Shown here piece by piece: positions 1 to 64,000 of a DNA stretch of 64,000 nt. Source of the stretch: Verrucomicrobiales bacterium (GTDB taxonomy: Bacteria > Verrucomicrobiota > Verrucomicrobiia > Limisphaerales > JACDHS01); contig JAQGOU010000115.1 in NCBI GenBank assembly GCA_028293445.1, forward strand, positions 4,129 to 68,128, in the 5' to 3' direction. The notes beneath the pieces are model-generated. The model saw only the letters and a program-made list of their open reading frames with translations. It did not search any database and was not told the DNA's origin. A program made the position numbers and the translations under genes. Position 1 is the first letter of the stretch; every line of letters starts with the position of its first letter.

Positions 1-380
1 CCGAAGTGCAGGAGGATGTTTTTCTTTTTCCAATCGCTGGGAACTGTGAACGTGCGTCGATACCAGATGCGATTGGTCTCGCTCACCATTTTCATCACGC
101 CACTGAGTGCGGACTCGATGGGAAACGGCACGAGGATCTTACCGTCGAATAAGGTCGGTTGCGCGGCGGCTTTCGCGGTGATCACGTAGTCCCACAGTCC
201 GTTCAAGTTCTGCCATTCCTTACGCACCATCTGCGGGCGCGGATATTCTGGGAGCGCGTTGTCGGGTGAGACATCCTTGGCCCAGCGCGTTTTCAGTGGG
301 CCGTTCGCCGGTTGCCATTGTTCGGCAAAACAAAGCGTCGACGCCAAGATCAAAAGTCCCGACCAGAAGTATTTCCTCAT
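1..380 (-). CDS. Glycoside hydrolase family 2-like protein, N-terminal part (gene continues beyond position 1)
   Basis: Absent from the ORF track because it is truncated by the window edge. Own minus-strand translation from the ATG (revcomp of cat 378-380): MRKYFWSGLLILASTLCFAEQWQPANGPLKTRWAKDVSPDNALPEYPRPQMVRKEWQNLNGLWDY...ILVPFPIESALSGV...WYRRTFTVPSDWKRKNILLHFG. It has a signal peptide plus the EYPRPQMxR / LNGxW / LLHFG pattern typical of GH2 N-terminal sugar-binding domains. Confidence 0.6.
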   Translation of the reverse strand, partial: MRKYFWSGLLILASTLCFAEQWQPANGPLKTRWAKDVSPDNALPEYPRPQMVRKEWQNLNGLWDYVITAKAAAQPTLFDGKILVPFPIESALSGVMKMVSETNRIWYRRTFTVPSDWKKKNILLHF

Positions 381-439
381 AGCTTTCCTGATTAAAAAGC
401 GCTGGCGTCCCTGGGTCGAGATGAAAGCATGAGCGAATT

Positions 440-580
440 GCGCCTGGATGCGGAACGAGGCGCGCGGCGTTTACCCCGCTTCATTGTCCATTCTGCAGAA
501 CGTCTCGAAGAACGTCGGGGCCTTCGTACTTCGTGCGTTGAAGCGGGCTAAAGCCCGCGCTCCAGGTGCGGCGTTTAGCC
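440..580. repeat. REPIN-like inverted doublet of a GC-rich palindromic element (family GGAGCGCGGCRTTTAYSCCGCTTCA)
   Basis: The left arm gcgcctggatgcggaacgaggcgcgcggcgtttaccccgcttca (440-483) and the right arm tgaagcgggctaaagcccgcgctccaggtgc (539-569) are imperfect reverse complements. A partial third copy gcggcgtttagcc follows. The same family recurs at 2082-2211. Confidence 0.6.
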
Positions 581-673
581 TTTATAGTATTCCCTGATAA
601 TCCACTTTACCGGTCGGCTATCGCGGCGCACATTCTCACGCACTCACTTAATTTACAGGAACCTGAAATCGTT

Positions 674-1153
674 ATGCACAAAGTGAACACGAACGACATG
701 GCCGAAGAGAAGTGGTCTTCGCCAAAGGAAAATTTTGTTGGCTCCAGTAAAAGCATTTCGGAAGCGTTGGGACGTCAACCGCTCTCGACGGACCTCATGC
801 AACGTCATCCGTTTGATGTCGAGATTCTCCGTATCCCTCCCAGCAAGAGCGCCTACCCTTATCATTCGCATAGTGCGCAGTGGGAATTTTATCACGTGAT
901 CTCCGGAACCGGCATTGCACGTCATCAGGATGGCACGACCCCGATCGTCGCTGGCGACGCGTTCGTCTTTAAACCAGGCGAACCGCACCAACTCATCAAC
1001 GACAGCACCACAGATCTGATCATCTATGTCGTCGCCGATAATCCGATCGGTGACTCGTGCCATTATCCCGACAGTAAGAAATGGTTGGTGCGCTCACCCG
1101 AGCGTCATCTGCTCCGTTCCGAACCGTTGGATTACTATGATGGTGAGGAATAA
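674..1153 (+). CDS. Cupin-2 domain protein
   Basis: ORF 566..1153. Cupin motifs YPYHSHSAQWEFYHVISGTG...AGDAFVFKPGEPHQLIN. I chose ATG 674 (MHKVNTNDMAEEKW, AGGA about 13 nt upstream) because the 566 GTG start lies inside the REP doublet. Confidence 0.8.
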   Translation: MHKVNTNDMAEEKWSSPKENFVGSSKSISEALGRQPLSTDLMQRHPFDVEILRIPPSKSAYPYHSHSAQWEFYHVISGTGIARHQDGTTPIVAGDAFVFKPGEPHQLINDSTTDLIIYVVADNPIGDSCHYPDSKKWLVRSPERHLLRSEPLDYYDGEE

Positions 1154-1449
1154 CTTCCACGTGAAACCCCTGTTTTGGGTGACCCAAAGTTGCCACTCTC
1201 ACGTGAAACTCCTGTTTCGGGTGACCCAAAGTTACATTCTCACGTGAAACTCCTGTTTTGGGTGACCCAAAGTTGCCACTCTCACGTGAAACTCCTGTTT
1301 CGGGCGACCCAAAGTTGCCACTTCCACGTGAAACTCCTGTTTCGGGCGGCCCAAAGTTGCCACTTCCACGTGAAACTCCTGTTTCGGGCGGCCCAAAGTT
1401 GCACTTTCACGTAAAACTTTTGTTTCGGGCCGTCCAAAGTTGCGGTTTC
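1151..1449. repeat. Tandem array 1: about 7 head-to-tail units of 41-42 bp (cacgtgaaactcctgtttcgggtgacccaaagttgccactct)
   Basis: CACGT anchors at 1158, 1200, 1241, 1283, 1325, 1367 and 1408 (hand count). There are no unique spacers, and the array starts 5 nt after the cupin stop codon. Confidence 0.9.
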
Positions 1450-1661
1450 ATTTGAAATCGCTCCGAAAAAGAGTTTTTTAACTGTCCACTCACGGGAATC
1501 GCCCAAAAAAAAAATGAAAAAGACCGTTTTTGCAATGACCCATTAAATTTTCCCGCCTGAGGCGTCGCTGCAGAAGCACCTTTATAAAATCCGCTGTTGA
1601 GAGGAGTCTTTGTACCGGCGTTTTATGGAGTTAATATTTTAATCTCCGAATCAGTAGCAAC

Positions 1662-2018
1662 ATGCAATCTAAAGCGAAGACAGTGAATGAGTATCTGGCC
1701 GAGTTGCCGCCCGAAAGACGCGCGGCACTTTCGACCTTGCGCGCGCTGATTCGGAAGACGGTGCCCGGCGTCATCGAAAGCATGCAATATGGGATGCCGG
1801 GCTATGTGATAGGCGAGGTGATGTTGGGGTTGGCCTCACAGAAGCATTACATGGCGTTTTACTGCTGCGACACGGTGGTGGATAACTATCGATCATTGCT
1901 CGGCAAGCTCAACTGCGGCAAGAGCTGCATTCGCTTTAAGAATTTGGAAGAACTGCCGCTGGATGTAATCGCGACGATCATTCGCGACATCGTGAAGCGA
2001 AAGGCATCCAAAAAGTAG
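1662..2018 (+). CDS. DUF1801 (YdhG-like) domain protein
   Basis: 118 aa. TVNEYLAELPPERRAALSTLRALIRKTVPG...MQYGMPGY...KSCIRFKNLEELPLD is the typical DUF1801 pattern. Confidence 0.75.
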   Translation: MQSKAKTVNEYLAELPPERRAALSTLRALIRKTVPGVIESMQYGMPGYVIGEVMLGLASQKHYMAFYCCDTVVDNYRSLLGKLNCGKSCIRFKNLEELPLDVIATIIRDIVKRKASKK

Positions 2019-2081
2019 AAGGCGAGGTCACGCGACTCAAATCTCTTAGAGGTTCGAGGAAAAGTCCGGAATACCCGGGTT

Positions 2082-2211
2082 GGCCACGTTGCGGAAAGGA
2101 GCGCGGCATTTATGCCGCTTCACTGCCCGACTGACGAAAACCTTCGAGAATTCGCAGGGCCTGCTCGATTGACCACGTTGAAGCAGCGTAAACGCCGCGC
2201 TCCTTTCGCAA
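2082..2211. repeat. REPIN-like inverted doublet, same family as 440-580
   Basis: ggccacgttgcggaaaggagcgcggcatttatgccgcttca (2082-2122) faces gaccacgttgaagcagcgtaaacgccgcgctcctttcgcaa (2171-2211). The cores are reverse complements, while the ccacgttg prefix is direct in both arms. Confidence 0.65.
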
Positions 2212-2282
2212 GCGCCGTCTGCGATCTATCCGGAAATTATTTTTGAGAAACGCCATAGAGCGGCTATAAATGGCTCGAATCT

Positions 2283-3398
2283 ATGTCCGCCACTCGCATC
2301 GCCAGCATCGAAACCTTTGTCGTGAATTACGCGACACACGGTTGGTTTAAGTTTTTTCAAAGTCCCACCGGTGGCGCGGGCGATCGGCCTTCGGTCGTGA
2401 TTAAGATGACCACGGACACGGGCGTGATCGGCTGGGGACAAAGTGTGCCGGCACATCGTTGGAGTTATGAAACCCTCGAGAGTGTTCAGACAACGATCGC
2501 GAACTATCTCACGCCGGTGTTGATCGGACTCGATCCGTTCGATGATGACGCGATCCGTGCCGCGATGAAAGGGGTGGTCGCCAATTCGTTTTCCACCGGG
2601 CAGCCGATTTGCAAAGCGGGCATTGATCTCGCGCTGTTTGACCTCACGGGAAAACTGCTTGGCCAAACGGCGGCGCAACGTTGGCAACGCAAAGGTGTCG
2701 AGAGCATCTCGTTGAGCTGGACATTGAACCCGCGTTCACTGGATGAGATCGAAACGCAAATCGCGGAAGCCACAGGTCGCGGCTATGAACATTTCAATCT
2801 GAAGATTGCGCCGAACATTAAGTTCGATCTGGAAGCCTGCCAACTGATTCGCAAGTTGGTGCCGAAGGCCTTTCTGTGGGTGGATGCCAATGGTGGTTAC
2901 GACGAAGCCGCCGCGATGCAAGTCGCGCCAAAGCTGGCAGACCTGGGGATTCCCGTTTTCGAACAACCGCTCCCGGCCAATCGGCTCACTGGTTATCAAC
3001 GACTCAAGAAACAAGGTGCGCTCCCGATTCTGATGGATGAAGGAATTGTGTCGCACGTGGAACTGGAAGAGTTCATTCAACTCGGCTGCATCGACGGGAT
3101 TGCGATCAAAGTCGCGCGCGGCGGCGGTATTACCGAAGCGCGGCGGCAGATCGAAATCATTGAGAACGCCGGGTTGATTTGGCTCGGCAGCGGTTTGACT
3201 GATCCGGATATTTCGCTCGCGGCATCGTTGCTGTTGTATGGCGCTTACGGATTGAAAACTGCGGCCGCACTCAATGGGCCGCAGTATCTTCCTAACAGCA
3301 TTCTCGAAAAACCGTTTGCCACGAGTGGCGGCAGAATCGCGGTTCCGACCGGCATCGGACTCAGCGTGGAGATTGATGAAGGGAAGGTGAAGGTTTGA
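2283..3398 (+). CDS. Enolase-superfamily enzyme (mandelate racemase / muconate lactonizing enzyme family, dipeptide-epimerase-like)
   Basis: 371 aa. Has the N-terminal capping domain, then the barrel motifs FNLKIAP, WVDANGGYD, FEQPLP and LMDEG (the metal/acid-base residue pattern of the MR/MLE family). Confidence 0.85.
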   Translation: MSATRIASIETFVVNYATHGWFKFFQSPTGGAGDRPSVVIKMTTDTGVIGWGQSVPAHRWSYETLESVQTTIANYLTPVLIGLDPFDDDAIRAAMKGVVANSFSTGQPICKAGIDLALFDLTGKLLGQTAAQRWQRKGVESISLSWTLNPRSLDEIETQIAEATGRGYEHFNLKIAPNIKFDLEACQLIRKLVPKAFLWVDANGGYDEAAAMQVAPKLADLGIPVFEQPLPANRLTGYQRLKKQGALPILMDEGIVSHVELEEFIQLGCIDGIAIKVARGGGITEARRQIEIIENAGLIWLGSGLTDPDISLAASLLLYGAYGLKTAAALNGPQYLPNSILEKPFATSGGRIAVPTGIGLSVEIDEGKVKV

Positions 3399-3469
3399 AG
3401 TCTGAATTTTCGTGAGACGTCGGTAATTCAAGGCGGGTCACAACCTCAAACTTCAAACCTTAAACTTTC

Positions 3470-5173
3470 TTACGCCTTGGGCAACTCGAACCAGAAGCAG
3501 CTCCCTTTGTTTACTTCAGATTCCAAGCCCATCGTGCCGCCCATGCGTTCCACTCCTTTTCGGACAATGGCCAGACCGATCCCGGTGCCCGGATAGGTTT
3601 CATAGCCGTGCAATCGCTCGAACACCCCGAAAATTCTTGTATGATGCGCCTGATCAATACCAATGCCGTTGTCACGCACTGAGACACGAACCTTTTCGCC
3701 GCGAACTTCGGCACTAATCTTGATCTGAGGCGGGATACCGAGCGCCACAAATTTGAGAGAGTTGGAAATCAGATTTGTAAACACCTGTTCTAAAATGGTG
3801 AGATTCGCCTTCACGTTCGGCAAAGACTTTTCCACGTCGATGCACGCCTGCTTTTCCTTGATCTCTTGCGCGAGAAATCCGAGGACCTCTTTGACGAGGG
3901 ACTGAAGAGAGATCGTTTCCACGGGAAGATCGACGTGACCGAGTTTGCCGTAATCCAACAAATCCTGAATCAGCTCATCCATTCGGCCCGCGGCTTGATC
4001 AATTCGTCTCGTGTAATTCTGTCCGTTTGAATCGAGAACATTGTCGTAATCTTCTATCAGTGCAGAAGTAAAACCGCGCATTGCCCGCAGGGGCGCGCGC
4101 AAATCATGCGCGATGCTATAACACATGCCCTCGAGTTCCTCGTTGCTGTTTTTAAGCTGCACGGCCTGTTTTTCCAACGCCTGTTCAGACAGCCGACGCC
4201 GGGTATCATGTTTGGAGAGCGTGTCAAAGAGCACGTAACCGATCAGACCGGTGCCGGCGAGACAGACGACAAAGAAAATCAAAATGGTGCGCAGCAATAT
4301 GTCCACCGGCCCAAAAACCTGATGCAACGGTTGCCGCGCCACAACGGTCCAGCCACATTTAGGAACAGCAACGTAAGTTAAAATACTTTCGTCTCCACTC
4401 AACGGGTCCGTCATGCGCACCCAGCCTTCCTTATCTTGAAACTTTTTCTTCAGGTCATCCAATCGAAAGACATCAGGACGTTTCGACTTGTTGGGGAGAG
4501 CCGGAGTGCCGCGCTGGTCAAATAATTCGACCAAGCCGTCCGCCGAGGGCTTAACGGCCTGCAACCATGCGGCGAGTTTGTCCACGGTGAGTTGCGCGGC
4601 CAGAAATCCGATGTGTGTGCCGTTGGTGGCTTGAACACGAACGCAGACACTGATGGCGTCCAGTTGATCCATATTTACGCGCTGATAAATTTCGGAGACA
4701 TACGCGGTGTTGATTTTGGAAGCACCTTTAAACCAGTCGCGATGCGCAAAGTTTTTCCCGATCAGCTCCTCACGCAACGGATGATCGCCGATCAGATTTC
4801 CATTCGTGTCCGCAAGAAAACCACGCGAGAATTTCGCATTGATGGAAATCATTTCATTGAGCTTCCCGCGCATCATCGCTATATCGCGCTTCTCCACGGA
4901 CTCGATGAGTTTTGTGCGACGGGCAAAACCTTCTACGAAACGTTGCATGCCGTAAAACTCTTCATCGAGACTCTGGGAAACGAGTCGGGCCGTGAGGGAA
5001 TTATGTTCGATGGCTTGACGCTGCAGATCTTTCCGGACGTAAGTGGCAATCAACAGAACCAGAACAGCCGTCGGGACCGCCAGGACAAAGAACAAGGTGA
5101 GAAAAAATCGCCCCTTGGAACGTAACAGCCATGGTCCCTTCTCCATATGTGCTTCTTCTGTGGAAGGAGACAT
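3470..5173 (-). CDS. Sensor histidine kinase with periplasmic Cache-like domain
   Basis: 567 aa. Two TM segments bracket a Cache-like region (DWFKGASKINTAYVSEIY). HisKA H-box CYSIAHDLRAPLR. HATPase_c VRDNGIGID...GTGIGLAIVRK. Confidence 0.9.
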   Translation of the reverse strand: MSPSTEEAHMEKGPWLLRSKGRFFLTLFFVLAVPTAVLVLLIATYVRKDLQRQAIEHNSLTARLVSQSLDEEFYGMQRFVEGFARRTKLIESVEKRDIAMMRGKLNEMISINAKFSRGFLADTNGNLIGDHPLREELIGKNFAHRDWFKGASKINTAYVSEIYQRVNMDQLDAISVCVRVQATNGTHIGFLAAQLTVDKLAAWLQAVKPSADGLVELFDQRGTPALPNKSKRPDVFRLDDLKKKFQDKEGWVRMTDPLSGDESILTYVAVPKCGWTVVARQPLHQVFGPVDILLRTILIFFVVCLAGTGLIGYVLFDTLSKHDTRRRLSEQALEKQAVQLKNSNEELEGMCYSIAHDLRAPLRAMRGFTSALIEDYDNVLDSNGQNYTRRIDQAAGRMDELIQDLLDYGKLGHVDLPVETISLQSLVKEVLGFLAQEIKEKQACIDVEKSLPNVKANLTILEQVFTNLISNSLKFVALGIPPQIKISAEVRGEKVRVSVRDNGIGIDQAHHTRIFGVFERLHGYETYPGTGIGLAIVRKGVERMGGTMGLESEVNKGSCFWFELPKA

Positions 5174-5301
5174 GAACCAAGTTTACAGCGTGTCGGAGGT
5201 GAAGCAATGGTTTAATGGAAAGCCCGGTAATTCAGTGGCTACAGATGAACTTCACACAGAGGTAACTTGCGCGTTTTGCCGGGAGGCATACAGTTCCCAC
5301 T

Positions 5302-6312
5302 GTGCCGACCAGAATCGCACCCATCCGAATATTGATTGCGCTGACGCTCCTGCTAGGCGGTGTCTGCTTCGCAGAAAGCGTGGAAAGGAAGAATCTCGCG
5401 ACGGGAGTTTATCTCGGTGAATACAGCACCAACTGGCCGCGTTGCGTTTTCATGGACTCTTCGGAATCGAAGGTCTCTATCGCGGTGACGCCCAATGTGG
5501 GTGGTCGAATCGTCAGCTACAGTCTGAATGGCGATAATATTCTTTTCGACGGTGCCGCAGTGGGACGACGCAATATGGCCGGAGGATATCAGTGCGACAT
5601 TGGCCCGGAAACGCTGGATCTGCCGGAGCATCCCGTGCTTTGGAGCGGGGGAAACGGATGGCAGTTCAAGCCGTGGAATGTGAAATTGATGAGTGACCCG
5701 GATGACGTCACGGGTGTTGAAATCGACAAGGAAATTACGCTGGAACCGGACACGGGTGAACTTGGCCTGACACAGTGGATCAAAAATATTTCGACCAATG
5801 ATGTGTCGTATTGCATTTGGGATCGCACGCTGTGCAAAAGCGGCGGGTTTGTTTTTTTCCGGCTGAATCCCGAGAGCTTTTATCCATCAGGTTGGGCGAT
5901 TCATCCGGAGTTCGACGCCAGTTTCCATTTTGAAAAAGGGAAGTATTCTTCGCCACACATTAAGAACATGGATGGCGTGCTAGTCATTGAAGCGAACGGG
6001 AAACCGACGCAAATTGGCGCGGACAGTCGGGATGGATGGATCGCTTACGTGCGTGGAGATCTGCTGTTTGTAAAATATTTTCAGGTCTTTCCAAAAGCCG
6101 ATTACACCGATGACGCGAACACGATCGAGATTTTCTTCAACGAACAGGTTGCAGAACTACAACTGCTCAGCCCTGAAGTCGCCTTGAAACCGAAGCAGAA
6201 TTATAGCTTTCCCGAGAAATGGACACTCATTCACCTGGACAAGAGAGTGACCACATTTAAGCAGGCACGAAAGCTGGCGGATAAGATTCCACCGTCACCT
6301 TTCAAGAATTGA
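5302..6312 (+). CDS. Secreted hypothetical protein (possibly DUF4380 / mutarotase-like fold)
   Basis: 336 aa, GTG start. Signal peptide MPTRIAPIRILIALTLLLGGVCFAES. The beta-rich sequence is a long clean ORF. The family assignment is tentative. Confidence 0.7.
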   Translation: MPTRIAPIRILIALTLLLGGVCFAESVERKNLATGVYLGEYSTNWPRCVFMDSSESKVSIAVTPNVGGRIVSYSLNGDNILFDGAAVGRRNMAGGYQCDIGPETLDLPEHPVLWSGGNGWQFKPWNVKLMSDPDDVTGVEIDKEITLEPDTGELGLTQWIKNISTNDVSYCIWDRTLCKSGGFVFFRLNPESFYPSGWAIHPEFDASFHFEKGKYSSPHIKNMDGVLVIEANGKPTQIGADSRDGWIAYVRGDLLFVKYFQVFPKADYTDDANTIEIFFNEQVAELQLLSPEVALKPKQNYSFPEKWTLIHLDKRVTTFKQARKLADKIPPSPFKN

Positions 6313-6395
6313 GACGCAGCGACGCTCATTGCCGCAAATTTCTCAGCGAAAAAGGACTCGTCGCCGGAAAGAGGGCGAATTAAGTTCCCCACGTC

Positions 6396-7805
6396 ATGGC
6401 ACGCGAAATTATAGGAACCCACCAGAAAGCATTCCAGATCAACCTTGATCCGGCCAAGTACGGCACCTTTGCCGAAATCGGCGCCGGACAGGAAGTGGCG
6501 CGTTGGTTTTTTCGCGTTGGCGCGGCTGCCGGAACGATTGCCAAAACTATTTCGGCCTATGACATGACGATCAGCGATGCGATTTACGGTCGCGCGGATC
6601 GTTACGTCAGCAAACAACGCCTCGAAATGATGTTGGATCACGAATATCCCTTGTTGCTGGAGCGGCTTGAGGAAAAGCGTGGCGCAACGACGAAGTTTTT
6701 CGTGTTTGCGGATACGGTCGTGGCACGGAGCTATTCGCGTCAGGACGATGCCCACGGATGGCTCGGAATTCGTTTTCAAACGGAACCCACATTGCCGCCG
6801 TCTCAAATCATCGTGCACGTGCGCCTCTGGGACAAAGAGAACGTCCAGGAACAGGAAGCGCTCGGCATTCTCGGCGTCAACCTGGTGCATGGCGCCATGT
6901 ATTTGCACGACAATCCCGAAACGCTGCTGGCGTCACTGGTAGATAACGTCAGCAAAGACCGGATCGAAGTGGACATGATCCAGTTTAGCGGGCCGGCTTT
7001 TACGAAAGTGGATAATCGGTTGATGGCGCTGAAGCTCGTCCAGCATGGCTTGACCAACGCCGCTCTGTTCACCGCGGACGGACAGGTGGTTTCGCCCGCG
7101 GATGCGTTCTATAAGAAATGCATTCTCGTCGAGCGCGGGAGCTTCCGTCCGATCACCAATGTCACGCTGGATATGCTCCGCTGCGCGCAGGCGCAATTCA
7201 TCCAGGAACCAAAGGTCCACGGCGAAGAGGTCATGACCATCATGGAAATGACTTTGAAGAATCTGGCGGATGAAGGGAACGTAATTGATCCGCAGGACTT
7301 TCTGGATCGTGTCGATATCCTGGGCAAACTTGGAAAGGCGGTTTTGATTTCCGACTTCTTCGAATACTTTCGGCTGGCGCAATATTTCTTCCGTTACACA
7401 AAGAACATGCACGGCATGGTCATGGGTGTGCCAAGTCTGCGGGAGATTTTTGACGAGAAATATTACGCGAATCTGGCCGGTGGAATTCTTGAGTCATTCG
7501 GGCGCATGTTTAAGAATGACTTGAAGCTTTACGTCTACCCGCTGCTTGATGCACGAACGGGATCGCTGATCACAGCGACGAACCTTCACGTCGCGCCGCA
7601 TCTGCGGCATTTGCATGCTTACCTGGTGGAGAATCGTTTCATCGAAGGCATTCGTGACTACAATCAGCAATGCCTGCCTATTTTCTCACGCGATGTTTTA
7701 CAGAAAATTCGTAGCCAAGATAAAACGTGGGAAGAGATGGTGCCACCGCAAGTTGCGAAGATGATTCGGGAACGAAACCTCTTTGGATGCAAAGGGTCCT
7801 GTTAA
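6396..7805 (+). CDS. Conserved hypothetical cytoplasmic protein
   Basis: 469 aa uninterrupted ORF with a strongly conserved-looking N-terminus (KYGTFAEIGAGQEVARWFF...GTIAKTISAYDM). I recognise it as a widespread uncharacterised family but cannot name it. Confidence 0.75.
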   Translation: MAREIIGTHQKAFQINLDPAKYGTFAEIGAGQEVARWFFRVGAAAGTIAKTISAYDMTISDAIYGRADRYVSKQRLEMMLDHEYPLLLERLEEKRGATTKFFVFADTVVARSYSRQDDAHGWLGIRFQTEPTLPPSQIIVHVRLWDKENVQEQEALGILGVNLVHGAMYLHDNPETLLASLVDNVSKDRIEVDMIQFSGPAFTKVDNRLMALKLVQHGLTNAALFTADGQVVSPADAFYKKCILVERGSFRPITNVTLDMLRCAQAQFIQEPKVHGEEVMTIMEMTLKNLADEGNVIDPQDFLDRVDILGKLGKAVLISDFFEYFRLAQYFFRYTKNMHGMVMGVPSLREIFDEKYYANLAGGILESFGRMFKNDLKLYVYPLLDARTGSLITATNLHVAPHLRHLHAYLVENRFIEGIRDYNQQCLPIFSRDVLQKIRSQDKTWEEMVPPQVAKMIRERNLFGCKGSC

Positions 7806-7936
7806 AAAGCTAAGGTACGGTTGCTTGGGCGTTGGGGGCTTCGAAATGAGCCGCGACTTTAGAGCTTTTGCCGGCTGAAGCCGGGACTCCGAACAAAACG
7901 GGAAGGGCCGTCGCCCAACTTCTGACAAAATGCGGA

Positions 7937-8563
7937 TTATTTCTCAGGGACGGACTGCAGTTCATCCGCTGTCCATGAAGATTTGTGGGACTCCGTTTCG
8001 TCGCGAATCTTTTTCACGTCGGCAGGCTTGACCGCTGAAGCTTTGTTACCCCAATCCTTGTTACCACGGACAAAAGTAATGACGGCGGCGATGTCCTCAT
8101 CGGTATAGGTATCGCGCCAGGGCGGCATCGCTGCAGCCCCGTATTCAGCGTCTTTAACTTTGACTGGCCCCACCAAGCCGCTCAGGACAATCCGAATCAT
8201 GCGCTCGGGACTAGCAGCCAGAACCCATTCCGATCCTGCGAGAGGAGGATTTTGACCTACAACACCAGTTCCATTCGCTTGATGGCAGGGCAAACAAGCC
8301 ACGCTGTAAATCTGTTGTCCTTTTCGCGCCAATTTGCCGCCTTCGTCTACGGGCTGGATGGCAACAACCTGATCGTACGAATGATAGGGCGCATAGACTT
8401 TGTGGTTAAAGCCGCCGCCGTGTTGGTCAATAAACAGACCTGCTGCAAAAATCCCGGCCGCCAAAAGAAAAAAGAAAATCACCGGAGCCGGCGCATCATT
8501 CACCTGCGGCGGAGCATCATCCCCACGAACAGTTTGTTTGGAATGTTTCGCGTCGGAGTTCAT
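7937..8563 (-). CDS. Membrane-anchored monoheme cytochrome c (CcoP-like / class I)
   Basis: 208 aa. One TM (VIFFFLLAAGIFAAGLF), CLPCHQ heme site, PPLAGSEWV and AAMPPW motifs. It has a 4-nt start/stop overlap with the upstream ccoO-like gene. Confidence 0.85.
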   Translation of the reverse strand: MNSDAKHSKQTVRGDDAPPQVNDAPAPVIFFFLLAAGIFAAGLFIDQHGGGFNHKVYAPYHSYDQVVAIQPVDEGGKLARKGQQIYSVACLPCHQANGTGVVGQNPPLAGSEWVLAASPERMIRIVLSGLVGPVKVKDAEYGAAAMPPWRDTYTDEDIAAVITFVRGNKDWGNKASAVKPADVKKIRDETESHKSSWTADELQSVPEK

Positions 8564-9249
8564 TTCGCTGGAGAATTGGTATTCGCCGCGGCGTTGGTGG
8601 CTGGCGCGTTGGTGGTGGCTGAATCAGGCACAGCGTTGGTTTTCGGCGACTGAGGCAAGGGCGCTTCAAACAATGGGGCCTCGGCATGCAGGCTGAACAA
8701 ATAACTTACCAGCTGATAGGCAGCAGGTGTCGCAATGATCTCGGTATTCGCGTCCACCAGAACTCTGTCCGGAGAAGGTGGTTGTCCTTCTTTCATTGGG
8801 CGCTTGGTAAACAGGAACGGATACTTCGGCATCGGAGACTTTTCCGATCCCGGCAGGGCGCGAGGATTATAAAGATGTTTCAGTTGCCAGTTCATATCTG
8901 GCTGACGCAACCCGATATTCTTCAGATCAGGACCGATCCGTTGCGAACCAAGCATTACCGGATTTTCATAAAGATAATCCTGAGCAACACTGATGCGGAC
9001 ACCCAAACCTGCGGTAACGTCGTTCGGGCGCACGACCTGAGTGTGACAGGAAGCGCAACCGAGAGAGCGGTAAAGTTGTTCGCCCTGATTTGCCTGCCCC
9101 GCGTGAGCGGACGGATATCTTTGGCCGGTCGTTTCAATCTGCACAACCTCTTGAGATCCGATCTGAAGCTGTGGCGCAAAGATCATTCCCAACCACGAAC
9201 ACGCGAACGTAATAAAAACGCCAAGGAAAAGGAGGGGACCATAGTTCAT
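8560..9249 (-). CDS. ccoO: cbb3-type oxidase subunit II-like monoheme cytochrome c (CcoO/FixO family)
   Basis: 229 aa. N-terminal TM, GCASCHTQVVRP, GSQRIGPDLKNIG, HLYNPRALPGSEKSPMPKYPFL. This matches the CcoO signature GCxxCHSQxxRP...GPDL...HLYNPR...MPxY. Confidence 0.85.
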   Translation of the reverse strand: MNYGPLLFLGVFITFACSWLGMIFAPQLQIGSQEVVQIETTGQRYPSAHAGQANQGEQLYRSLGCASCHTQVVRPNDVTAGLGVRISVAQDYLYENPVMLGSQRIGPDLKNIGLRQPDMNWQLKHLYNPRALPGSEKSPMPKYPFLFTKRPMKEGQPPSPDRVLVDANTEIIATPAAYQLVSYLFSLHAEAPLFEAPLPQSPKTNAVPDSATTNAPATNAAANTNSPAK

Positions 9250-10658
9250 CGCTTACCTCCTTTGTCACTACATTGGCAGCATTTACGGCATGTGGCGCGC
9301 AGCATACAACCCAGGTTCATGAGCAAAGCCAGGTTTCCGATGGCAATCAAGAGAAGGCCGAGTGTGCTCGGGCGTAAAAACTTTAAGGCGACAAGAAAAC
9401 CACTACCGCCGGCGTTCATCGATTGACCTTGTTTCACGCCGCCCAGGCCAAGGGCTACCACTAAGATGATGAGTCCAATTGCCACGAGCCAATAATGCAT
9501 ATTCGCCAGCGCGGGACGGGGCCATTCCATCAAGGTCAAGCGCGGCGCGATGTAATAAATCGCACCGAAAAAGGCCATCGCGATAAATCCATATAGCCAG
9601 AGATTCGAAATGGCGCCCGTAAAGATTGTAAATTCTGTGACATCATTGACGAGAGGAAGCGAATTGCCAGCCGTCAAAAGTCCCGCGATTAACAAACTGA
9701 TCATGGCGAAAACCATGAACCGCAGGGTGATATTTCCTTTTACGGAATTATTGGCGAGCGTCAAACGCCAGTTCACAACAAGCGCCAAAATGGGAATCAG
9801 TAACAGAAGTCGTGCGGCGGCGCTCACGGCCGGCAGCCAACTCGGTAACGGAACACCTGCTGGAATACCACACCAGCCACCGAAAAAGATAAAGGTCCAG
9901 AACGCAAACAACGCGAGATAGTAACTATGCAACGGTTGGCCAGAAATTTTCGGGATGAAATAGAAGACGGTGGCGATCGCAACGGAGGCCAGCCAGAGAA
10001 AGAGAAAGTTTCCGATGAACCAATAGTCCACGACGGACTGCATCACACCACGAACGGGGTGAATCAAAAGAAGCAGATTCGCCGTGGTCAATGTCCAGGG
10101 CAAAATGAAGAGCGCTGCCATCAAAAACCATTGGGAGACGTAGGTCGTCCGCTTAACGCGCGCGTGATAAGTCGCCACGGCAACAATGCCGATCAGGATG
10201 AAGGCGACAACAAAGAGCGGTGCCGCATAACGTGGAACTTCAAACCAGTCAAAGCCAGTGCTGTCACCGGCAAGAATTCCCACAATGCCAATCGCCAGGG
10301 CGAGGTTCCAGAAAACCGCACCGATGGTTGCCGCTGAGGCGTTGACCAATCGAACACGACCCAATTGACAGGTCAGCCAGAGCACAAGTCCAATGGCCAC
10401 TTCAGAAGCAAAGCCGTAGAGAAAGATGTCTGTTTGCGCCGCTTGAAGCCGGCCATAGGTCAGCAAGGGACATTCGGCCAACATCGCAGGCGCGTGCAGC
10501 TTAATGGAGGCGACCAAGGCCACGAGCGAGCCGAGGATCAGCCAAAGAGTCGCAGAGAAAAACAAGAACAGCACAGGACCGCGACACGAAGCGTCGATAT
10601 CAGCGCTGGAATATTTTACGGCGCTGGCGTCGGTTGGATTTGCGGACACTGACGTCAT
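9246..10658 (-). CDS. CcoN-like (heme-copper oxidase subunit I, C-family fold) protein lacking the canonical His ligands
   Basis: 470 aa polytopic membrane protein with CcoN-type motifs (YGRLQ, KRTTYVSQWF, FYFIPK, LRFMV, MHYWLVAIG). The six ligand histidines appear substituted (see finding). Confidence 0.8.
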   Translation of the reverse strand: MTSVSANPTDASAVKYSSADIDASCRGPVLFLFFSATLWLILGSLVALVASIKLHAPAMLAECPLLTYGRLQAAQTDIFLYGFASEVAIGLVLWLTCQLGRVRLVNASAATIGAVFWNLALAIGIVGILAGDSTGFDWFEVPRYAAPLFVVAFILIGIVAVATYHARVKRTTYVSQWFLMAALFILPWTLTTANLLLLIHPVRGVMQSVVDYWFIGNFLFLWLASVAIATVFYFIPKISGQPLHSYYLALFAFWTFIFFGGWCGIPAGVPLPSWLPAVSAAARLLLLIPILALVVNWRLTLANNSVKGNITLRFMVFAMISLLIAGLLTAGNSLPLVNDVTEFTIFTGAISNLWLYGFIAMAFFGAIYYIAPRLTLMEWPRPALANMHYWLVAIGLIILVVALGLGGVKQGQSMNAGGSGFLVALKFLRPSTLGLLLIAIGNLALLMNLGCMLRATCRKCCQCSDKGGKR

Positions 10659-10679
10659 TGTAGTTTGGCGCGCGGACGA

Positions 10680-11057
10680 TTATTCAAACTGGCTCGGTTT
10701 CTCCGGCGGTTTCGGCGGAACGAACGTAGCTTTTTCGACCCGGGCGATCAAATTGGAGCGACCGGCTTTCGGTTCTTTCCATTCCTCAATCAGCGCAGCC
10801 TTCGCTTGCTCAATGGGGAGACGACCGAGCTTTTTCGCGGCATCGAGAACACCAGCGTTGTTGAGGGCGTCAGCATTCGCTGCTTGCAGGTCAGATAAAT
10901 TCTTACGACGCAGCGCAATACGGTCTTCGCCAAGCGGGGCTGGCGTGGTCTTTTCGATCATGAACCATACCAACAATCCAACGACGATAAAAGATCCTAC
11001 GATACCGATTGCGTAGGCGGCTTTCTGTTTGCACGAACAATTGCTTTCGTTGCTCAT
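10680..11057 (-). CDS. Small single-pass membrane protein, ACIII/oxidase-associated, unknown function
   Basis: 125 aa. TM AYAIGIVGSFIVVGLLVWFMI. Sits in the operon between actF and the CcoN-like gene. Confidence 0.6.
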   Translation of the reverse strand: MSNESNCSCKQKAAYAIGIVGSFIVVGLLVWFMIEKTTPAPLGEDRIALRRKNLSDLQAANADALNNAGVLDAAKKLGRLPIEQAKAALIEEWKEPKAGRSNLIARVEKATFVPPKPPEKPSQFE

Positions 11058-11097
11058 TGAATACCTCCGTCGAAATAAAGTTCAGCGTAACGGTTCA

Positions 11098-12378
11098 TTA
11101 TTTTGCGTGACCGGGAGCGGTCGCTATATCGGATGGCGCAACGTACATATCGAGACCTTCGGCGAGGCGAGGATCGCGAATCGGATAAGGCGCATGCGCG
11201 CGGAAGTTGCGGAGCCAGACCAAAGCGAGCAAGCCAACCATGAATGCGAGGCACGCGAGATCCAGAGCAACGCTACCGGCTGTGATGCCGTTCGGATGCG
11301 GAGTCGGTCCAATATTAAATTCCAGATCGACGAAATGCATGATCCACGCCCAGACAAAGAGCGGCACCATGACCGGCAACGTGAGTTTGGCATCGATGCG
11401 GAGCAGCGAAAGGAACGGGAGAAAGAAATGGCCGAAGATCAGCAACATGCCGAGATCCCAGAAATTTCCTTTTTCGCGGACGGCATACCAGAAGGTTTCT
11501 TCCGGCATGTTGGCGTTCCAGATAATGAAATACTGCGAGAAAGTGACGTAAGCGTAAAAAACGGTGAACGCAAAGATCAACGATCCGATGAAGTAAAACT
11601 GTTTTTGCTTCAACACTTCACGAAGCTGTCCATTTTGCCGTTTCAGGATTGCCGCGACCAAATATACGGTGGCCAACGTCATCCACACACTGCCCGCAAA
11701 GTAATAGACCGGATACATCGTCGAGAACCATTCGTGCATCAACGCTTTCATCCACATGATCGCTCCCAACGTCAGCGTGACGGCAAAGACGAAGATTCCG
11801 AGGCTCGCGTAGAACCGCATTTTGAGGGTGCATTCGGCAGCGCCGGTTTCATCCTGCTTCAGTGACCATGCCTTCAAGCCACGTGCAAAAATAAACCACA
11901 TGACAAAGTTGAAAGCTGCCACGCCGAAAAAGCCCGCGACCGTAAAGAGGGGTTGCTTGGCTTGCAACGCATGATCATGTCCCGCTGCGGCTGGATTGGT
12001 TAGGAGCTCGTTCATCCAGGGATACAAACTCGGGAGATGCAAACCAATCGCCGGAGCCATCGCATAAATTCCAATCGGGATAAAAAGGAAAGGCAACACT
12101 TGATACGTCATCGCGCCCAAATGTTCATTGATACGACGGATCGGAACCGACCAGCTGGCATCGAAAAGATGGTGAATCAGCGTCAGAAAAAATCCGCCCA
12201 TGCAGAGGCTCACCGCGAACATGAAGGCGAGAAGCCATGAATAACCAAATTGCTTTGGATCGACAGCGAGCCCGATCAACGCGCCAATGCCACCGAGCAC
12301 CATCAGAACAATGGGCAGGTTTTTCCAGCGCGATAGATCAAGCGGCACAAATTTCTCTGATTCACCGTGCGAACTCAT
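11098..12378 (-). CDS. actF: Alternative Complex III subunit ActF (NrfD-like membrane subunit)
   Basis: 426 aa polytopic membrane protein at the ActF position after ActE in the conserved actABCDEF order. Confidence 0.75.
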   Translation of the reverse strand: MSSHGESEKFVPLDLSRWKNLPIVLMVLGGIGALIGLAVDPKQFGYSWLLAFMFAVSLCMGGFFLTLIHHLFDASWSVPIRRINEHLGAMTYQVLPFLFIPIGIYAMAPAIGLHLPSLYPWMNELLTNPAAAGHDHALQAKQPLFTVAGFFGVAAFNFVMWFIFARGLKAWSLKQDETGAAECTLKMRFYASLGIFVFAVTLTLGAIMWMKALMHEWFSTMYPVYYFAGSVWMTLATVYLVAAILKRQNGQLREVLKQKQFYFIGSLIFAFTVFYAYVTFSQYFIIWNANMPEETFWYAVREKGNFWDLGMLLIFGHFFLPFLSLLRIDAKLTLPVMVPLFVWAWIMHFVDLEFNIGPTPHPNGITAGSVALDLACLAFMVGLLALVWLRNFRAHAPYPIRDPRLAEGLDMYVAPSDIATAPGHAK

Positions 12379-12380
12379 AG

Positions 12381-13007
12381 CTATTTTTTGAAATTGGACT
12401 GCACACTCGCCGGCAATTCATCGCCGAATGCCAAACGACTGCGTTGCAACGCACGAACGTAAGCAACAATCTTCCAGCGATCTTCGACAGATACTAATCC
12501 GCCGTAGGCTCCCATTAGATTCTTACCATGGGTGATGGTGTTAAAAATGTCACCATCCGCCAGCATCACCAGACGTTTGTCATGGAAATTCGCCATCGCG
12601 ACCATGCCATATTTTCCCGTGATACCTTTGCCATCGCCGACAGCGCCGTGACAGGGTGAACAGCTGATATTATAACGCTCTTGACCGCGGTTCAGCATCG
12701 TAATGTCTATCGGAAGCGGATTGGTTTCGACCCAATTCGTCGTGCCGGTTTCGCGACCGGTGTTGAGCACGTTCTCTTCAAAGTTTGAACCACGGGCAAT
12801 GCTTCCGGCTGGATGCCGTTGCGAGCTCAGGTTCTCCGGGAGCATTGGATTGAACGTTTGCGGACGAAGCTTCGGCTGGCGATCCATGTCCGGAAACAAT
12901 TCAATCGGCGGTTTGCGCGACATGCTGCCGCGTTTTCCAGCAATGACTGTGACCGTGATGACGATCAGCACCAGGGGAACCAGGAAATATTTTACAAAGG
13001 CTCTCAT
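12381..13007 (-). CDS. actE: Alternative Complex III subunit ActE (monoheme cytochrome c)
   Basis: 208 aa. N-terminal TM/lipobox-like region, single CSPCHG heme motif. Position follows ActD. Confidence 0.8.
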   Translation of the reverse strand: MRAFVKYFLVPLVLIVITVTVIAGKRGSMSRKPPIELFPDMDRQPKLRPQTFNPMLPENLSSQRHPAGSIARGSNFEENVLNTGRETGTTNWVETNPLPIDITMLNRGQERYNISCSPCHGAVGDGKGITGKYGMVAMANFHDKRLVMLADGDIFNTITHGKNLMGAYGGLVSVEDRWKIVAYVRALQRSRLAFGDELPASVQSNFKK

Positions 13008-13546
13008 TATTCCTCCACAATCTCGATGCGCTTGCTGCCGGTCGATTCAAGCAACTTGCGGGTTTCGGTTTCGGAATATTTCGGATCAGTTGTTTCGATC
13101 ACGAGGAAAAACTTATCATGCGTCGCGAGCCGAAAGCGTCCGTGCTTAAGCAACGGATGGTGCAAGCGCGGAAGCCGATTCAAAAACAACATGCCAGCGA
13201 TCGCTCCGAAAGAACCCAATAGAATCGTGAGTTCATACGACGGCGGGAAAGCGCCAAATGGACTGAACATCGGTTTACCGCCAACGACGATTGGATAATC
13301 GACTGCGTTCATCCACCAGATCATCACCATGCCCAATGTATAACCGGTCACACCCCCGACGAATGAGAACCAACCAACCTTGGAATTCTTAAGTCCCATG
13401 GCGTTATCCATTCCATGAATCGGAAATGGCGTAAACACATCCCAGTTAAGAAAACCGGAATCTCGAATTTTCTCCGCGGCGTGCATCACGTCAGCGGGCG
13501 TGTCAAATTCAGCAATGACACCGTATGGACGAGGAGTAGCACTCAT
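13007..13546 (-). CDS. actD: Alternative Complex III subunit ActD (DUF3341)
   Basis: 179 aa. YGVIAEFDTPADVMHAAEKIRDSGF followed by two TM helices is the typical ActD/DUF3341 pattern. Its stop/start shares 1 nt with each neighbour. Confidence 0.8.
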   Translation of the reverse strand: MSATPRPYGVIAEFDTPADVMHAAEKIRDSGFLNWDVFTPFPIHGMDNAMGLKNSKVGWFSFVGGVTGYTLGMVMIWWMNAVDYPIVVGGKPMFSPFGAFPPSYELTILLGSFGAIAGMLFLNRLPRLHHPLLKHGRFRLATHDKFFLVIETTDPKYSETETRKLLESTGSKRIEIVEE

Positions 13547-14961
13547 TAGTGATGTCCTCCTTTTGCGCCACCCAGCGGGTGATGCGGATCCGCTTGAGGC
13601 GTGACCCCTTTCACTTCACTGATTGCGATTACGGGCAGGAATCTCAGGAACAAAAGGAACAACGTAAAGAACAGGCCGAACGTTCCCATGTAAGTGGCGA
13701 TGTCCACCCATGTCGGACGGAAATATCCCCAGTTCGCGGGAATGAAATCGCGATACAAAGATGTGACTACGATTTCAAAACGTTCAAACCACATACCAAT
13801 GTTTACAAAGATCGAGAGTATCCAGACCAAAAGCAGATTGTGGCGGAACTTTTTAATCCAGAACAATTGTGGGAACACAACGTTGCAGGCGATCATCGTC
13901 CAGTAACCCCACCAGAAGGTTCCGAAAGCACGATTCATAAAGATGGTGCGCTCAAAAGGATTGCCGCCATACCAGGCGATAAAGAACTCCATACCGTAGG
14001 CATATCCGACGATGGAACCGGTCGCGAGCGTGACTTTGCACATCAAATCGATGTGGCGCATCGTGATCACATCTTCCAGTTTGCAAATTGTCCGCAAAGG
14101 AATCAGCAAGGTCAGCACCATGCCGAATCCGGAGAACACAGCGCCCGCCACGAAATACGGCGGGAAAATGGTCGTGTGCCAACCGGGCAACTGCGACACC
14201 GCGAAGTCCAGCGACACGATGGAGTGCACGGACAAGACTAGCGGTGTGGAGAGACCCGCTAAAATCAAATAGGCTTTTTCGTAGTTGCTCCAGTGGCGGT
14301 TTGATCCAGTCCAACCGAGCGAAAACAAACCATATGCAAATTTACGGATCTTGGTTTTCGCACGATCACGCATGACCGCGAGGTCAGGAACCAGTCCGAT
14401 ATACCAGAACAACGCCGAAACCGTAAAATAGGTCGAGACCGCGAACACGTCCCACATCAGCGGTGAACGGAACTGCGGCCAGATACTATTCGAGTTTGGC
14501 AGCGGGAAGAGCCAATAACCAAACCAAACACGACCGATGTGAACGACCGGAAAAATACCGGCGCACATGACCGCGAAGATTGTCATCGCTTCGGCCGCAC
14601 GATTCACCGCCGTGCGCCATTTCTGACGCAACAAAAATAGAATCGCTGAAATCAGCGTCCCTGCGTGACCGATACCGATCCACCACACGAAGTTAATAAT
14701 CGCCCAACCCCACATGACTGGATGACCAGGTCCCCAAACACCAACGCCCGTGCTGACCAGGTACGCCAACATAACGAACAGCATGGTCGCTAACAGAATG
14801 CTCGGAATAAAAGCAAGCCACCACCACATGGGCGTCTTGCCTTCAGCGATTTGCGCAATCTGATCGGATATCCATCCGATGGAGCGATTGTTTTGGACCA
14901 GCGGAATGCGTTCCAAAGACCTCGGCGGCGGCGCCAACTTAAGATTGGTTTGCTCAGCCAT
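13546..14961 (-). CDS. actC: Alternative Complex III subunit ActC (NrfD/PsrC-type quinol-interacting membrane subunit)
   Basis: 471 aa, about 10 TM, NrfD-like. The TAATG junction shares 1 nt with the end of actB. Confidence 0.85.
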
Positions 14962-15554
14962 TAGTGCGCTCCTTTCTCTGCATGCTCAGAAGTCGTATGG
15001 CCCGGGTGTTTTTCGCCCGCTTCGTGCCCCTCAAATGGGTTCTCATTGTGCTGGTCGAGGTATTCTCTAAGGCTGCCCGGATCTTCGCTGAATTGATCCT
15101 GGATAGCGGGATTCGGATTGCGAATTTTCGCCAGATAGGTCAACCGCGGTTTGGTCGCGAGGAATTCCAGGACTGCGTAATCGCGTTGTTGCTGCTTCAG
15201 CTTCGAGACGCGGCTGTTAGGATCTTTCAGGTTACCGAAAACAATCGCTTCCGTCGGGCAAGCTTGTGCGCAAGCCGTAGTAAACGCGCCATCCGGCACT
15301 TCGATATCTGCTGAAGCGCGGGCTTTAACCTTTTGCGCGATCTTCGCCTGCTCGATACGCTGGACGCAAAACGTGCATTTCTCCATGACGCCGCGCATCC
15401 GGACGCTGACGTCCGGATTCTTGGCGAGCTTGAGCAATTCCCATTCGTCGTCTGGACGATAGGAAACGTCCGGGTTTTTCGCCCAGCGGGCAATATCCCA
15501 TTCACCTTCGGTGCTATGCAGCAAAGGCGTCTGGTAAACCGGCTGTTTCAACAT
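14961..15554 (-). CDS. actB: ActB C-terminal fragment (4Fe-4S ferredoxin-like part), separated from the N-terminal part by an in-frame TAA
   Basis: ORF of 197 aa ([11 protein letters not shown]..., [16 protein letters not shown]). The 31 codons upstream (15555-15647) are in the same frame and read [31 protein letters not shown], a conserved Fe-S cluster motif. Confidence 0.8.
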
Positions 15555-15647
15555 GTCCAGCGGACGCTTGTTGTAATCGAAATAGTTAAAGCGACGAACC
15601 TTATATGGGCAGTTGTTCGAGCAGTATCTTGTCCCGACACAACTGTT

Positions 15648-18401
15648 TTAGACCATGACGTTCAGGCCTTCCTGATCGTGCACGGTTGCGTTCACCGGAC
15701 AGACGCTTTCGCACGGAGCTTTTTCGCAATGCTGGCAAAGCATCGGCTGGGTGATCATCTGCGGATCAGCCATGTTGGCCTCGAGCAAAGCTTCGCGATC
15801 TTTGTCGGCATTCCACGGAGCGCTGTCTTTTTTCCAAGGCAAACCACTGGTGAAATAACGGTCGATACGGATCCAGTGCATTTCGCGATTGTTGCGAACC
15901 TGGTCCTTCCCAACGATCGGAATATTATTTTCGCTCTGGCAAGCCACCATACAAGCGGAGCAACCAACGCAGTTGCTCAGATCGATGGACATTCCCCACG
16001 CATGAACAGCGACGTCGTTGGCTTTGTCCAACGGATTGGGATACATGCGGCCATCCGGATTTTCATGCGGCATGAGCGACGGCTCTTCCATCTGCATCGC
16101 CTTTGCGAAATCCGGTTTTTTACGAAACTGTTCGAGATTGGCTTCGCGAATAATCGGGCGACCTTCCATGGCCCAATGATCCTGCGTCGTTGCCAGCGGA
16201 TGCATCGCGTCCGTTTTGAGCACCTTCGCGCCAGAGGCAATATAAATTCCGTGAGTAGTTCTCAGCAGGTAAGCGTTATAACCGGTGCCTTTGCCAATGC
16301 GACCGCTGCGCGTGCGACCGTAGCCGAGGGCAAGTCCGAGCGTAAAATCAGCCATGCCAGGCTGAATCCAAATAGGCCCTTCTATTTCGCGGCCATCTAC
16401 CTGCACTTTGATCACTGGCACCTGAAGGTTGTTGTTCTCTTTGTTCTCAACCTTTAGTCCGAGCGCCTTTGCCGTCTTGTAGCTCATCAAAATGACATTT
16501 TCCCATGTCAACTTGGTGATCGGATCCGGCAATTCCTGCAACCAGCCATTATTATTATAACGGCCATCATCCACCTTGGAGTCGCGATGGAAAACTACTT
16601 CCAGGGCGTTCGCAGTGGGCGGCAGATCCAGCACAATTTTGCTGAGTGCCTGTGAAATCTTTTCCTTCTCGAACTCGGGCGCGGCGGAACGTCCGGCTGT
16701 TCCATTGATGAAGCCGTCGTGCAGGAACCTCTTCCACATTTCTTCGGAAGCAGTGTCCTTCGCTTTACCTGGGAAAATTTGCTCGTGAAACGTTTCGCGA
16801 ACGATTTCGTAAGCGCTCGTCGGGGTCAGGCCGCCGATGCGCGCCAAAAATTCCAATTCACGAACGCCATTGAACAACGGTTCAATCAAAGGCTGAACCG
16901 CAGTCAGGGTACCATCCCCCGTGCGAACGTCGCCCCACGATTCCAAATAGTGCGCCATTGGAAAATGCCACGTGCTCACGGTCGCCGTTTCATCTTCGTA
17001 GTAGCCGAGGCGAATAACATTTTTCGCTTTCTTACAAGCGTTGGCAAAATCGAGTTCTACCGGCGCATTATAAACTGGGTTCCCACCAATGATTACGAGC
17101 GTATCGACCCGGCCATCATGGAGACGTTGCGCCAGTTTCTGGAGCGTTCCTTCTTCCTGCTTCGGCGCCGAATACAACATCACGGTCGAACCAAAGTTTC
17201 CTAGCATTTGATTGATCAAATGCGACATGACATGCACCACTTGCGGCTGACGATACCCCGCGCAAACCACGCATTTTTTGCCGTGTTGCACCAGGTCCTT
17301 CACGCATTCCGCAATCCACTTCTCTTCTTTCTCTGTGAATTTGTAGGAGCGGTGAATTTCTGTAAAATCTGCGATCTGCTTTCCACCAACCGCGCGTTGC
17401 ACTTCGGTGGCCACGCGGGCTGCGACGGCAATGATCTGACTGGTCGCGACACCCAGCCGGTGATCTGCCGCTGCGCCGGTCAAGGTGAAGAGACCCTCAA
17501 CAACATAAAGACGATTCATGTTGTCTTCCGCTTTTTCGATCCGACGGCCTTTGCTAAAGCCGCGCATCAAACGGAAGCTCTCCTGTTCAGATCCAATGAA
17601 ATCGCAGTCGAGCGACAAAATGCGCTCGGCTTGTTCGAGATGATATTCTACCTTGTAACTGTCCCGATAAAACAACGATGAAGCAGCTTCATCCGCCACG
17701 CTCAAATCCACCGGCTCGTAAGAGAACCAACGAACTTGTTTATACTTTTCCGCGATGATCTTTTGCAGCCGTAGCCGGGAGGGCGAACTGCTCTGTTCCA
17801 TCAGGAAATAAATGCCGTCGCCTTCATTTTGCGAGGCTTTCTTCGCAAATTCGGCCAGATAATCCAAGGCCACTTCGCGCTGAACATCTTTGCCTTCCTT
17901 GGCAAAACGCATCGCACGATCCGGATCATAAAGGTTCAGCACCGACGCTTGTGTGAAAGTATCCGTTCCGCCGTGCTTAAAGCCGGCGTGCTCCGGAGCT
18001 TCGTTGCTCTGATAGGCCGGATGATCCGCGTTTCCTTCAATCTTCGTCGGACGACCATCGCTCGACTTTACCAAAACCGGCACTGCGCTACCGCGCGTTG
18101 GCCGCGCCGAGGCAAAGTATTCAGGAACCCCGTGGGTGTAACCTTGCGGCTGCTTGGAAAACGGAAGGATTTTTTCTTCCGGCCGACGGCATCCAGTCAA
18201 ACCAACCCCCGCCAAGAGCGCAGAGGCCGACATTAACTTAACGAAATTACGGCGAGTAACAGGATCGCGCAGTTCGCTGGCGCCCTGAGGGAACTCGCGT
18301 TCCACCATCGCTTGAAACTCCGGCGTCTCGGCCAATTGGTCGATACTGCGCCAATATTTCTGGCCTTCTGGTTCCGGGCAAACTGGAGGAATGGTTTTCA
18401 T
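15648..18401 (-). CDS. actB: ActB N-terminal part (Tat signal, molybdopterin-oxidoreductase-like domain, first Fe-S motifs), ending at an in-frame TAA
   Basis: 917 aa. Twin-arginine signal TRRNFVKLMSASALLAG, MopB-like domain, CVGCSACMVACQSENN, CQHCEKAPCESVCP. Ends ...EGLNVMV* where homologs continue. Confidence 0.85.
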   Translation of the reverse strand: MKTIPPVCPEPEGQKYWRSIDQLAETPEFQAMVEREFPQGASELRDPVTRRNFVKLMSASALLAGVGLTGCRRPEEKILPFSKQPQGYTHGVPEYFASARPTRGSAVPVLVKSSDGRPTKIEGNADHPAYQSNEAPEHAGFKHGGTDTFTQASVLNLYDPDRAMRFAKEGKDVQREVALDYLAEFAKKASQNEGDGIYFLMEQSSSPSRLRLQKIIAEKYKQVRWFSYEPVDLSVADEAASSLFYRDSYKVEYHLEQAERILSLDCDFIGSEQESFRLMRGFSKGRRIEKAEDNMNRLYVVEGLFTLTGAAADHRLGVATSQIIAVAARVATEVQRAVGGKQIADFTEIHRSYKFTEKEEKWIAECVKDLVQHGKKCVVCAGYRQPQVVHVMSHLINQMLGNFGSTVMLYSAPKQEEGTLQKLAQRLHDGRVDTLVIIGGNPVYNAPVELDFANACKKAKNVIRLGYYEDETATVSTWHFPMAHYLESWGDVRTGDGTLTAVQPLIEPLFNGVRELEFLARIGGLTPTSAYEIVRETFHEQIFPGKAKDTASEEMWKRFLHDGFINGTAGRSAAPEFEKEKISQALSKIVLDLPPTANALEVVFHRDSKVDDGRYNNNGWLQELPDPITKLTWENVILMSYKTAKALGLKVENKENNNLQVPVIKVQVDGREIEGPIWIQPGMADFTLGLALGYGRTRSGRIGKGTGYNAYLLRTTHGIYIASGAKVLKTDAMHPLATTQDHWAMEGRPIIREANLEQFRKKPDFAKAMQMEEPSLMPHENPDGRMYPNPLDKANDVAVHAWGMSIDLSNCVGCSACMVACQSENNIPIVGKDQVRNNREMHWIRIDRYFTSGLPWKKDSAPWNADKDREALLEANMADPQMITQPMLCQHCEKAPCESVCPVNATVHDQEGLNVMV

Positions 18402-19078
18402 CGATGACAGGCAGAGCAGTTTTGCAAAGATTCAACGTGCCATTCTTTGACAAGCTCTTTGCCGTGATTCTTTTGGAAGTTTGGATCGCTCGGCTTCCAG
18501 TCGAGATCGGTAATCTTGTCGAGGTCGCGAATGTTCGCGGCAGGGTTGCGATGGCAATCCAGACAAAAAGTCATCGTCAACGGCTTTTCCTGGCGCACTT
18601 CGTCCAGGTGATTGACGTTGCCATGGCATTTCACGCAACTGACGCCGCGGTTCACGTGCACGGAGTGATTGAAATAGACGTAATCCGGAACTTTATGCAC
18701 CTGAATCCAGGGAATCGGCTTCCCACTCAGCGCACTTTCCCGAACCAAGGCCAATTTCGGGTCATCCTTCAAAACCTGCGAATGGCAATTCATACAGGTC
18801 GAAGCGGACGGAATATTCGAATACCACGATTTTTCCACCGCACTATGGCAGTAACGGCAGTCAACGCCGAGTTGGCCTGCGTGAATTTCGTGGGAGAAAG
18901 CAACCGGCTGGATCGGCTGGTAACCGACGTTCGCATAAGCGGGCGTCAAATAATACCAGGCACCCGCCACAACGGCGCTGCCGAGCAGCAACGCGCCAAC
19001 CGCCACCTGCAGCGGCAGGTGGTTGGTCCACTTTGGAAAAATGTCTGACATTTGGTGTTCAGAGACCGGCACACGCAA
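18398..19078 (-). CDS. actA: Alternative Complex III subunit ActA (pentaheme cytochrome c)
   Basis: 226 aa. N-terminal TM plus five CxxCH motifs (CRYCH, CMNCH, CVKCH, CLDCH, CSACH). 4-nt overlap with actB. Confidence 0.9.
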   Translation of the reverse strand: MRVPVSEHQMSDIFPKWTNHLPLQVAVGALLLGSAVVAGAWYYLTPAYANVGYQPIQPVAFSHEIHAGQLGVDCRYCHSAVEKSWYSNIPSASTCMNCHSQVLKDDPKLALVRESALSGKPIPWIQVHKVPDYVYFNHSVHVNRGVSCVKCHGNVNHLDEVRQEKPLTMTFCLDCHRNPAANIRDLDKITDLDWKPSDPNFQKNHGKELVKEWHVESLQNCSACHR

Positions 19079-19343
19079 TGCGCATAGCGTGACCCGTCTG
19101 GATTTCTTACTGTGCAGGCAACGATCATTAGAAAGCCTGCTTTACCGCGAACGGCCATGATGTTTAGGAAGACGGCGAAAATCCGCAAGAAAACTTTGTG
19201 AAATTTTTCACTATTAGGTTTATTTAATAAAACAGATTAGGGGAATTGCTGGTCTAAACGGAAAAAACGCCTCCAATCACGGGTCCTAATTTAGCCTTTT
19301 TTCCCTGCGACAAACGCTCGACATCTCCACGCCTGCCTGCAAA

Positions 19344-20447
19344 GTGTTGTCCATGTTGATTCCAAAGTTCCTGCGAGTTTTCGGAATAGCCGCTTCCTTG
19401 CTCGTGACCACGAACGTTTTTGCGGTCGAAGACACCTTCAGTCACTTCATTGGGATCAAAAAGTTCTCCTCTTTTGCCAAATCCAAGACGGAAACGGGTG
19501 AAACCGTCCTTCTCTCGCCAGATATTAACGCTTTTATCCCGTGGAATGAGCTCGTTGTTTCCTGGAATGCGAGCGCCCCCAGCAATACGTTCGTAAAAAT
19601 CGAGGCCGCAGCGATTTTCGGCGATCACAAATCAAAATTTTACACCGTTGCGACCTGGTCTCCCGATAACGCGAAGTTTACGCGCACTAGCGTTCGTGGC
19701 CAGAAAGATTCGGACGGAACCGTCGATACCGACACGCTGATTGTCCCAAATCTCGCGACCGGCACGCAAATTCGCGTCACGCTCGGCGGTGAAGGAAAGC
19801 GCAAGCCTGACCTGAAGTTTATCGGCCTTTCTTTCTCCAATACCAAGATACCGACGACTTCCCTGCCCTCTAATCACGCTGCGTGGGGCAAAATAATTTC
19901 GACGCCCGAGAAATCTCAGCACGGTTACCCCAACGAATCAGGTTGGTGCAGTCCAACCTCCCTTTCCATGGTGCTCACACGCTGGTCGGATGTTTTGCAT
20001 CGCCCGGAAATGAAGCTGGACGTGCCGGAAGTCGCCGAAGCTGTTTACGATGAAGGTTGGCACGCCACGGGCAATTGGCCGTTTAACACCGCGTTCGCGG
20101 GCAGTTTTAAAAACATGCGCTCGTATGTCACCCGCTTCAGTGACATATCAGAGCTGGAAGATTGGGTAGCGGCGGGCATTCCCGTCATCATCTCCGGGCC
20201 GTGGTATCTTTTTGAAGACGGTCGTGGCGACAGCGGCTCGGGTCATCTCACCGTTTGCGTTGGCTTCACGGAAACCGGCGACGTCGTCATCAACGATCCC
20301 GGAACAAAGGTCGGCGCCAGCGTGCGTCATATTTACAAACGGCAAAACGTTCTCAACTCCTGGGCCAAGTCACACCACACCGTTTACCTCGTCTATCCTG
20401 AATCGGCCAAGCTCCCCAAAGATCGCTTCGGACACTGGGACAAATAG
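19344..20447 (+). CDS. Secreted peptidase C39-like (papain-fold) domain protein
   Basis: 367 aa. Signal peptide (FLRVFGIAASLLVTTNVFA). GWCSPTSLSMVLTRW resembles the catalytic-Cys motif of the Peptidase_C39_2 family, and GHLTVCVGF is a candidate His motif. The start could be ATG 19353. Confidence 0.6.
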   Translation: MLSMLIPKFLRVFGIAASLLVTTNVFAVEDTFSHFIGIKKFSSFAKSKTETGETVLLSPDINAFIPWNELVVSWNASAPSNTFVKIEAAAIFGDHKSKFYTVATWSPDNAKFTRTSVRGQKDSDGTVDTDTLIVPNLATGTQIRVTLGGEGKRKPDLKFIGLSFSNTKIPTTSLPSNHAAWGKIISTPEKSQHGYPNESGWCSPTSLSMVLTRWSDVLHRPEMKLDVPEVAEAVYDEGWHATGNWPFNTAFAGSFKNMRSYVTRFSDISELEDWVAAGIPVIISGPWYLFEDGRGDSGSGHLTVCVGFTETGDVVINDPGTKVGASVRHIYKRQNVLNSWAKSHHTVYLVYPESAKLPKDRFGHWDK

Positions 20448-20568
20448 TGCAAAGATTTGGAGCGTTGGATTATTGAAGCGTTCGTATTGCGGCATCGCTC
20501 GGTCCCTCAGTTTTCCCCTGCCCGCATTTCCGATGACACGCGCCCGAGAAATTGATTAACTCCCCGCC

Positions 20569-20868
20569 ATGTTTTCACATGTTGTGATTTTTTGGACCGA
20601 TCCTGCGAACCCCACCTCTGCTGACGAATTGCTCGCGGGCATCGAAAAATATTTGAAACCGATCCCGGGCGTCTTGAGTTTTCACGCCGGCAAAATGGTG
20701 GGAAGTCCCCGCGCCGTCGTCGATCAAACGTATCAGATCGCGCTAAACCTCGTGTTCCCGAATAAAAAAGCGCAGGACGATTACCAGGTGCATCCGATGC
20801 ATGTGGAATTCGTCACCGGCGTCTTCAAGAAGACCTGCAAGAAAGTTGTCGTTTACGACTTCGAGTAA
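20569..20868 (+). CDS. Dabb (stress-responsive alpha/beta barrel) domain protein
   Basis: 99 aa. MFSHVVIFW...IPGVLSFHAGK...DDYQVHPMHVEFV is the typical Dabb pattern. Confidence 0.8.
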   Translation: MFSHVVIFWTDPANPTSADELLAGIEKYLKPIPGVLSFHAGKMVGSPRAVVDQTYQIALNLVFPNKKAQDDYQVHPMHVEFVTGVFKKTCKKVVVYDFE

Positions 20869-20947
20869 TCAGAGCGTTTCCGCAGCAGCATTTTTGCCGA
20901 ACCCTGCAGAGGCTGGAAGAGTAATAAAGCGCTTTGGCAAGGCGGAC

Positions 20948-21082
20948 GTTTCCCCTCACCTTATTCCTCTCCCCAAGGGGGCGAGGAGACCAGAAACCTT
21001 CGATTAATTTTGAGGCCTCGACGTCGCCCAGCGTCTCCGATTTCCTCGCCCCTTAGGGGAGAGGATTAAGGTGAGGGGAAAC
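20948..21082. repeat. Palindromic REP-like element (inverted 40-nt arms)
   Basis: gtttcccctcaccttattcctctccccaagggggcgagga (20948-20987) and tcctcgccccttaggggagaggattaaggtgaggggaaac (21043-21082) are near-perfect reverse complements, about 55 nt apart. Confidence 0.8.
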
Positions 21083-21208
21083 GCACGGATTATCGACGAT
21101 CTCAATAATTACCGCTGCATCCTTCCAGCAGCAATCCGTCGACTGTAAATCTGAACTTACTGCATCACGAATCGAATACCTCGTGTAGGCTTCGCATCCA
21201 ATCAAACC

Positions 21209-22321
21209 ATGGCAAACGCACGAACTCTGCTTCCCCTTCTCACGCTGACACTCGCCATCGTGCTGCCGCTGACCGGGCGTGCCGAAAAATTAAAAACCGA
21301 GAACGTCTTCCTCATCATGTGTGATGGGCTGCGTTGGCAGGAGGTTTTCGGCGGCGCCGATGAACAGCTGCTCAATGCCACGCACGGTGGCGTGAAGGAC
21401 GCCAATCAATTGCGCTCCGGCGCCTGGCGCGACACCGCCGAAGAACGGCGCGCCATCTTGCTTCCTTTTTTCTGGAATGAAATCGCCCAGCGCGGACAAC
21501 TCTTCGGCAACACGAACAAAGGGAGCATCGCTCAACTTACCAACGGCAAAAAATTTTCCTACCCGGGCTACAACGAAGTGATCACCGGCGTCGGCGACCC
21601 GCGCATCGACAGCAACGATAAAAATCCAAATCCAAATGTTTCCGTCTTTGAATGGCTGAACCAAAAGCCCCGGTTTGCCAAACGCACCGCCGTCTTCGGC
21701 AACTGGGATGTCTTCGCTTACATCTTCAATTGCGAACGCAGCGGCTTACCGATCTGGCCGGTATGGGAATCGAAGTTTGGGAAATATAAAACGAAAGTTG
21801 CGCCCGAGATCGAAGATGTTTTCGAGAATACCACCACCCCCTGGATGGGCGGCACCATGGACTCTTTTATTTCCCGGGCCGCACATGATTACGTGAAACA
21901 AAAACAACCCAGGCTGCTCTTCGTCGGCTTCGGCGAAACCGACGAATGGGCACATGAACGCCGTTATGACAACTATTTATCGGCTGCCCATAATATGGAC
22001 AGTTCCGTGCGGCGCCTCTGGGATACTGTCCAGTCGATGTCGCAATACAGGAATAAAACCACCTTCATCATCACCTGCGACCACGGTCGAGGGAGCAACG
22101 AAAGGAATTGGACAGATCACGGCCGCTCGGTCACTGGCGCGGAGAATATCTGGCTCGCCGTCCTCGGACCGGACACCGCCGCGCTCGGCGAACGCGTCCA
22201 GAACGAACCGATCGCCCAAAACCAAATTGCCGCCACTTTGGCCACGTTCCTGGGACAGGATTTTCACGCCGCTTTCCCGAACTCCGGCGCTCCCATTCGA
22301 GATGTTCTTCCAAGACGTTGA
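21209..22321 (+). CDS. Secreted alkaline-phosphatase-superfamily metalloenzyme
   Basis: 370 aa. Signal peptide, then FLIMCDGLRWQEVFGG, GYNEVITG, GFGETDEWAH and ITCDHGRG, which are core motifs of the alkaline phosphatase / phosphodiesterase superfamily. Confidence 0.7.
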   Translation: MANARTLLPLLTLTLAIVLPLTGRAEKLKTENVFLIMCDGLRWQEVFGGADEQLLNATHGGVKDANQLRSGAWRDTAEERRAILLPFFWNEIAQRGQLFGNTNKGSIAQLTNGKKFSYPGYNEVITGVGDPRIDSNDKNPNPNVSVFEWLNQKPRFAKRTAVFGNWDVFAYIFNCERSGLPIWPVWESKFGKYKTKVAPEIEDVFENTTTPWMGGTMDSFISRAAHDYVKQKQPRLLFVGFGETDEWAHERRYDNYLSAAHNMDSSVRRLWDTVQSMSQYRNKTTFIITCDHGRGSNERNWTDHGRSVTGAENIWLAVLGPDTAALGERVQNEPIAQNQIAATLATFLGQDFHAAFPNSGAPIRDVLPRR

Positions 22322-22424
22322 AATCGTAATACGACCATTGCCCCTTTCCTCCAAAGGAATCTCTGCATCAGAAAAACAAGTCTGGTCCCCTTGAAATCAG
22401 TCGCTCGGGTGGCGACGTTTCTCG

Positions 22425-22901
22425 ATGGACCCCTCCCTGGAACTGGTTCTCATCGCGGAAGATGACGAAGCGGACGCCATTCTCCTGCAACGTGCCATGC
22501 ACAAGATCACCGATCCCGTGCCGATCCATATGGTGCGGAACGGGGAGGAAGCCATCAGTTATTTGATGGGCGACGGCGCTTACAGTGATCGCAACCGGTT
22601 CCCATTCCCGACGGCGGTCCTGCTCGATTTAAAAATGCCACGCAAGAACGGGTTTGAGGTGCTGGAATGGATGCGGAGCAGCCCACAATACGCCGTCGTG
22701 CCCACCATCGTTTGGAGCTCATCCAGCCTCCCACAGGATGTTCGCCGCGCCTATGATCTCGGTGCCAATTGCTACCTGATGAAACCGAATTCCCACTCCG
22801 AAATCGAACAATTGGTGGAACTTACGGTTAGCTTTTGGCGCGTCTGCCTGAGACCGGCCCCGGTCCCGAAGGCCGATCTCTCCGAGCCCGCCCTCCACTA
22901 G
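22425..22901 (+). CDS. Stand-alone response regulator receiver (CheY-like)
   Basis: 158 aa. LIAEDDEADA, phospho-acceptor context LLDLKMPRKNG, ...CYLMKP. Confidence 0.85.
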   Translation: MDPSLELVLIAEDDEADAILLQRAMHKITDPVPIHMVRNGEEAISYLMGDGAYSDRNRFPFPTAVLLDLKMPRKNGFEVLEWMRSSPQYAVVPTIVWSSSSLPQDVRRAYDLGANCYLMKPNSHSEIEQLVELTVSFWRVCLRPAPVPKADLSEPALH

Positions 22902-22952
22902 TCCAAATAGCCCGAAAAGCGGTATTAGAATTGCTCTATAAACCGCTCGTAT

Positions 22953-23156
22953 ATGAGAATTGCCCTCAAGAATCTCTCAACGGGTCTTTATCTTAAGAAC
23001 GGCGCTGTCTGGACCTCAGACATCGCCACGGCCCTCCAATTTGATAACGTCAGCCGGGCCCAGCGCTTTTGCACGACCCATCGGCTGACTGATGTGGAGG
23101 CAGTGCCCATTTTCACGGAAACGTCCAATCAAGCCCGAACCAGCATCGCGGCGTGA
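22953..23156 (+). CDS. Small hypothetical protein
   Basis: 67-aa ORF with no recognisable motif. The coding call rests only on ORF integrity and position. Confidence 0.35.
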   Translation: MRIALKNLSTGLYLKNGAVWTSDIATALQFDNVSRAQRFCTTHRLTDVEAVPIFTETSNQARTSIAA

Positions 23157-23170
23157 TGTGTCCGTCATCT

Positions 23171-23198
23171 AAAAAAGCCGCCCGGTTTCCCGGGCGGC
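23171..23198 (-). terminator. Rho-independent terminator for the minus-strand FN3 gene
   Basis: Perfect 9-bp GC stem gccgcccgg / ccgggcggc with loop tttc (23177-23198). On the minus strand a T6 run follows (aaaaaa at 23171-23176 on plus). Confidence 0.75.
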
Positions 23199-23245
23199 CT
23201 CGCTTGTCTATCGTCTATTGATTATCGGCTATGCGCCAACGGCGC

Positions 23246-24160
23246 TTAGTGAGTCACAATCGTGATCTTCTCCGACAACGGACTTTCGCCACCGTTGTTC
23301 AACGCTGAGACATAAATCTCAATCGTCGAGCCAACAGGCAGATTCTCGAGTGTGAAATCGATATCCGCTGGCGAACCGACCGCAATCGGCTCCGCATCCA
23401 CGCCGATGACCCTCTTCCAAATGCGGTAATACTCCGCACGTGGAGTCAGACTCCATTTAATCGCCGCCGCAGTGGGACCGATCAACGTGGCAATCACGTT
23501 CTCCGGCGCATCCGGCGTTTCGTCGGCACCCGGCATATTGAAGCCGAAGTCCAACCAACGTTCATCGAGCGGATCCATCAACTGCTCGAGTTCATTGGCC
23601 AGGCCGCGAAGGCGCGTGCGCAATTTGCGAATCGCGCCGTCACGCGCTTTGATCAAACGCTTCACTTCCGTTTCCTGGTTGATCACCGCATTGTTCGCCG
23701 CGTTCAGGCCGTCGATAACGGATTGAACGTGCACCGGAGTGATGTTCAGGTCCGCATTTTGGATCTCGGGATGACCGTCAACGAACTCTTTCATCGCGAT
23801 CAACACGGGACCAAGGCCCGCGGCGTTGCGTGGCATGAGTATGGAGCCTTCAAGACCGAGCGCTTGGTAAGCGTTGGTATAGATGGGACCGAAGCGTGGC
23901 TTCACGAGGTCACGAATGACCGTGCCGTAAACACGCGCCTCTTCGAACGTCGTGTCCAGCGTCTCGCGACGGGTGGACAGCTCCAGCTTGGCATCCTCAT
24001 GCGCCTTACGTGTGCCGACCAGCATGATACGGTCGGTGAGCAACGCAGCTTCAGTGTTTTGTTTAATGGTGAGCACAGCGGCATGCAAATGCACACCGTT
24101 GAGAGATATCGCAGACAGCGATAGCAATTCACCTGGGTTATATGTTATGTCTTGTTTCAT
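23246..24160 (-). CDS. Hypothetical protein: helical/coiled-coil N-domain + C-terminal fibronectin type III domain, no signal peptide
   Basis: ORF 23246..24256. I prefer ATG 24160 (MKQDITYNPGE). The C-terminal about 90 aa, PDAPENVIATLIGPTAAAIKWSLTPRAEYYRIWKRV...IEIYVSALNNGGESPLS, is a clear FN3 pattern. Confidence 0.7.
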   Translation of the reverse strand: MKQDITYNPGELLSLSAISLNGVHLHAAVLTIKQNTEAALLTDRIMLVGTRKAHEDAKLELSTRRETLDTTFEEARVYGTVIRDLVKPRFGPIYTNAYQALGLEGSILMPRNAAGLGPVLIAMKEFVDGHPEIQNADLNITPVHVQSVIDGLNAANNAVINQETEVKRLIKARDGAIRKLRTRLRGLANELEQLMDPLDERWLDFGFNMPGADETPDAPENVIATLIGPTAAAIKWSLTPRAEYYRIWKRVIGVDAEPIAVGSPADIDFTLENLPVGSTIEIYVSALNNGGESPLSEKITIVTH

Positions 24161-24504
24161 AGTTATTTTCTTTCTGCCCGATCGACGCGGTTCAGCCTTG
24201 GGGTTGCCAGACTTCTCCAGGTTATAGTATGGAGAATCGGTCTTTTTGACGTGCAACAGACAACATGTCTGTTCAACACGGGCAATAATCCCAGCGACGA
24301 ATCCGAATCCATCGAACTAAAAAAAATCATAGCAGGGGGGGTAGGTAGCGGTCTGACCCACCCCTCATTTTGTCAGAAATATTTTTTACCGGCGGTTGTT
24401 GCTGCAAATCAGGCACTTACGACCTGAAACGGCGGAAAAGTGAGATTTTTTTGAAGCTGTCCGGGATTTTTCGGGGTGAATTCCGGCGATGGTGAGACTT
24501 TTTT

Positions 24505-24832
24505 ACGGTTCCTGCGACGGCTTTCAAAAATAATAAACCTCCGCTGCAGCTCCTGCGACGATCTTCCAAAATAATTAAAGTCCATTGCAGCTCCTGCGGC
24601 GTCCTTCCAAAATAATTACGGTTCATTGCAGCTCCTGCGGCGACCTTCAAAAATATTTAAAGTCCGTTGCAGTTCCTGCGATGCCCTTCCAAAATAATTA
24701 AAGTCCGTTGCAGCTCCTGCGGTGCCTTTCTAAAATAATAAATGTCCACTGCAACTCCTGCAGCGTCCTTCAAAAATAATAAATGTTCGTTTCCGTTCCT
24801 GCGGAGACTTGCAAAATATATTATAAAACCCA
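24505..24832. repeat. Tandem array 2: 8 units of exactly 41 bp (gcagctcctgcggcgtccttccaaaataattaaagtccatt)
   Basis: CCTGC anchors at 24511, 24552, 24593, 24634, 24675, 24716, 24757 and 24798 (all 41 apart, hand count). All units share one orientation. The array lies in the divergent promoter region between 24160 and 24928. Confidence 0.9.
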
Positions 24833-24927
24833 TTTCGGCTGCACCGTGATACAATGGTTCCCAGCGGAGCAGAGAACTTTTCATCCTAAACTTTAATTAA
24901 GACTGGGTGGCAAATGATTATCGGATT

Positions 24928-26457
24928 ATGAAGCAAAGAATTGCTCTAGCAATCGCACTCGCAGTGAGCGCGTTTGCTTTCCTTCAGGGAAAGCCCGCCG
25001 AGACAAATTCGGCTGAAATTGATTTGTCGGCACACATCAAGTTGAGACCGATCGTCCCAATTCGCCTCCCTGCACGGGCCACTGATGAAAAGCGCGTTAC
25101 TACGATCCGACAACTAATCCGAAATCTTGCTAAAATCGAAAAACCGGATTTTGGGCTCTCCAGCACAATGTCTGGTTCTGCATTTGCTCCCATTGCAAGC
25201 ATCAGGCAAGCGGGGGCAATGCTTTTGACCGAACATGGTCTCCAGACCTCCAATGATTCCACTGAATTAGTGAGACTCGGCCCCGAAGCGTTACCTTATC
25301 TCCTCGAAAGTTTGGAGGACAAGACGGCCACAAAACTCGTCATTCAGCACGAGCAACATTTTGGCGCAATGTGGTTCGCGAATGAACTTTGCGGAAATCC
25401 AGCGAACGCGCTGGAGCAACGCGTCATCGGAACGAACGAGCCGCCGCCGTTCGGTTCTGGCAGCACCATTTCCTCTTACACGGTTAAAGTTGGAGACATA
25501 TGCTTCGTAATCATCGGAGAAATCGTCGGACGAGAATATGAAGCCGTTCGATATCAACCGACATCCTGTGTAATCATCAACAGCCCGACCCATGATCCAA
25601 AGCTGGCGGGCCAAGTACGAGCTATTTGGTCCAATCGAGATTCTCGTCAGCATCTTCTGGATTCATTGCTTTTGGATTACAGCTCAGAAGGCGGTTTCAA
25701 TGGGAAATCGTTGGACGGTTGGGATGTCGGAAGCAGTCTTCAATGTTCGGCTGCGACACGGCTTCTCTTTTATTTCCCGGAGTTTACGACAAAACTAGTT
25801 GCCGATCGGTTGAGCAAATTGGATGTACACCTTTGTGACGATCAGAAGACACCGGATGAGTCGATGATGCGAGAAGTAAAGAATGGGGTTCGCACGGAGA
25901 ATTTTTTAAAAGCGGTAGCCTGGTGCGAGGAACCCGTCATTCGATTGCAGCTAAAGAATATTTTTCAACGGACCCTCGATCCTGAGCTGTTGCCGATTTT
26001 ATCTGATAAAATTACGGGTGCCGAAGTACGCCAACATTTAGAGGAAGCTATTTCACGATTGCCGGAAATCGAACTTGGTCCCTTTGGAGATGGTTATAAT
26101 CTTTTGGTCGCTTTCGGGGAAAAATGCGGCACCCAGGCAAGGCCAGCTTTCGAGCGATACATGACGAATGCAAGCCTCCAACGCTGTAGGAGTATGAGCC
26201 AAGTTCTGCGCAAAACGCAGGGAGAATGGTCCATTGATTTGTTAAAGCGGCTTTTGAACGACAAGCGTCCGGCAGATGGATGGACCTATGCAGTAATTCC
26301 ACATCAAAACGAACCGCGCCTTCCTATTCGTATTTGCGATGAAGCAGCCGAAACAATTTCCATGAATTTTCCAAAACTGACTTTCAAAATGGAAGGCTCA
26401 CACGAGCAGTTGGATCAACAGATCGAGAAAATGCGCCGACAAATCGAGTCAAAATGA
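24928..26457 (+). CDS. Secreted hypothetical protein with HEAT/armadillo-like helical repeats
   Basis: ORF 24907..26457. ATG 24928 gives the signal peptide MKQRIALAIALAVSAFAFLQG. LGPEALPYLLESLED-type helical repeat. Confidence 0.7.
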   Translation: MKQRIALAIALAVSAFAFLQGKPAETNSAEIDLSAHIKLRPIVPIRLPARATDEKRVTTIRQLIRNLAKIEKPDFGLSSTMSGSAFAPIASIRQAGAMLLTEHGLQTSNDSTELVRLGPEALPYLLESLEDKTATKLVIQHEQHFGAMWFANELCGNPANALEQRVIGTNEPPPFGSGSTISSYTVKVGDICFVIIGEIVGREYEAVRYQPTSCVIINSPTHDPKLAGQVRAIWSNRDSRQHLLDSLLLDYSSEGGFNGKSLDGWDVGSSLQCSAATRLLFYFPEFTTKLVADRLSKLDVHLCDDQKTPDESMMREVKNGVRTENFLKAVAWCEEPVIRLQLKNIFQRTLDPELLPILSDKITGAEVRQHLEEAISRLPEIELGPFGDGYNLLVAFGEKCGTQARPAFERYMTNASLQRCRSMSQVLRKTQGEWSIDLLKRLLNDKRPADGWTYAVIPHQNEPRLPIRICDEAAETISMNFPKLTFKMEGSHEQLDQQIEKMRRQIESK

Positions 26458-26597
26458 TTGGAGGTAATCAAGATTGGTTCCCTTCGCTATTCGCGAAGTT
26501 GTTTCTTGATCCCAATTTTATGATTATCCGCGTCTGCGGCAAATTTCAGTGGCAATATCCACGCGTGACGGATTCGCAACTTCTTCAAATTGATTCT

Positions 26598-27548
26598 GGT
26601 AAGGATGACTTCCACGTCGTCCCTAACTAAACCTTGAGGTATTCGACAATCCAAACGTGGACAAAGGAAAGCCCACACGCGTTCGGCTTACCATTGCTCG
26701 CCTTTTCTTCCTGTCCACCACAAGAAGATGTTAGGGACGACGTGGAGTCAGAACTATAAGTGGAATGGAACCCTGTCGGGATTCCGAGTCATCCTTACCA
26801 TGCGCGCCGTCGGTTCTTCATTTCCAGCGGAGGTCGTGAACGGTTCCTGAAAATGGCCATTCTTCAGGAGTTTTCACGAGACCTTTGCGAATTGGATTTT
26901 CACTCACATACCGCCACTTCGTCGCAAACTCTTGTTCATCGCGAATCCGATGATGAAAGCCGCCTCGCTGGAATCTCCACTCCACACCAACATGCTGCCG
27001 ACTGAATTCGCTTTTCCAAAATTCTGTCCACTGCTCGATCGTAAACTTCAGATCCCGCGGAGCGCAGAAGAGGTGGAGATGATCGGGCATCAAAAGATAA
27101 TAGCCGACAATCCACGCGTCCGCTTTGCGCCAGACTTGCTCGAGAGTTTTCTGCACGGCGTCTTGCGTCATCCACGGAATGCGATCTTTCGCATTAACGG
27201 TGAGGAAAACAATCGTGGGCCCGTCCAAAGAAATCTTCACACCTTCCGCGGGCGTCTTACGTCCAACCATCGGGTCCAGCGGAGCCTTTTCTTCCATGAG
27301 AAGAGAGTTAGAAATTTTCTAGAGTGCGTCGATGCCAAAACAACTTGGTAAGGATGACTCGGAATCCCGACAGGGTTCCATTCCACTTATAGTTCTGACT
27401 CCACGTCGTCCCTAACTAAACCTTGGGGCGTTCGCGAACCCGAAAGCGGACGAAGGGAAGTCCACACGCGCTTGGCTTACCATTGCTCACCTTTTCTTCT
27501 CGTCCACCACCGGGAGATGTTAGGGACGACGTGGAAGTCATCCTTACC
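26598..27548. mobile_element. RAYT (REP-associated tyrosine transposase) unit with two 202-bp composite flanking repeats
   Basis: L = 26598-26799 and R = 27347-27548. Both begin ggtaaggatgact and end agtcatccttacc. Each contains the stem ccacgtcgtccctaac / gttagggacgacgtgg around a ~100-nt segment shared in direct orientation. A ~40-nt hairpin-containing segment (cggaatcccgacagggttccattccacttatagttctgact) sits on the RAYT-proximal side of each, in inverted orientation. Confidence 0.85.
26818..27297 (-). CDS. REP-associated tyrosine transposase (RAYT; IS200/IS605 Y1 HUH transposase family)
   Basis: 159 aa. HUH motif in LMPDHLHLF, and catalytic-Tyr region WRYVSENPIRKGLVKTPEEWPFSG (pattern Y-x3-NP-x-R/K-x-GL...W.xS). 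Confidence 0.85.
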   Translation of the reverse strand: MEEKAPLDPMVGRKTPAEGVKISLDGPTIVFLTVNAKDRIPWMTQDAVQKTLEQVWRKADAWIVGYYLLMPDHLHLFCAPRDLKFTIEQWTEFWKSEFSRQHVGVEWRFQRGGFHHRIRDEQEFATKWRYVSENPIRKGLVKTPEEWPFSGTVHDLRWK

Positions 27549-27581
27549 AACGTTGCGGGGTATCGAACGCCTTTACTAAAT

Positions 27582-28643
27582 TTAGGCCACGTTTCCTTCG
27601 TCGGGTGCTGCAGGCATCAGTCCGCGCTTGCGGGCCATCCGCAGAACCGCGCAGTCAATCTCCGCGTTCAACGCCGCCGGTTCAATAACCTCGAAGTGAT
27701 CTATATGGCCCATCAGAAAACATTTCACTTCTTCAAGGCTGTCTATTTGCATCGTCATCCGGGAAGTGCCGTCTTCGCGAATTTCAAATTTCTGCGTCGG
27801 ATGCCATTTGCGGTCGCAGACGATATCGGTGCTCCAGGTATCGAAATCGATGACGATGTTATGTTTCTCGGTTCCACCCATCGCACGGAACGCGCCACCG
27901 AGAACTTCATTCGGCGTCCAACCGGGCGGTTTCTCGAATGTGTCCTTAGTGATTTCCGGATTGGAAATCCGAGGCAGAACGTAAGTGTGAACTTTGCCGC
28001 GGCCGGGTGCGTCGGCGAGAACATACCAACGATAATCCACGAGGGCCCAACAATAGGGCATGAGGTAACGCTCATATTCCTCCCGCGAGTTGTGTCGGCG
28101 ATACATCGTTTTCACGACGCGTTGGTTTTCGATGGCGTATTGGATTGTTTCAAATTTTTTGAAGTCCACTTCGTTACCCGCCACCGGGCGCCAGGAAGCC
28201 ACCGTCTCAAAGTTGTCGAGAGAGAAGCGGGCGTTGGGGCTGACGAAGTCCACCACTTTATCCAGGAGCATCCGCAAGGGCGCGTAGAGTGGCGTGCCTT
28301 CGTATTGCTTGAGCAATTCGTCGAGCATGAACAAACCAAACATATCCTTGGACGTGAGCGTGATGACGGGAAATTTATCCATCTTTTCGGTGTAGTACCA
28401 GCCGTGCTCCTTGTCATTGTAATCCATTGGAAAATGCAAGTCGTTGCGCATGCATTCGATGTCCCGTTTGATCGTCTCCTCGGAGATTTCCAACTCCTCG
28501 GACAAAGTTCTCTTGTTTGGAAACACACCGGCCTGGAGACGATAATGGATATGAAAAATGCGAACGATAGCCGCGCGGTTCAGGCTGTAAGGAGTTTTTT
28601 CCGCGTCAAATTTTTCGAATTCCTTTTTTCCACTGTTTGTCAT
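27582..28643 (-). CDS. HTH-WYL-WCX family transcriptional regulator (paralog 1)
   Basis: ORF 27582..28691; preferred ATG 28643 (MTNSGKKEF). wHTH FPNKRTLSEELEISEETIKRDIECMRNDL. WYL-type beta region YLMPYCWALVDYRWYVLADAPGRGKVHTYVLPRISNPEI. A C-terminal extension domain follows. Confidence 0.8.
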   Translation of the reverse strand: MTNSGKKEFEKFDAEKTPYSLNRAAIVRIFHIHYRLQAGVFPNKRTLSEELEISEETIKRDIECMRNDLHFPMDYNDKEHGWYYTEKMDKFPVITLTSKDMFGLFMLDELLKQYEGTPLYAPLRMLLDKVVDFVSPNARFSLDNFETVASWRPVAGNEVDFKKFETIQYAIENQRVVKTMYRRHNSREEYERYLMPYCWALVDYRWYVLADAPGRGKVHTYVLPRISNPEITKDTFEKPPGWTPNEVLGGAFRAMGGTEKHNIVIDFDTWSTDIVCDRKWHPTQKFEIREDGTSRMTMQIDSLEEVKCFLMGHIDHFEVIEPAALNAEIDCAVLRMARKRGLMPAAPDEGNVA

Positions 28644-28902
28644 GCGTTGTGATTTGTTTTGTTTTAATTGCTGGCCCAGGTGAGTTCCCATTAAGGATCG
28701 TCCCGCCCCGGTTTCCGGGCGCGTTTATGCCGTAAACAGGAAAAATGGGGAAGAGAGAATTCTTACCGAGGAATCTGAAGGGCGCCACTCATCGCATGCT
28801 GGATGCAGGGATGTACTTTTTCTTCTTCGATCCATATTCCGCTTTACTGCTGCGCCGGCCTGTTACAAAGATTCTTCACGATTCTTTTTCAGAGTTAAAT
28901 CG

Positions 28903-29154
28903 ATGAGACAAATTTGGAGTTTTTTGCCGGGCGTGTTTTTCATGTCTTCCGCCTTGCTTGGTATATGGCGCGGCAAGATTTATTCCGGAAGAGGAAGTGG
29001 AACCATTTTCCAAAGCAAGGACCCGTTCGATTTTTATAAGACCGTCATTTATCACTCCATTCTGGGCACTATCTTCACGACAACCGCGGTGATTAATTTA
29101 GTGCATCCTCACTTCGGCCTGCTTCCACAGTTTCCAGATCCAGAGGGACCTTAG
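28903..29154 (+). CDS. Small two-TM membrane protein, hypothetical
   Basis: 83 aa with two hydrophobic segments. Lies 73 nt upstream of the PBP4-like gene on the same strand. Confidence 0.4.
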   Translation: MRQIWSFLPGVFFMSSALLGIWRGKIYSGRGSGTIFQSKDPFDFYKTVIYHSILGTIFTTTAVINLVHPHFGLLPQFPDPEGP

Positions 29155-29227
29155 ATCCCGGTTGGAGCTTTGCGCCGCCGTTTTCGCATTCGGGTTGATT
29201 CGGGAGTCCGCGTAGTTCAATCTCCTG

Positions 29228-31657
29228 ATGGGCTCTCTGGCGATGAAACAGTTTCTGATCAAAACACTTTTGCTCGCGCTTTTCTCGGTCGCGACACTTT
29301 CGTTTGGTCAGACGATTCCACAGCAAATCGACACCATTCTCGCTCGCTCCGCTGTCGCCGGGAATACGTGGACGATCCTCGTGCAGAACGAAACCGGCAC
29401 GGTCACTTATTACCAGAAGAATCCAACTACCGGCAAAGCGCCGGCTTCGAATACGAAGATCTTCACTACTGCTGCGGCCTTCGGACTTCTTGGAACGAAT
29501 CACTCTTTCGAGTCGCGCATTTATTATACTGGCACGTTCAGCGGAGGAGTCGTAAGTGGGAACCTGAATCTGGTTTGCGAACACGACATGACCTGGAACG
29601 AAGATACTCTCGGCACGGGTAATTCCCGGAAGGGACTCGACTTCATTACCACGAAACTGAAGGCGCTCGGGCTCGCGGCGGTCAGCGGCAACGTACAGGT
29701 CTACGGCGTCTGCATGTATGATCGCGATTCGACCGATGACACGCGAACGTTGAGCAATCAAGCCAGTTACAATACCAACGCGGCCATTGCCTTTCAGGCG
29801 GCGTTGTTCGCCCAGGGAATTACTACGGGCGGCAGCGCGTCGGGACAAACCGGATTCACACCACCAGGAACGCTGCTCTACACTTACCAATCCACCAATC
29901 TCACCTACAATGGGAAACCGTTGCAGTTGGACGTGGCGTGCATTCCGCTGATGAAAGTAAGCCATAACGTGATGGCGGATGAGCTTCTGCGTCACATCGG
30001 TTACAAGATCAGCGGCACGGATAGTTTCACAGCGGGCAAGAATCAAGTATTCGCCTGGCTGCAGAATACCGTCGGCATCTCCACCGCCGGCACCACGATG
30101 CTCGATGGCTCGGGGCTTTCGCACAGTGACTCTTTTTCCGCACAACAAGTCGTCTCGGTGGTCCGTTACATGTTGGGCCCGACATATCCGACCTGGAAAA
30201 CGACGTTGCCGATTGGTTGTTACGACGGAACGATCGGCGGCCGGTTCTGCGGGACGGATGGCGCCAATCAGGTGCACGCGAAAACGGGAAGCCTCAGCAT
30301 CTCGATTGCGTTGAGCGGTTACATCGATAATAAAAACGATAATCGACGTTATCTCTTCTCTTTCCTCAGCAACGTGGTCGATCCGAACGACATCGATCAG
30401 CCGAACACGCGGGATGCGATCGATGATTGTGTGGTGCTTCTCGGGGCGCGGGGTGTGCCGACCAGTCCGCAGATTACCTCCGTGACCAACCGCGCCAATG
30501 GATCGCTCCGTGTCAGCTGGTCGGATGAAGGTTTTGTGCGGACGAATTATCTGCTCTACGGAAGCGCGGATGGGATTACTTTTGATCCCGCCATCAGCCT
30601 CGGAAGCAATGTGCAGAATTATACCGAGACGCTCCCCCTCGGGACGAAACGATATTACCGCGTGAGCGTCGGCGGCACTGGCGGAGAAGGTCCGCCGTCG
30701 CGAGTTTATGGCGCCAAGTCCAGCAACAGCAAATCACCGGTGTTGATTGTGGATGGGGAGGATCGGTGGCAATCGATTACTAACGATAATCCGAACGCGA
30801 ATAATCACCCGTTCGCTGCGATTGCGGGACAGAGCATCAATGGCCCGGCGTTCGATACGGTGAATCATGACGCGGTGATCAATGGAACTGTTCCGCTCAC
30901 AAATTATCCAGAGGTGGTCTGGTTGCTCGGCGAGGACTCGACGGTGGATGAAAGTTTTTCGACCGCTGAACAGGCACTGGTGACATCCTATCTCACAACG
31001 AACGGGAATCTGTTTCTGTCCGGTTCCGAGATCGGCTGGGATCTGGATCGCCCCAATGGAACGACGTCACCGACGACGGCGGACCGGAATTTTTATCACA
31101 ACCAATTGCGCGCCACTTACGCGAACGACGACGCGGCGACTTACTCCTTTGCTTCCACGACAAACAGTATTTTTTCCGGGAACGCGAGCGGGACCTTCGA
31201 TAACGGAACGCATGGAACCTATAACGTTGATTTCCCTGATGTGTTAACTCCAACGGGAGGCAGCGTGTCCGCAATGACCTATGTCGGTGGAACCGGCGGA
31301 ACGGCGGCAGTGGTTTATGATGGTTCGCCAACGACGGGTAAAGTGGTGAACTTCGGCATTCCCTTCGAGACGATCGCCCCAGCCTCCGCGCGGGACGCCT
31401 ACATGTTTGATATCCTTCGCTTCTTCGGCGTGATCGCTGAACCGAAATTTTCTGCGCCACAATTAGCCCCACCGCAAATTGTATTGTCCTGGAACGCGAG
31501 TGCGGGACTGAAGTATCGGCTGCAATATAAAACGGATCTTAGTCTTCCCACCTGGACAGATGTGGCGCCGGACATTACCGCAACGAACACAATAGTGACG
31601 GCCACGAATTCAATAGGATCGACGGCGAAGTTCTTCCGGGTGTTGCTGGTGAACTGA
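29228..31657 (+). CDS. Secreted D-Ala-D-Ala carboxypeptidase/endopeptidase (PBP4, peptidase S13) fused to FN3 + uncharacterised domain + C-terminal beta-sandwich
   Basis: 809 aa. Signal peptide, SxxK (PASNTKIFTTAAAF), DGSGLSHSD, KTGS (VHAKTGSLS). Then FN3 (PQITSVTN...YYRVSV), a ~270-aa domain (VLIVDGEDRW...FLSGSEIGWDL) and the tail LKYRLQYKTDL...AKFFRVLLVN. Confidence 0.8.
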   Translation: MGSLAMKQFLIKTLLLALFSVATLSFGQTIPQQIDTILARSAVAGNTWTILVQNETGTVTYYQKNPTTGKAPASNTKIFTTAAAFGLLGTNHSFESRIYYTGTFSGGVVSGNLNLVCEHDMTWNEDTLGTGNSRKGLDFITTKLKALGLAAVSGNVQVYGVCMYDRDSTDDTRTLSNQASYNTNAAIAFQAALFAQGITTGGSASGQTGFTPPGTLLYTYQSTNLTYNGKPLQLDVACIPLMKVSHNVMADELLRHIGYKISGTDSFTAGKNQVFAWLQNTVGISTAGTTMLDGSGLSHSDSFSAQQVVSVVRYMLGPTYPTWKTTLPIGCYDGTIGGRFCGTDGANQVHAKTGSLSISIALSGYIDNKNDNRRYLFSFLSNVVDPNDIDQPNTRDAIDDCVVLLGARGVPTSPQITSVTNRANGSLRVSWSDEGFVRTNYLLYGSADGITFDPAISLGSNVQNYTETLPLGTKRYYRVSVGGTGGEGPPSRVYGAKSSNSKSPVLIVDGEDRWQSITNDNPNANNHPFAAIAGQSINGPAFDTVNHDAVINGTVPLTNYPEVVWLLGEDSTVDESFSTAEQALVTSYLTTNGNLFLSGSEIGWDLDRPNGTTSPTTADRNFYHNQLRATYANDDAATYSFASTTNSIFSGNASGTFDNGTHGTYNVDFPDVLTPTGGSVSAMTYVGGTGGTAAVVYDGSPTTGKVVNFGIPFETIAPASARDAYMFDILRFFGVIAEPKFSAPQLAPPQIVLSWNASAGLKYRLQYKTDLSLPTWTDVAPDITATNTIVTATNSIGSTAKFFRVLLVN

Positions 31658-31678
31658 GGAATCGGCTTCTTCCTCGCG

Positions 31679-32887
31679 TTACCACCTCGGCGGCCCTTCA
31701 TTTTCCACGCCGCTGTTCCAGTAATGAAACATTTCGTCGGCGGTTGGTATCTTCAGCGGGCGGATGATGCGAAAGCCGACGAATTGAGCCTTATCTAAAT
31801 ACCAAATCGACGGCGGAAGGTTTGGATCGGTCTTCCACACCTTATCGGATTTCTCACGGGCGGCACTGCGAAGTTGGAATTCCCCATTGGCATCGGACTT
31901 CTCGGTTTCTCCAAACGCTCTCCACGCTCCGCCTCGAATCACGTGCGGATACGGCTGGGTCGCTTTATTCCAGGGGTTGGCTGACGCCGCCTTTCCTTGC
32001 GCGTAGAAATTGGGGTCGTATTGATCCAGACACCATTCAGCAACGTTGCCGTGCATATCATAGAGTCCCCATGGATTCGGCTTCTTCTTCCCAACCTTGT
32101 GATACTTCCGATCGCTGTTGTCTTCAAACCACGCGTAATCGCTCAGGTTCGTGGGATTATTGCCAAAGGAATACGCAGTCGTCGTGCCGGCGCGACAGGC
32201 GTATTCCCATTCGGCTTCGGTAGGAAGGCGATAAAAGTGGCCGGTCTTAGCGCTGAGCCATTCGCAATATTTATTGGCACCATGTTGCGTCATGGCAAGG
32301 GCGGGACAACCATTCTTCCCCATGCCGAAGCTCAATTCATCATATGGCTTCGTGGGCTTCGCCACAGCATCAGAAGCATCGCCGACGCGGTTTGTATCTT
32401 TGGGATAGGGCTCTTCCATGTTCAACATGAATGGCTCGTATTCGGCCCAGGTGACTTCACATTGCTCCATCCAAAACGGAGAGACTTTTACCTTACGCTG
32501 CGGCCCTTCATCCGCGCGACGTCCGACTTCGTTTTCAGGACTACCCATCGTGAATTCACCGCCAGGAATGGGGACCATCACATAAGAAAAATCAACGGGC
32601 TTATTCCTCGCGGCTGGGTTTACGTAACGAGTGTTGCGATCGATCGCATGGACGGCATTGGAGTAAAGCTTCATCTCAGCTTCACTCGTTTCACGGCTCC
32701 CGGCAACAATCACGCGGCGCAACTCAGACACCAATGCCAATTCCTTTTCCCGTTGTTGTTTTATGGCTCGCTCCCATTCCTGTTTTTGCGCGACCTCTTG
32801 TGGAGACAATATCCTCTCAGCCGCGGGCAAATTGGGAATGAAAAACGTCGCGGCCACCCCGGCAAGAATCAGAGCCAATGCTTTCAT
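31679..32887 (-). CDS. Formylglycine-generating enzyme family protein (SUMF1/FGE-sulfatase domain)
   Basis: ORF 31679..33220. I prefer ATG 32887 (MKALALILAGVAATFF, signal peptide), which removes the overlap with the sulfatase gene. Motifs WGLYDMHGNVAEWCLD and RGGAW. Confidence 0.85.
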   Translation of the reverse strand: MKALALILAGVAATFFIPNLPAAERILSPQEVAQKQEWERAIKQQREKELALVSELRRVIVAGSRETSEAEMKLYSNAVHAIDRNTRYVNPAARNKPVDFSYVMVPIPGGEFTMGSPENEVGRRADEGPQRKVKVSPFWMEQCEVTWAEYEPFMLNMEEPYPKDTNRVGDASDAVAKPTKPYDELSFGMGKNGCPALAMTQHGANKYCEWLSAKTGHFYRLPTEAEWEYACRAGTTTAYSFGNNPTNLSDYAWFEDNSDRKYHKVGKKKPNPWGLYDMHGNVAEWCLDQYDPNFYAQGKAASANPWNKATQPYPHVIRGGAWRAFGETEKSDANGEFQLRSAAREKSDKVWKTDPNLPPSIWYLDKAQFVGFRIIRPLKIPTADEMFHYWNSGVENEGPPRW

Positions 32888-32954
32888 GCGTGTGGAGAAC
32901 CTAATCTGCACCGGATGCAAAAGCAGGGAGAAAATAAATGGAACGCAGTCGTTT

Positions 32955-34652
32955 CTATTCGCCTGCGGCTTTTCCTTTCCATCCGCCAAGAGGAAGCACA
33001 TTGGCTCGAGCGGCCCAGGCATCCCAACTCGCGGACATCTCCTGAACTTTCTTGGGATTCTTCGAGGCGAGATTGTGCATTTCTGTCCGGTCGGCCTCCA
33101 TGTCGTAGAGTTCCCAGGATTCATCGGCTTTAGCGACGAGTTTCCAGTTCCCGTCACGGACAGCGCGATTACTTTCATGTTCCCAGAAGATGGGATTCTT
33201 GCGGGCCAACACATCGCCATTGAACGTGGTACGAAGGCTCACACCCTCCATCGGTTTGATCTTCTCGCCGTGAAGTTCCTTCGGATAAGTGGCGCCCGCC
33301 ACATCGACACACGTCGCCATAAGATCAATTACATGGCCCGGCGATTTCTCGATGGCTCCCGTTCGTTTCGCCGGGATTCCTTTTGGCCAATGTGCGATGA
33401 GCGGCGTCGAAATGCCGCCTTCATGCACCCAATGTTTATATTCGCGAAATGGGGTGTTCGAAACGTTCGCCCATGCCCGGCCGTAAGCAATGTAAGTGTC
33501 AGCGGGACCCGGCATCACGCCCGGACCGGTGCGGACCCAACGACCGTCGCGGGTTTGCATCGGCGGTTTGGTTTGCATCTGAAGTTCATCGGGTTTCATC
33601 GGACGGAGACGAGGTTCACTGCCCGCCGGAGGAGCTTTGCGGCCCATGTCCTCCGCGCAACCACCGTTGTCCTGCAAAAAGAAAATGAGGGTGTTCTCGA
33701 GTTGCTTTTGTTGTTCCAACTCGGCAATCACTCGACCGATGCCTTGATCCATGTTGTCGATCATCGCATCGAATACTTCCTTGCAACGGGCTTCCCACTT
33801 TTTCTTTTTTACGGAATCCCAGTCGCCGGCTGTGGCCGGGATTTCCCATTTCGGATCGATTAAACCAAGTTGCTTGAGGCGTTCGGCGCGAGCCTTGCGG
33901 ACAGGATCGTAGCCGGTGTCGAATTTTCCTTTGTACCTCTCAATATCCTTTTCCAACGCGTGCATCGGCCAATGTGCTGCGGTGTAAGCCAGATACATGA
34001 AGAACGGTTTGCCGGGAGATTCCGTCTGATGCTGGTGCAGATATTGCACGGCGTTGTCGCTTAAGGCGTCGGTATAATAATATTCCTTGGGTTTATACTC
34101 CGGGTCGTTCACGGGAGTGATGAACGTATTCTGACGACACAGAGCCGAGGGATCATAGAAACTGCCGTAGCCCCGCAGCGTGCCGTAAAACTTGTCGAAA
34201 CCGCGCTGCACCGGCCAATTCGATTGGTCATCCTTCGGGCCGTCGAACTTCGTGACGTGCCACTTGCCGCACATGTAAGTGCGATAACCAGCGGGGCGGA
34301 GGACCTCGGCGATCGTCGCACAGTTACGATTCAAATTACTGCGATACCCTTCAATCCCGCGATCCACCATCATGTGGCCGAGGCCGGTTTGGTGGGGATA
34401 CAATCCGGTGAGCAAGGAAGCGCGTGAAGGGCAACAGCGGGCGGTGTTGTAAAATTGCGTGTAGCGAATTCCGTTTTTGGCCAGCGAATCGATGTTCGGC
34501 GTTTTGATCTCACTCCCAAAACAGCCGATGTCCGAGAACCCGAGATCGTCGGCAAGGATGATCAGAATGTTCGGCTTGTCCGCGGCGCGAACCGTGGCGA
34601 CGGCGAGCGCCAGAGAACTGATTACTATGATTCGTTTGATGAAGCGTTTCAT
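32955..34652 (-). CDS. Arylsulfatase (type I, formylglycine-dependent)
   Basis: ORF 32955..34706; preferred ATG 34652 (MKRFIKRIIVISSLALAVA). PNILIILADDLGFSDIGCFG and the sulfatase signature CCPSRASLLTG (C-x-P-x-R). Confidence 0.9.
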   Translation of the reverse strand: MKRFIKRIIVISSLALAVATVRAADKPNILIILADDLGFSDIGCFGSEIKTPNIDSLAKNGIRYTQFYNTARCCPSRASLLTGLYPHQTGLGHMMVDRGIEGYRSNLNRNCATIAEVLRPAGYRTYMCGKWHVTKFDGPKDDQSNWPVQRGFDKFYGTLRGYGSFYDPSALCRQNTFITPVNDPEYKPKEYYYTDALSDNAVQYLHQHQTESPGKPFFMYLAYTAAHWPMHALEKDIERYKGKFDTGYDPVRKARAERLKQLGLIDPKWEIPATAGDWDSVKKKKWEARCKEVFDAMIDNMDQGIGRVIAELEQQKQLENTLIFFLQDNGGCAEDMGRKAPPAGSEPRLRPMKPDELQMQTKPPMQTRDGRWVRTGPGVMPGPADTYIAYGRAWANVSNTPFREYKHWVHEGGISTPLIAHWPKGIPAKRTGAIEKSPGHVIDLMATCVDVAGATYPKELHGEKIKPMEGVSLRTTFNGDVLARKNPIFWEHESNRAVRDGNWKLVAKADESWELYDMEADRTEMHNLASKNPKKVQEMSASWDAWAARANVLPLGGWKGKAAGE

Positions 34653-36184
34653 TTGAGTTTCTTTTCGCAAACCAGAAGTGTCACCGACTGTGGCGGGCAA
34701 ACCCATTCAGGTTTCGAAGATGTTTCCATTAACTTTGGCTTGAGGCGGTCGGGCTGGATAAAAGTATTCGCGGAGAAGACGTCCGCATCGGACAACGTCC
34801 ATGAAGTGCTCGGAATAAAACCTGACGGCAACTTCAACACCGTTTTTGCTGTAGCCGTGGGATGACGATTCACGATCGCGAGCGAGAGCTTGCCATCTTC
34901 CCGCAGGGCCGCTGTGACATCGAGCCACGGTTGCGGAGAGATTTTAAAATCTGGCGGCGGTTTATGTTTTGGTGTGTGCGTCTGCGGCAGCGGCGGAGTG
35001 GTGGTTGGACAATTCACTGTCACGGACAATGCGTGTCCAGTCATGCATTCGCGGTACTTTTGGAAAACATGGAACAACGGTGTGGTAACAATCTGGTCGC
35101 GGTTGACCAACATCACGCCGTTTCCATTAACGAGAAAAACATAATTGGCCATCGCCACACGCGGGCTGAGACGAATCATGCTATTTAAAACTCCCGCCAC
35201 GAAGACGGCATCCTGCAAGGTACGAGGATCTTTACGGTTTAATTGATCACCTTGGTAGTGGCGAATATTCCATTCGTCCATCGCTATCCCGATCGGCTCC
35301 TGGTTTGCACGTTGCGCGGCGAACTCGTCGATAACTCGCAGCATCTTGCGCAGCCGTTGCTCAAAATAAACCGGCGTAAAGGCGACGGCCTCGAATTCAT
35401 CCTTGCGCCCCGTGGAATAGCCATAAGCATGGATCGTCAAAAAATCCAAATTCTGTCCCGCCGCTTGAAGGACCGCTCGATCCCACTCCGGATTTTCGGC
35501 GGACATCGAACCGACGCCCATGATTTTGACTCGTGGGTCACGCACACGCACAGCCGCCGACCATTTCGCGAGAGTCCTGGCGTAAGTCGGCGCATCCATG
35601 TTACCAGCTTCCCAAGGGGCGAACGTTTCATTGCCGATGCCCCAGAATTGCACGCGCTGATTGGTGGCGTTGCAGTAACTCAGCCAATCCAAACATTCAT
35701 TCAGGGTGCCAGTGCCGAGATTGACGTTTATGTAAGCGGAGCAACCGACTTGCTTGCACCAATTGAGAAATTCATCGGTGCCAAAATGATTGGGTTCCTC
35801 ACCGCCCCAATGCTTATTCATCCGAAGCGGACGCTTTTCCTGCGGACCAACGCCATCCCGCCAGTGGTAAACATCGGCGAAACAACCCCCCGGCCAGCGC
35901 ACCACGGGTGTCCCAAGCTGCCGAGCGACCGCCATGACATCCGTGCGCAGGCCTGAGTTATCCCGGAACGTCGAATTCGTATCCCAAAGCGCAGGGTAAA
36001 TGCACTCATCCTCCCGCTGCACATGCTCAAGATATTGCCCATAGATGTTCTGACTAATCCGACCGAGAGGAGTAGCGACATCGACGCTGATAGATGCCAC
36101 GAACTCGTTCGTTCCCGCGGTGAGAGACAGGCAGAACAGGCATTGCAGAAAAAAGAGCGGGATAATTTTTTCCGAAGAATGCAT
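34649..36184 (-). CDS. Alpha-L-arabinofuranosidase-like glycoside hydrolase (GH51-like)
   Basis: 511 aa. Signal peptide, NIYGQYLEH, VRWPGGCFADVYHWRDGVGP, NHFGTDEF, WGIGNE. 4-nt overlap with the sulfatase start. Confidence 0.75.
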   Translation of the reverse strand: MHSSEKIIPLFFLQCLFCLSLTAGTNEFVASISVDVATPLGRISQNIYGQYLEHVQREDECIYPALWDTNSTFRDNSGLRTDVMAVARQLGTPVVRWPGGCFADVYHWRDGVGPQEKRPLRMNKHWGGEEPNHFGTDEFLNWCKQVGCSAYINVNLGTGTLNECLDWLSYCNATNQRVQFWGIGNETFAPWEAGNMDAPTYARTLAKWSAAVRVRDPRVKIMGVGSMSAENPEWDRAVLQAAGQNLDFLTIHAYGYSTGRKDEFEAVAFTPVYFEQRLRKMLRVIDEFAAQRANQEPIGIAMDEWNIRHYQGDQLNRKDPRTLQDAVFVAGVLNSMIRLSPRVAMANYVFLVNGNGVMLVNRDQIVTTPLFHVFQKYRECMTGHALSVTVNCPTTTPPLPQTHTPKHKPPPDFKISPQPWLDVTAALREDGKLSLAIVNRHPTATAKTVLKLPSGFIPSTSWTLSDADVFSANTFIQPDRLKPKLMETSSKPEWVCPPQSVTLLVCEKKLK

Positions 36185-36321
36185 GGCCTGAGGCTGATGT
36201 TAGATCGGACGAATCATAGTGTGCGACAACAATTGGACGCGCGAACGCGACAGAGGTTTCGCGGGTTCAGTCGATTTGCCGATTGACTCCGCGCATAGCT
36301 CTGAGAATTTAATCGCCCTCT

Positions 36322-37872
36322 ATGGCAAAGATTCAGCGCGCCCTGCTCTCCGTTTTCGACAAAACCGGTTTGGTTCCCTTTGCCCAGATTTTGAAGGACG
36401 CGGGCGTGGAAATTATTTCGACCGGCGGCACGGCGAAAGCGTTGCGGGATGCCGGCATCACCGCGACAGAATTGAGTGCTTACACGGAGTTTCCCGAGAT
36501 GCTCGATGGTCGCGTGAAAACGTTGCATCCGAAAGTTCACGGCGGATTGCTCTATATCCGCGGAAATGCCGAACACGAAAAGGCGGTTAAGAAACATAAG
36601 ATTGGCCCGATAGATCTCGTCGTCGTAAATCTTTATCCCTTTGAACAAACGATCGCCAAGCCGGGGGTCACGGTCCATGACGCGATCGAAAACATTGATA
36701 TTGGCGGTCCGTCCATGTTGCGTAGCGCAGCGAAAAACCATGACAGTGTCACGGTCGTGATCGATCCGGCAGATTACGCCGAGATTGCAGATGAAATTAA
36801 GGCAAACGGAAATACCACCGTTGAACAACGACGCAAACTCGCCGTGAAAGTTTTTGCGCGCACATCCGCCTACGACGGAATTATCGCCGCGCATTTCACC
36901 AAGGCATTCGAGCTCGAGACTTCGGAACTACCGCAAACATTGCGCGTCAGCGAAGGTCAGGCACAAGCGTTGCGTTACGGCGAAAACCCGCATCAGCGCG
37001 CAGCACTTTATGGAAATTTCAAAGAGTATTTTCAACAGCTACACGGCAAGGAACTTTCCTATAACAACATTCTCGATCTGACTGCGGCCGCAAATTTGAT
37101 TGGGGAGTTCGCCGGTGAAGCGCCAACATTGGCGATCCTTAAGCACACCAACCCGTGCGGTGTGGGCCAGGGAAAAACGTTGCGCGAGGCGTGGGAAAAA
37201 GCATTTGCGACGGACAAACAAGCGCCCTTCGGCGGTATCATCGCCGTAAATGAGAAACTGGATTTGCATTGCGCGGAAGCCATTGCTGAAATTTTCAGCG
37301 AAGTGATCGTGGCGCCAGATTTCGCGCCGGATGCACTGGCTTTGCTGCAGAAAAAGAAAAACCTTCGATTGCTCAAAATTCTGAAGAGCCCGGCCACCGC
37401 TCAGCCGTGGGATATTCGTAGCGTCGGCGCCGAATCTTTTCTTCTGCAAGAACGCGATTTGAAAACGGTGACGGCATCTGATTTGAAATTTGTTACGAAA
37501 CGTCAACCGACCGAGGCGGAACTAAAAGCGATGCTGTTTGGATGGCGGGTCGTGAAACACGTGAAGTCGAACGCAATCGTCTATGCCGCGAATGATTGCA
37601 CGCTGGGCGTGGGCGCAGGGCAAATGAGCCGGGTCGATTCTAGTCGGATTGCGGTTTGGAAAGCTGGCGAAGCAAAACTGTCTCTCAAAGGCAGTGTCGT
37701 CTGTAGCGATGCGTTTTTCCCTTTTGCAGATGGATTAATTGCCGCAGCCGAAGCAGGTGCGACCGCAGCGATTCAACCAGGCGGGTCCATGCGTGACGCA
37801 GAAGTCATCGCCGCAGCGGATGAACGTGGGATTGCGATGGCCTTTACGGGACTGCGCCATTTCCGCCACTAA
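36322..37872 (+). CDS. purH: Bifunctional AICAR formyltransferase / IMP cyclohydrolase
   Basis: 516 aa. [41 protein letters not shown]...[14 protein letters not shown] and the C-terminal GGSMRD...[12 protein letters not shown] are classic PurH motifs. Confidence 0.97.
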
Positions 37873-37891
37873 ACCGGAAACGGGTTTGAGC

Positions 37892-38287
37892 TCAGCTCTT
37901 GAGCAGCCAGTAAATCAGGCTCACCTGGCCGAGAGTCAGCAAGGCGAGAGCGATCCAGGTCAGATTCTCTCGAAGGTTCAGGCTACTTTGTCTCGTAGGG
38001 CTGAGAGTGAATAGGATTCTCCCCTGCCCCACTTCGATTACATCAGCATTCTTCAGAATTGCCTCGCGTACATTTTGCTGACCAGAAATGGCAAAAAACG
38101 TGGAGAGCTCCGCTTGCAGGAAAAAGTCACTCGAACTGCGTAATTCGATTTTGAAATGCCGGTCAAATACGCCTGAGTCATCTAGAACAAGATCATTCTC
38201 CTTCGAACGCCCCACCCGGAAAGGAAAATGGCGGACAACGATTTCGCTGCCCGCCTTTTTGCCTGAAAGAACTTTTAACTGAAGCAT
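37892..38287 (-). CDS. FHA domain protein with C-terminal TM anchor
   Basis: 131 aa. FPFRVGRSKENDLVLDDSGVFDRHFKI (FHA core) and the C-terminal hydrophobic helix LTWIALALLTLGQVSLIYWLL. Its start shares 1 nt with the upstream stop. Confidence 0.7.
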   Translation of the reverse strand: MLQLKVLSGKKAGSEIVVRHFPFRVGRSKENDLVLDDSGVFDRHFKIELRSSSDFFLQAELSTFFAISGQQNVREAILKNADVIEVGQGRILFTLSPTRQSSLNLRENLTWIALALLTLGQVSLIYWLLKS

Positions 38288-38895
38288 CAGAATCCTCGGG
38301 GGACCGTGATGGTGTCGCCAGGATAGACTGGCAGGTCAAGTTTTGGATCGTGAAGCGCTTTTTTGCAATTCACGATCTCGATCTTGCCGTTGGATCGAGT
38401 CAGGCGAACGTGCTTGCGATCCGCGAAGTCAGTGAAATCTTCCGCACTCTGAATAGCTTTCATTACGGTGATCCCGCCCAGATACGGCAAACGTCCCGAA
38501 TGTTTTACCTCTCCACCTACGTAATAAAATCGCTCCGTTCCAACGGAAACATTTAAATTTCTATAAAATCTAGGAACATATGCTTTCTGGATGTCCTGCT
38601 GCAGCTGACTGACGGATTTGCCTGCGGCTTTGATCGTGCCGATCAAAGGCAAGGAGATGTCTCCGGATTCATTGATCTGGTTTTCCTGCGGCAGCATTTG
38701 CTGCTCAATAGGCAATCCCGAGAAAGTAATCTTCACACGATCGCCGACCTGAAGGATGTCAGTGCTGGGTGCGGGTTCGATCGCGACGGTATTGGTCGAG
38801 GAAGTCGAATCATTCAAGATGGCACAACCAGTGAACGAGACCACGAAGGCCAGCAAGCAGAATCCAAAGATTGTCCCGAAAATAGAATTTTTCAT
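38287..38895 (-). CDS. Polysaccharide export protein (Wza/Poly_export + SLBB)
   Basis: 202 aa. Lipoprotein-like signal (...SFTGC), LQVGDRVKITFSG, and an SLBB-like GEVKHSGRLPY...PGDTITVP. Confidence 0.8.
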   Translation of the reverse strand: MKNSIFGTIFGFCLLAFVVSFTGCAILNDSTSSTNTVAIEPAPSTDILQVGDRVKITFSGLPIEQQMLPQENQINESGDISLPLIGTIKAAGKSVSQLQQDIQKAYVPRFYRNLNVSVGTERFYYVGGEVKHSGRLPYLGGITVMKAIQSAEDFTDFADRKHVRLTRSNGKIEIVNCKKALHDPKLDLPVYPGDTITVPRGF

Positions 38896-38913
38896 TTTCC
38901 GTTTACGGGATGA

Positions 38914-41067
38914 TTACGCTTTAGCGGCAGCGGGCGCAATTTTTTTCTCGCCCCGTTTTGGCTTATCATCTGAATCACTGTTGCGATTGGAATAATAATA
39001 GCCGCTGTAATAGTAATAATTGTCGCCCGATCCGACACTGATGTTATTCAGCACAATGCCGATCATGTTACCGCCAATTTTCTGAATGCTCTGCTTGGCG
39101 CGGAGCGTCATCGCCTGTGGGTAGCGACGATATTGTACGACCTGCAGCGTCATATCCACTTCGCTGGCAAGAATAGAGGCGTCACTCACGCCCATAATCG
39201 GCGGAGAGTCAAAGAACACGAAGTCATAGCGACTCTTGAGCTCGTGGATTAAATCCTTCATTTGCGCCGAACTCAAGATGCCCATGGAACTGCTCGGCAA
39301 CTTGCCGCTCGCCAGGAAATGTAGCGTCGGCAAGGTGGTTTCTTGAATGACTTCGTCTAGTGAATTTTGACGCAGCAAATAATTCGTCAATCCTTTGGCA
39401 TTCGAGAGGCGCAGAATCTTGTGTAGGGTCGGCCTCCGTAAATCGGAATCAACAATCAACACCCGATCACCATTTTGAGCAAAAACAGTGGCCAGATTCA
39501 TGATGGTCGTAGATTTACCTTCGCCTACACCACCGCTCACAATCGTAAGCGTGTTCCACTTTTCATCTTTGCGGGAGAACAGGATATTCGTGCGTAACAC
39601 ACGATAAGCTTCGGCATGTGGACTTTCCTGACCTTCGTCGAGCACGAGTCCAACATCTTGCGGAATAACTCCGAGCACAGGAGACTGCAAAGCGCGTTCC
39701 ACGTCATCAATGGTCTTCACGTTCGTATCCAGATACTCAATGAAAAACGCCAGTCCGACGCCGAGAATTAATCCGACGATAACGCCGAGGGCAATATTAA
39801 GGGGAACAATCGGGCGTGCAGGTTTCAGCGCAGCAACTGCTGGATCCACGACGCGAACTCCGCTGCTGACAGGAATTTCCGATTCGATGCGCTCTTCTTC
39901 CGTCTTCATTTTAAGAGCATCCCGAACGCGCAGCAGCGTATCAAGATCACGCTTGGCGTCATAATAAGGGCGATACTTCGCGCTCAATGAGATTTGTTCC
40001 TGCTTGGCCTTTTCAACTTCTACCTCGATCTCCGTCAACTTTGCCTTGAGGGAGGCAACGCGCGCTCCGAGACCTTGAATGATTCCAGTGACGGTGTCCT
40101 TAATGTCGTTTTCATCGCTTTCCTGGATCAGCTTGGCCTTTGCATATTCAGGATGTTCTTTTCCAAGATCGGGGCTGAGTGAGTTAAGTTTGCGATGGGA
40201 CTGGGCAAGATTTAATAACAGCTCGCTCAGACGTGGATCGGGATAGGCAGTGGCAAGTGCATTACCCAGTCCTTTGCGATCGATCTGCTTGATTTCGTTA
40301 AGGAGTGTTGAGTACTGGACGTACTCATCATTGGCTTCAATGCGGCGTTGTTCGATTTGACGCAGAGTGTCACCGGAAAAAGTCGGAGCAGACTGCGTGT
40401 TCGCGTAAGCGCCCTCGGAAAGATCTATGATATTATTCGTGCGCCGCATCTCACCAACGGCCTTTTGCGCGCTCTCGACCTCTTTGTTCTTTTTATCAAG
40501 GTTCTCTAAAAGCGTTTTAAGACCACGCGCCTTCGTTTCACTACGTTGCTCCGCGCGGATTTGGCGGTAAACCTCTACTATGTCGTTCGCGATTTCGGGT
40601 GCTTCTTTTTTGTCACGGCTATAAACCCAAATCTCAATGTTGCTCGTGTTTTTGGATTGCTTGGCCCGGACTTGGTTCTCAAGAATCTCGTACGTCTCCT
40701 CGTCGACAAGAGGCTTTTCTAATTTGTAGCGTTCAGTCCAGCGCCGATTCAAATCCAGATTATGGATGACGCGATACAAAACCGGCTTCGATGTGATCCG
40801 CTCAAATTCCGTTTGAACCCAGAATGGATCAATATAGGAGCTGACCTGATAATTTCGAAAGGGGCCTTCGACGTCAGTCGTGTCCTTCTCGACAGATATT
40901 TTAACCATGCTCGCATAAGATTTAGGCCAATAAATCGTCAACCCCACAGTCGTTGCGAGAACTAAAATGAAAACGGTGAAAATGATCGTCTTGCGAACTT
41001 TTACAATTCGCCAGTAATCCAGGAAATGAAGCTTCTCCGGTTGCGCGTCGTTGTTTGCTAAATCCAT
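38914..41067 (-). CDS. Polysaccharide co-polymerase / tyrosine autokinase (Wzc/GumC/EpsG-like BY-kinase)
   Basis: 717 aa. Wzz-type N-terminus with TM, long coiled coil, second TM, Walker A SGGVGEGKSTT, VDSDLRRP, and a C-terminal Tyr cluster YYYYSGYYYS. Confidence 0.9.
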   Translation of the reverse strand: MDLANNDAQPEKLHFLDYWRIVKVRKTIIFTVFILVLATTVGLTIYWPKSYASMVKISVEKDTTDVEGPFRNYQVSSYIDPFWVQTEFERITSKPVLYRVIHNLDLNRRWTERYKLEKPLVDEETYEILENQVRAKQSKNTSNIEIWVYSRDKKEAPEIANDIVEVYRQIRAEQRSETKARGLKTLLENLDKKNKEVESAQKAVGEMRRTNNIIDLSEGAYANTQSAPTFSGDTLRQIEQRRIEANDEYVQYSTLLNEIKQIDRKGLGNALATAYPDPRLSELLLNLAQSHRKLNSLSPDLGKEHPEYAKAKLIQESDENDIKDTVTGIIQGLGARVASLKAKLTEIEVEVEKAKQEQISLSAKYRPYYDAKRDLDTLLRVRDALKMKTEEERIESEIPVSSGVRVVDPAVAALKPARPIVPLNIALGVIVGLILGVGLAFFIEYLDTNVKTIDDVERALQSPVLGVIPQDVGLVLDEGQESPHAEAYRVLRTNILFSRKDEKWNTLTIVSGGVGEGKSTTIMNLATVFAQNGDRVLIVDSDLRRPTLHKILRLSNAKGLTNYLLRQNSLDEVIQETTLPTLHFLASGKLPSSSMGILSSAQMKDLIHELKSRYDFVFFDSPPIMGVSDASILASEVDMTLQVVQYRRYPQAMTLRAKQSIQKIGGNMIGIVLNNISVGSGDNYYYYSGYYYSNRNSDSDDKPKRGEKKIAPAAAKA

Positions 41068-41126
41068 ATCTCAAAAAGAAAAAGGCCGGGTAATCTCCAG
41101 CCTTTTCTGAGAAATGCAAATTGTTT

Positions 41127-42386
41127 TTAGTAGGTTGCCCTGATGCCAATATACACGCGATTACGAGTGTAGGCACGGAACGGAAGATCTGAATTGAGCT
41201 TGTCGTAATTGTAGCCGGTTTCCGCGAGCCAATGGCCAGCGCGATCAATTCGGTAAGCGAGATTCACGCTGGCAACAAAATAGTTATCCGACCCTTTGGA
41301 TCCGGGCAGTGTCGTCACGGTCTTTTCGTTGAAAGACGAATGTTGATATTGCCCAAGCACATTTCCGGTCAGCAGAGATGTGATGCGATGGGTAATTGCC
41401 ACGTATACGGTGGTGGCCTCTTGATCGAGAGTGGTCAGGACGTCCGTCTGGCTGCGATCATGACGCACACCAGCCTGCAAATAACTTCCCGGCGCATAGG
41501 TGTAGGTCAAATTTCCGTCTGCGTAAGGAGTGATCGAATTCCCACCCGCTTCATAATAATCGGTATAGCGGGCACCAACGCGGACCGCTGCATTCAATTG
41601 TTGGTTAAAGCTGTGATCTGCACCGATAAAAAGATAATGCGATCGGTTATCGCGAATCTCGGGAGAAACGAACGGACCTGCAGTGACCAACGAGTCATTG
41701 CTGAGGTAATTAACCAAACCGAATTGATAGCCAGCTATGAGAACTGTTGGGCGCTGCCATTGATAACGCAGATTGGCACTCGCTAAGTGTTCCATTCGAT
41801 CTAGTGCCGCAGAATAGCTGCCAGGACCGCTCTGATCGTAATCATAATAGTTGTTTTGATAGGCGAACTGCAAGCCCATCAATTCGGTCATTTGGGCAGT
41901 GAAATCAGCAGCTGCAGTATTACGAATGTTATTTCCATTCAATCGAAGCGGGACAGTGACGGTCCCGAGAGCATTCAAAATCTCAGGCTCCTGCGCCACG
42001 ACGAAAGTTTCGCTCAGAGTCATTTTGTAGCGCTCGGAAAATGCATGATCTAGTTTCGCACCAAATTGATGGCTGTGATCAGCGCTCGCCTGGTGCTTGT
42101 CCGCTCGATCCTGATAATATTTCAGCGAATAGATATAGCTGGCACCAAAAAAAGTTTGCTCAAGCGGTATGTTGAGGGAGGCAGAGGGGCTAACTTCAAA
42201 TCCGAAACTGCTTTGCGCAAAACCCTTCGGAGAGGTCGTGTAGTTGTCGTCGTAAAACCCGCGGACAGATGCGGACACGCTCCATTTTTTGGCCTTTTCC
42301 ATCGCACTCAAGCCTGGGGTATAAGCTGCATGCAAGGCGTTTACTGCAACGGCGATGAGTCCGGCCACGATTAAAATTCTTTTCAT
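41127..42386 (-). CDS. Outer-membrane beta-barrel protein, first gene of the EPS export operon
   Basis: 419 aa. Signal peptide MKRILIVAGLIAVAVNALHA, alternating-hydrophobicity strands rich in Y/G/N, and an aromatic C-terminus (...GIRATY). Confidence 0.6.
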   Translation of the reverse strand: MKRILIVAGLIAVAVNALHAAYTPGLSAMEKAKKWSVSASVRGFYDDNYTTSPKGFAQSSFGFEVSPSASLNIPLEQTFFGASYIYSLKYYQDRADKHQASADHSHQFGAKLDHAFSERYKMTLSETFVVAQEPEILNALGTVTVPLRLNGNNIRNTAAADFTAQMTELMGLQFAYQNNYYDYDQSGPGSYSAALDRMEHLASANLRYQWQRPTVLIAGYQFGLVNYLSNDSLVTAGPFVSPEIRDNRSHYLFIGADHSFNQQLNAAVRVGARYTDYYEAGGNSITPYADGNLTYTYAPGSYLQAGVRHDRSQTDVLTTLDQEATTVYVAITHRITSLLTGNVLGQYQHSSFNEKTVTTLPGSKGSDNYFVASVNLAYRIDRAGHWLAETGYNYDKLNSDLPFRAYTRNRVYIGIRATY

Positions 42387-42492
42387 ACAGTTAGTCGTCT
42401 TTCGTTTGGTCCCAAAAGACGGTCAAAACGTCCATCGGTTTTAGGGAGGGTCATAAATATTGTCAAACGTAAACCAAAAGATTCTAGTCTAT

Positions 42493-43290
42493 CTATGGTT
42501 TCGGTTCGATTGCCGGGTGGGTGTCCGTTGCCTTTTCTAATCCCAGAGCCCATTTTATCGCACCAAGCACATGTTTCTGGTAGTTTTCATCGTTCCAAAC
42601 CTCGTCACGATGACCAAGCTCCGTGTAAAACACTTTTCCTTTACCAAACTCACTGCACCATGCGATAGGAAACTCTCCCGCTTGCGCTTTGTTTCCGGGA
42701 TCCTTGTCCAATTTCAAAAGCAAATGGACTTTTTTAGGATCATAGGATTTGAACATGTAGATTTCGTCGGTAACGGGCCACGTCTTGGGAAGCGCTTTGC
42801 AAGCAGGGTGCGCCGGATCAAGATTGATGCATTCAACTTCCGTGATTGCTGGATGATGAGAAAACTCCGCGCCAATCATTTCAATGTAGGGCGGAAAGCT
42901 ATGAAGCGTGTCGGTTGCGGAATGCATTCCGATGAAGGCTTTTCCGGATTTCAACCAATTGATAAATCCTTCTTTGTCGGGCAGAGGCAAATCGCCGGTC
43001 GTATTTGCGAAAATCACACCATCATACTTCTTCAAGTTCTCCAGCGTCATCTTTTCAGTCACCTCTTTCGCCACGGTCGCCACGTCGGTGCCCTCACTCT
43101 GCCGAACGTAGTCCACGGTGAACGCGCCCGACTTCTTCGCCATCTCCCCCAAAACCTTTTCTGCTGTCGGAATTGAACCATGCCGGTATCCAGTCGTTAC
43201 CGTCACGACGAGAAGTTTTTTCGGAGCGGCGGTCGCGGAAACGACGAATGCCAAGGTCAGAACAACTGCAAATGTAATATTCTTTATCAT
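42493..43290 (-). CDS. ThuA-domain (trehalose-utilisation-like) secreted protein
   Basis: ORF 42493..43431; preferred ATG 43290 (MIKNITFAVVLTLAFVVSATA). KKLLVVTVTTGYRHGSIP and ...FIGMHSATDT are typical of ThuA. Confidence 0.75.
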   Translation of the reverse strand: MIKNITFAVVLTLAFVVSATAAPKKLLVVTVTTGYRHGSIPTAEKVLGEMAKKSGAFTVDYVRQSEGTDVATVAKEVTEKMTLENLKKYDGVIFANTTGDLPLPDKEGFINWLKSGKAFIGMHSATDTLHSFPPYIEMIGAEFSHHPAITEVECINLDPAHPACKALPKTWPVTDEIYMFKSYDPKKVHLLLKLDKDPGNKAQAGEFPIAWCSEFGKGKVFYTELGHRDEVWNDENYQKHVLGAIKWALGLEKATDTHPAIEPKP

Positions 43291-43459
43291 AGACTGACTG
43301 CGTCCGAAGGTATCTTGACGATCCCGGTAAAGGCAATAGGGAATAGGCTGTTTTGTTCTAAGATGGCGCGGCGCGTTCCTTTGCGATTGTCCATGGATCC
43401 TTTTGCTGATAAGATGCACTTGCGCCCACAAAGTTCCCGGAAATCTACGGTTTTGACTT

Positions 43460-43774
43460 ATGCAAAAAAACCTATCCCTGCTTCTAGCCTGTGCTGTGGT
43501 GGTATTGCTTGCAATCTGCCTGGTGCAATCCTTCCAGATTTCGGATCAAAAGGTACAGCTGATCGGCGTGCGGGATATCGTAAGCACAAATGTCAGACAA
43601 ATTAAAACCCTGGAAGCCACAGTTAACCGCTTGGAATCACAGCGGATTCTTCAGAAAAAAGCGATGCGAAATATTGTGCAGCAAAACACTAATTTGGGCG
43701 TGCCACAGAAAACGCTCACGACAATCCCATTAACCAGTGAAGGCCCAAAAGATGTCACCGCCCCATTGAAATAG
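43460..43774 (+). CDS. Small membrane-anchored coiled-coil protein, hypothetical
   Basis: 104 aa. N-terminal TM LSLLLACAVVVLLAICLV followed by a heptad-like segment. Confidence 0.45.
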   Translation: MQKNLSLLLACAVVVLLAICLVQSFQISDQKVQLIGVRDIVSTNVRQIKTLEATVNRLESQRILQKKAMRNIVQQNTNLGVPQKTLTTIPLTSEGPKDVTAPLK

Positions 43775-44034
43775 GGTTGTTCCACCATTTACTGACAGAA
43801 ATCGTAAAAGAGCCAAATCAAAAGCCGTCGAAAGTGGCTGATCGGAGAAAATGTGTCCGGCAAATTTTTACCCCGTTCGGAAAACTGGATTGTTCCAGCG
43901 GACTTCGTAGAAGATGGAGGACCGCCCGGAAACTGCTGGGCGATTCCGCCAACCGATTGGCTGAGCATTACCCACAAGTCCAAGTGAGAACGAGAAAGTT
44001 TTGCTGAGTCTCTTGATCCAGAGTTCCCAGCCGG

Positions 44035-44337
44035 TTTTTGGGAATAAATGCGGGAATTCCAGACTGACGGCGACACCAATAATATTATAGGCGGGAATTC
44101 CAGCCTCCCCGTGGCGTCTATAATAATATTGGCGGGATTTTCAGGCTGACGGCGGCGCCTATACTTTTATTTGCGGAATTTCCATTCTGTAAACGGCGCC
44201 AATAATAATATTGGAGTCACGGTAAGGCTGGAATTCCCGCCAATAATAATAAATGCGCCGATTACAGAATGGAAATTCCGCCAATAATAATAAATTCCAA
44301 AATTCCAGCCTGTAATTTCCGCCAATAATAATATTGG
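44035..44337. repeat. Tandem array 3: about 7.4 units of 41 bp, GC core (cgggaattccagNctgacggcg) + AT linker (ccaataataatattgg); core orientation flips mid-array
   Basis: Core anchors at 44050, 44091, 44132 and 44173. Linker anchors at 44076, 44117/8, 44158, 44199, 44240, 44281 and 44322 (41 apart). Units 5-7 carry the reverse-complemented core. Confidence 0.9.
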
Positions 44338-44502
44338 CGTTGCTACAAGACTGTCAGTCAGTGACTTACGAAGATCGATCTGTTTTTCACCGTTTTACCC
44401 AGAATCGCCCTTTGGCGACTCCTGATGTCCCGACCTTCGGGAGAATTTGAGGCATCTTTTGTCCAATTTCCCAGTCCTAAGAGGCACCCGGTGATGCGTT
44501 TG

Positions 44503-45771
44503 TTACACCGCCATTAAGGGAAGATAAATGTGAAATACGGTCCCCTTGTTCACTTCGGAATGCACGTGTAACGCGCCGTTTCCCTGCCTGACCAGGCGCT
44601 GGACGATGCAGAGACCCAGGCCCGTGCCGGTCTCAGACTTCGTCGTGAAGTAGGGTTCAAACATTCTGGCCATAACGTCGGCGGGAATCCCCGGACCATC
44701 ATCTTCCACTGTCAACCGAGCCGCCGATGGCATGCCTTGAAGTTTTTCCGGCAAGATGAATTGGTCACTCGGGCTCCGCTTAAATTCGCTAAATTTTAGC
44801 GGCTGCTGAATGATCTCTCCATAGATCCGAACTCGGTGCAGGGTCGCCGTGCTCTGGAACGCGTTCACAGCCAAATTTAATAGGATCTGAACGGCATCCG
44901 CGCCGTTGATCGAAACAATCGCATCGCTTTTCAACGACTCAATCTGAAGCTCGTGCGCTGCGCAACTCGGATGCCCCTTCAACAGGGCACCCAAATCTTC
45001 CAGCACCTTATTCACCGACGTGGTGGCTTTTTCAGAGGGTTTACGGCGCAAAAAGCTCAGGTAACGCTGTGAGATATCGACGCAGTGGGTAACTTGCCTG
45101 TTAATCAGCCGCAAGTGGTCCTTGAGTTCCTCAATCTGTTGACCTTCAAAACGACGTATTGAATCGAGATCAACGTTAATGAGTTGAATGTACCCAGCGA
45201 TAATCGTTAACGGGCCGTTGATATCGTGCAAGATGCTGGCGTATATCTCACCTTTATTGCGGGTGATTTCTTCATCGATCGTGTGCTGCTGCAACTCAAT
45301 TTGCAACGAAGTCATCTTCTGATGAGTGGACCGAATTTCTTCCACAAAGGTTCGTCGTTCCATCGCATTTGCAACAGCCGCTCGAATTGTTTCCACATCA
45401 TAAGGCTTGCTGAGGTAATCACATGCCCCGTACCGCAAAGCCTGACGAATAGTTTCTATTGTTTCATAACCGGTCAACATCATCGCTTCGATCGATGGAT
45501 CTGCAGCTTTGAGTTTTTCCAGCAATTCGATTCCAGACATACCCGTCATTCGGATGTCCAGGATAGCTACGTCTACGGTATTCGATTTGATCAGTTCCAA
45601 CGCGTCGTTTCCGTTGGAAGCCGCGATGACATTATAAAAATTGCGGAAAATAACCTCCAAAGACTTCCGGGGTCCTTCGTCGTCATCGACAATCAGCAGC
45701 GTTCGTTTCCTCGATTGCGACGATGTTATTGTTGGATTGTCTATTGATTTGGATTCTAGCGACACAAACAT
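44503..45771 (-). CDS. Response-regulator receiver fused to histidine kinase core (REC-HisKA-HATPase)
   Basis: 422 aa. LLIVDDDEGP...ILDIRMTGMSG, H-box ASILHDINGPLT, and HATPase VEDDGPGIP...GTGLGLCIVQR. Confidence 0.9.
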   Translation of the reverse strand: MFVSLESKSIDNPTITSSQSRKRTLLIVDDDEGPRKSLEVIFRNFYNVIAASNGNDALELIKSNTVDVAILDIRMTGMSGIELLEKLKAADPSIEAMMLTGYETIETIRQALRYGACDYLSKPYDVETIRAAVANAMERRTFVEEIRSTHQKMTSLQIELQQHTIDEEITRNKGEIYASILHDINGPLTIIAGYIQLINVDLDSIRRFEGQQIEELKDHLRLINRQVTHCVDISQRYLSFLRRKPSEKATTSVNKVLEDLGALLKGHPSCAAHELQIESLKSDAIVSINGADAVQILLNLAVNAFQSTATLHRVRIYGEIIQQPLKFSEFKRSPSDQFILPEKLQGMPSAARLTVEDDGPGIPADVMARMFEPYFTTKSETGTGLGLCIVQRLVRQGNGALHVHSEVNKGTVFHIYLPLMAV

Positions 45772-45779
45772 AGAATGAA

Positions 45780-47030
45780 TTAGTCACCGGAGAGCAATTT
45801 CTCCCAGAGCGCTTCATTGGTAAGGACCTTCGCCACAAACTGGCGATCCTCCTGGTTCGGCACCTCCTCCAAGGGGGTGACTGGAAAATTCAACGTGAAC
45901 ACAGTGCCTTTGGCCGCACCGTTCTTAACCTCAATGGTTCCTCCATGATGATAGACAAGGAAATAACAGGTCATCAGGTTGATACCGAATTCCTGCGGGT
46001 CGTCTTTGCGTAAAAAGAAAGGATTGAACACGGAACGCAAATCATCGTCCGGAAGACCCGGTCCATCGTCAACAACTTCGATTTGAAGCATGGCAGTCGG
46101 CAGCATGCTTGCACTGATCGTAACCACGCTGTTTTCCGGAAGATTGATTGTCTCGTCTTTCAGCAAGAGTTCAAAAATCCGGTTAAATTTTGTCTCATCA
46201 ACCGTCAGGGAAGGCAGGGATGAAGAAACATTATTCTCCACGCGAATTTTTTTCACGGCGAGTTCCAGATTCAATTTAGCCACCGAACCGACGATGACCT
46301 CCGATAGTTGAACCTTGTCTTTGAACACCGGCTTCGGCTTTTCAGAAACCGCTCCCACGTCAGCGAGCATTTCCATGATGCGCTTCACCTGGGATTGCAC
46401 ATGATCGTAAAATTCCCGCCAATAATTGGGGTTCCGGAGTTCATCCAGTTGAATGTTCTCTTCGCGCAGCTTGGCTGGGGCTAAATCAAGAAAGGTCCGC
46501 ACCGCTACCAGCGAATTGCGAATATGATGACTCATGCCTGCAGCTAAAACGCCGAGACTGATCACGCGATCGGTAATCATCATGTTTTGCAGCACGGAAA
46601 GTTTTTCCCGCAACAGCTGATCCCGCTCCGTTTGCACCATGAAAAATTCCAGAGCGCGCCTTAAAGTAATTTCCAACTCAGGCGGATGCCATGGCTTGCT
46701 CACGTATTTATAAATGGCACCCGTGTTCACCGCCGCGACGGCTGCCTCGTAATCAGAATAGGCGGTGGCGAGAATCCGGAGGGTGCGGGGACGGAGATGC
46801 CTTACTTTTTCCAATAACTGCACACCTTGTTCGCCAGGCATGCGCTGATCCGTCATGAGAATTGCAATCTCATCCTGATGTTGCTGAAAAACCTTAAAAC
46901 CCTCCTCTGCACTTGAAGCCGTTAAAATTCGGAAATGTTCCCCGAACTCCCTTGCGAAATATTTCAACGACTTTTCCTCGTCGTCGACATAGAGAATTGC
47001 GAACTTTTTGTAATCGTAGAAACCTTGCAT
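45780..47030 (-). CDS. Response-regulator receiver fused to a kinase-like output domain with degenerate ATP lid
   Basis: 416 aa. ILYVDDEEKS...MTDQRMPGEQG...KPW, DHp-like AAGMSHHIRNSL, and HATPase-like VVDDGPGLP...FGINLMTCYFLV (G-box degenerate). Confidence 0.85.
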   Translation of the reverse strand: MQGFYDYKKFAILYVDDEEKSLKYFAREFGEHFRILTASSAEEGFKVFQQHQDEIAILMTDQRMPGEQGVQLLEKVRHLRPRTLRILATAYSDYEAAVAAVNTGAIYKYVSKPWHPPELEITLRRALEFFMVQTERDQLLREKLSVLQNMMITDRVISLGVLAAGMSHHIRNSLVAVRTFLDLAPAKLREENIQLDELRNPNYWREFYDHVQSQVKRIMEMLADVGAVSEKPKPVFKDKVQLSEVIVGSVAKLNLELAVKKIRVENNVSSSLPSLTVDETKFNRIFELLLKDETINLPENSVVTISASMLPTAMLQIEVVDDGPGLPDDDLRSVFNPFFLRKDDPQEFGINLMTCYFLVYHHGGTIEVKNGAAKGTVFTLNFPVTPLEEVPNQEDRQFVAKVLTNEALWEKLLSGD

Positions 47031-47066
47031 AAATCCTTATCCCTCACCGACCTGCGCTATACTGTT

Positions 47067-49688
47067 TTATTTCTCTGGAAATTCCAATTTAAATTCCGTG
47101 AAGCTGCCCACTTCGCTGCTCACTGAAACCGTGCCCCCCCATTCCGTCAGGATGCGATAGCAAATACTGAGCCCAAGCCCCATGCCTTCACCGACATCCT
47201 TGGTTGTGAAGAACGGATCAAAGATCTTCCCGAGGTTTTCGCTGGGGATACCATTCCCATTGTCTCGAATAATAATCAAACGCCGCCCGGGCTCACTCTT
47301 GGCCTCCATCCAAATTGTAGGCGCACTGTCCAAAAACTGCTTTTCTTTCAGGGCATCGAGGGCGTTCTGCACCAGATTCACCAGAACTTGCACCAATTTG
47401 TTGGAATTACCGTTAATCCGGAAATCTTCAGGAATCGCTTTCTCGAACCGAACTGCTTTGAGTTGGTCACTTAAGAAACGTTCAACCGAGGCAACGACCT
47501 TTTTCACATCCACTGATTCAAGCTGGTCGGTGCTTGGATGCGTAAACGTGCGCAAATCGGAAACAATGTTCTTTACGCGGTCGACACCCTCTTCGATGTC
47601 GCGTAAGACCTCACCGAAGTCAGGTTGCTCGCCCGCAGGAAGAAGCTTCTCTTTTTTCCTCAGGGAATAGAGGGCAGTTTTGGTGTAATTCAAAGGGTTA
47701 TTAATCTCGTGGATAATCCCTGCACTCATACGGCCTAGCCCTGCCATTTTTTCAGAATGGACGAGTTGCGCCTGCGCGTCTTTCAATTCTTCCAACGTCG
47801 CTTCGAGAATTTGGTTCTGTCGCGCCAGCGTGCGCTGCATTTGATGTTGCTCAACCAGATTCTTCACGCGGACATGCAGTTCCGTGGTCGAAAACGGTTT
47901 GCTCAAAAAGTCGTTCGCGCCAGCGGACAATGTCGCCAGCTTGGTTTCCTCGTCCGCGCGAGCAGTCAGTAAAATGATCGGGATATGCTGGGTCGAAGTT
48001 TTGGCGCGCAATTCACGGCATACCTGCAACCCATCCTTTTCCGGCATCATCATATCGAGCAAAATGATTTCGGGTAGAAACTGGCTCGCTTTCTCGGTCG
48101 CCTGCAATCCATCCACCGCTTCCAACACATGGAATTGCCCACTCAATTGCGTCTTCAAAAAGCGCAACATGTCTGGCTCGTCGTCTGCAATAAGCATCCG
48201 CGGCTTCTTGGTTGCGGAAACTTCTTCAGGACGCAGCCCCTCTTGAACGGACGCCATCCCGGGATGCAACTCGGCCCGTCGATATAAATTCGAAAGCCAC
48301 TCATCGGTCTTTGAAACCGGCCCTGCCTCGGTGACCGCCACGGACGCTTCGGGCACAGCTTCCAGTTCGGCCTTTGCCTCGATGTAAGGCAACTCAATCG
48401 TCATCGTCGTGCCTTTCCCAAGCTGGCTTTCTGCGATCACTTTTCCGCCCTGCACCTCGACCAGTTCCTTGACCAGCGCCAGACCAATTCCAGTTCCTTG
48501 ATACTTCCTCTGTGCAGACGTGTCCGCCTGCCAAAAACGATCAAAAATGAATGGAAGATGGTTTTCGGCGATACCCATTCCCGTATCCGCGACGCGCAAG
48601 ATGAGCGTTTCATTCCGTCGTTCCGCCTGAACGGTCACTTCACCGCCGCCCGCCGTGAATTTCAAAGCGTTGAACATCAGGTTCAGGAGAATCTTTTCCA
48701 ACTTGTCGCGGTCTGTGACGATTGTGCCAATGTTTTCCGAAATCAGCGTCGTCACTTTAAGCCGTTTATCTTTCGCCACGCCTTGAACAGAATTAGCGAG
48801 CCCCCGAATGAAATCCCGGACAGATAACGCATCCTTTCTCAAATGCATTTTTTCGGATTCCAACTTTTCCAGGTCGAGTAGGTCGTTGATCAGCTTGAGC
48901 AAGCGCATGCCGTTTGCATGCATCGTTTGCAAGAGGCTGCCGGTTTCTGCATCAAACTCAGGCGCTTTGCGGTGGAGAATTGTTTCCAGGGGGGCAATCA
49001 GGAGCGTCAATGGAGTGCGCAACTCATGACTCATGTTCGCGAAAAAACGACTTTTCACGCGATCCAGTTCCACGAGCTTGCGATTGCCTTCTTCGAGTTG
49101 CTGCCGGTTGGCATCCAGCTCGTGTCTTAACGAAAACTCCCGAAAGCGCAGTTTGCTGTGGAAATAACTGCTCACCACCACGACCACTGACGTCAGCGAC
49201 AAGAAATAGACGTTATTCACGAGATACCTGGCTTCGAAAGTTGAGGATTGGAGCAGGCCTGCCGCGACATACATGAAGATAACCATGCCCGCTGCGAGCA
49301 AATTTTCCTGGTAGGTCCAGGGCAAAATCAATCCGATCGCCAGCACAACGAGGTTTAGTCCAGCATAATAGGGCGAGAGCGGATCCTTCGCCGCGTAAAT
49401 CATCCAGGCTATGAAGAGCGCTGGAAGCATGTACCAGGTCATTCCGAGGACGCGGTAATGCTTTTTTCCGAAGGAGGTGAAAAATAGCGCGAGAACGACC
49501 CCGACCAACAAAGAGCAAAACAACCGCGCCTGCAGGAAACTCCAGACCTTGTGCGGATAGACGAAATAGTCCAGCACGAACCCCGCCGGCATCATGATGA
49601 TCGCCAGGATTGCGCCCATTTTGGAATTGGCGATCCTGACCTGCCGATCGTATTCCGCAAAATCCCGCTGGACGTCGTTATTGTTCAA
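47067..49688 (-). CDS. Membrane hybrid sensor kinase with two complete kinase cores (7TM-HK-REC-HK)
   Basis: 873 aa with about 6-7 N-terminal TM helices. HK1: [14 protein letters not shown] ... DTGMGIA...[14 protein letters not shown]: [10 protein letters not shown]...[13 protein letters not shown]2: [13 protein letters not shown] ... RDNGNGIP...[11 protein letters not shown]. Confidence 0.9.
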
Positions 49689-51121
49689 TTGGAGCTATTA
49701 AGCGGCTTGCGGACTTCGATGAAAATATTCGAGCCGGTTGTTTCCGCGCGAACGGTATAGGAGTCGGGCGGTGCCTGATCGGGCCGCAAGGTTTCGAATT
49801 GCCTGCTGTTCCGATACACCAGATGCCATTCGAAAATATATTCCATCGTGTTCCGGATCGGATTGGAAGCATCAACATTCGTTGCCACCAGTAATCCACC
49901 TGGCGCGAGCAAGTCATAAAAGATGCCCATCAACCGTTTACAAATGCGATCGTTGAGATAATCAAACAACCCGGCACAGTAAATGAAATCATAATCGCCA
50001 CCATTCGCTTGCACTTTTGAATACTCTTTCAACATTTGATGGACAGACTTCTTCACCATTTGGATCTGGGTCGTCCGCCGGTTCTTCATCTTGATTTCTT
50101 CGAGAAGTTTGCCGGTGTGCTCGAGGGTTTCGTCGTTGAAATCAAGCAGCGTCAGGTTCGAGCGATCACACAAATCCTCATGCATTAAGAAATTTTGGAT
50201 TTCTTTGGCGGGGCCACAACCAAGATTCAAAATCCGGGAGGTGCGACCGAGTCGCGTGCAACGACGTGTTTCCTCTACCAGTTTGTCCGTGAGATAAACC
50301 ACGCGGTTGCGATGCCCTTCGGCCGGCGCCTGAAGCAAGATGTAGACATTCAACAACTTTGCGAATAGCGAACTCCCTTCCACAGGATCGCGCAGAATCA
50401 TATTCACCATCTCGTAGTCGCCCGCGTAACCGAGCGGCTTTTGGTAAATGCGATACATGAAGGGCGAACACAGCAATAGTGGATGCAGTTGACGCTTCAC
50501 ATACATTCGATGCACGGGCTGAAGCTCCTGTTGGATCACGGCCGCAGCTTGTTCAAAGCGGGCAAACAGGGAGTTCACCGTCGGAAGCATGGGCGTACGC
50601 AATTCTCCAATCACATCTCGCTCCATCTGCGGACGACTACCCGTCGATTGTGAACGCACCCCAAGTTCCACTTGTTCGAGCCATCGACGCAGATCCGCGA
50701 GCAGCGTCTGCATGTCCGCGACGATAACTTTAAAATCTGGCAGCACCTTGTAAATCTTTTCCCATTCCTTCAGAAACTCATTGAATTCCTCCTGGAGCCT
50801 CGCCGGATGGGTCATCGGCGAAAAGAGATCAACATCAAGCCAGTTGTCATCCAGCGTCGCCTCGCAAACCAGAACGATGCCGGTATTCACGAGGTTGCTC
50901 ACCACTGCACGACCGGAATAGACCATCCGCTCATTCATGATGATTTTAAATTCATGAAGCACTTCAGACAGCTGCAGGATGCTATAGGGATTATAAACCT
51001 CAAAAACCACAAGATACCGCGTCAGCCGCAAAGGCGTCGCGCGGATTTCAACTCCCTGACTGTTACGACAAATGATGAAGCTGTTCTTCTCACCTGTCTG
51101 GAGAGCAATTGTGTTTTCCAT
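49685..51121 (-). CDS. Class I SAM-dependent methyltransferase with N-terminal beta-rich (PilZ-like?) domain; PhcB-like (tentative)
   Basis: 478 aa. Motif I ILNLGCGPAKE, post-I LLDFN, motif II/III DFIYCAGLFDYLND ... LLAPGGLLVATN. 4-nt overlap with the downstream hybrid kinase. Confidence 0.8.
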   Translation of the reverse strand: MENTIALQTGEKNSFIICRNSQGVEIRATPLRLTRYLVVFEVYNPYSILQLSEVLHEFKIIMNERMVYSGRAVVSNLVNTGIVLVCEATLDDNWLDVDLFSPMTHPARLQEEFNEFLKEWEKIYKVLPDFKVIVADMQTLLADLRRWLEQVELGVRSQSTGSRPQMERDVIGELRTPMLPTVNSLFARFEQAAAVIQQELQPVHRMYVKRQLHPLLLCSPFMYRIYQKPLGYAGDYEMVNMILRDPVEGSSLFAKLLNVYILLQAPAEGHRNRVVYLTDKLVEETRRCTRLGRTSRILNLGCGPAKEIQNFLMHEDLCDRSNLTLLDFNDETLEHTGKLLEEIKMKNRRTTQIQMVKKSVHQMLKEYSKVQANGGDYDFIYCAGLFDYLNDRICKRLMGIFYDLLAPGGLLVATNVDASNPIRNTMEYIFEWHLVYRNSRQFETLRPDQAPPDSYTVRAETTGSNIFIEVRKPLNSSN

Positions 51122-51454
51122 TGTTTCAGTCCGTTAGCCGGATTCTCTGCAGTTTAAAGTGTCGGGTAATCCAATGTTTTTGGAAAAAAATCCCTCGCGG
51201 AATGCTTATTTTTTCCATTCCACCGACATGTTATACCATACAACATTCTGTCGTAGTTTCATCTAATCCTAAAAAAAGGGTCTTGAACAGTCTTTTTAGG
51301 GGAAACCCTTAGCCTTCGGTGGTTCTGACGCGCCCATATCTCTCACTCCTGTAGACAGTTGGAGTCGCTGATGCTTAAAGGTTTGCGCTCATTATCGGTT
51401 TCAGCCATGCTCCGCGCGATTTCGACGGTTTCCATCAATAAACTCGACCCGCTC

Positions 51455-52684
51455 ATGCACCGAAAATACTCCATCACCTCGGTTCTTTTGCTGAAATACT
51501 CCTCACTCCTGGTCCTTTTAGCAGGGCTACCACGACTCTACGTTCCTGACGCGAACGCCGTCGCGTTTCGGCTTCCTAATCAAGACCCCGAAGCCATTGC
51601 GCGTGGCAATGCTTTTGCCGCCACTGCGGACAATCCATCAGCCATATATTATAATCCTGCTGGTATTACTCAGTTAGAAGGGCAAACCATCAGCGCAGGG
51701 GTATATTTAATTTCCGCTGATACCACCTACACCTCACCTACCGGAGCCAAAGCGCATACCGACGCGAAGTTCCAACCGGTCCCTCAGATTTACTACGTTT
51801 ACTCCCCCACAAATTCAGCGCTTTCGTTTGGCGTCGGCGTTTACGCACCTTATGGACTGTCTCTCGACTGGCAAAATCCACCATTCCGCACGATCGCGGA
51901 CAGCGGCAAGTTGTTGTATGCCACCGTCAATCCAGTGGTCGCGTGGAAAGTTCATCGCACCTTTTCCATTGGCATAGGACCAACGCTTAATTATTCCGAA
52001 GCCGAACTGAAACAAGGGATTGGCATTCTTCCAAATGATCAATTCAGGTTCAAAGGCCATGGGGTCGACTATGGTTTCAACGCGGGAATGATGTGGCAAC
52101 CGCACGAGCAGTGGTCCTTTGGCGTTAACTACCGCTATCTCACCACCGTCAATTACCGCGGCGAATCCGAAGCCAAACCGCTCTTTCCTCCTCGCGGCAG
52201 CAGCGCCAAAATTCGTTTTCCCCAATTCGTGGTCGGCGGAGTCTCGTTCCGTCCAACCGAAAAGTGGAATCTGGAATTCGACGTGGACTGGACCGACTGG
52301 GATAACGTGAATGAGATTAATTTCAAGAACACCTCCTTCGGCACCCTCCCGTTCGTGGTAAATTATCAGTCCGGCTTCATGTATGAATTCGGCATCACGC
52401 GAAAGCTCCCCAAAGGGTATTACGCCAGCCTAGGTTATTTCTTCAGCGAAAATTCCAGCCCGGATAAGTATTTCAACCCCATCGTTCCGGACGGCGATTT
52501 ATATCTCGGCAGTTGTGGCGTCGGACACAAAGGCCAGCGTTGGGACTTTGCGCTCGCCTATCATTTTGCGTCCAACGGCAGCGGACGCGATGTCAAAGGC
52601 AGCCTCGCAAAGGGCGGGTTGGCGGACGGGAATTACAAAACGTTTAACCAGGCGGTAAACCTTTCCGCGGCATTCAAATTCTAA
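51455..52684 (+). CDS. Outer-membrane hydrophobic-compound channel (FadL/OmpP1/TodX family)
   Basis: ORF 51359..52684 (TTG). I prefer ATG 51455 (MHRKYSITSVLLL...PDANA signal). AFRLPNQDPEAIARGNAFAATADNPSAIYYNPAGI is the FadL-family N-terminal hatch signature. The C-terminus is ...AVNLSAAFKF. Confidence 0.8.
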   Translation: MHRKYSITSVLLLKYSSLLVLLAGLPRLYVPDANAVAFRLPNQDPEAIARGNAFAATADNPSAIYYNPAGITQLEGQTISAGVYLISADTTYTSPTGAKAHTDAKFQPVPQIYYVYSPTNSALSFGVGVYAPYGLSLDWQNPPFRTIADSGKLLYATVNPVVAWKVHRTFSIGIGPTLNYSEAELKQGIGILPNDQFRFKGHGVDYGFNAGMMWQPHEQWSFGVNYRYLTTVNYRGESEAKPLFPPRGSSAKIRFPQFVVGGVSFRPTEKWNLEFDVDWTDWDNVNEINFKNTSFGTLPFVVNYQSGFMYEFGITRKLPKGYYASLGYFFSENSSPDKYFNPIVPDGDLYLGSCGVGHKGQRWDFALAYHFASNGSGRDVKGSLAKGGLADGNYKTFNQAVNLSAAFKF

Positions 52685-52708
52685 GAACCTTGTCCATGTT
52701 CTAGAAGA

Positions 52709-52740
52709 GGCCGTCCGATCCGGACGGCCTTTTCGTTTTC
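52709..52740 (+). terminator. Rho-independent terminator after the FadL-like gene
   Basis: ggccgtccg-atc-cggacggcc perfect 9-bp stem (52709-52729) followed by ttttcgttttc. Confidence 0.8.
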
Positions 52741-52741
52741 T

Positions 52742-54178
52742 CTACGCAAGAATTTCGCGCACAACGTTCCCGTGCACGTCTGTCAGACGGAAATCGCGGC
52801 CGCTATAACGGTACGTCAGCTTTGTGTGTTCAATGCCCATCAGATGCAAAATCGTGGCGTGCAAATCGTGGACGTGCACTTTGTTCTCGACGGCGTGCCA
52901 GCCAAATTCATCCGTGGCACCGTGAACCATCCCGCCTTTGATGCCGCCACCCGCCAGCCACATCGTGAAGCCGAAGGGATGATGTTCGCGTCCGTCCTTG
53001 CCTTCAGCAGTGGGCGTGCGCCCGAATTCTCCGCCCCAGATCACGAGCGTATCTTCCAAAAGTCCACGCGCTTTCAAGTCTTTCAGCAACCCTGCAATCG
53101 GTTTGTCCACGGCGGCGCAGTTGTTCGGCAGTTCTTTCTGCAAATCACCGTGCTGATCCCAGAGTTGGCAACTGGTGCGCTTGGTGGTTTGGGTGTGATA
53201 AACCTGCGCCACCCGCACGCCGCGTTCAACCAGTCGACGCGCCATCAAACATTGTTTGCCAAAAATATCCGTCGCATCGTCGCCAATGCCGTAAAGCTTC
53301 TTCGTTTCCGGTGATTCTGCTTCGACATCAAAAGCCTGCGGCGCTTCCGATTGCATGCGGAACGCCAGCTCAAATGATTCGATGCGCGCGTTGAGCCGAC
53401 TATCCTCCTCACGTCGCGCTTGGTGCAAATGGTTGATCTTCTTCAACCAATCCAGTTGTCCGCGCTGTTGTTTTCGTGAGAACAGTTTGTTGTCCAGATT
53501 GGCAATCGGATTCTTCAAATCCGAAACAAGGGTTCCCTGGTAGGCCGCCGGCAGAAAACTGGAACTCCACAGCGGCGCCCCTTGGGCCGGTTGCGCCGGA
53601 CTGATGACCACGAACCCCGGCAAATTCTGATTCTCGCTACCGAGACCGTAGAGCAGCCATGAACCCATGCTGGGCCTGGAAAAAGCCTGCTCGCCGGTAT
53701 TCATCTGCAAACAAGCGCCGTTATGATTGATGTTATCCGCCACCATGGACCGAATGATGCAGAGGTCATCCACACACGTGGAAAGGTGTGGAAATAATTC
53801 ACTGACTTCGATTCCCGCCTGACCGTGCTTCTGGAATTTCCAGGGTGAACCCAAAAGATTACCGGTCTTGGTCCGTTCGAGCTTCGGCTTTTCAAACGGC
53901 AGCGGCTTACCCATATCAACGAGCAAACGCGGCTTCGGATCGAAGAGATCGACATGCGATGGACCGCCGGACATGAAAAGAAAAATCACGCGCTTCGCCT
54001 TCGCCGGATATTGCGGCGGCTTGACGGTGAGCGGATTTGAATTCGCCGCCTCCGCGAGCGCGCGCGTGACAAAATCATCCGCGAACAATCCCGCCAGGCC
54101 GAGCATGCCGAAGCCGCTGGCAAATCGCTTGAGCATTTGTCGCCGATTCAAGGGAAACTGCCTCTCCATTTCATTCAT
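52742..54178 (-). CDS. DUF1501 protein (sulfatase-fold, Tat-signal), partner of the PSCyt/PSD protein
   Basis: ORF 52742..54238; preferred ATG 54178 (MNEMERQFPLNRRQMLKRFASGFGMLGLAGL, twin-arginine). FLFMSGGPSHVDLFDPKP and WGGEFGRTP are typical of DUF1501. Confidence 0.85.
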   Translation of the reverse strand: MNEMERQFPLNRRQMLKRFASGFGMLGLAGLFADDFVTRALAEAANSNPLTVKPPQYPAKAKRVIFLFMSGGPSHVDLFDPKPRLLVDMGKPLPFEKPKLERTKTGNLLGSPWKFQKHGQAGIEVSELFPHLSTCVDDLCIIRSMVADNINHNGACLQMNTGEQAFSRPSMGSWLLYGLGSENQNLPGFVVISPAQPAQGAPLWSSSFLPAAYQGTLVSDLKNPIANLDNKLFSRKQQRGQLDWLKKINHLHQARREEDSRLNARIESFELAFRMQSEAPQAFDVEAESPETKKLYGIGDDATDIFGKQCLMARRLVERGVRVAQVYHTQTTKRTSCQLWDQHGDLQKELPNNCAAVDKPIAGLLKDLKARGLLEDTLVIWGGEFGRTPTAEGKDGREHHPFGFTMWLAGGGIKGGMVHGATDEFGWHAVENKVHVHDLHATILHLMGIEHTKLTYRYSGRDFRLTDVHGNVVREILA

Positions 54179-54192
54179 AAAGGTCCATTCGC

Positions 54193-57100
54193 TTAATCGG
54201 CATAAACAAATTCGTTCGCACACAGTAGCGTCTGGCAATACTCCAGCCAGGCCGTTTCCACCGGTTGCTTTTCCTTGTGCGCCATCTCCAATACTGCCCG
54301 GCCAATCTTAACTTCTTCCCCCACTGGCAGCCGTCCATAGAGCATCTGATACAGCCACTCGATTTTCTTCCCGTCATTCAATTTGCCAAACTTCGTCACC
54401 CGACCCGCCAACGCCTTGGCCTGTGCGATTACGAAGGGATGATTCAGCAGGAACAACGCCTGCGGTGCGACGGTGGAAACCACCCGTGATTCCACAATCG
54501 CCGTTGAGTCAGCCCCATCGAACATCGCCCGATAATTACTGCGATCGGAGCGGATGGTCATGAGATACAACGTGCGTCGATCGTTGTTCAAATCACGGAT
54601 GGCCGCTCCACCCAGACTGCGATCAAGACGGCCCGCCGCCGCCAATAAACTGTCGCGCAACGATTCCGCATCGAGACGCTGGCGCGGCATTCGGCCGAGT
54701 AATTTGTTTTCCGGATCCGTATTCAAGGTCGCGCGTTCCGGCACCGAAGACTGCTGATAAACCGCCGAAAGAAGGATCGAGCGATGCATGGCCTTGATAG
54801 ACCAACCGGATTCCACAAAGCGGCGCGCCAGATAATCGAGCAACTCAGGATGCGTCGGCGGCGTGCCGAGTTTCCCGTAGTTGTTCGGCGTTCGCACGAT
54901 GCCTTCGCCGAAGTGGTGTTGCCAAATGCGATTCATCATCACACGCGCCGTGAGTGGATTCGCGGGACTGCCGAGCCATTTCGCCAATTGCAACCGTCCG
55001 CTCCCCTCGGTGAATGGTGTTTGGTGATCCCCAGCAATGATGCGCGGGAATCCTCGCGGCACCAATTCGCCCAATCGATCGTATCGCCCGCGCACATGAA
55101 TTTTCACATCATGCACGCCAGCGTGAGGGCTTTCCGGAACGCCCCCTTCCTGCAAACCGTGCGCCATCAGAAGCGCTGCTGGCGGATGACTTCGCAGGTC
55201 GCTCAGCTCGGCCTTATCCTTTTGCAAAGTATTCTTCGCCTCAGCGGTAAACAATTTTTCCTCGTTCCGCAACGGCGCCCAAAAGGAACCGCGCGGAACA
55301 GCGAACGCCATGTAAACCCCGTTCGTCACGGTCGTATCCAAAACCTCCTTCTGCATCTGCGCGGCAACGCGTTTAACCTCTGCCAGATCGACACGGTTCG
55401 ATCCCTTTGCCATTTCCAGCCAGCGACCCACCCCGGATTCTGCCGATGCCGTCAGGCTTTTCACGGCCAGATCACGGAAGCGCCAAATATCCGCGTTGCC
55501 GAATCGATCCGAATGAGGGTTCCCGGAATGGAGATCGCTCGCCACGTCTTGATTAATATCCCAAACACGTTTCTGTCCCTCCGCTTCCACGACTTCCAAC
55601 TCGATCATCGTCGTATCGCATTCGTAAGCGCCCTTGGGAAAGATATTCAATTGCACGTAATCTCCCGCTTGAACCTGACACGAAATGGCGGACTCCTTGC
55701 CCGCAAGTTGTTCCATGCCGCCGCTCGGAATCGATCCCTTCGCCAATGGCGTTTCCTTGGGACCAGATAGTTTAACCAGGCTCCACTCAATGCCATCGCC
55801 GCAATTGGGATCTATATCTACCACTCGACCTTTGATGTGCACCGCCCCGGTCACGGGACTTTTCCAGGCCGCCGCGACCCCATCCTTGGGCGATGGATGC
55901 ATACTGATATGATGGGCCGGCAGTTTGATCGTGGCATAGACAATCTCCTGGTCCGTGCTGTTCGCCACCACCGACGGGTTCTCAGCACCACTGGCCATGC
56001 GCCAGACATTGAGCCCTTGAATGTTGAGTAGATTGCGAAGCGGTTGCGACAAGAGCCCGAGGTTTTCAGATCCAAGAAAGCTGATCCAGCGGCGCAAAAC
56101 CGGTTCCGCCAGGTTTTGTGATTCCGCGAGCGCACTGAGGGACTTGCTGGAATCCGTTTGATATTCCCACGCCGCCATTAGATAGCGTTCGGTCTCAGTT
56201 TTCGCGCGCGTCGCGACAGCCGCAATTTGCTCATCCTGAGTTTTCTCAATCTGTTTTTCCAACTCCGCGATGCGCGCTTCACGCTGTTTGCGTTGTTCCA
56301 TTTCCGTTTTCGAAGCCAGAGGAATCCGCAACAACGCCTCACCCGCTCCTTTTGCGGTCAGCTTAGGAATGATGTGGCTGCTGAAGAAAATTCCCGCGAG
56401 CGAATAATAATCTGCCGTGGGAATGGGATCGAATTTGTGATCGTGACAACGCGCGCAGGCCAACGTCAGCCCGAGAAAAGCTCGACCCGTCACGTCCACG
56501 GCATCATCCGCGATGTCGGTGAGAATCTTCTCCTTATCCGCGTCGCCATTGCCCCAATTGCCGACCGCATACATGCCGGTGGCGATAATGGCGTTGGTAT
56601 CGATGCCGTCCGGCTGTGGTGATGGCAACAGATCACCAGCAACTTGCTCAGTAATAAACCGGTCGTAAGGCAGATCGCGATTGAAAGCATTCACCACCCA
56701 ATCGCGATAACGCCACGCGTCAATAATATCCTGCTCCGTTCCGACAATTCGGCTATCAAGAGAATCGGTGTAACGCACGACATCCAGCCAATGCCGCGCC
56801 CAACGTTCGCCGTAATGCGGCGATGCCAGCAAACGATCCACGACTTTCGCGAAAGCACCAAGTGACTTGTCGTTGAGAAATGCATCGATCTCTTCCGGCG
56901 TGGGTGGCAAGCCAATGAGATCAAACGTGACCCGACGCAAGAGCGTGCGCTTTTCCGCAGGCTTGGCCGGTGACAATCCTTTCTCTTCCAGTTTCGCGAG
57001 AACGAATTGATCGATCGGCGACTTCACCCATCCCCTTCGTTTCACCTTCGGACGCGGCGGATCTTGCGGTGGAGAAAAGGCCCACAGTTTTTGTGCCGCT

Positions 57101-57531
57101 TCAAAGTCATAAGCCGGTTTTTGCGGAGTCGCAGCCACAGTCGCTGATTCCGTTCGTGGATCAGGTGCGCCCATTTTTACCCACGTGATTAAATCGGCGA
57201 TCTGCGCCTCCGAAAGCTTTTGGTCCTTCGGCGGCATCTGCAAATCTTTATCCGTGTAGCGCACGGCTTTGATCAACAGGCTTTCTTCCGGTTTGCCGGG
57301 CACAATCACCGCGCCGGATTCGCCGCCCTTGAGCATTCCTGCTTTACTGTCGAGCCGCAGCTTGCCTTTCAGTTTCTCCGCCTCCGCGCTGTGACATTTA
57401 TAACAATGCTCGACCAATACAGGACGGATCTTCGTTTCAAAAAAGCTGAAGTCTTCTTCTGCTCGCCCCAGCGAAAACCAAAACAAAGTTGGTACAACCA
57501 GTAGCGATAAATATTTTTGGCGCAGAAACAT
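54193..57531 (-). CDS. PSCyt1/PSCyt2(DUF1549)/PSD1(DUF1553) multidomain protein
   Basis: 1112 aa. Signal peptide and the N-terminal planctomycete-type cytochrome c motif CYKCHSAEAEKLKGKLRLD. DUF1549-like RRVTFDLIGLPPTPEE, CARCHDHKFDPI, and a DUF1553 C-terminus (CANEFVY). Confidence 0.9.
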   Translation of the reverse strand: MFLRQKYLSLLVVPTLFWFSLGRAEEDFSFFETKIRPVLVEHCYKCHSAEAEKLKGKLRLDSKAGMLKGGESGAVIVPGKPEESLLIKAVRYTDKDLQMPPKDQKLSEAQIADLITWVKMGAPDPRTESATVAATPQKPAYDFEAAQKLWAFSPPQDPPRPKVKRRGWVKSPIDQFVLAKLEEKGLSPAKPAEKRTLLRRVTFDLIGLPPTPEEIDAFLNDKSLGAFAKVVDRLLASPHYGERWARHWLDVVRYTDSLDSRIVGTEQDIIDAWRYRDWVVNAFNRDLPYDRFITEQVAGDLLPSPQPDGIDTNAIIATGMYAVGNWGNGDADKEKILTDIADDAVDVTGRAFLGLTLACARCHDHKFDPIPTADYYSLAGIFFSSHIIPKLTAKGAGEALLRIPLASKTEMEQRKQREARIAELEKQIEKTQDEQIAAVATRAKTETERYLMAAWEYQTDSSKSLSALAESQNLAEPVLRRWISFLGSENLGLLSQPLRNLLNIQGLNVWRMASGAENPSVVANSTDQEIVYATIKLPAHHISMHPSPKDGVAAAWKSPVTGAVHIKGRVVDIDPNCGDGIEWSLVKLSGPKETPLAKGSIPSGGMEQLAGKESAISCQVQAGDYVQLNIFPKGAYECDTTMIELEVVEAEGQKRVWDINQDVASDLHSGNPHSDRFGNADIWRFRDLAVKSLTASAESGVGRWLEMAKGSNRVDLAEVKRVAAQMQKEVLDTTVTNGVYMAFAVPRGSFWAPLRNEEKLFTAEAKNTLQKDKAELSDLRSHPPAALLMAHGLQEGGVPESPHAGVHDVKIHVRGRYDRLGELVPRGFPRIIAGDHQTPFTEGSGRLQLAKWLGSPANPLTARVMMNRIWQHHFGEGIVRTPNNYGKLGTPPTHPELLDYLARRFVESGWSIKAMHRSILLSAVYQQSSVPERATLNTDPENKLLGRMPRQRLDAESLRDSLLAAAGRLDRSLGGAAIRDLNNDRRTLYLMTIRSDRSNYRAMFDGADSTAIVESRVVSTVAPQALFLLNHPFVIAQAKALAGRVTKFGKLNDGKKIEWLYQMLYGRLPVGEEVKIGRAVLEMAHKEKQPVETAWLEYCQTLLCANEFVYAD

Positions 57532-57659
57532 TTGGGCGTAACGGCAGCTTATTCAAAACCGCCCGACTACGCAACGTCGACAACCCCGTCAACCGCCGGA
57601 GGGAGATGCCCGGCAAAAAGAAATGTCCAATTCCTGCCCGGGCGGGGAATAGTTAGTAG

Positions 57660-59174
57660 ATGCCTGACCTGAACGACATGGATTTGCTCCGGGAATACGC
57701 CGACCGCGACTCGGACCCGGCGTTTGCCGAAGTGGTTCAACGGCACATCAATTTTGTTTATTCCGTGGCGTTGCGCTACGTCGGCAATTCCCAGGATGCG
57801 CAGGATGTGACGCAAGCCGTGTTCATCATTCTCGCGCAAAAAGCCGCTGGCCTCCGCGAAAAAACCATTCTCGCCGGTTGGCTGTATGAAACCACCCGGT
57901 TCACCGCCGCCCGGTTCATGCGGTCCAAGGCCCGGCGTCAATCCCGCGAACAGGAGGCACACATGCAGTCGAGTTTAAGCGATTCAGATACGGACGACGC
58001 CTGGGAACGACTCGCCCCGCTCCTGGAGGAAGCCATGTCGGAGTTAGGTGAAAGGGATCGCACGCTGCTGGCGTTGCACTTTTTCCAAAGGAAGAGCGCG
58101 GAAGAAACTGCCGCAATTCTCGGCATCCAGAAATGGGCTGCCCGCAAACGTGTGGCGCGAGCGGTGGAAAAGCTTCGGACATTCTTCGCACGTCGGGATG
58201 TCAGTGTCTCGGCGGTCGTTTTAATGGGAGCCGTCACGACACATTCGGTTCAAGCCGCACCTGCGGCTCTGGCAGCATCCATTTCCGCCGTCGCCATTAC
58301 CAAAGGGACGGCGGCAAGCGCAACGACTTTAACACTCATCAAAGGGACATTGAAAATGATCGCGTGGGCAAAAGTAAAAACAGCCGTGGCCGTGGGTTTA
58401 ACCATCCTTCTCGTTACCGGAACCGCCACGGTCGCCGCAAAGAAATTGAAATGGCATCAACCCCACGCCTGGCAGAATGCGGACGATCTATTCGAAGCCC
58501 TTCGGAAGACTCCGCCGCAAGTTACGATCTTGCGGGCAAAAGTCAGGGAGACTCCAGGCGGGTCCGTTAGCGAAGACGACAAAACGCTTGGACTCGGAAT
58601 GAGTTTTGAATCGATGGTGGAATTCGCCTACGGCAAGAATGAATACAACACGATTATTTCAACGAAGCTCCCACCGGATAAAATCGACTTCATCGCGAAT
58701 TTGGAACACGGCTCGCGAGAAGCCCTCCAAGCGCAGATAAAAAAACAATTTGGAATCATCGGACGTTTTGAAGCGACCCCAAAGGACGTCGATGTTCTTC
58801 GGGTGAAGGATCCCAAGGCATTAAAATTAACACCTCGACACCCGACAATCGATCAAGCCGGGATGTGGTTTGAGGGAAAACGATTTCGCTGGAGCGGGCA
58901 ACCGAGCAGTCAGCTGGCGAGTTGGCTGGGAAGATATTTCAAAAAGCCAGTCATCGACATGACCGACATGACGACCGCAGCGAGAAAACTCGAGGAATAC
59001 AAATTCGACCTCAACTGGGACGATAACGATCTGCGCGAACATAACTCCGATAAGCTAAAGAAAGCACTCGAGGAAGTTGGATTCGAACTCATCTCAACGA
59101 ACCAGTCGATCAAGATACTCGTGGTGGAGAAACTGGCGGGGAAAGGCCCGTACGGACAACAGCGAGATCAATAA
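57660..59174 (+). CDS. ECF sigma-70 factor fused via a TM segment to an extracytoplasmic domain (TIGR03435-like, tentative)
   Basis: 504 aa. Sigma region 2 FAEVVQRHINFVYSVALRYVGNSQDAQDVTQAVF, region 4 LLALHFFQRKSAEETAAILGIQKWAARKRVARAVEKL, TM AVAVGLTILLVTGTATV. The C-terminal ~250 aa ends ...GFELISTNQSIKILVVEK. Confidence 0.8.
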   Translation: MPDLNDMDLLREYADRDSDPAFAEVVQRHINFVYSVALRYVGNSQDAQDVTQAVFIILAQKAAGLREKTILAGWLYETTRFTAARFMRSKARRQSREQEAHMQSSLSDSDTDDAWERLAPLLEEAMSELGERDRTLLALHFFQRKSAEETAAILGIQKWAARKRVARAVEKLRTFFARRDVSVSAVVLMGAVTTHSVQAAPAALAASISAVAITKGTAASATTLTLIKGTLKMIAWAKVKTAVAVGLTILLVTGTATVAAKKLKWHQPHAWQNADDLFEALRKTPPQVTILRAKVRETPGGSVSEDDKTLGLGMSFESMVEFAYGKNEYNTIISTKLPPDKIDFIANLEHGSREALQAQIKKQFGIIGRFEATPKDVDVLRVKDPKALKLTPRHPTIDQAGMWFEGKRFRWSGQPSSQLASWLGRYFKKPVIDMTDMTTAARKLEEYKFDLNWDDNDLREHNSDKLKKALEEVGFELISTNQSIKILVVEKLAGKGPYGQQRDQ

Positions 59175-59286
59175 AGTTGGTATCACCGCGTTCAAGACCC
59201 GGCCAATCCAGTGCATGGGAGTGGATTACCGAATTAGGGGCCACGTTGTTGGGGCTTTCGTCGCTTTAGCCCACGGCTACAAAGCT

Positions 59287-60138
59287 TTATTGTTGCGAAA
59301 CGGGTTTGAGCTCGGAGGAATCTTTCGGCGGAAACTTCGTATTCAGAAACCCCGCGAAGGTGTCGATCTCCTGGGCAGTGAGTGGACCGCCTTTAGTGTT
59401 GAGGAACACCGGCATCAAACTCGTGCCGCCATTCTCCAGGTAATACTTCCAATATTCTTTGCTGGTGACTTTGTTGATGTCGGCCAGGTTAGGAACCATG
59501 TCGGCGCGATGTCCATCGGGTTGATGGCAAATGGTGCAGTCTGCAGCGAACAACTCCTCACCGGTTTTCCCGCGTCCTTTTTCCACGTGGCAGGAAGCGC
59601 AATCCCCTTTGAAAACAGCCTGCCGATCGGCGATCGACTTCATCACGTTTTGTTGGCGAGAAGCCTCGGCCGGATCGAAAGCGATGTAGACCTTCAAATG
59701 AAGCGTCTGCTGGCCTTCCGAGGAATAAACCGTCAGCAGTTTGTCCAAACGACCGGTTTTGCCCGCAAAGTTTATGATGGCGGAAACGGACCCGAATTCG
59801 CCGGGCGCCATGTTCCAGGGCTCGCGCGGAAGCCTGGCCACGGTGCAACCACAGGAAGGCTGAATGTGATTTAGGACGACGTTCGTTGCTGCCGTATTGG
59901 TTACCCAAAAGATAAATTGATTCGTGCTCTGCAGAGGCTTGGTCGTCACTTCCTTGACCATGGCATCCCAGACAAGAGGGTGCGCCCCCGGGGCAACCAA
60001 TGGCGTTACCACGGTGGTCGGTTTCGGCAGCTGAACCGGCTCAACAACTGCCGGCAATGGTGCGGGACGCCGCTGTGCCGCGAAGAAGAACGCCGTTGCA
60101 ACCAAACAAAGCAGAGCGACAAAAATAAAACGTTTCAT
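59287..60138 (-). CDS. DUF1573 domain protein fused to a diheme-motif cytochrome c domain
   Basis: ORF 59287..60597; preferred ATG 60138 (MKRFIFVALLCLVATAFFFA). DUF1573 signature PSCGCTVA. Two CxxCH motifs (CASCH, CTICH). Confidence 0.75.
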   Translation of the reverse strand: MKRFIFVALLCLVATAFFFAAQRRPAPLPAVVEPVQLPKPTTVVTPLVAPGAHPLVWDAMVKEVTTKPLQSTNQFIFWVTNTAATNVVLNHIQPSCGCTVARLPREPWNMAPGEFGSVSAIINFAGKTGRLDKLLTVYSSEGQQTLHLKVYIAFDPAEASRQQNVMKSIADRQAVFKGDCASCHVEKGRGKTGEELFAADCTICHQPDGHRADMVPNLADINKVTSKEYWKYYLENGGTSLMPVFLNTKGGPLTAQEIDTFAGFLNTKFPPKDSSELKPVSQQ

Positions 60139-60295
60139 GAAATCACGTGCAGGTCGAAAGATTAAAAGGAGAGCGACATGCAATAGGAGACCCATTCGCC
60201 GCGCTTTCGTTCGATCTAAACTGGGAGGCGAGAAACGGACGGATCTTGCTTTCAAAAAACGCGAAGTTCTCCGCCGCCCCGCTTGTCTGTTTGAA

Positions 60296-60363
60296 CCCCG
60301 CCGCGTGAGGGCACGCGGCCTACACCGTGCTTTTTGTAGGCCGACTGCCCTCAGTCGGCGGGG
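60296..60363. repeat. Nested three-helix GC-rich hairpin (REP-like or small structured RNA)
   Basis: ccccgccg..gagggca..ggcctaca-[loop]-tgtaggcc..tgccctc..cggcgggg. Three nested perfect helices of 8, 7 and 8 bp, with no trailing T-run. Confidence 0.6.
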
Positions 60364-60533
60364 CGGTGCTATCAAGATGCGCCCTTGCAAAAGGTCCCGC
60401 GCAAAACATTCTTGCCTCTTTTGCTGTCTGCACGGCATAAACGCGCCGAATATTTGGCATCTTACTACATCCTCGGAGAGGATCGGTTTGGGGGGCCACG
60501 GCATTAACGCATCATCAGCACACAACGCATCGC

Positions 60534-61595
60534 ATGAATAAAAAAGGGAAGAAGAACGGTAAACCGAAGCAACGTTCAAAAAAGGATTCCACAACAAAAG
60601 CCAAGATCGTGCGTGGGCTCACACACGTTCGCCTCCGACGCATCGCCAAAATTCGTGAGGAGATTGCTGCGAATAGATTTCCCAACAAACAGTCACTCGC
60701 AAAATTATTGGAGGTTTCCCCTGAAGTCCTGGACAGGGACATCGCAGCGATGAAGATGGATTTGCCGATCGCCTTTGATTTCAAGGAAAATGGCTACTGT
60801 TTCACCGAGCCGGTTTCCAACGAAAAAGGAATGCGCGTTACCCGTACCGAATTGATCGCCACACTCTTTCTCTCCGAGTTGGGGAAGGAACTGAAGGGCA
60901 CGTGCTGGGAGAAAGCGATTGAGAGCATCTGCGAGAAAGTCGCTGCTGGTTTTCCAGAGGACATGAGCTTCCGACCGTCCGACTGGAGCAGGATTATGTC
61001 GGTGCGTAAGAAAGGGGCGACAACGGTCGAGCCGGAGAATTTAGAACTGCTCGTCAACGCCATCGCCGACAAGGAAACGCTTCACGTCACTTACATGAAT
61101 GGCGACGAAAAGGTTTCCGACCGCGACATCAACCCACTGCACCTCGAGCGCTTCGAGGATAATCTCTATTTAGTTGCCTACGATCATAACCGTCAAAAGG
61201 AGCTCGTCCTGGCAGCGTGGCGCGTGAAACCGATCACGCGCACCGGCAGAACTTTCGCCCACCCGCCCGGCTTTACGGCCGCCGGCTTCTTCAAACACAG
61301 CTTAGGCATTCACGGCCCCGAAGGTGATAAGCTACATGTGGTGGTGATTCGGTTCCGTCAAAAGGTGGCTCTGAAAATCAAGGAGCGCGTCTGGAACGCC
61401 CTGCAGAAGATGGAAATCCTCCCCGACGGCAGCGTGGAACTGCATTTTAAGTTAAATGGTTTAACCGAAGTCAGCCGACTGCTCCTCACCTGGATGCCGG
61501 AGATCATCTCAATCAGTCCGCCGGAATTATTGGCGATGCACGCCGCCAACATGAAGCAAGGGAATGAGAATCTGGCGAAGATGCAGGCCCTTTGA
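60534..61595 (+). CDS. HTH-WYL-WCX family transcriptional regulator (paralog 2)
   Basis: 353 aa. FPNKQSLAKLLEVSPEVLDRDIAAMKMDL (compare paralog 1, FPNKRTLSEELEISEETIKRDIECMRNDL). WYL-type INPLHLERFEDNLYLVAYDHNRQKELVLAAWRVKPI. Confidence 0.8.
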   Translation: MNKKGKKNGKPKQRSKKDSTTKAKIVRGLTHVRLRRIAKIREEIAANRFPNKQSLAKLLEVSPEVLDRDIAAMKMDLPIAFDFKENGYCFTEPVSNEKGMRVTRTELIATLFLSELGKELKGTCWEKAIESICEKVAAGFPEDMSFRPSDWSRIMSVRKKGATTVEPENLELLVNAIADKETLHVTYMNGDEKVSDRDINPLHLERFEDNLYLVAYDHNRQKELVLAAWRVKPITRTGRTFAHPPGFTAAGFFKHSLGIHGPEGDKLHVVVIRFRQKVALKIKERVWNALQKMEILPDGSVELHFKLNGLTEVSRLLLTWMPEIISISPPELLAMHAANMKQGNENLAKMQAL

Positions 61596-61601
61596 CGAAA
61601 C

Positions 61602-62456
61602 TTAACGGTTCGCTGCCGCACCGCGGCATCTAGGGCAAGACGACTGAGGCTCCGACAGCGGCCCCCGCCAATCCTGTAACTTGGGCTTGGGCTTGAGTTC
61701 AATAGCCCGGAGAGCGGCTATGACCCGCGGGTCTTCAGGTCCAACAACGCCGACGGTCATTACGGCTGCATGCGCGATCCAAAAATCGTTGTCTTCCGTG
61801 CATGTGACCAGAGCGGGTATGGCCGGCGCGGCGTTGGTTCCCATTGAACCGATGGCGTAGATCGCGGAAACCTTTGTCCCGTTCGGAAAATCGTTGGTCA
61901 GAATGGAGACAAGGACCGGCAGGGCGTCGGGTCCGATCCAGCCAAGGGCATCCAGCGCCCCACTCGCACCGTCACCGAGGTTTATCCTTGGCAGAAAAAA
62001 CAAGTCACCTTTGTCTTCTTTTACCTCGTTCGTTGCCATGGCCATGCGAGCCAACTCCGGAAGGAACGGGCGAGCGGCGGAGCCCAAGGTTCGAAAGGAT
62101 TCCTCAATACCGAGGTACGGCACGTTCGGAAAGTTTGTCTGGGTCAGCCACATTAATAAAAACGGAATCGCATTGGTGCCAGCATTCCTGATCGCATCCT
62201 GCGCCTCTGGCCCGTTGGGGATATCCGCGACTTTCGGAATCGGAGGAGAAGAATCCCAGGACGACGAAGACAAAACGGACGCGGAAAGCGCCGCCTGGTA
62301 AGACTCGCAAAACTTCAAATCGAGAACGTCGACCCAATAGCTGAGAGGCCGGTTGTGGTAAACCGGCTGAGCTGCAGTCTCAATCGCTTCCGCCCGGAAG
62401 ACGGCAAGAGCGAGAGAGCCGAGCATGACGAGGGAAAAGCGCGAAAACAGTTTCAT
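61602..62456 (-). CDS. Secreted HEAT-repeat protein
   Basis: ORF 61602..62501; preferred ATG 62456 (MKLFSRFSLVMLGSLALAVFRAEA). Repeated ...G..A.P.L..L... HEAT units (GTNAIPFLLMWL, LGSAARPFLPELARM, IGPDALPVLVSIL, GTNAAPAIPALVTC). Confidence 0.7.
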   Translation of the reverse strand: MKLFSRFSLVMLGSLALAVFRAEAIETAAQPVYHNRPLSYWVDVLDLKFCESYQAALSASVLSSSSWDSSPPIPKVADIPNGPEAQDAIRNAGTNAIPFLLMWLTQTNFPNVPYLGIEESFRTLGSAARPFLPELARMAMATNEVKEDKGDLFFLPRINLGDGASGALDALGWIGPDALPVLVSILTNDFPNGTKVSAIYAIGSMGTNAAPAIPALVTCTEDNDFWIAHAAVMTVGVVGPEDPRVIAALRAIELKPKPKLQDWRGPLSEPQSSCPRCRGAAANR

Positions 62457-62464
62457 GGACCTCC

Positions 62465-62526
62465 GCGAGCGTAGGCGATCATATCGGCGCGGACAACTCA
62501 TTCGTAGCAGCTAACGTGAGGAGGCT
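62465..62526. repeat. 62-nt repeated element, copy A (immediately upstream of the HEAT gene start)
   Basis: gcgagcgtaggcgatcatatcggcgcggacaactcattcgtagcagctaacgtgaggaggct matches copy B (63346-63407) at 56 of 62 positions. Confidence 0.8.
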
Positions 62527-62572
62527 TATTCTTTTTTTCGGCTTCGCGTTCATCAAACGCACTACGTACCAG

Positions 62573-63328
62573 CTATTGAGTAATGATGCTGATGGTATGG
62601 AACTGCGCTTCGATGGGTGATTCATCCCACTTTGATTCATCAATTTTTATAAATTCCCTCATCTTCTCCTCGGTCCAATTCAAGCCAGGCCTCTTGCCCA
62701 TAAAATTGATCGAAACTTCAACGTTGCCGCCTGGCACCCTGAGAGCATAGCTCACGCGTTTGAGTGGACGTCCGAAGCGATTCTCAGTCACGTCGGAGTA
62801 TTTTTGACCGCTCACGACTTCATACTGAACGGATGATACGGTCATGGCGCCATTAGAGACATTTTCTGAGGCGCGAGCGATGGCCTCTTCTGTGAGGATT
62901 TGCAAAGAAACCATCAGCTCTTTCCAGAAGAATAGGATTGCGTCATTGCCGACACCCGGGAGTTTGCGTCGACGGGCTCGTTCCGGCAGGTCCATAACTA
63001 AAAAGACCTGCGGCGCAGCGGCCTTTTCCCCTTCCTCCTTGATTTGCTGCAGAAGGTCGGCTGGCGAAGCGATTAAGAAAACACCGGCAGCGAAGTGCAG
63101 AGGATCATTCTGTTGACTCGGTTCAGCCAACCAATCGTTGAGGGCGATAATATCTTCTTCCAACAATTTCTCGGCTTCGTTCGAGGGTAGTCCTGCGACG
63201 CGTTTACGGAGCAAGGCCAGCAAAGGTGCAAAGCCGGTATCTTCATTCGGTTCGTTTGGCGGCCCGAATTTCTTTCTGAACGGTTGAAGATAGCGTAACC
63301 GTCCTGGCAATGATGACGCACGTGGCAT
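62573..63328 (-). CDS. Hypothetical cytoplasmic protein
   Basis: ORF 62573..63505; preferred ATG 63328 (MPRASSLPGRLRYLQPF), because the upstream extension runs through the repeated element. No recognisable domain. Confidence 0.6.
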   Translation of the reverse strand: MPRASSLPGRLRYLQPFRKKFGPPNEPNEDTGFAPLLALLRKRVAGLPSNEAEKLLEEDIIALNDWLAEPSQQNDPLHFAAGVFLIASPADLLQQIKEEGEKAAAPQVFLVMDLPERARRRKLPGVGNDAILFFWKELMVSLQILTEEAIARASENVSNGAMTVSSVQYEVVSGQKYSDVTENRFGRPLKRVSYALRVPGGNVEVSINFMGKRPGLNWTEEKMREFIKIDESKWDESPIEAQFHTISIITQ

Positions 63329-63345
63329 ATTTACAACCGATTTCG

Positions 63346-63469
63346 GCGAGCGTAGGTGATCATTTCGGTGCCGACAACTCATTCGTAGCAGCCGACGTGA
63401 GGAGGCTCTGACTTGTTCTGTCGCCGCGGCGATAAACGAAATGAGCCTCGTCACCTCGTCTGCTACGAA
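63346..63469. repeat. 62-nt repeated element, copy B, plus a partner inverted arm (REPIN-like)
   Basis: Copy B is 63346-63407. Its distal 27 nt, ttcgtagcagccgacgtgaggaggctc (63382-63408), pairs with gagcctcgtcacctcgtctgctacgaa (63443-63469) at 24 of 27 positions, with a 34-nt loop. Confidence 0.75.
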
Positions 63470-63488
63470 CGGAACTTTCCGGCGAGAG

Positions 63489-63793
63489 CCTTTTTTTGGA
63501 GCCAAAAAAACACCCTCGGCTATCTAGATCCAAAATTTTGCTCTAAAAAAACGCCCTCAGCTGTCTGGATCGCCATTTTTGGAGTAAAAAAACCGTTCTA
63601 GATAGCCGAGGGCACTTTTTTGAAGCAAAAAAACGGATCTAGCCAGCTGGAACCAAAATTTTGGAGCAAAAATTCCGATCCAGACAGCTGATGTCAGTTT
63701 TTTAGAGCAAAAAAAAGGTTCTAGATAGCTGAGAACCCTTTTGGGGAGCAAAAAATTGGATCTAGATAGCCGAGGATGATTTTCCGGAGGAGC
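63489..63793. repeat. Tandem array 4: about 7.4 units of 41 bp, T-tract-GGAGC-A-tract linker + core (ggatctagatagccgaggg) in alternating orientations
   Basis: GGAGC-type anchors at 63498, 63539/40, 63581, 63622, 63663, 63704, 63745 and 63786 (41 apart). The core ccctcggctatctagatcc (unit 1) is the reverse complement of gttctagatagccgaggg (unit 3). Confidence 0.9.
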
Positions 63794-63863
63794 AACGGCG
63801 TTTTTGTTGGGTTTTTGACATTTTCTGCCAGTGATCCAACCGCTATCATAACTAGGGGCGTCA

Positions 63864-64000
63864 TCAATCAATCAGCTTGTCATTGAAGCCACCGCCGATC
63901 GCCTGCCCCTTGGCATTACGTCTCGCATAATGAACCGAACCCTGGTCAGGAGCATCGAACTCCTCAAATCGCAACTGTTTCGGGGATTTTTTTGCGATTT
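63864..64000 (-). CDS. C-terminal end of an unidentified protein (gene starts beyond position 64000)
   Basis: Own minus-strand translation: ...KSPKQLRFEEFDAPDQGSVHYARRNAKGQAIGGGFNDKLID*, open to the window edge, stop = revcomp of tca at 63864-63866. No motif recognised. Confidence 0.35.
   Translation of the reverse strand, partial: IAKKSPKQLRFEEFDAPDQGSVHYARRNAKGQAIGGGFNDKLID

Follow-up and report, generated by a model that had tools for sequence, protein, structure and literature searches.

The DNA behind the cupin-domain gene near the start of this stretch is made of tandem units of 41 or 42 bp, and the question raised by this locus is whether such an array results from ordinary slippage or belongs to a class of elements in which geometry, and not sequence, is kept. 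We analysed the window, which is the whole stretch of 64 kb from an NCBI metagenome-assembled genome (locus tags JWM68_) of an uncultured Limisphaerales/Pedosphaera-like Verrucomicrobium from soil, together with loci from relatives. The combination of constant geometry with varying sequence suggests an undescribed structural DNA element rather than ordinary slippage, and we place the array behind the cupin gene (array 1) in a lineage-specific family, the phased palindrome arrays. A literature search found no account of such arrays.

Tandem arrays in the window

Four long tandem arrays were detected (Table 1). Each has a 41/42-bp period, 7-8 units and a length of 287-328 bp, and their sequences are mutually unrelated. 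Both Tandem Repeats Finder and autocorrelation thereby confirm the claim of an earlier note on this DNA that four arrays of unrelated sequence share one geometry, with bounds tighter than in that note by a few bases (292, 328, 287 and 287 bp for arrays 1 to 4). Autocorrelation over lags 10-199 gave a signal at these four arrays only, at lags 41/42 and their multiples, and no further long-period array was found in the 64 kb. Under a flat prior over 10-100 bp, the chance that three further arrays fall in the same 2-bp period class is ~(2/90)^3, or ~1e-5.

The CACGT anchors of array 1 are located at 1158, 1200, 1241, 1283, 1325, 1367 and 1408, exactly as first reported, with spacings of 42, 41, 42, 42, 42 and 41. 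Its mean period is 41.75 bp, as obtained from lag 167 over four units. Printing the units in register verified that they follow each other head-to-tail without unique spacers, and a CRISPR was rejected since the units abut; a true CRISPR, with 36-nt repeats and 37-nt spacers, is found in the relative at locus L008. The description of each unit as a ~25-nt core plus a ~16-nt A/T-rich linker fits arrays 2-4, but array 1 has no such linker. Arrays 3 and 4 each consist of two blocks with opposite core orientation, and the 41-bp register is unbroken across the switch.

Table 1. Positions of the arrays, their dyads and blocks, and the genes discussed in the text (window coordinates).
Feature	Position (strand)	Description	Tandem Repeats Finder or domain search
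Left flank of array 1	566..1153 (+)	Cupin-domain gene	Pfam Cupin_2, E 2e-14
Array 1	1158..1449	7 head-to-tail units of 42 or 41 bp; consensus CACGTGAAACTCCTGTTTCGGGCGACCCAAAGTTGCCACTCT; last unit degenerate	1158-1443, period 42, 6.9 copies, 91% matches, 1% indels
Array 1, dyad 1 of unit 1	1158..1163	Palindrome CACGTG, centre 1160.5	
Array 1, dyad 2 of unit 1	1174..1188	TTTGGG-TGA-CCCAAA, centre 1181	
Right flank of array 1	1662..2018 (+)	DUF1801 gene, 213 nt downstream	Pfam DUF1801, E 6e-20
Left flank of array 2	23246..24256 (-)	Gene divergent from the right flank	
Array 2	24510..24837	8 units of 41 bp; consensus TCCTGCGGCGACCTTCAAAAATAATTAAAGTCCGTTGCAGC	24510-24816, period 41, 7.5 copies, 79% matches, 0% indels; also a 123-bp higher-order period
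Right flank of array 2	24928..26457 (+)	Gene divergent from the left flank	
RAYT-like ORF	26818..27297 (-)		NCBIfam REP_Tyr_transpos, E 8e-20, 71 bits (curated cutoff 80); no Pfam match at E<=0.01
Wzc-type kinase	38914..41067	Sole ParA-like domain in the window	
Left flank of array 3	ends at 43987 (+)	ORF	
Array 3	44050..44336	Blocks a and b	44050-44214 and 44229-44333, both period 41
Array 3, block a	44050..44213	4 units of 41 bp, GCGGGAATTCCAGACTGACGGCGGCGCC + linker AATAATATTATTG	
Array 3, block b	44214..44336	3 units of 41 bp, core reverse-complemented (..GGCTGGAATTCCCGCC + AATAATAATAAAT), register unchanged	
Right flank of array 3	44503..45771 (-)	Kinase gene, 3' end towards array 3	
Array 4	63489..63775	Blocks a and b	63504-63593 and 63576-63776, both period 41
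Array 4, block a	63489..63570	2 units of 41 bp, T-run-GGAGC-A-run linker + core CCTCGGCTATCTAGATCC	
Array 4, block b	63571..63775	5 units of 41 bp, inverted core GGATCTAGATAGCCGAGG, linker TTTTTGGAGCAAAAAAA in phase	

Array 1 starts 5 nt past the stop codon of the cupin gene, array 2 lies between two divergent genes and array 3 between a plus-strand ORF and the 3' end of a kinase gene. The intergenic contexts of the arrays are co-directional, divergent and convergent, with no orientation relative to the genes. Among the eight arrays for which both flanks are known, three (array 2 and those of loci L097 and L099) are positioned between divergent gene starts.

Arrays in related genomes

Nine further arrays with the same geometry were found, seven of them in ~160 kb of close relatives and two in ~1.3 Mb of order-level relatives. 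For the window and the close relatives together the density is ~1 array per 20 kb, measured on a sample of 226 kb and not on a whole genome. One relative has 30.9 kb of contiguous sequence without any array, which refutes a strict 20-kb lattice and leaves only a minimum-distance effect.

The unit consensuses are mostly unrelated between arrays. The exceptions are a few sub-families, such as array 4 with the arrays of loci L098 and L101, and array 3 with that of L001. At <=2-3 mismatches none of the array cores is found again in the 64 kb, in single copy or otherwise, so candidate single-copy 'true operators' matching the palindromes are absent from the window. A motif common to all arrays was also rejected: the pentamer GGAAA/TTTCC occurs in 7/12 arrays with a background of 0.18 per unit and is not significant after correction for 512 k-mers. 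The cores of arrays 1 and 4 are missing from IMG/VR, and a phage or mobile origin was discarded on this basis.

At ~73% DNA identity, locus L001 is syntenic with positions 36270-43551 of the window. The array at its site orthologous to that of array 3 is homologous to array 3, and the two have the motif GCGGRAATTCC...ACCGTGA in common. In the comparison of orthologous regions that the earlier note had raised, array 3 therefore has a counterpart, but at this single, genus-level pair the copy number is unequal, with 7 units in array 3 and 12 or more in L001. A search of metagenome contigs with the ThuA gene next to array 3 gave homologs of at most 58% identity and no orthologous locus.

Period, dyads and register

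The period lies between 41.0 and 42.5 bp in all 13 arrays. The eight crisp and complete arrays have 7.0, 8.0, 7.0, 7.0, 7.9, 8.0, 7.6 and 8.3 units, a narrow range that may in part be an assembly ceiling, given that the contigs of L001 and L101 terminate inside their arrays. The period rises with the GC content of the array (Spearman rho 0.78, p 0.0016, n 13; this and all other statistics are post hoc and come from small samples of arrays that are partly related to each other). It is 41.0 bp in A/T-rich arrays and 41.75-42.5 bp in GC-rich ones, which corresponds to 10.25-10.6 bp per turn. Because A/T-tract DNA has a shorter helical repeat, this trend has the expected direction, and it is as expected if four helical turns are conserved.

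Each unit contains two different dyad-symmetric elements of 12-18 bp. In array 1 the first is CACGTG, which recurs in each unit (as CACGTA in the final one). In a dyad-centre scan its centre has an offset of 2.5 and 73% Watson-Crick pairing within +/-8 bp, compared with a background of 25%. The second centre has an offset of 23.0 and 75% pairing, and lies 20.5 bp from dyad 1 of its own unit and 21.5 bp from that of the next, that is, half a period. The dyads of array 2, GCAGCTCCTGC and the A/T linker, are likewise 20.5 bp apart. Over all arrays, the best two dyad centres are 20-20.5 bp apart, equal to half the period, in 7/13 cases (binomial probability ~2e-5). An array of 7-8 units thus presents ~15 dyads at intervals of two helical turns on one face of a duplex of ~300 bp.

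Arrays 1 and 2 are clearly built of direct repeats, and the L097 array alternates two linker types, so that its true period is 85 bp. In six arrays the identity of the array to its own reverse complement is 0.62-0.70, compared with 0.43 +/- 0.03 for column-shuffled controls; array 3, whose predicted fold has a long hairpin, has 0.68 and array 4 has 0.66. The arrays read much alike on either strand.

The register is kept in arrays that have diverged. Six 41-bp arrays with a unit identity of 66-76% still have their best lags at 41/82/123/164, and for neutral in-place divergence the probability of this retention is 3e-2, 4e-4 and 5e-7 at indel:substitution values of 0.02, 0.05 and 0.1, respectively. 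The L001 array retains lags 42/84/125/168 despite a unit identity of ~45%.

A possible scaffold at the level of DNA

The earlier note had argued that the shared geometry reflects a structural constraint and not four slippage events. This argument is considerably strengthened by the period of all 13 arrays, the GC trend, the retained register, the half-period dyads and the orthologous array. If it is helical phase and not sequence that is conserved, the arrays are most likely DNA-level platforms. We tentatively infer, with a probability of roughly 0.4, that they act in a BIME-2-like manner as one-face candidate scaffolds for protein binding or topology. The strand symmetry, the absence of a fixed orientation to the genes, the balance of stem mismatches between the strands and the precedent of BIME-2 also speak for this reading.

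Judging from their anatomy, the arrays would grow as blocks of 2-3 units are amplified locally, and would be reshuffled via exchange and inversion at dyads; an inversion between two dyad centres would preserve the register. Concerted evolution could then make the sequence private to each array and leave the geometry constant. The reader may be a dyad-symmetric architectural protein or a topoisomerase that senses shape or spacing instead of bases and binds cooperatively along one face. Since the palindromes vary between arrays, a single base-specific reader is excluded; a purely shape-reading binder is hypothetical.

Hairpin minisatellites as a possible alternative

The main alternative, which we hold to be somewhat unlikely, is that of selfish or neutral hairpin minisatellites. 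Such arrays would be produced by hairpin-promoted slippage, unequal exchange or HUH/Y1 amplification without gain for the host, and the 41-42-bp step and the length of ~300 bp would be by-products of the mechanism or of assembly resolution. The units are rich in hairpins, and arrays 3 and 4 have fold z-scores of -7 to -11.5. Sequences private to each array are what local amplification would yield, and the unequal copy number of array 3 and its ortholog and the two contigs that end within arrays agree with this explanation as well. The higher-order periods of two and three units (82 and 123 bp) are consistent with ordinary unequal exchange and count against the scaffold reading.

Y1/HUH genes are also close to two arrays: array 2 has the RAYT-like gene at a distance of 2 kb, and the L097 array has an IS200-like gene at 1.6 kb. 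Local amplification of BIMEs by RAYT has been proposed (PMC3333891), and Planctomycetota, the sister phylum, have hot spots of structural polymorphism at intergenic tandem repeats (PMC9426551); we count both for the minisatellites. The RAYT in the window, as named in the earlier note, is real but weak, with a score under the curated cutoff. It is flanked by REPIN-like doublets, and its REP motif GTTAGGGACGACGTGGA is present four times. Neither the arrays nor any of the 104 loci contain this motif, which is found at the RAYT alone, so the arrays are not BIMEs of the local RAYT. The units differ from its REP, and a link to the RAYT is unsupported.

Slippage predicts a wide spread of periods, but those observed in the 13 arrays fall within 1.5 bp. 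Hairpin minisatellites also predict neither a period that tracks GC content nor an exact half-period spacing of dyads, nor a register that holds at 45-70% unit identity even across slippage-prone T and A runs. Furthermore, the array at the orthologous site has been kept over ~27% DNA divergence.

Folding, RNA and curvature

A second alternative, which we consider quite unlikely, is that the arrays act as RNA. As multi-hairpin 3'-UTRs or intergenic transcripts they could terminate or stabilise the flanking mRNAs bidirectionally, or they could be a sponge for an RNA-binding protein, e.g. a CsrA-type protein on loop GGA. Every array folds better than its shuffles, with z-scores from -2.5 to -11.5, which agrees with this, and array 1, given its distance from the stop codon, is probably co-transcribed with the cupin gene. 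The A-run-stem-T-run shapes at the orientation switch of array 4 resemble a bidirectional terminator, and GGA is found in loops, as in GAAAC-AGGA-GUUUC (array 1, minus strand) and U-run-GGAGC-A-run (array 4 and L098).

Against the RNA explanation stand the three arrays between divergent gene starts, the strand symmetry and the flips of orientation within arrays. The stem mismatches compatible with G-T pairing are equal in number on the two strands (42 plus, 45 minus), so that G-U asymmetry assigns no RNA strand. Neither promoter-like nor terminator-like sites are enriched, save for weak A/T-driven matches in array 3, and tandem promoters or terminators were rejected accordingly. Rfam gave 0 matches at gathering thresholds; at E<=1 the only matches were spurious ones to eukaryotic miRNA-hairpin models, at the points where the orientation changes in arrays 3 and 4. 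Together with tRNA/tmRNA scans, which gave nothing real either, this argues against a known RNA. Acting as RNA also leaves unexplained why the period follows the helical repeat of the duplex.

Intrinsic curvature was predicted with a Bolshoy-type wedge model. Array 4 is the most curved 290-bp stretch of the window, and strong curvature is predicted for no other array. Arrays 1 and 3 do not stand out, and 95% of the window is more curved than array 2. The proposal that in-phase A/T tracts act through curvature therefore does not hold for the arrays as a group, and curvature was rejected as their unifying property; that the model shows nothing common to them also counts against the scaffold reading.

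Putative operators or centromeres and neighbouring regulators

The two WYL regulators that had been named in the window are real. All three WYL genes in the sampled 226 kb lie within 3 kb of an array (chance ~0.03), and in one case the L097 array lies 250 bp upstream of the gene, which weakly hints at a link between the arrays and WYL regulators.

We find it very doubtful that the arrays are sopC-type sequence-specific operators or centromeres, in which a dimeric protein particular to each array (ParB-like, WYL, Xre etc.) would bind with high avidity for partition, titration or regulation. The 12-18 bp palindromes are operator-sized, sopC of plasmid F likewise combines a 41-43-bp period with a 16-bp inverted repeat inside each unit, the WYL genes are near and CACGTG cores occur in 4/13 arrays, but with ~1 array per 20 kb, differing palindromes and two kinds of them per unit, hundreds of dedicated proteins would be needed. 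The element CACGTGAAAC of array 1 is identical to the centre and one half of the chromosomal parS consensus, and TTTTCCACGTGGAAAA of L099 matches B. subtilis parS at 13/16 positions; the window has no full parS at <=2 mismatches, and, as described above, the cores have no single-copy version in the 64 kb. No array adjoins parA or parB, and most have no regulator gene beside them. Pfam searches of the flanking and other large ORFs of the window found no ParB.

Implications for chromosome organisation

If the arrays are DNA-level scaffolds, they would mark out the chromosome with no less than 19 kb between them and work in the way of the BIME-2 clusters that serve as transcription-independent gyrase sites in E. 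coli. The prevailing view divides bacterial chromosomes into supercoil or loop domains of ~10-20 kb, and to our knowledge sequence-defined domain boundaries are almost unknown beyond the enterobacterial REP/BIME literature. A further step, which is unlikely on present evidence, is that the arrays are a new chromosomal architectural class: strand-symmetric lattices of ~15 dyads spaced by two turns, of a fixed size (~8 x 41 bp), at least 19 kb apart and defined by phase rather than sequence, which are candidate loading, anchoring or boundary sites for topoisomerases, SMC or nucleoid proteins and would set supercoil or loop domains in Pedosphaera-like Verrucomicrobia. Conserved geometry with free sequence (four helical turns per unit, a dyad every two turns, ~300 bp in all, at least 19 kb from array to array, and no preferred orientation) is the expected signature of an architectural site read by shape or phase. 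Even if the arrays are selfish DNA, a unit length that tracks the twist of the duplex would be an unusual constraint to explain. In practice, the arrays break short-read assemblies and yield spurious 'hypothetical protein' calls in public MAG annotations.

Comparison with known systems

REP/BIME elements are bound by IHF, Pol I and gyrase (PMC3333891), and gyrase binds BIME-2 clusters independently of transcription (PMC6379681). The arrays resemble BIME-2 in being intergenic tandem clusters of imperfect palindromes with short linkers. The elements of BIME-2 alternate in orientation, and the strand symmetry of six arrays may reflect the same layout, but the units of arrays 1 and 2 are direct repeats. 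In both kinds of cluster, dyads lie ~20-22 bp apart with one palindrome per ~40-45 bp, copies are similar within a locus, linkers differ between loci and clusters are of similar size, up to about a dozen elements. The earlier note had named BIME-2 and sopC as analogues, and for both the geometry agrees well but membership fails on the features tested. In contrast to BIME-2, each array has its own sequence, with no shared or dispersed REP consensus in the 226 kb sampled and no unit consensus in which GTAG/CTAC or CGTC/GACG marks a conserved foot of the palindrome. The arrays also occur between divergent promoters, their period is fixed to 1.5 bp and tracks GC content, and each unit has two dyad types.

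The sopC centromere of plasmid F consists of 12 units of 43 bp, and SopB binds the 16-bp inverted repeat that each of them contains. The arrays share with it the head-to-tail units of about four turns (here 41-42.5 bp), the operator-sized palindrome inside each unit (12-18 bp), the lack of spacers and the total length of a few hundred bp. However, sopC is a single locus per replicon beside sopAB, with one sequence and one ParB-type reader, whereas four unrelated arrays lie in 64 kb of chromosome, with no adjacent par genes and two palindromes per unit.

REPIN/RAYT systems are similar in that palindromes occur in inverted pairs and that the window has a RAYT-like gene. In such systems the RAYT mobilises REPINs, which are doublets of a single family and are dispersed, whereas the arrays are tandem, private to their locus and without the REP of the RAYT. 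With minisatellites and VNTRs, e.g. mycobacterial MIRUs, the arrays have in common intergenic, non-coding head-to-tail repeats of tens of bp (within 10-100 bp), higher-order periods and degenerate edge units. The unit lengths and copy numbers of minisatellites vary among loci, but the period of the arrays, their dyad lattice and, in the crisp arrays, the copy number (7.0-8.3 units) are common to loci and genomes.

Phased operators also place palindromes on one face of the DNA at a spacing of two helical turns. One example are the ARG boxes, tandem 18-bp sites with a centre spacing of 21 bp, which are a classical layout for the cooperative binding of an oligomer of dimers. Known sets of this kind lie at a promoter and comprise 2-4 sites with a single type of sequence, whereas the arrays have ~15 dyads that alternate between two types and occur in any intergenic context.

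Four arrays of one geometry

The 64-kb window was scanned with Tandem Repeats Finder (TRF) and, independently, by autocorrelation over lags 10-199. TRF found the four intergenic arrays listed in the table and no other long-period repeats in the window, and the autocorrelation signal was confined to the four array sites, at lags 41/42 and their multiples. With the units aligned in register, those of array 1 start at 1158, 1200, 1241, 1283, 1325, 1367 and 1408, exactly where the earlier note had placed them. The units of arrays 2, 3 and 4 are each exactly 41 bp long and spacer-free. A description of all units as a core plus an A/T-rich linker fails for array 1, in which a long A/T linker is absent. 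Arrays 3 and 4 are both built of two blocks with mutually reverse-complementary cores, and the 41-bp register is continuous across the switch. All sequences are metagenome assemblies, and mis-assembly may have altered the number of copies in arrays of high identity (array 1 with 91%, L101 with 98%).

Tandem arrays and associated features in the window (window coordinates) and in contigs of close relatives (L numbers)
Feature	Position	Period (bp)	Units	Remarks
Array 1 (TRF)	1158-1443	42	7	flanking genes co-directional
Array 2 (TRF)	24510-24816	41	8	flanking genes divergent
Array 3 (TRF, two pieces)	44050-44333	41	7	plus-strand ORF on one side, end of minus-strand kinase on the other
Array 4 (TRF)	63504-63776	41	7	minus-strand ORF on both sides
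L001 array		42	at least 12	contig end
L097 array		43 + 42 alternating	8	
L098 array		42	~10	
L099 array		41	8	
L100 array		41	7.6	
L101 array		41	truncated	contig end
L104 array		41	8.3	
Array 1 dyad CACGTG	centre 1160.5 (unit 1)			
Array 1 dyad TTTGGG-TGA-CCCAAA	centre 1181 (unit 1)			
RAYT-like HUH/Y1 gene	26818-27297, minus			NCBIfam REP_Tyr_transpos, E 8e-20, 71 bits (curated cutoff 80)
Inner/outer repeats	71 bp: 26730-26800 / 27346-27416; 31 bp: 26597-26627 / 27519-27549			perfect inverted

The gene content is that of an ordinary chromosome, with sulfatases, ThuA, PSCyt/DUF1501 pairs, alternative complex III, cbb3 oxidase, PurH and histidine kinases. PurH belongs to Verrucomicrobiota, within Limisphaerales/Pedosphaera-like MAGs (top species representative 92% protein identity). 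The arrays occupy the largest intergenic gaps of the window, in contexts of every kind. Pfam-less ORFs or public gene calls run across arrays in the window (63557-63871 and 43789-44079, both minus) and in relatives (L097 18971-19576, L100 8786-9277 and L098 6698-6937, with 201, 163 and 79 aa). As already suspected for the window, they are most likely annotation artefacts caused by the repeats. Directly left of array 4 lies a long imperfect hairpin (63372-63479, GACGTGAGGAGGCTC...GAGCCTCGTCACCTCGTC), detected only through a spurious miRNA-model match (E 0.88). TCTAGA is very scarce outside the arrays (3 copies in 63 kb), yet occurs at least six times in array 4 and also in the L101 array.

The start-to-start gaps in the window are unusually even, with 23.35, 19.54 and 19.44 kb between 1158, 24510, 44050 and 63489; with four points placed at random in 64 kb, every gap reaches 19.4 kb or more with P = 6e-5. 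The closest array pair anywhere in the sample is at least 19 kb apart (P ~5e-4, with a threshold chosen post hoc, as holds for several of our P values). One relative has 30.9 kb of contiguous array-free sequence (L096 + L102), which refutes a strict lattice; a minimum-distance rule between arrays is possible.

Distribution and age

An order-level survey covered 1.31 Mb surrounding PurH in 80 species-level relatives. With TRF at its default stringency no 41-bp arrays appeared, and a more sensitive scan of this sample found three degenerate intergenic arrays with a 42-bp period (L001, L048 and L076). The array-rich contigs are those of the closest relatives (ENA assemblies ERZ27336822, ERZ27336827 and ERZ27336832), whose neighbouring proteins are 81-92% identical. 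Window and close relatives together hold 11 arrays in ~226 kb, about 1 per 20 kb, against about 1 per 650 kb in order-level relatives; the sample is small and its arrays are partly related to one another.

The L001 contig and window 36270-43551 are collinear, with ~73% DNA identity. The earlier note had proposed to compare orthologous intergenic regions, and in this one relative the site of array 3 is occupied by a homologous array. Both have GCGGRAATTCC...ACCGTGA in common, and from collinear position and shared sequence they therefore represent one ancestral array, with present periods of 41 bp (array 3) versus 42 bp (L001). In the window, the gene that precedes array 3 seems to be disrupted (43370-43987, versus L001 8403-9503): its signal-peptide N-terminus aligns with a 366-aa ORF of L001, but the window copy has a stop after ~105 codons and then a second in-frame ORF to 43987. 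The fn3 gene bordering array 2 (window 23245-24282, L001 1-1102) directly adjoins PurH in L001, and the intervening 12 kb of the window (24.3-36.2 kb, with array 2, the RAYT-like gene, a WYL gene and sulfatases) are either missing from that relative or placed elsewhere in it. At its start the L001 contig breaks off exactly at the expected beginning of array 2, and at its end it breaks off within the array 3 ortholog.

Consensus units at non-orthologous loci are mostly unrelated. Small families exist: array 4 is similar to L098 and L101 (z ~6), array 1, L097, L099 and L104 have CACGTG cores, L099 and L104 have CGATCG in common, and L001 and L100 have TATCCCGCGGGATA. An old dispersed family with array-wise concerted evolution would look like this.

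Anatomy of the unit

Every unit carries a pair of unlike dyad-symmetric elements. In 7 of the 13 arrays (arrays 1 and 2, L099, L100, L104, L001 and L098) the best two dyad centres are separated by half a period, 20-20.5 bp (chance ~2e-5). Self reverse-complement identity is 0.62-0.70 in most arrays, compared with 0.43 +/- 0.03 in column-shuffled controls, and because of this strand symmetry an array approximates (X X')n with a half-unit X of ~20.5 bp. Cores in such a lattice can therefore flip without breaking the register, as an inversion between two dyad centres would leave it intact.

The period follows the GC content (Spearman rho 0.78, p 0.0016, n=13), with 41.0 bp at 38-44% GC and 41.75-42.5 bp at 52-68% GC, or 10.25-10.6 bp per turn if a unit is assumed to be four turns. 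Since A/T-tract DNA has a shorter helical repeat, the slope has the expected direction. Six 41-bp arrays have unit identities of 66-76% and best lags of exactly 41/82/123/164 in every case, and the L001 array retains lags of 42/84/125/168 at ~45% unit identity. In a simple neutral simulation, register retention in all six has P = 3e-2, 4e-4 and 5e-7 at indel:substitution ratios of 0.02, 0.05 and 0.1, respectively, and is notable because several units hold slippage-prone T6-7 and A7-8 runs. Among crisp, complete arrays the unit number is 7.0-8.3, with an upper bound that may be partly technical because short-read-unresolvable arrays end contigs. Many arrays also have higher-order periods of 82/85 or 123/125 bp.

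These higher-order periods, together with the copy-number difference to L001 and the array-private sequences, are what a selfish hairpin minisatellite would produce. We regard this reading as possible but doubtful, as it leaves the GC-period relation, the half-period dyads and the register retention unaccounted for.

Small hairpins with GGA in the loop occur as GAAAC-AGGA-GUUUC on the minus strand of array 1 (1164-1177 and repeats) and as U-run-GGAGC-A-run hairpins in array 4 (63493-63510 and repeats) and L098 (6640-6665). They share their shape with CsrA/RsmA binding sites.

Action at the RNA level is unlikely: stem mismatches have no G-U-type strand bias, which together with strand symmetry and divergent-promoter contexts disfavours an oriented RNA function, and no array was assigned to any Rfam family, tRNA or tmRNA.

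CACGTG-centred palindromes are present in 4 of the 13 arrays (window 1158-1167 and repeats, L099 12241-12363, L097 19135-19470, L104 12922-13085). CACGTGAAAC of array 1 equals one half and the centre of the chromosomal parS consensus, and TTTTCCACGTGGAAAA of L099 agrees with the parS of B. subtilis in 13 of 16 positions; a complete parS with up to two mismatches is absent from the window, and specific-operator or centromere arrays are quite improbable.

RAYT-like and WYL genes

The RAYT-like gene has no Pfam match and lies inside nested perfect inverted repeats, a REPtron-like structure (26597-27549). GTTAGGGACGACGTGGA occurs four times in these repeats, as two REPIN-like doublets, and is absent from the remaining window and from the 104 loci. 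Being confined to the flanks of the gene, it rules out the arrays as REPs of the resident RAYT-like gene. A Y1/HUH transposase-like gene follows immediately downstream of a WYL-WCX regulator gene in identical order and orientation in the window (26818-28691) and L097 (17046-18889), with unrelated Y1 proteins (BLAST E 1.6) and WYL proteins merely 31% identical. The 42.5-bp array of L097 sits 250 bp upstream of its WYL gene, and each of the three WYL genes present in the 226-kb sample is within 3 kb of an array (chance ~0.03). REP-like GC-rich palindromes were seen in relatives (L033 865-1304 and L097 16716-17000, e.g. CCGGGGCGTTGCCCCGGGCTGGTATG... on a 124-bp period); those of L097 adjoin an IS200-like gene and are distinct from the 41-42-bp arrays.

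Nature of the arrays and comparison with known systems

The arrays are a clade-specific intergenic family in which the conserved traits are geometric, namely units of four helical turns, dyads at two-turn intervals, symmetry between the strands and a length of ~300 bp, with sequences free to drift. Of the structural or protein-binding constraint claimed in the earlier note, the shared geometry stands; a constraint on duplex DNA would account best for the pattern, and protein binding is putative. The likeliest source of the constraint would be cooperative binding on one face by a dyad-symmetric architectural protein or topoisomerase. Predicted curvature as a common property was not borne out in a wedge model.

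Promoter- and terminator-like sites are not enriched in the arrays, apart from weak A/T-driven matches in array 3. CRISPR is ruled out, as spacers are lacking; the true CRISPR array of an order-level relative (L008 5633-6290, ten 36-nt repeats CTCTCCGCACTAAAAAACGTGCGGCCTCGTTGAAGC with 37-nt spacers) looks quite different. The cores of arrays 1 and 4 were not found in IMG/VR. Membership in REP/BIME, sopC, CRISPR or plain VNTRs each fails at least one tested defining feature, and we therefore place the arrays among palindromic intergenic repeat clusters, outside the named families. In BIME-2 clusters, gyrase binding does not depend on transcription (PMC6379681, PMC3333891). On the likeliest reading, the arrays would be a functional counterpart of BIME-2 clusters, as a putative one-face platform for an architectural protein or topoisomerase.

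Follow-up and report, generated by a model that had tools for sequence, protein, structure and literature searches.

A CcoN homologue without haem and copper ligands, encoded behind Alternative Complex III genes and conserved in Verrucomicrobiota

The stretch of DNA analysed here, 64,000 nucleotides long and called the window below, carries an operon that opens with the Alternative Complex III (ACIII) genes actABCDEF in order and continues with a small membrane protein, a homologue of the cbb3 oxidase subunit CcoN (here CcoN'), a CcoO homologue (CcoO') and a mono-haem cytochrome c (Table 1). The earlier note on this DNA had placed ccoN behind an act operon, and this arrangement is general: of 80 related loci, about 75 keep the order. 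The strand of the CcoN' reading frame, left unstated in that note, is the minus strand.

Table 1. Genes of the operon in the window, listed from the first gene to the last
Feature	Position	Strand	Description
ActA	18398..19078	minus	penta-haem cytochrome c, five CxxCH; first gene of the operon
ActB	14961..18401	minus	B1 molybdopterin-like and B2 Fe-S domains; in-frame TAA
ActC	13546..14961	minus	NrfD-type quinol-binding membrane subunit; Pfam NrfD 7e-21
ActD	13007..13546	minus	Pfam ActD 4.5e-65
ActE	12381..13007	minus	ACIII mono-haem cytochrome c; Pfam Cytochrome_CBB3 1.6e-12, one CxxCH
ActF	11098..12378	minus	426 aa, second NrfD-like ACIII membrane subunit, by operon position
Small membrane protein	10680..11057	minus	125 aa, one N-terminal TM helix, between actF and ccoN'
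CcoN'	9246..10658	minus	470 aa, ATG start, 12-TM cbb3 (C-family) haem-copper-oxidase subunit I homologue
CcoO'	8560..9249	minus	229-aa mono-haem c subunit (FixO family); Pfam FixO 4e-22
Mono-haem cytochrome c	7937..8563	minus	208 aa, membrane-anchored, CcoP-like single domain; last gene of the operon

CcoN' is a clear CcoN homologue by sequence and by fold. The reading frame matches Pfam COX1 (E=1.5e-40), and a phmmer comparison with solved structures places it closest to the cbb3 CcoN chains 8smr_E (8e-26), 6xkw_n, 9g6b_A and 3mk7_A, its identity to the proteobacterial reference 8smr_E being about 24%. An AF2 model (pLDDT 93, pTM 0.93) gives a Foldseek TM score of 0.87 to 9g6b_A, 8smr_E and 3mk7_A; structures of nitric oxide reductases (NOR) are remoter matches (4xyd_A, 2e-11). 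The homology that had been proposed from an alignment by eye is confirmed by all of these comparisons, and every motif then quoted lies in the frame: YGRLQAAQTD at residue 68, DYWFIGNF at 211, GGWCGIPAG at 260 and TEFTIFTGAISNLW at 341.

What has become of the metal sites? In an HMMER pairwise alignment and three independent MAFFT alignments, all agreeing, none of the six ligand positions holds a histidine. The low-spin haem b histidines (H60 and H347 in Pseudomonas stutzeri) correspond to Q75 and N352, the proximal histidine of high-spin haem b3 (H345) to I350, and the three CuB histidines (H207, H257 and H258) to G216, P266 and A267, the last two being followed by a 2-residue deletion. The cross-linked tyrosine of helix VII (Y251) is replaced by G260. 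CcoN' has five histidines in all (55, 165, 200, 244 and 388), and the ligation of two haems and FeB by His (and Glu) that marks NOR is not found either, the same six positions being non-His. Misalignment was considered and excluded: the four alignments concur, and relatives with the full ligand set (40-44% identity) align a histidine at each position. The loss of all six haem and CuB histidines, first read by eye, is thereby confirmed, and the cross-linked tyrosine is gone as well.

The electron-carrying partners are in a different state. The CcoO' frame contains the CASCH, GPDL and PMPKY motifs, with CASCH and the axial Met140 retained, so that the claim of a kept CcoO haem site was right; across loci with a His-less CcoN, conservation is 95% at C65, C68 and H69 and 100% at M140. 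The mono-haem cytochrome c matches Pfam Cytochrom_C and Cytochrome_CBB3 (about 1e-13), and its C90, C93, H94 and M146 are 100% conserved whether or not the neighbouring CcoN has its ligands. The stop codon of CcoN' and the start codon of CcoO' overlap as ATGA, with the Shine-Dalgarno sequence AAGGAGG just upstream, and a like overlap, of 4 nt, joins the CcoO' and cytochrome c genes. CcoN' had been described as overlapping both of its neighbours, which holds downstream and fails upstream, where the gene of the 125-aa protein lies 21 nt off. This small protein has no Pfam match; by tblastn, most Limisphaerales-type loci have it in the same place, with and without CcoN ligands. A scan for a terminator or promoter past the cytochrome c gene found none.

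As for ACIII itself, ActF gives a BLASTP match to ActC (E=2e-6) and is conserved in more than 70 loci. The window's actB is interrupted by a TAA at 15648-15650, which replaces the invariant tyrosine of the Fe-S motif YNRC; two codons after it, with one codon between, there is a second change, Arg>Ser. In 54 of 55 relatives actB is continuous, with YNRC at this site, whereas the window lacks an uninterrupted ActB that carries all four Fe-S cluster motifs. A contig of this locus obtained from SRR13312974 ends before it reaches actB. The TAA may be a real local defect of the operon or an error in the consensus of the metagenome-assembled genome (MAG). The coupling of ccoN to ACIII, as earlier proposed, is therefore borne out as synteny with the act operon across relatives and is uncertain for the genome of the window.

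How widespread is this form? The same operon, ActABCDEF, small protein, CcoN, CcoO and mono-haem cytochrome c, was found in 80 Verrucomicrobiota genomes. The CcoN of 35 of these species-level loci keeps all six histidines and the tyrosine (His+), and in the other 45, as in the window, most or all ligands are gone (His-). The column of the cross-linked tyrosine holds Y in 35/35 His+ and in 0/46 His- members. His-less and canonical CcoN thus coexist in Verrucomicrobiota, and the suggestion of a cofactor-less CcoN beside ACIII may apply to the window and 45 of the 80 loci and fails for the 35 that retain all ligands. Among the best 150 representatives of 50%-identity clusters, only 2 have the full set, and the His-less proteins fall into more than 130 distinct clusters of this kind, with a mean identity of 48% within the group and 40% to ACIII-linked canonical CcoN. 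The cultured Pedosphaera parvula Ellin514 has the His-less form, annotated as a cbb3 subunit I; its operon lies on ABOX02000007.1. Since the loss is family-wide, private decay in a single MAG is excluded.

Across the same 150 representatives the former ligand sites are hypervariable: A/Q/S/G/F and Q/N/K/L/W, among others, at the two haem b positions, Q/L/R/V/K at that of haem b3 and N/G/H/D at a further site, which is the pattern expected of sites out of use. Some members keep partial sets, such as AHHHQK, in which the three CuB histidines remain.

The gene is under purifying selection and is not a pseudogene. Its frame is full length and free of stops in 45/45 His- loci, and NG86 estimates of dN/dS are 0.07-0.22 in 14 His- pairs (about 0.15) vs 0.017-0.107 in 11 His+ pairs (about 0.05), the His- values being comparable to those of ActF and CcoO' of the same genomes. 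The earlier argument for an intact gene, as opposed to one in random decay, is upheld by these figures. By branch lengths and dN/dS, the His- proteins evolve about 2-3 times faster than their His+ orthologues.

Column by column, 62 positions are at least 90% identical in both groups, and 73 are at least 90% conserved in His+ and less than 60% in His-. Only 8 columns gained conservation in His-, all by conservative swaps (F>Y, V>L, S>A and the like) that introduce no His, Met, Cys, Lys, Glu or Asp and no new polar or ligand constellation, so that a replacement active site is not visible. The relaxed positions include cytoplasmic-side polar residues of the His+ proteins, aligned in the window with H165, T171, H244, Y246, W297, R298, N309 and R313. 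Such polar columns, where conserved in His+, are candidate proton-path positions. At the N-terminus, on the cytoplasmic side, all ACIII-linked CcoN of both groups share the motif (E/Q)IDASCRxPV without variation, and proteobacterial CcoN lacks it. In the His- family H55 and H388 hardly vary, and they are equally conserved in His+ relatives; H55 lies at the periplasmic end of TM1 and H388 at the cytoplasmic end of TM11. Columns conserved in both groups are weakly enriched in periplasmic loops (19% vs 13% background), and a preserved docking surface for CcoO was dropped as a conclusion from this trend.

The genes that surround the two forms also differ. A CcoI-like P-type ATPase (Pfam E1-E2_ATPase) lies downstream of 7/22 His+ clusters and of 0/25 His- clusters, the latter counted among loci with at least 4.5 kb of downstream sequence, and in the 64-kb window no such Cu-ATPase adjoins the operon. 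A CcoN HMM run over all window frames of at least 90 aa, a model that A-family oxidases might escape, found no second haem-copper oxidase (HCO) subunit I. A second canonical ccoN beside the same ccoO, which would have made this copy irrelevant in the terms of the earlier note, occurs neither in the window nor at the loci examined; neither does a ligand histidine in the alignments or a decay unique to this genome, the other findings named there as fatal to its proposal. In Limisphaerales, His+ ccoNO-c-ccoI clusters also stand alone, with no act genes (loci L030 and L034), so that some genomes could have both kinds. Queried with such a stand-alone CcoN, a search returned no second canonical ccoN of P. 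parvula among the best 120 matches. No candidate gene for an electron acceptor of the CcoO' and cytochrome c haems is linked to the operon, which leaves the two retained c-haems without an obvious electron sink.

When did the ligands disappear? Trees place canonical ACIII-linked CcoN as the sister or parent lineage of the His-less one. The neighbour-joining tree of CcoN recovers a single origin of the loss in 99/100 bootstraps; trees of ActC and ActD do not (0/100 each), and that of ActF does so in 29/100. Long-branch attraction is possible as the source of the single origin in the CcoN tree, and the number of losses is put at 1 to 3.

Taken together, the observations are best explained if CcoN' descends from CcoN, has lost its cofactors and its catalytic activity, and has been retained at ACIII as a scaffold that carries c-type cytochromes; we consider this reading probable. 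From synteny and conservation we infer that CcoN' would tether these cytochromes to ACIII; its lack of cofactors, its contact with ACIII, and the direction and destination of electron flow we likewise infer.

Other explanations deserve attention. Could CcoN' be a redox enzyme still, acting on O2, NO or a new substrate through ligands that are not histidines or have migrated? The predicted fold appears fully preserved in a model of very high confidence, partial ligand sets and two nearly invariant histidines occur in the family, and residues can migrate in HCOs, for the cross-linked tyrosine of the C family has moved to another helix, according to work cited in PMC11214002. However, the sites that such an enzyme would use are hypervariable, the 8 gained columns bring no ligand-type constellation, the tyrosine cofactor is missing throughout (46/46), and the Cu-ATPase is linked to His+ clusters only; H55 and H388 are no better conserved than in His+ and sit at opposite membrane faces, which makes joint ligation of a haem impossible. 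This alternative is very unlikely. Still more improbable, in our judgement, is a functionless relic that decays slowly and has yet to be deleted. Faster evolution, the many relaxed positions and the stop codon in the window's neighbouring actB would fit such a relic, whereas a dN/dS of about 0.15, far below 1, complete frames in every His- locus, the 62 columns shared by both groups, and the maintained gene order and 4-nt coupled junction speak against it, as does a mean identity of 48% held across more than 130 distinct clusters.

A role apart from CcoO' and cytochrome c is easier to imagine, although it too is rather unlikely. CcoN' would then be an assembly or stability factor of ACIII, a passive conduit for protons or ions in its membrane arm, or an isosubunit without activity that would compete with a catalytic CcoN from another locus and so down-regulate the oxidase. 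The invariance of (E/Q)IDASCRxPV hints at a lineage-specific contact, the stand-alone His+ clusters could supply a catalytic competitor, and in Pseudomonas aeruginosa orphan CcoN isosubunits can be exchanged into cbb3 complexes. Against these options, the relaxed cytoplasmic polar residues argue against a maintained proton path, and CcoN' never occurs apart from a tightly coupled CcoO' and cytochrome c of its own.

How might a scaffold of this kind have arisen? Its ancestor would have supplied the oxidase side of an ACIII-cbb3 "superoperon" with the order ActABCDEF-x-CcoN-CcoO-cyt c, which is still ligand-complete in many Verrucomicrobiota (Opitutales and part of Limisphaerales). In one large lineage, possibly a few, of the class Verrucomicrobiae, CcoN would have been stripped of every ligand of haem b (two), haem b3 (one) and CuB (three histidines), together with the cross-linked tyrosine and the polar residues of the proton pathway, while purifying selection would have persisted on the 12-helix fold, on the haem-c-bearing CcoO' and on the mono-haem cytochrome c. 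The apo-CcoN' would reduce neither O2 nor NO any longer; its part would be to hold CcoO' and cytochrome c in the membrane, probably against ACIII. The whole would be an electron-output module from quinol to cytochrome c, not a quinol oxidase, and from the c-haems electrons would pass on to a different oxidase or reductase. The full scenario of a "fossil oxidase" is put forward tentatively, at slightly less than an even chance: an interdependent ACIII-cbb3 supercomplex would have given up O2 reduction and kept apo-CcoN as a platform at the exit of ACIII, turning a menaquinol oxidase into a reductase of cytochrome c, or of another acceptor, by menaquinol. For a dead subunit being kept, the relic modules ActB1 and ActF of ACIII are a precedent.

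These matters reach beyond one operon because ccoN serves as a marker of high-affinity, microaerobic respiration. His-less CcoN is labelled "cbb3-type cytochrome c oxidase subunit I" by PGAP, JGI and Pfam, and ACIII-adjacent cbb3 genes are taken at face value in Verrucomicrobia genome papers (PMC8498564, PMC6688271, PMC7914226). For the His-less proteins such calls are probably wrong, the protein being likely kept as a structural part, and a check of the ligands would reclassify a large share of the "cbb3" calls in Verrucomicrobia. If the scenario above is true, hundreds of them are false positives for high-affinity O2 respiration, among soil and freshwater Pedosphaerales/Limisphaerales and in the cultured P. 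parvula, and this would be the first family of HCO subunit I without a redox cofactor, in a superfamily regarded as invariant in its metal ligands. A large and diverse ligand-free clade under purifying selection would be a clean natural respiratory pseudoenzyme and indirect evidence for an interdependent ACIII-cbb3 complex in Verrucomicrobiota. P. parvula Ellin514, cultured and bearing the operon, makes the reading testable.

How does CcoN' compare with the systems already described? With the cbb3 CcoN of P. stutzeri (3MK7), P. aeruginosa (8SMR) and Rhodobacter capsulatus (6XKW) it shares the 12-TM fold, many structural Gly, Pro and Trp residues, and the company of a CcoO with one haem c and of a downstream c-type cytochrome; it differs in having no ligands for haem b, haem b3 or CuB, no cross-linked tyrosine and no linked ccoI. 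Judged by its sequence, CcoN' is not to be filed as an oxidase. PMC8498564 cites Refojo et al. (2010) for the ACIII-linked cbb3 of Verrucomicrobiota, which in its canonical form (Opitutales, Methylacidiphilum, some Limisphaerales) has an identical operon architecture and the same N-terminal IDASCRxPV motif. Unlike CcoN', it has HHHHHH and the tyrosine in 35/35 cases, evolves about 3 times more slowly and in some loci is directly followed by a CcoI-like ATPase. No description of a ligand-less CcoN was found in the full-text literature searched, where Refojo et al. (2010) was represented by the papers that cite it.

A physical union of ACIII with an HCO, in which electrons pass straight from haem to haem, is known from the ACIII-caa3 supercomplexes of Flavobacterium johnsoniae and Rhodothermus marinus (Sun et al. 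2018; Sousa et al. 2018, PMC5928083). There, as here, oxidase genes come after an act operon; their partner, however, is an active A-family oxidase, whereas here the putative partner is a C-family subunit without a redox centre.

Inactive relatives of enzymes are found in respiratory complexes, the core proteins of mitochondrial bc1 being peptidase-like subunits without activity, and to our knowledge the retention of a pseudoenzyme has not been reported for HCO subunit I. A likeness closer at hand is offered by ACIII, in which ActB1 is a homologue of molybdopterin proteins without a prosthetic group and ActF has no quinol site (Sousa et al. 2018, PMC5928083); ActB1 is, as CcoN' would be in the reading favoured here, a formerly catalytic protein kept structurally after the loss of its cofactor. 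Within the HCO superfamily, gNOR is described as the first family in which even one active-site histidine was replaced (Murali et al. 2024, PMC11214002). Along with eNOR, sNOR and nNOR it resembles CcoN' in the loss of the tyrosine cofactor and in the predicted absence of O2 reduction, but all four keep both haems and at least two of the three metal-site histidines, whereas CcoN' has lost all six ligands, with no replacement ligand visible.

The product of ccoN' can be classed as a pseudoenzyme of the haem-copper oxidase (HCO) superfamily. Pfam COX1 matches its residues 29-414 (E=1.5e-40), and the closest solved structures are exclusively cbb3-type CcoN chains (8smr_E, 8e-26; 6xkw_n; 9g6b_A; 3mk7_A). 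AlphaFold2, given 69 homologues, yields a very confident model (pLDDT 93, pTM 0.93) with 12 long helices; in Foldseek this model matches cbb3 CcoN structures with a TM score of 0.87 and an rmsd of 1.7-2.4 Å, and NOR and A/B-family oxidase structures score behind these. The HMMER alignment with CcoN from P. aeruginosa and R. capsulatus pairs canonical and CcoN' motifs as GRLrplHtn/GRLqaaQtd, WWyGHN/yWfiGN, WaGPHH/WcGIP--, and TDWTiGHvHagalGW/TeFTiftgaIsNlwlyGF; conserved residues on either side make this pairing unambiguous. The earlier note, working by eye, had read all six haem/CuB ligand histidines as lost, and it was right: every one is substituted (Q75, G216, P266, A267, I350, and N352), none of the five histidines in the whole protein occupies a ligand position, and G260 stands where the C-family His-Tyr cofactor has its tyrosine. 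Judged by sequence, CcoN' is without canonical ligation of haem b, haem b3, or CuB and without the Tyr cofactor; it would therefore belong to none of the known HCO types that reduce O2 (or NO). Very probably the protein lacks these cofactors and is no oxidase.

The gene is the eighth in a ten-gene operon with those of Alternative Complex III (ACIII, ActABCDEF), and no second HCO subunit I is detectable within the 64-kb window. Overlaps of 4 nt with both neighbours had been reported. This holds downstream, where CcoN' and CcoO' share ATGA, with AAGGAGG seven bases 5' of the CcoO' ATG, whereas the upstream neighbour lies 21 nt away; the CcoO' and cytochrome c genes likewise overlap by 4 nt. The 125-aa membrane protein is kept between actF and ccoN in Limisphaerales-type loci, with or without the ligands; in Opitutales loci it has no tblastn match, though a similar-sized gap is present there.

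Features of the window, with the operon genes in operon order
Feature	Coordinates	Strand	Remarks
ActA		minus	5 CxxCH
ActB	14961-18401	minus	
In-frame TAA in actB	15648-15650	minus	
ActC		minus	NrfD
ActD		minus	Pfam ActD, 4.5e-65
ActE		minus	1 haem
ActF		minus	BLASTP to ActC, 2e-6
Membrane protein, 125 aa	10680-11057	minus	one N-terminal TM helix; no Pfam family
CcoN'	9246-10658	minus	470-aa ORF, ATG start (ORF listing and translation)
(E/Q)IDASCRxPV motif	10572-10598	minus	CcoN' residues 21-29
CcoO'	8560-9249	minus	FixO family, 4e-22
Cytochrome c, last operon gene	7937-8563	minus	208 aa, mono-haem
469-aa ORF	6396-7805	plus	convergent with operon end; no Pfam match; also called in independent Logan assembly
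Two further c-type cytochrome proteins	54193-57531 and 59287-60597	minus	one a 1112-aa PSCyt1/PSCyt2/PSD1 protein, typical of the PVC group; the other a 436-aa DUF1573 + cytochrome c protein with two CxxCH

How widespread is the loss? Among 5.8 billion proteins searched by word index, 999 match at E <= 1e-5. When the best 120 of these (41-75% identity to CcoN') are aligned by MAFFT to a canonical CcoN, residues other than His overwhelmingly fill the ligand columns: 78 of the 120 have no ligand His, and two have all six. Searched exhaustively with phmmer, 1.84 billion cluster representatives gave 327 matches at E <= 1e-30; among the best 150, all distinct 50%-identity clusters, the six His and the Tyr are complete in 2, most or all are missing in ~135, and the former ligand sites accept almost any residue. 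With a single genome scanned for each GTDB species, 548 relatives came up, and the best 80 loci, kept with 10-kb flanks, appear to be all Verrucomicrobiota (Limisphaerales/Pedosphaera, Verrucomicrobiales, and Opitutales). The ligand positions read HHHHHH in 35 of the 80 (His+ loci), and most or all ligands are gone in 45 (His-less loci), so that with the cluster representatives the loss is seen to be conserved beyond one genome. The gene also follows the act operon in relatives, as the earlier note had asked: the order ActABCDEF-(small)-CcoN-CcoO-cyt c recurs in ~75/80 of these loci (tblastn with ten window proteins), the exceptions being mostly truncated contigs, plus two stand-alone clusters. 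Pedosphaera parvula Ellin514, a cultured soil bacterium, has a His-less copy (the six positions read A, N, P, gap, Q, Q), which lies in an operon of this same order and is annotated as "cbb3-type cytochrome c oxidase subunit I".

The two stand-alone clusters (L030 and L034, Limisphaerales MAGs) are canonical His+ ccoN-ccoO-cyt c-ccoI arrangements, with no act genes in the 10 kb of sequence upstream of L034 or the only ~1.2 kb upstream of L030; therefore, stand-alone cbb3 clusters also occur within Limisphaerales, and the genomes concerned might carry a His-less ACIII-linked copy too. The verrucomicrobial-type operon is also found in MAGs labelled Haliangiales, Akkermansia muciniphila or Akkermansia sp., Omnitrophota, Bifidobacterium, Bifidobacteriaceae, or Methylomirabilota (L004, L010, L019, L031, L033, L036, L055, L057, L061, and L071), which are probably mis-binned or mislabelled.

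Could CcoN' be a gene in decay? Random decay had been doubted, and the relatives bear this out: ORFs are full-length in 45/45 His-less loci, and in 14 pairs of closely related His-less CcoN, dN/dS by the Nei-Gojobori method is 0.07-0.22 (median ~0.15), against 0.017-0.107 (median ~0.05) in 11 His+ pairs. In the same genomes ActF (0.05-0.24) and CcoO' (0.07-0.25, leaving out an outlier pair at 0.85 that involves a truncated contig) span the same range as CcoN'. The adjacent CcoO' does keep its haem site, as first read: in His-less loci C65, C68, and H69 are 95% and M140 100% conserved, and C90, C93, H94, and M146 of the cytochrome c are 100% conserved. We are confident that ccoN' is a functional gene, and these comparative data indicate that it is still selected for alongside two c-type cytochromes within an ACIII operon.

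Across 35 His+ and 46 His-less sequences, 62 columns are at least 90% identical in both, mostly Gly, Pro, and Trp, with some polar ones such as D22, S24, H55, R70, E140, R203, Q207, N217, and Q410. Another 73 are at least 90% conserved in His+ yet below 60% in His-less sequences, among them all ligands, ligand-adjacent small residues (G205 and G343 as numbered in the reference), and, on the cytoplasmic side, several His, Tyr, Arg, and Ser. The relaxed columns include reference E116 (window D137), which we take to align with the P. stutzeri Ca2+-ligand Glu122 (Buschmann et al. 2010). Only 8 columns gained conservation specifically in the His-less set, all conservatively (F>Y, V>L, Y>F, S>A, I>L, S/A>G), and this comparison reveals neither a new set of ligands nor a cluster of polar residues. 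At the cytoplasmic N-terminus, every ACIII-linked CcoN, His+ or His-less, carries the motif (E/Q)IDASCRxPV without variation, and the proteobacterial CcoN reference has nothing equivalent. The motif is a candidate for a contact specific to this lineage, e.g., with ACIII.

The surroundings differ as well. Among L001-L080, CcoO' length differs systematically: the median is 295 aa in His-less loci, where it reaches 335 aa, and 233 aa in His+ loci. The window copy (229 aa) is one of the short ones. A CcoI-like P-type ATPase (850-1080 aa; Pfam E1-E2_ATPase + Hydrolase) lies directly 3' of 7/22 His+ clusters with sufficient flank (L012, L021, L030, L034, L041, L044, and L048, after the cytochrome c gene), as against 0/25 His-less clusters.

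In a neighbour-joining CcoN tree rooted on Pseudomonas, all His-less sequences form one clade (bootstrap 99/100) with branches ~2-fold longer, sister to the His+ ACIII-linked clade. The same split is recovered in 0/100 replicates for ActC and ActD and weakly (29/100) for ActF, and the ActC tree places the early-branching His-less L007, L038, and L046 among His+ loci. The signal of a single origin could be inflated by long-branch attraction. The ancestral state is clearly His+, and the ligands were lost once or a few times inside the class Verrucomicrobiae. Some lineages have partial sets, such as AHHHQK, with three CuB His kept, and QGHHRQ; this fits stepwise erosion once the enzyme had stopped working.

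One feature of the window, absent from the earlier account, concerns ACIII itself. The in-frame TAA in actB replaces the Tyr codon of an invariant Fe-S motif, YNRC, which is present in a continuous ORF in 54/55 relatives, and an Arg is replaced by Ser two codons past it (one codon between). If a real nonsense mutation, it would truncate ActB ahead of three Fe-S motifs and inactivate the organism's ACIII; the alternative is an error or a variant in the MAG consensus. The independent Logan assembly of the locus ends short of actB. In the P. parvula draft (L082, ABOX02000007.1, 8308-9584), ActF is called as two genes of 303 and 121 aa, which suggests a frameshift or sequencing error.

The CcoN without ligands is thus real and extends beyond what was first noted: within the ACIII operon of many Verrucomicrobiota, CcoN homologues that are probably cofactor-less form a diverse family maintained by selection, in a phylum where canonical forms also occur and where a cultured strain has the His-less one. 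Full-text searches, whose coverage leaves out subscription-only papers (e.g., Refojo et al. 2010), found no report of a ligand-less CcoN, an absence that is no proof. In verrucomicrobial methanotrophs and Opitutaceae, the C-type oxidase after the ACIII genes is treated as a cbb3 oxidase (PMC8498564, PMC6688271), and a Pedosphaeraceae MAG study counted "cbb3-type subunits" among oxygen-reductase genes (PMC7914226). Such a family affects oxidase annotation in practice, and a direct experimental route exists.

Why, then, is the gene kept? Apo-CcoN' may be retained as a scaffold that holds CcoO' (and the cytochrome c) at the membrane, its removal destabilising partners that would still carry electrons; the assembly would be an ACIII with extended c-haem output and no quinol oxidase. 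For this role as the reason for retention, we see an even balance; the combined reading, in which CcoN' is a cofactor-less non-oxidase, encoded by a functional gene and kept as a scaffold, is somewhat favoured. The protein would probably be docked to ACIII in the manner of ACIII-caa3 supercomplexes. ACIII also includes ActB1, a molybdopterin-protein homologue with "no prosthetic groups", and ActF, without a quinol site (Sousa et al. 2018, PMC5928083), and these two offer an internal precedent for a retained, cofactor-less subunit.
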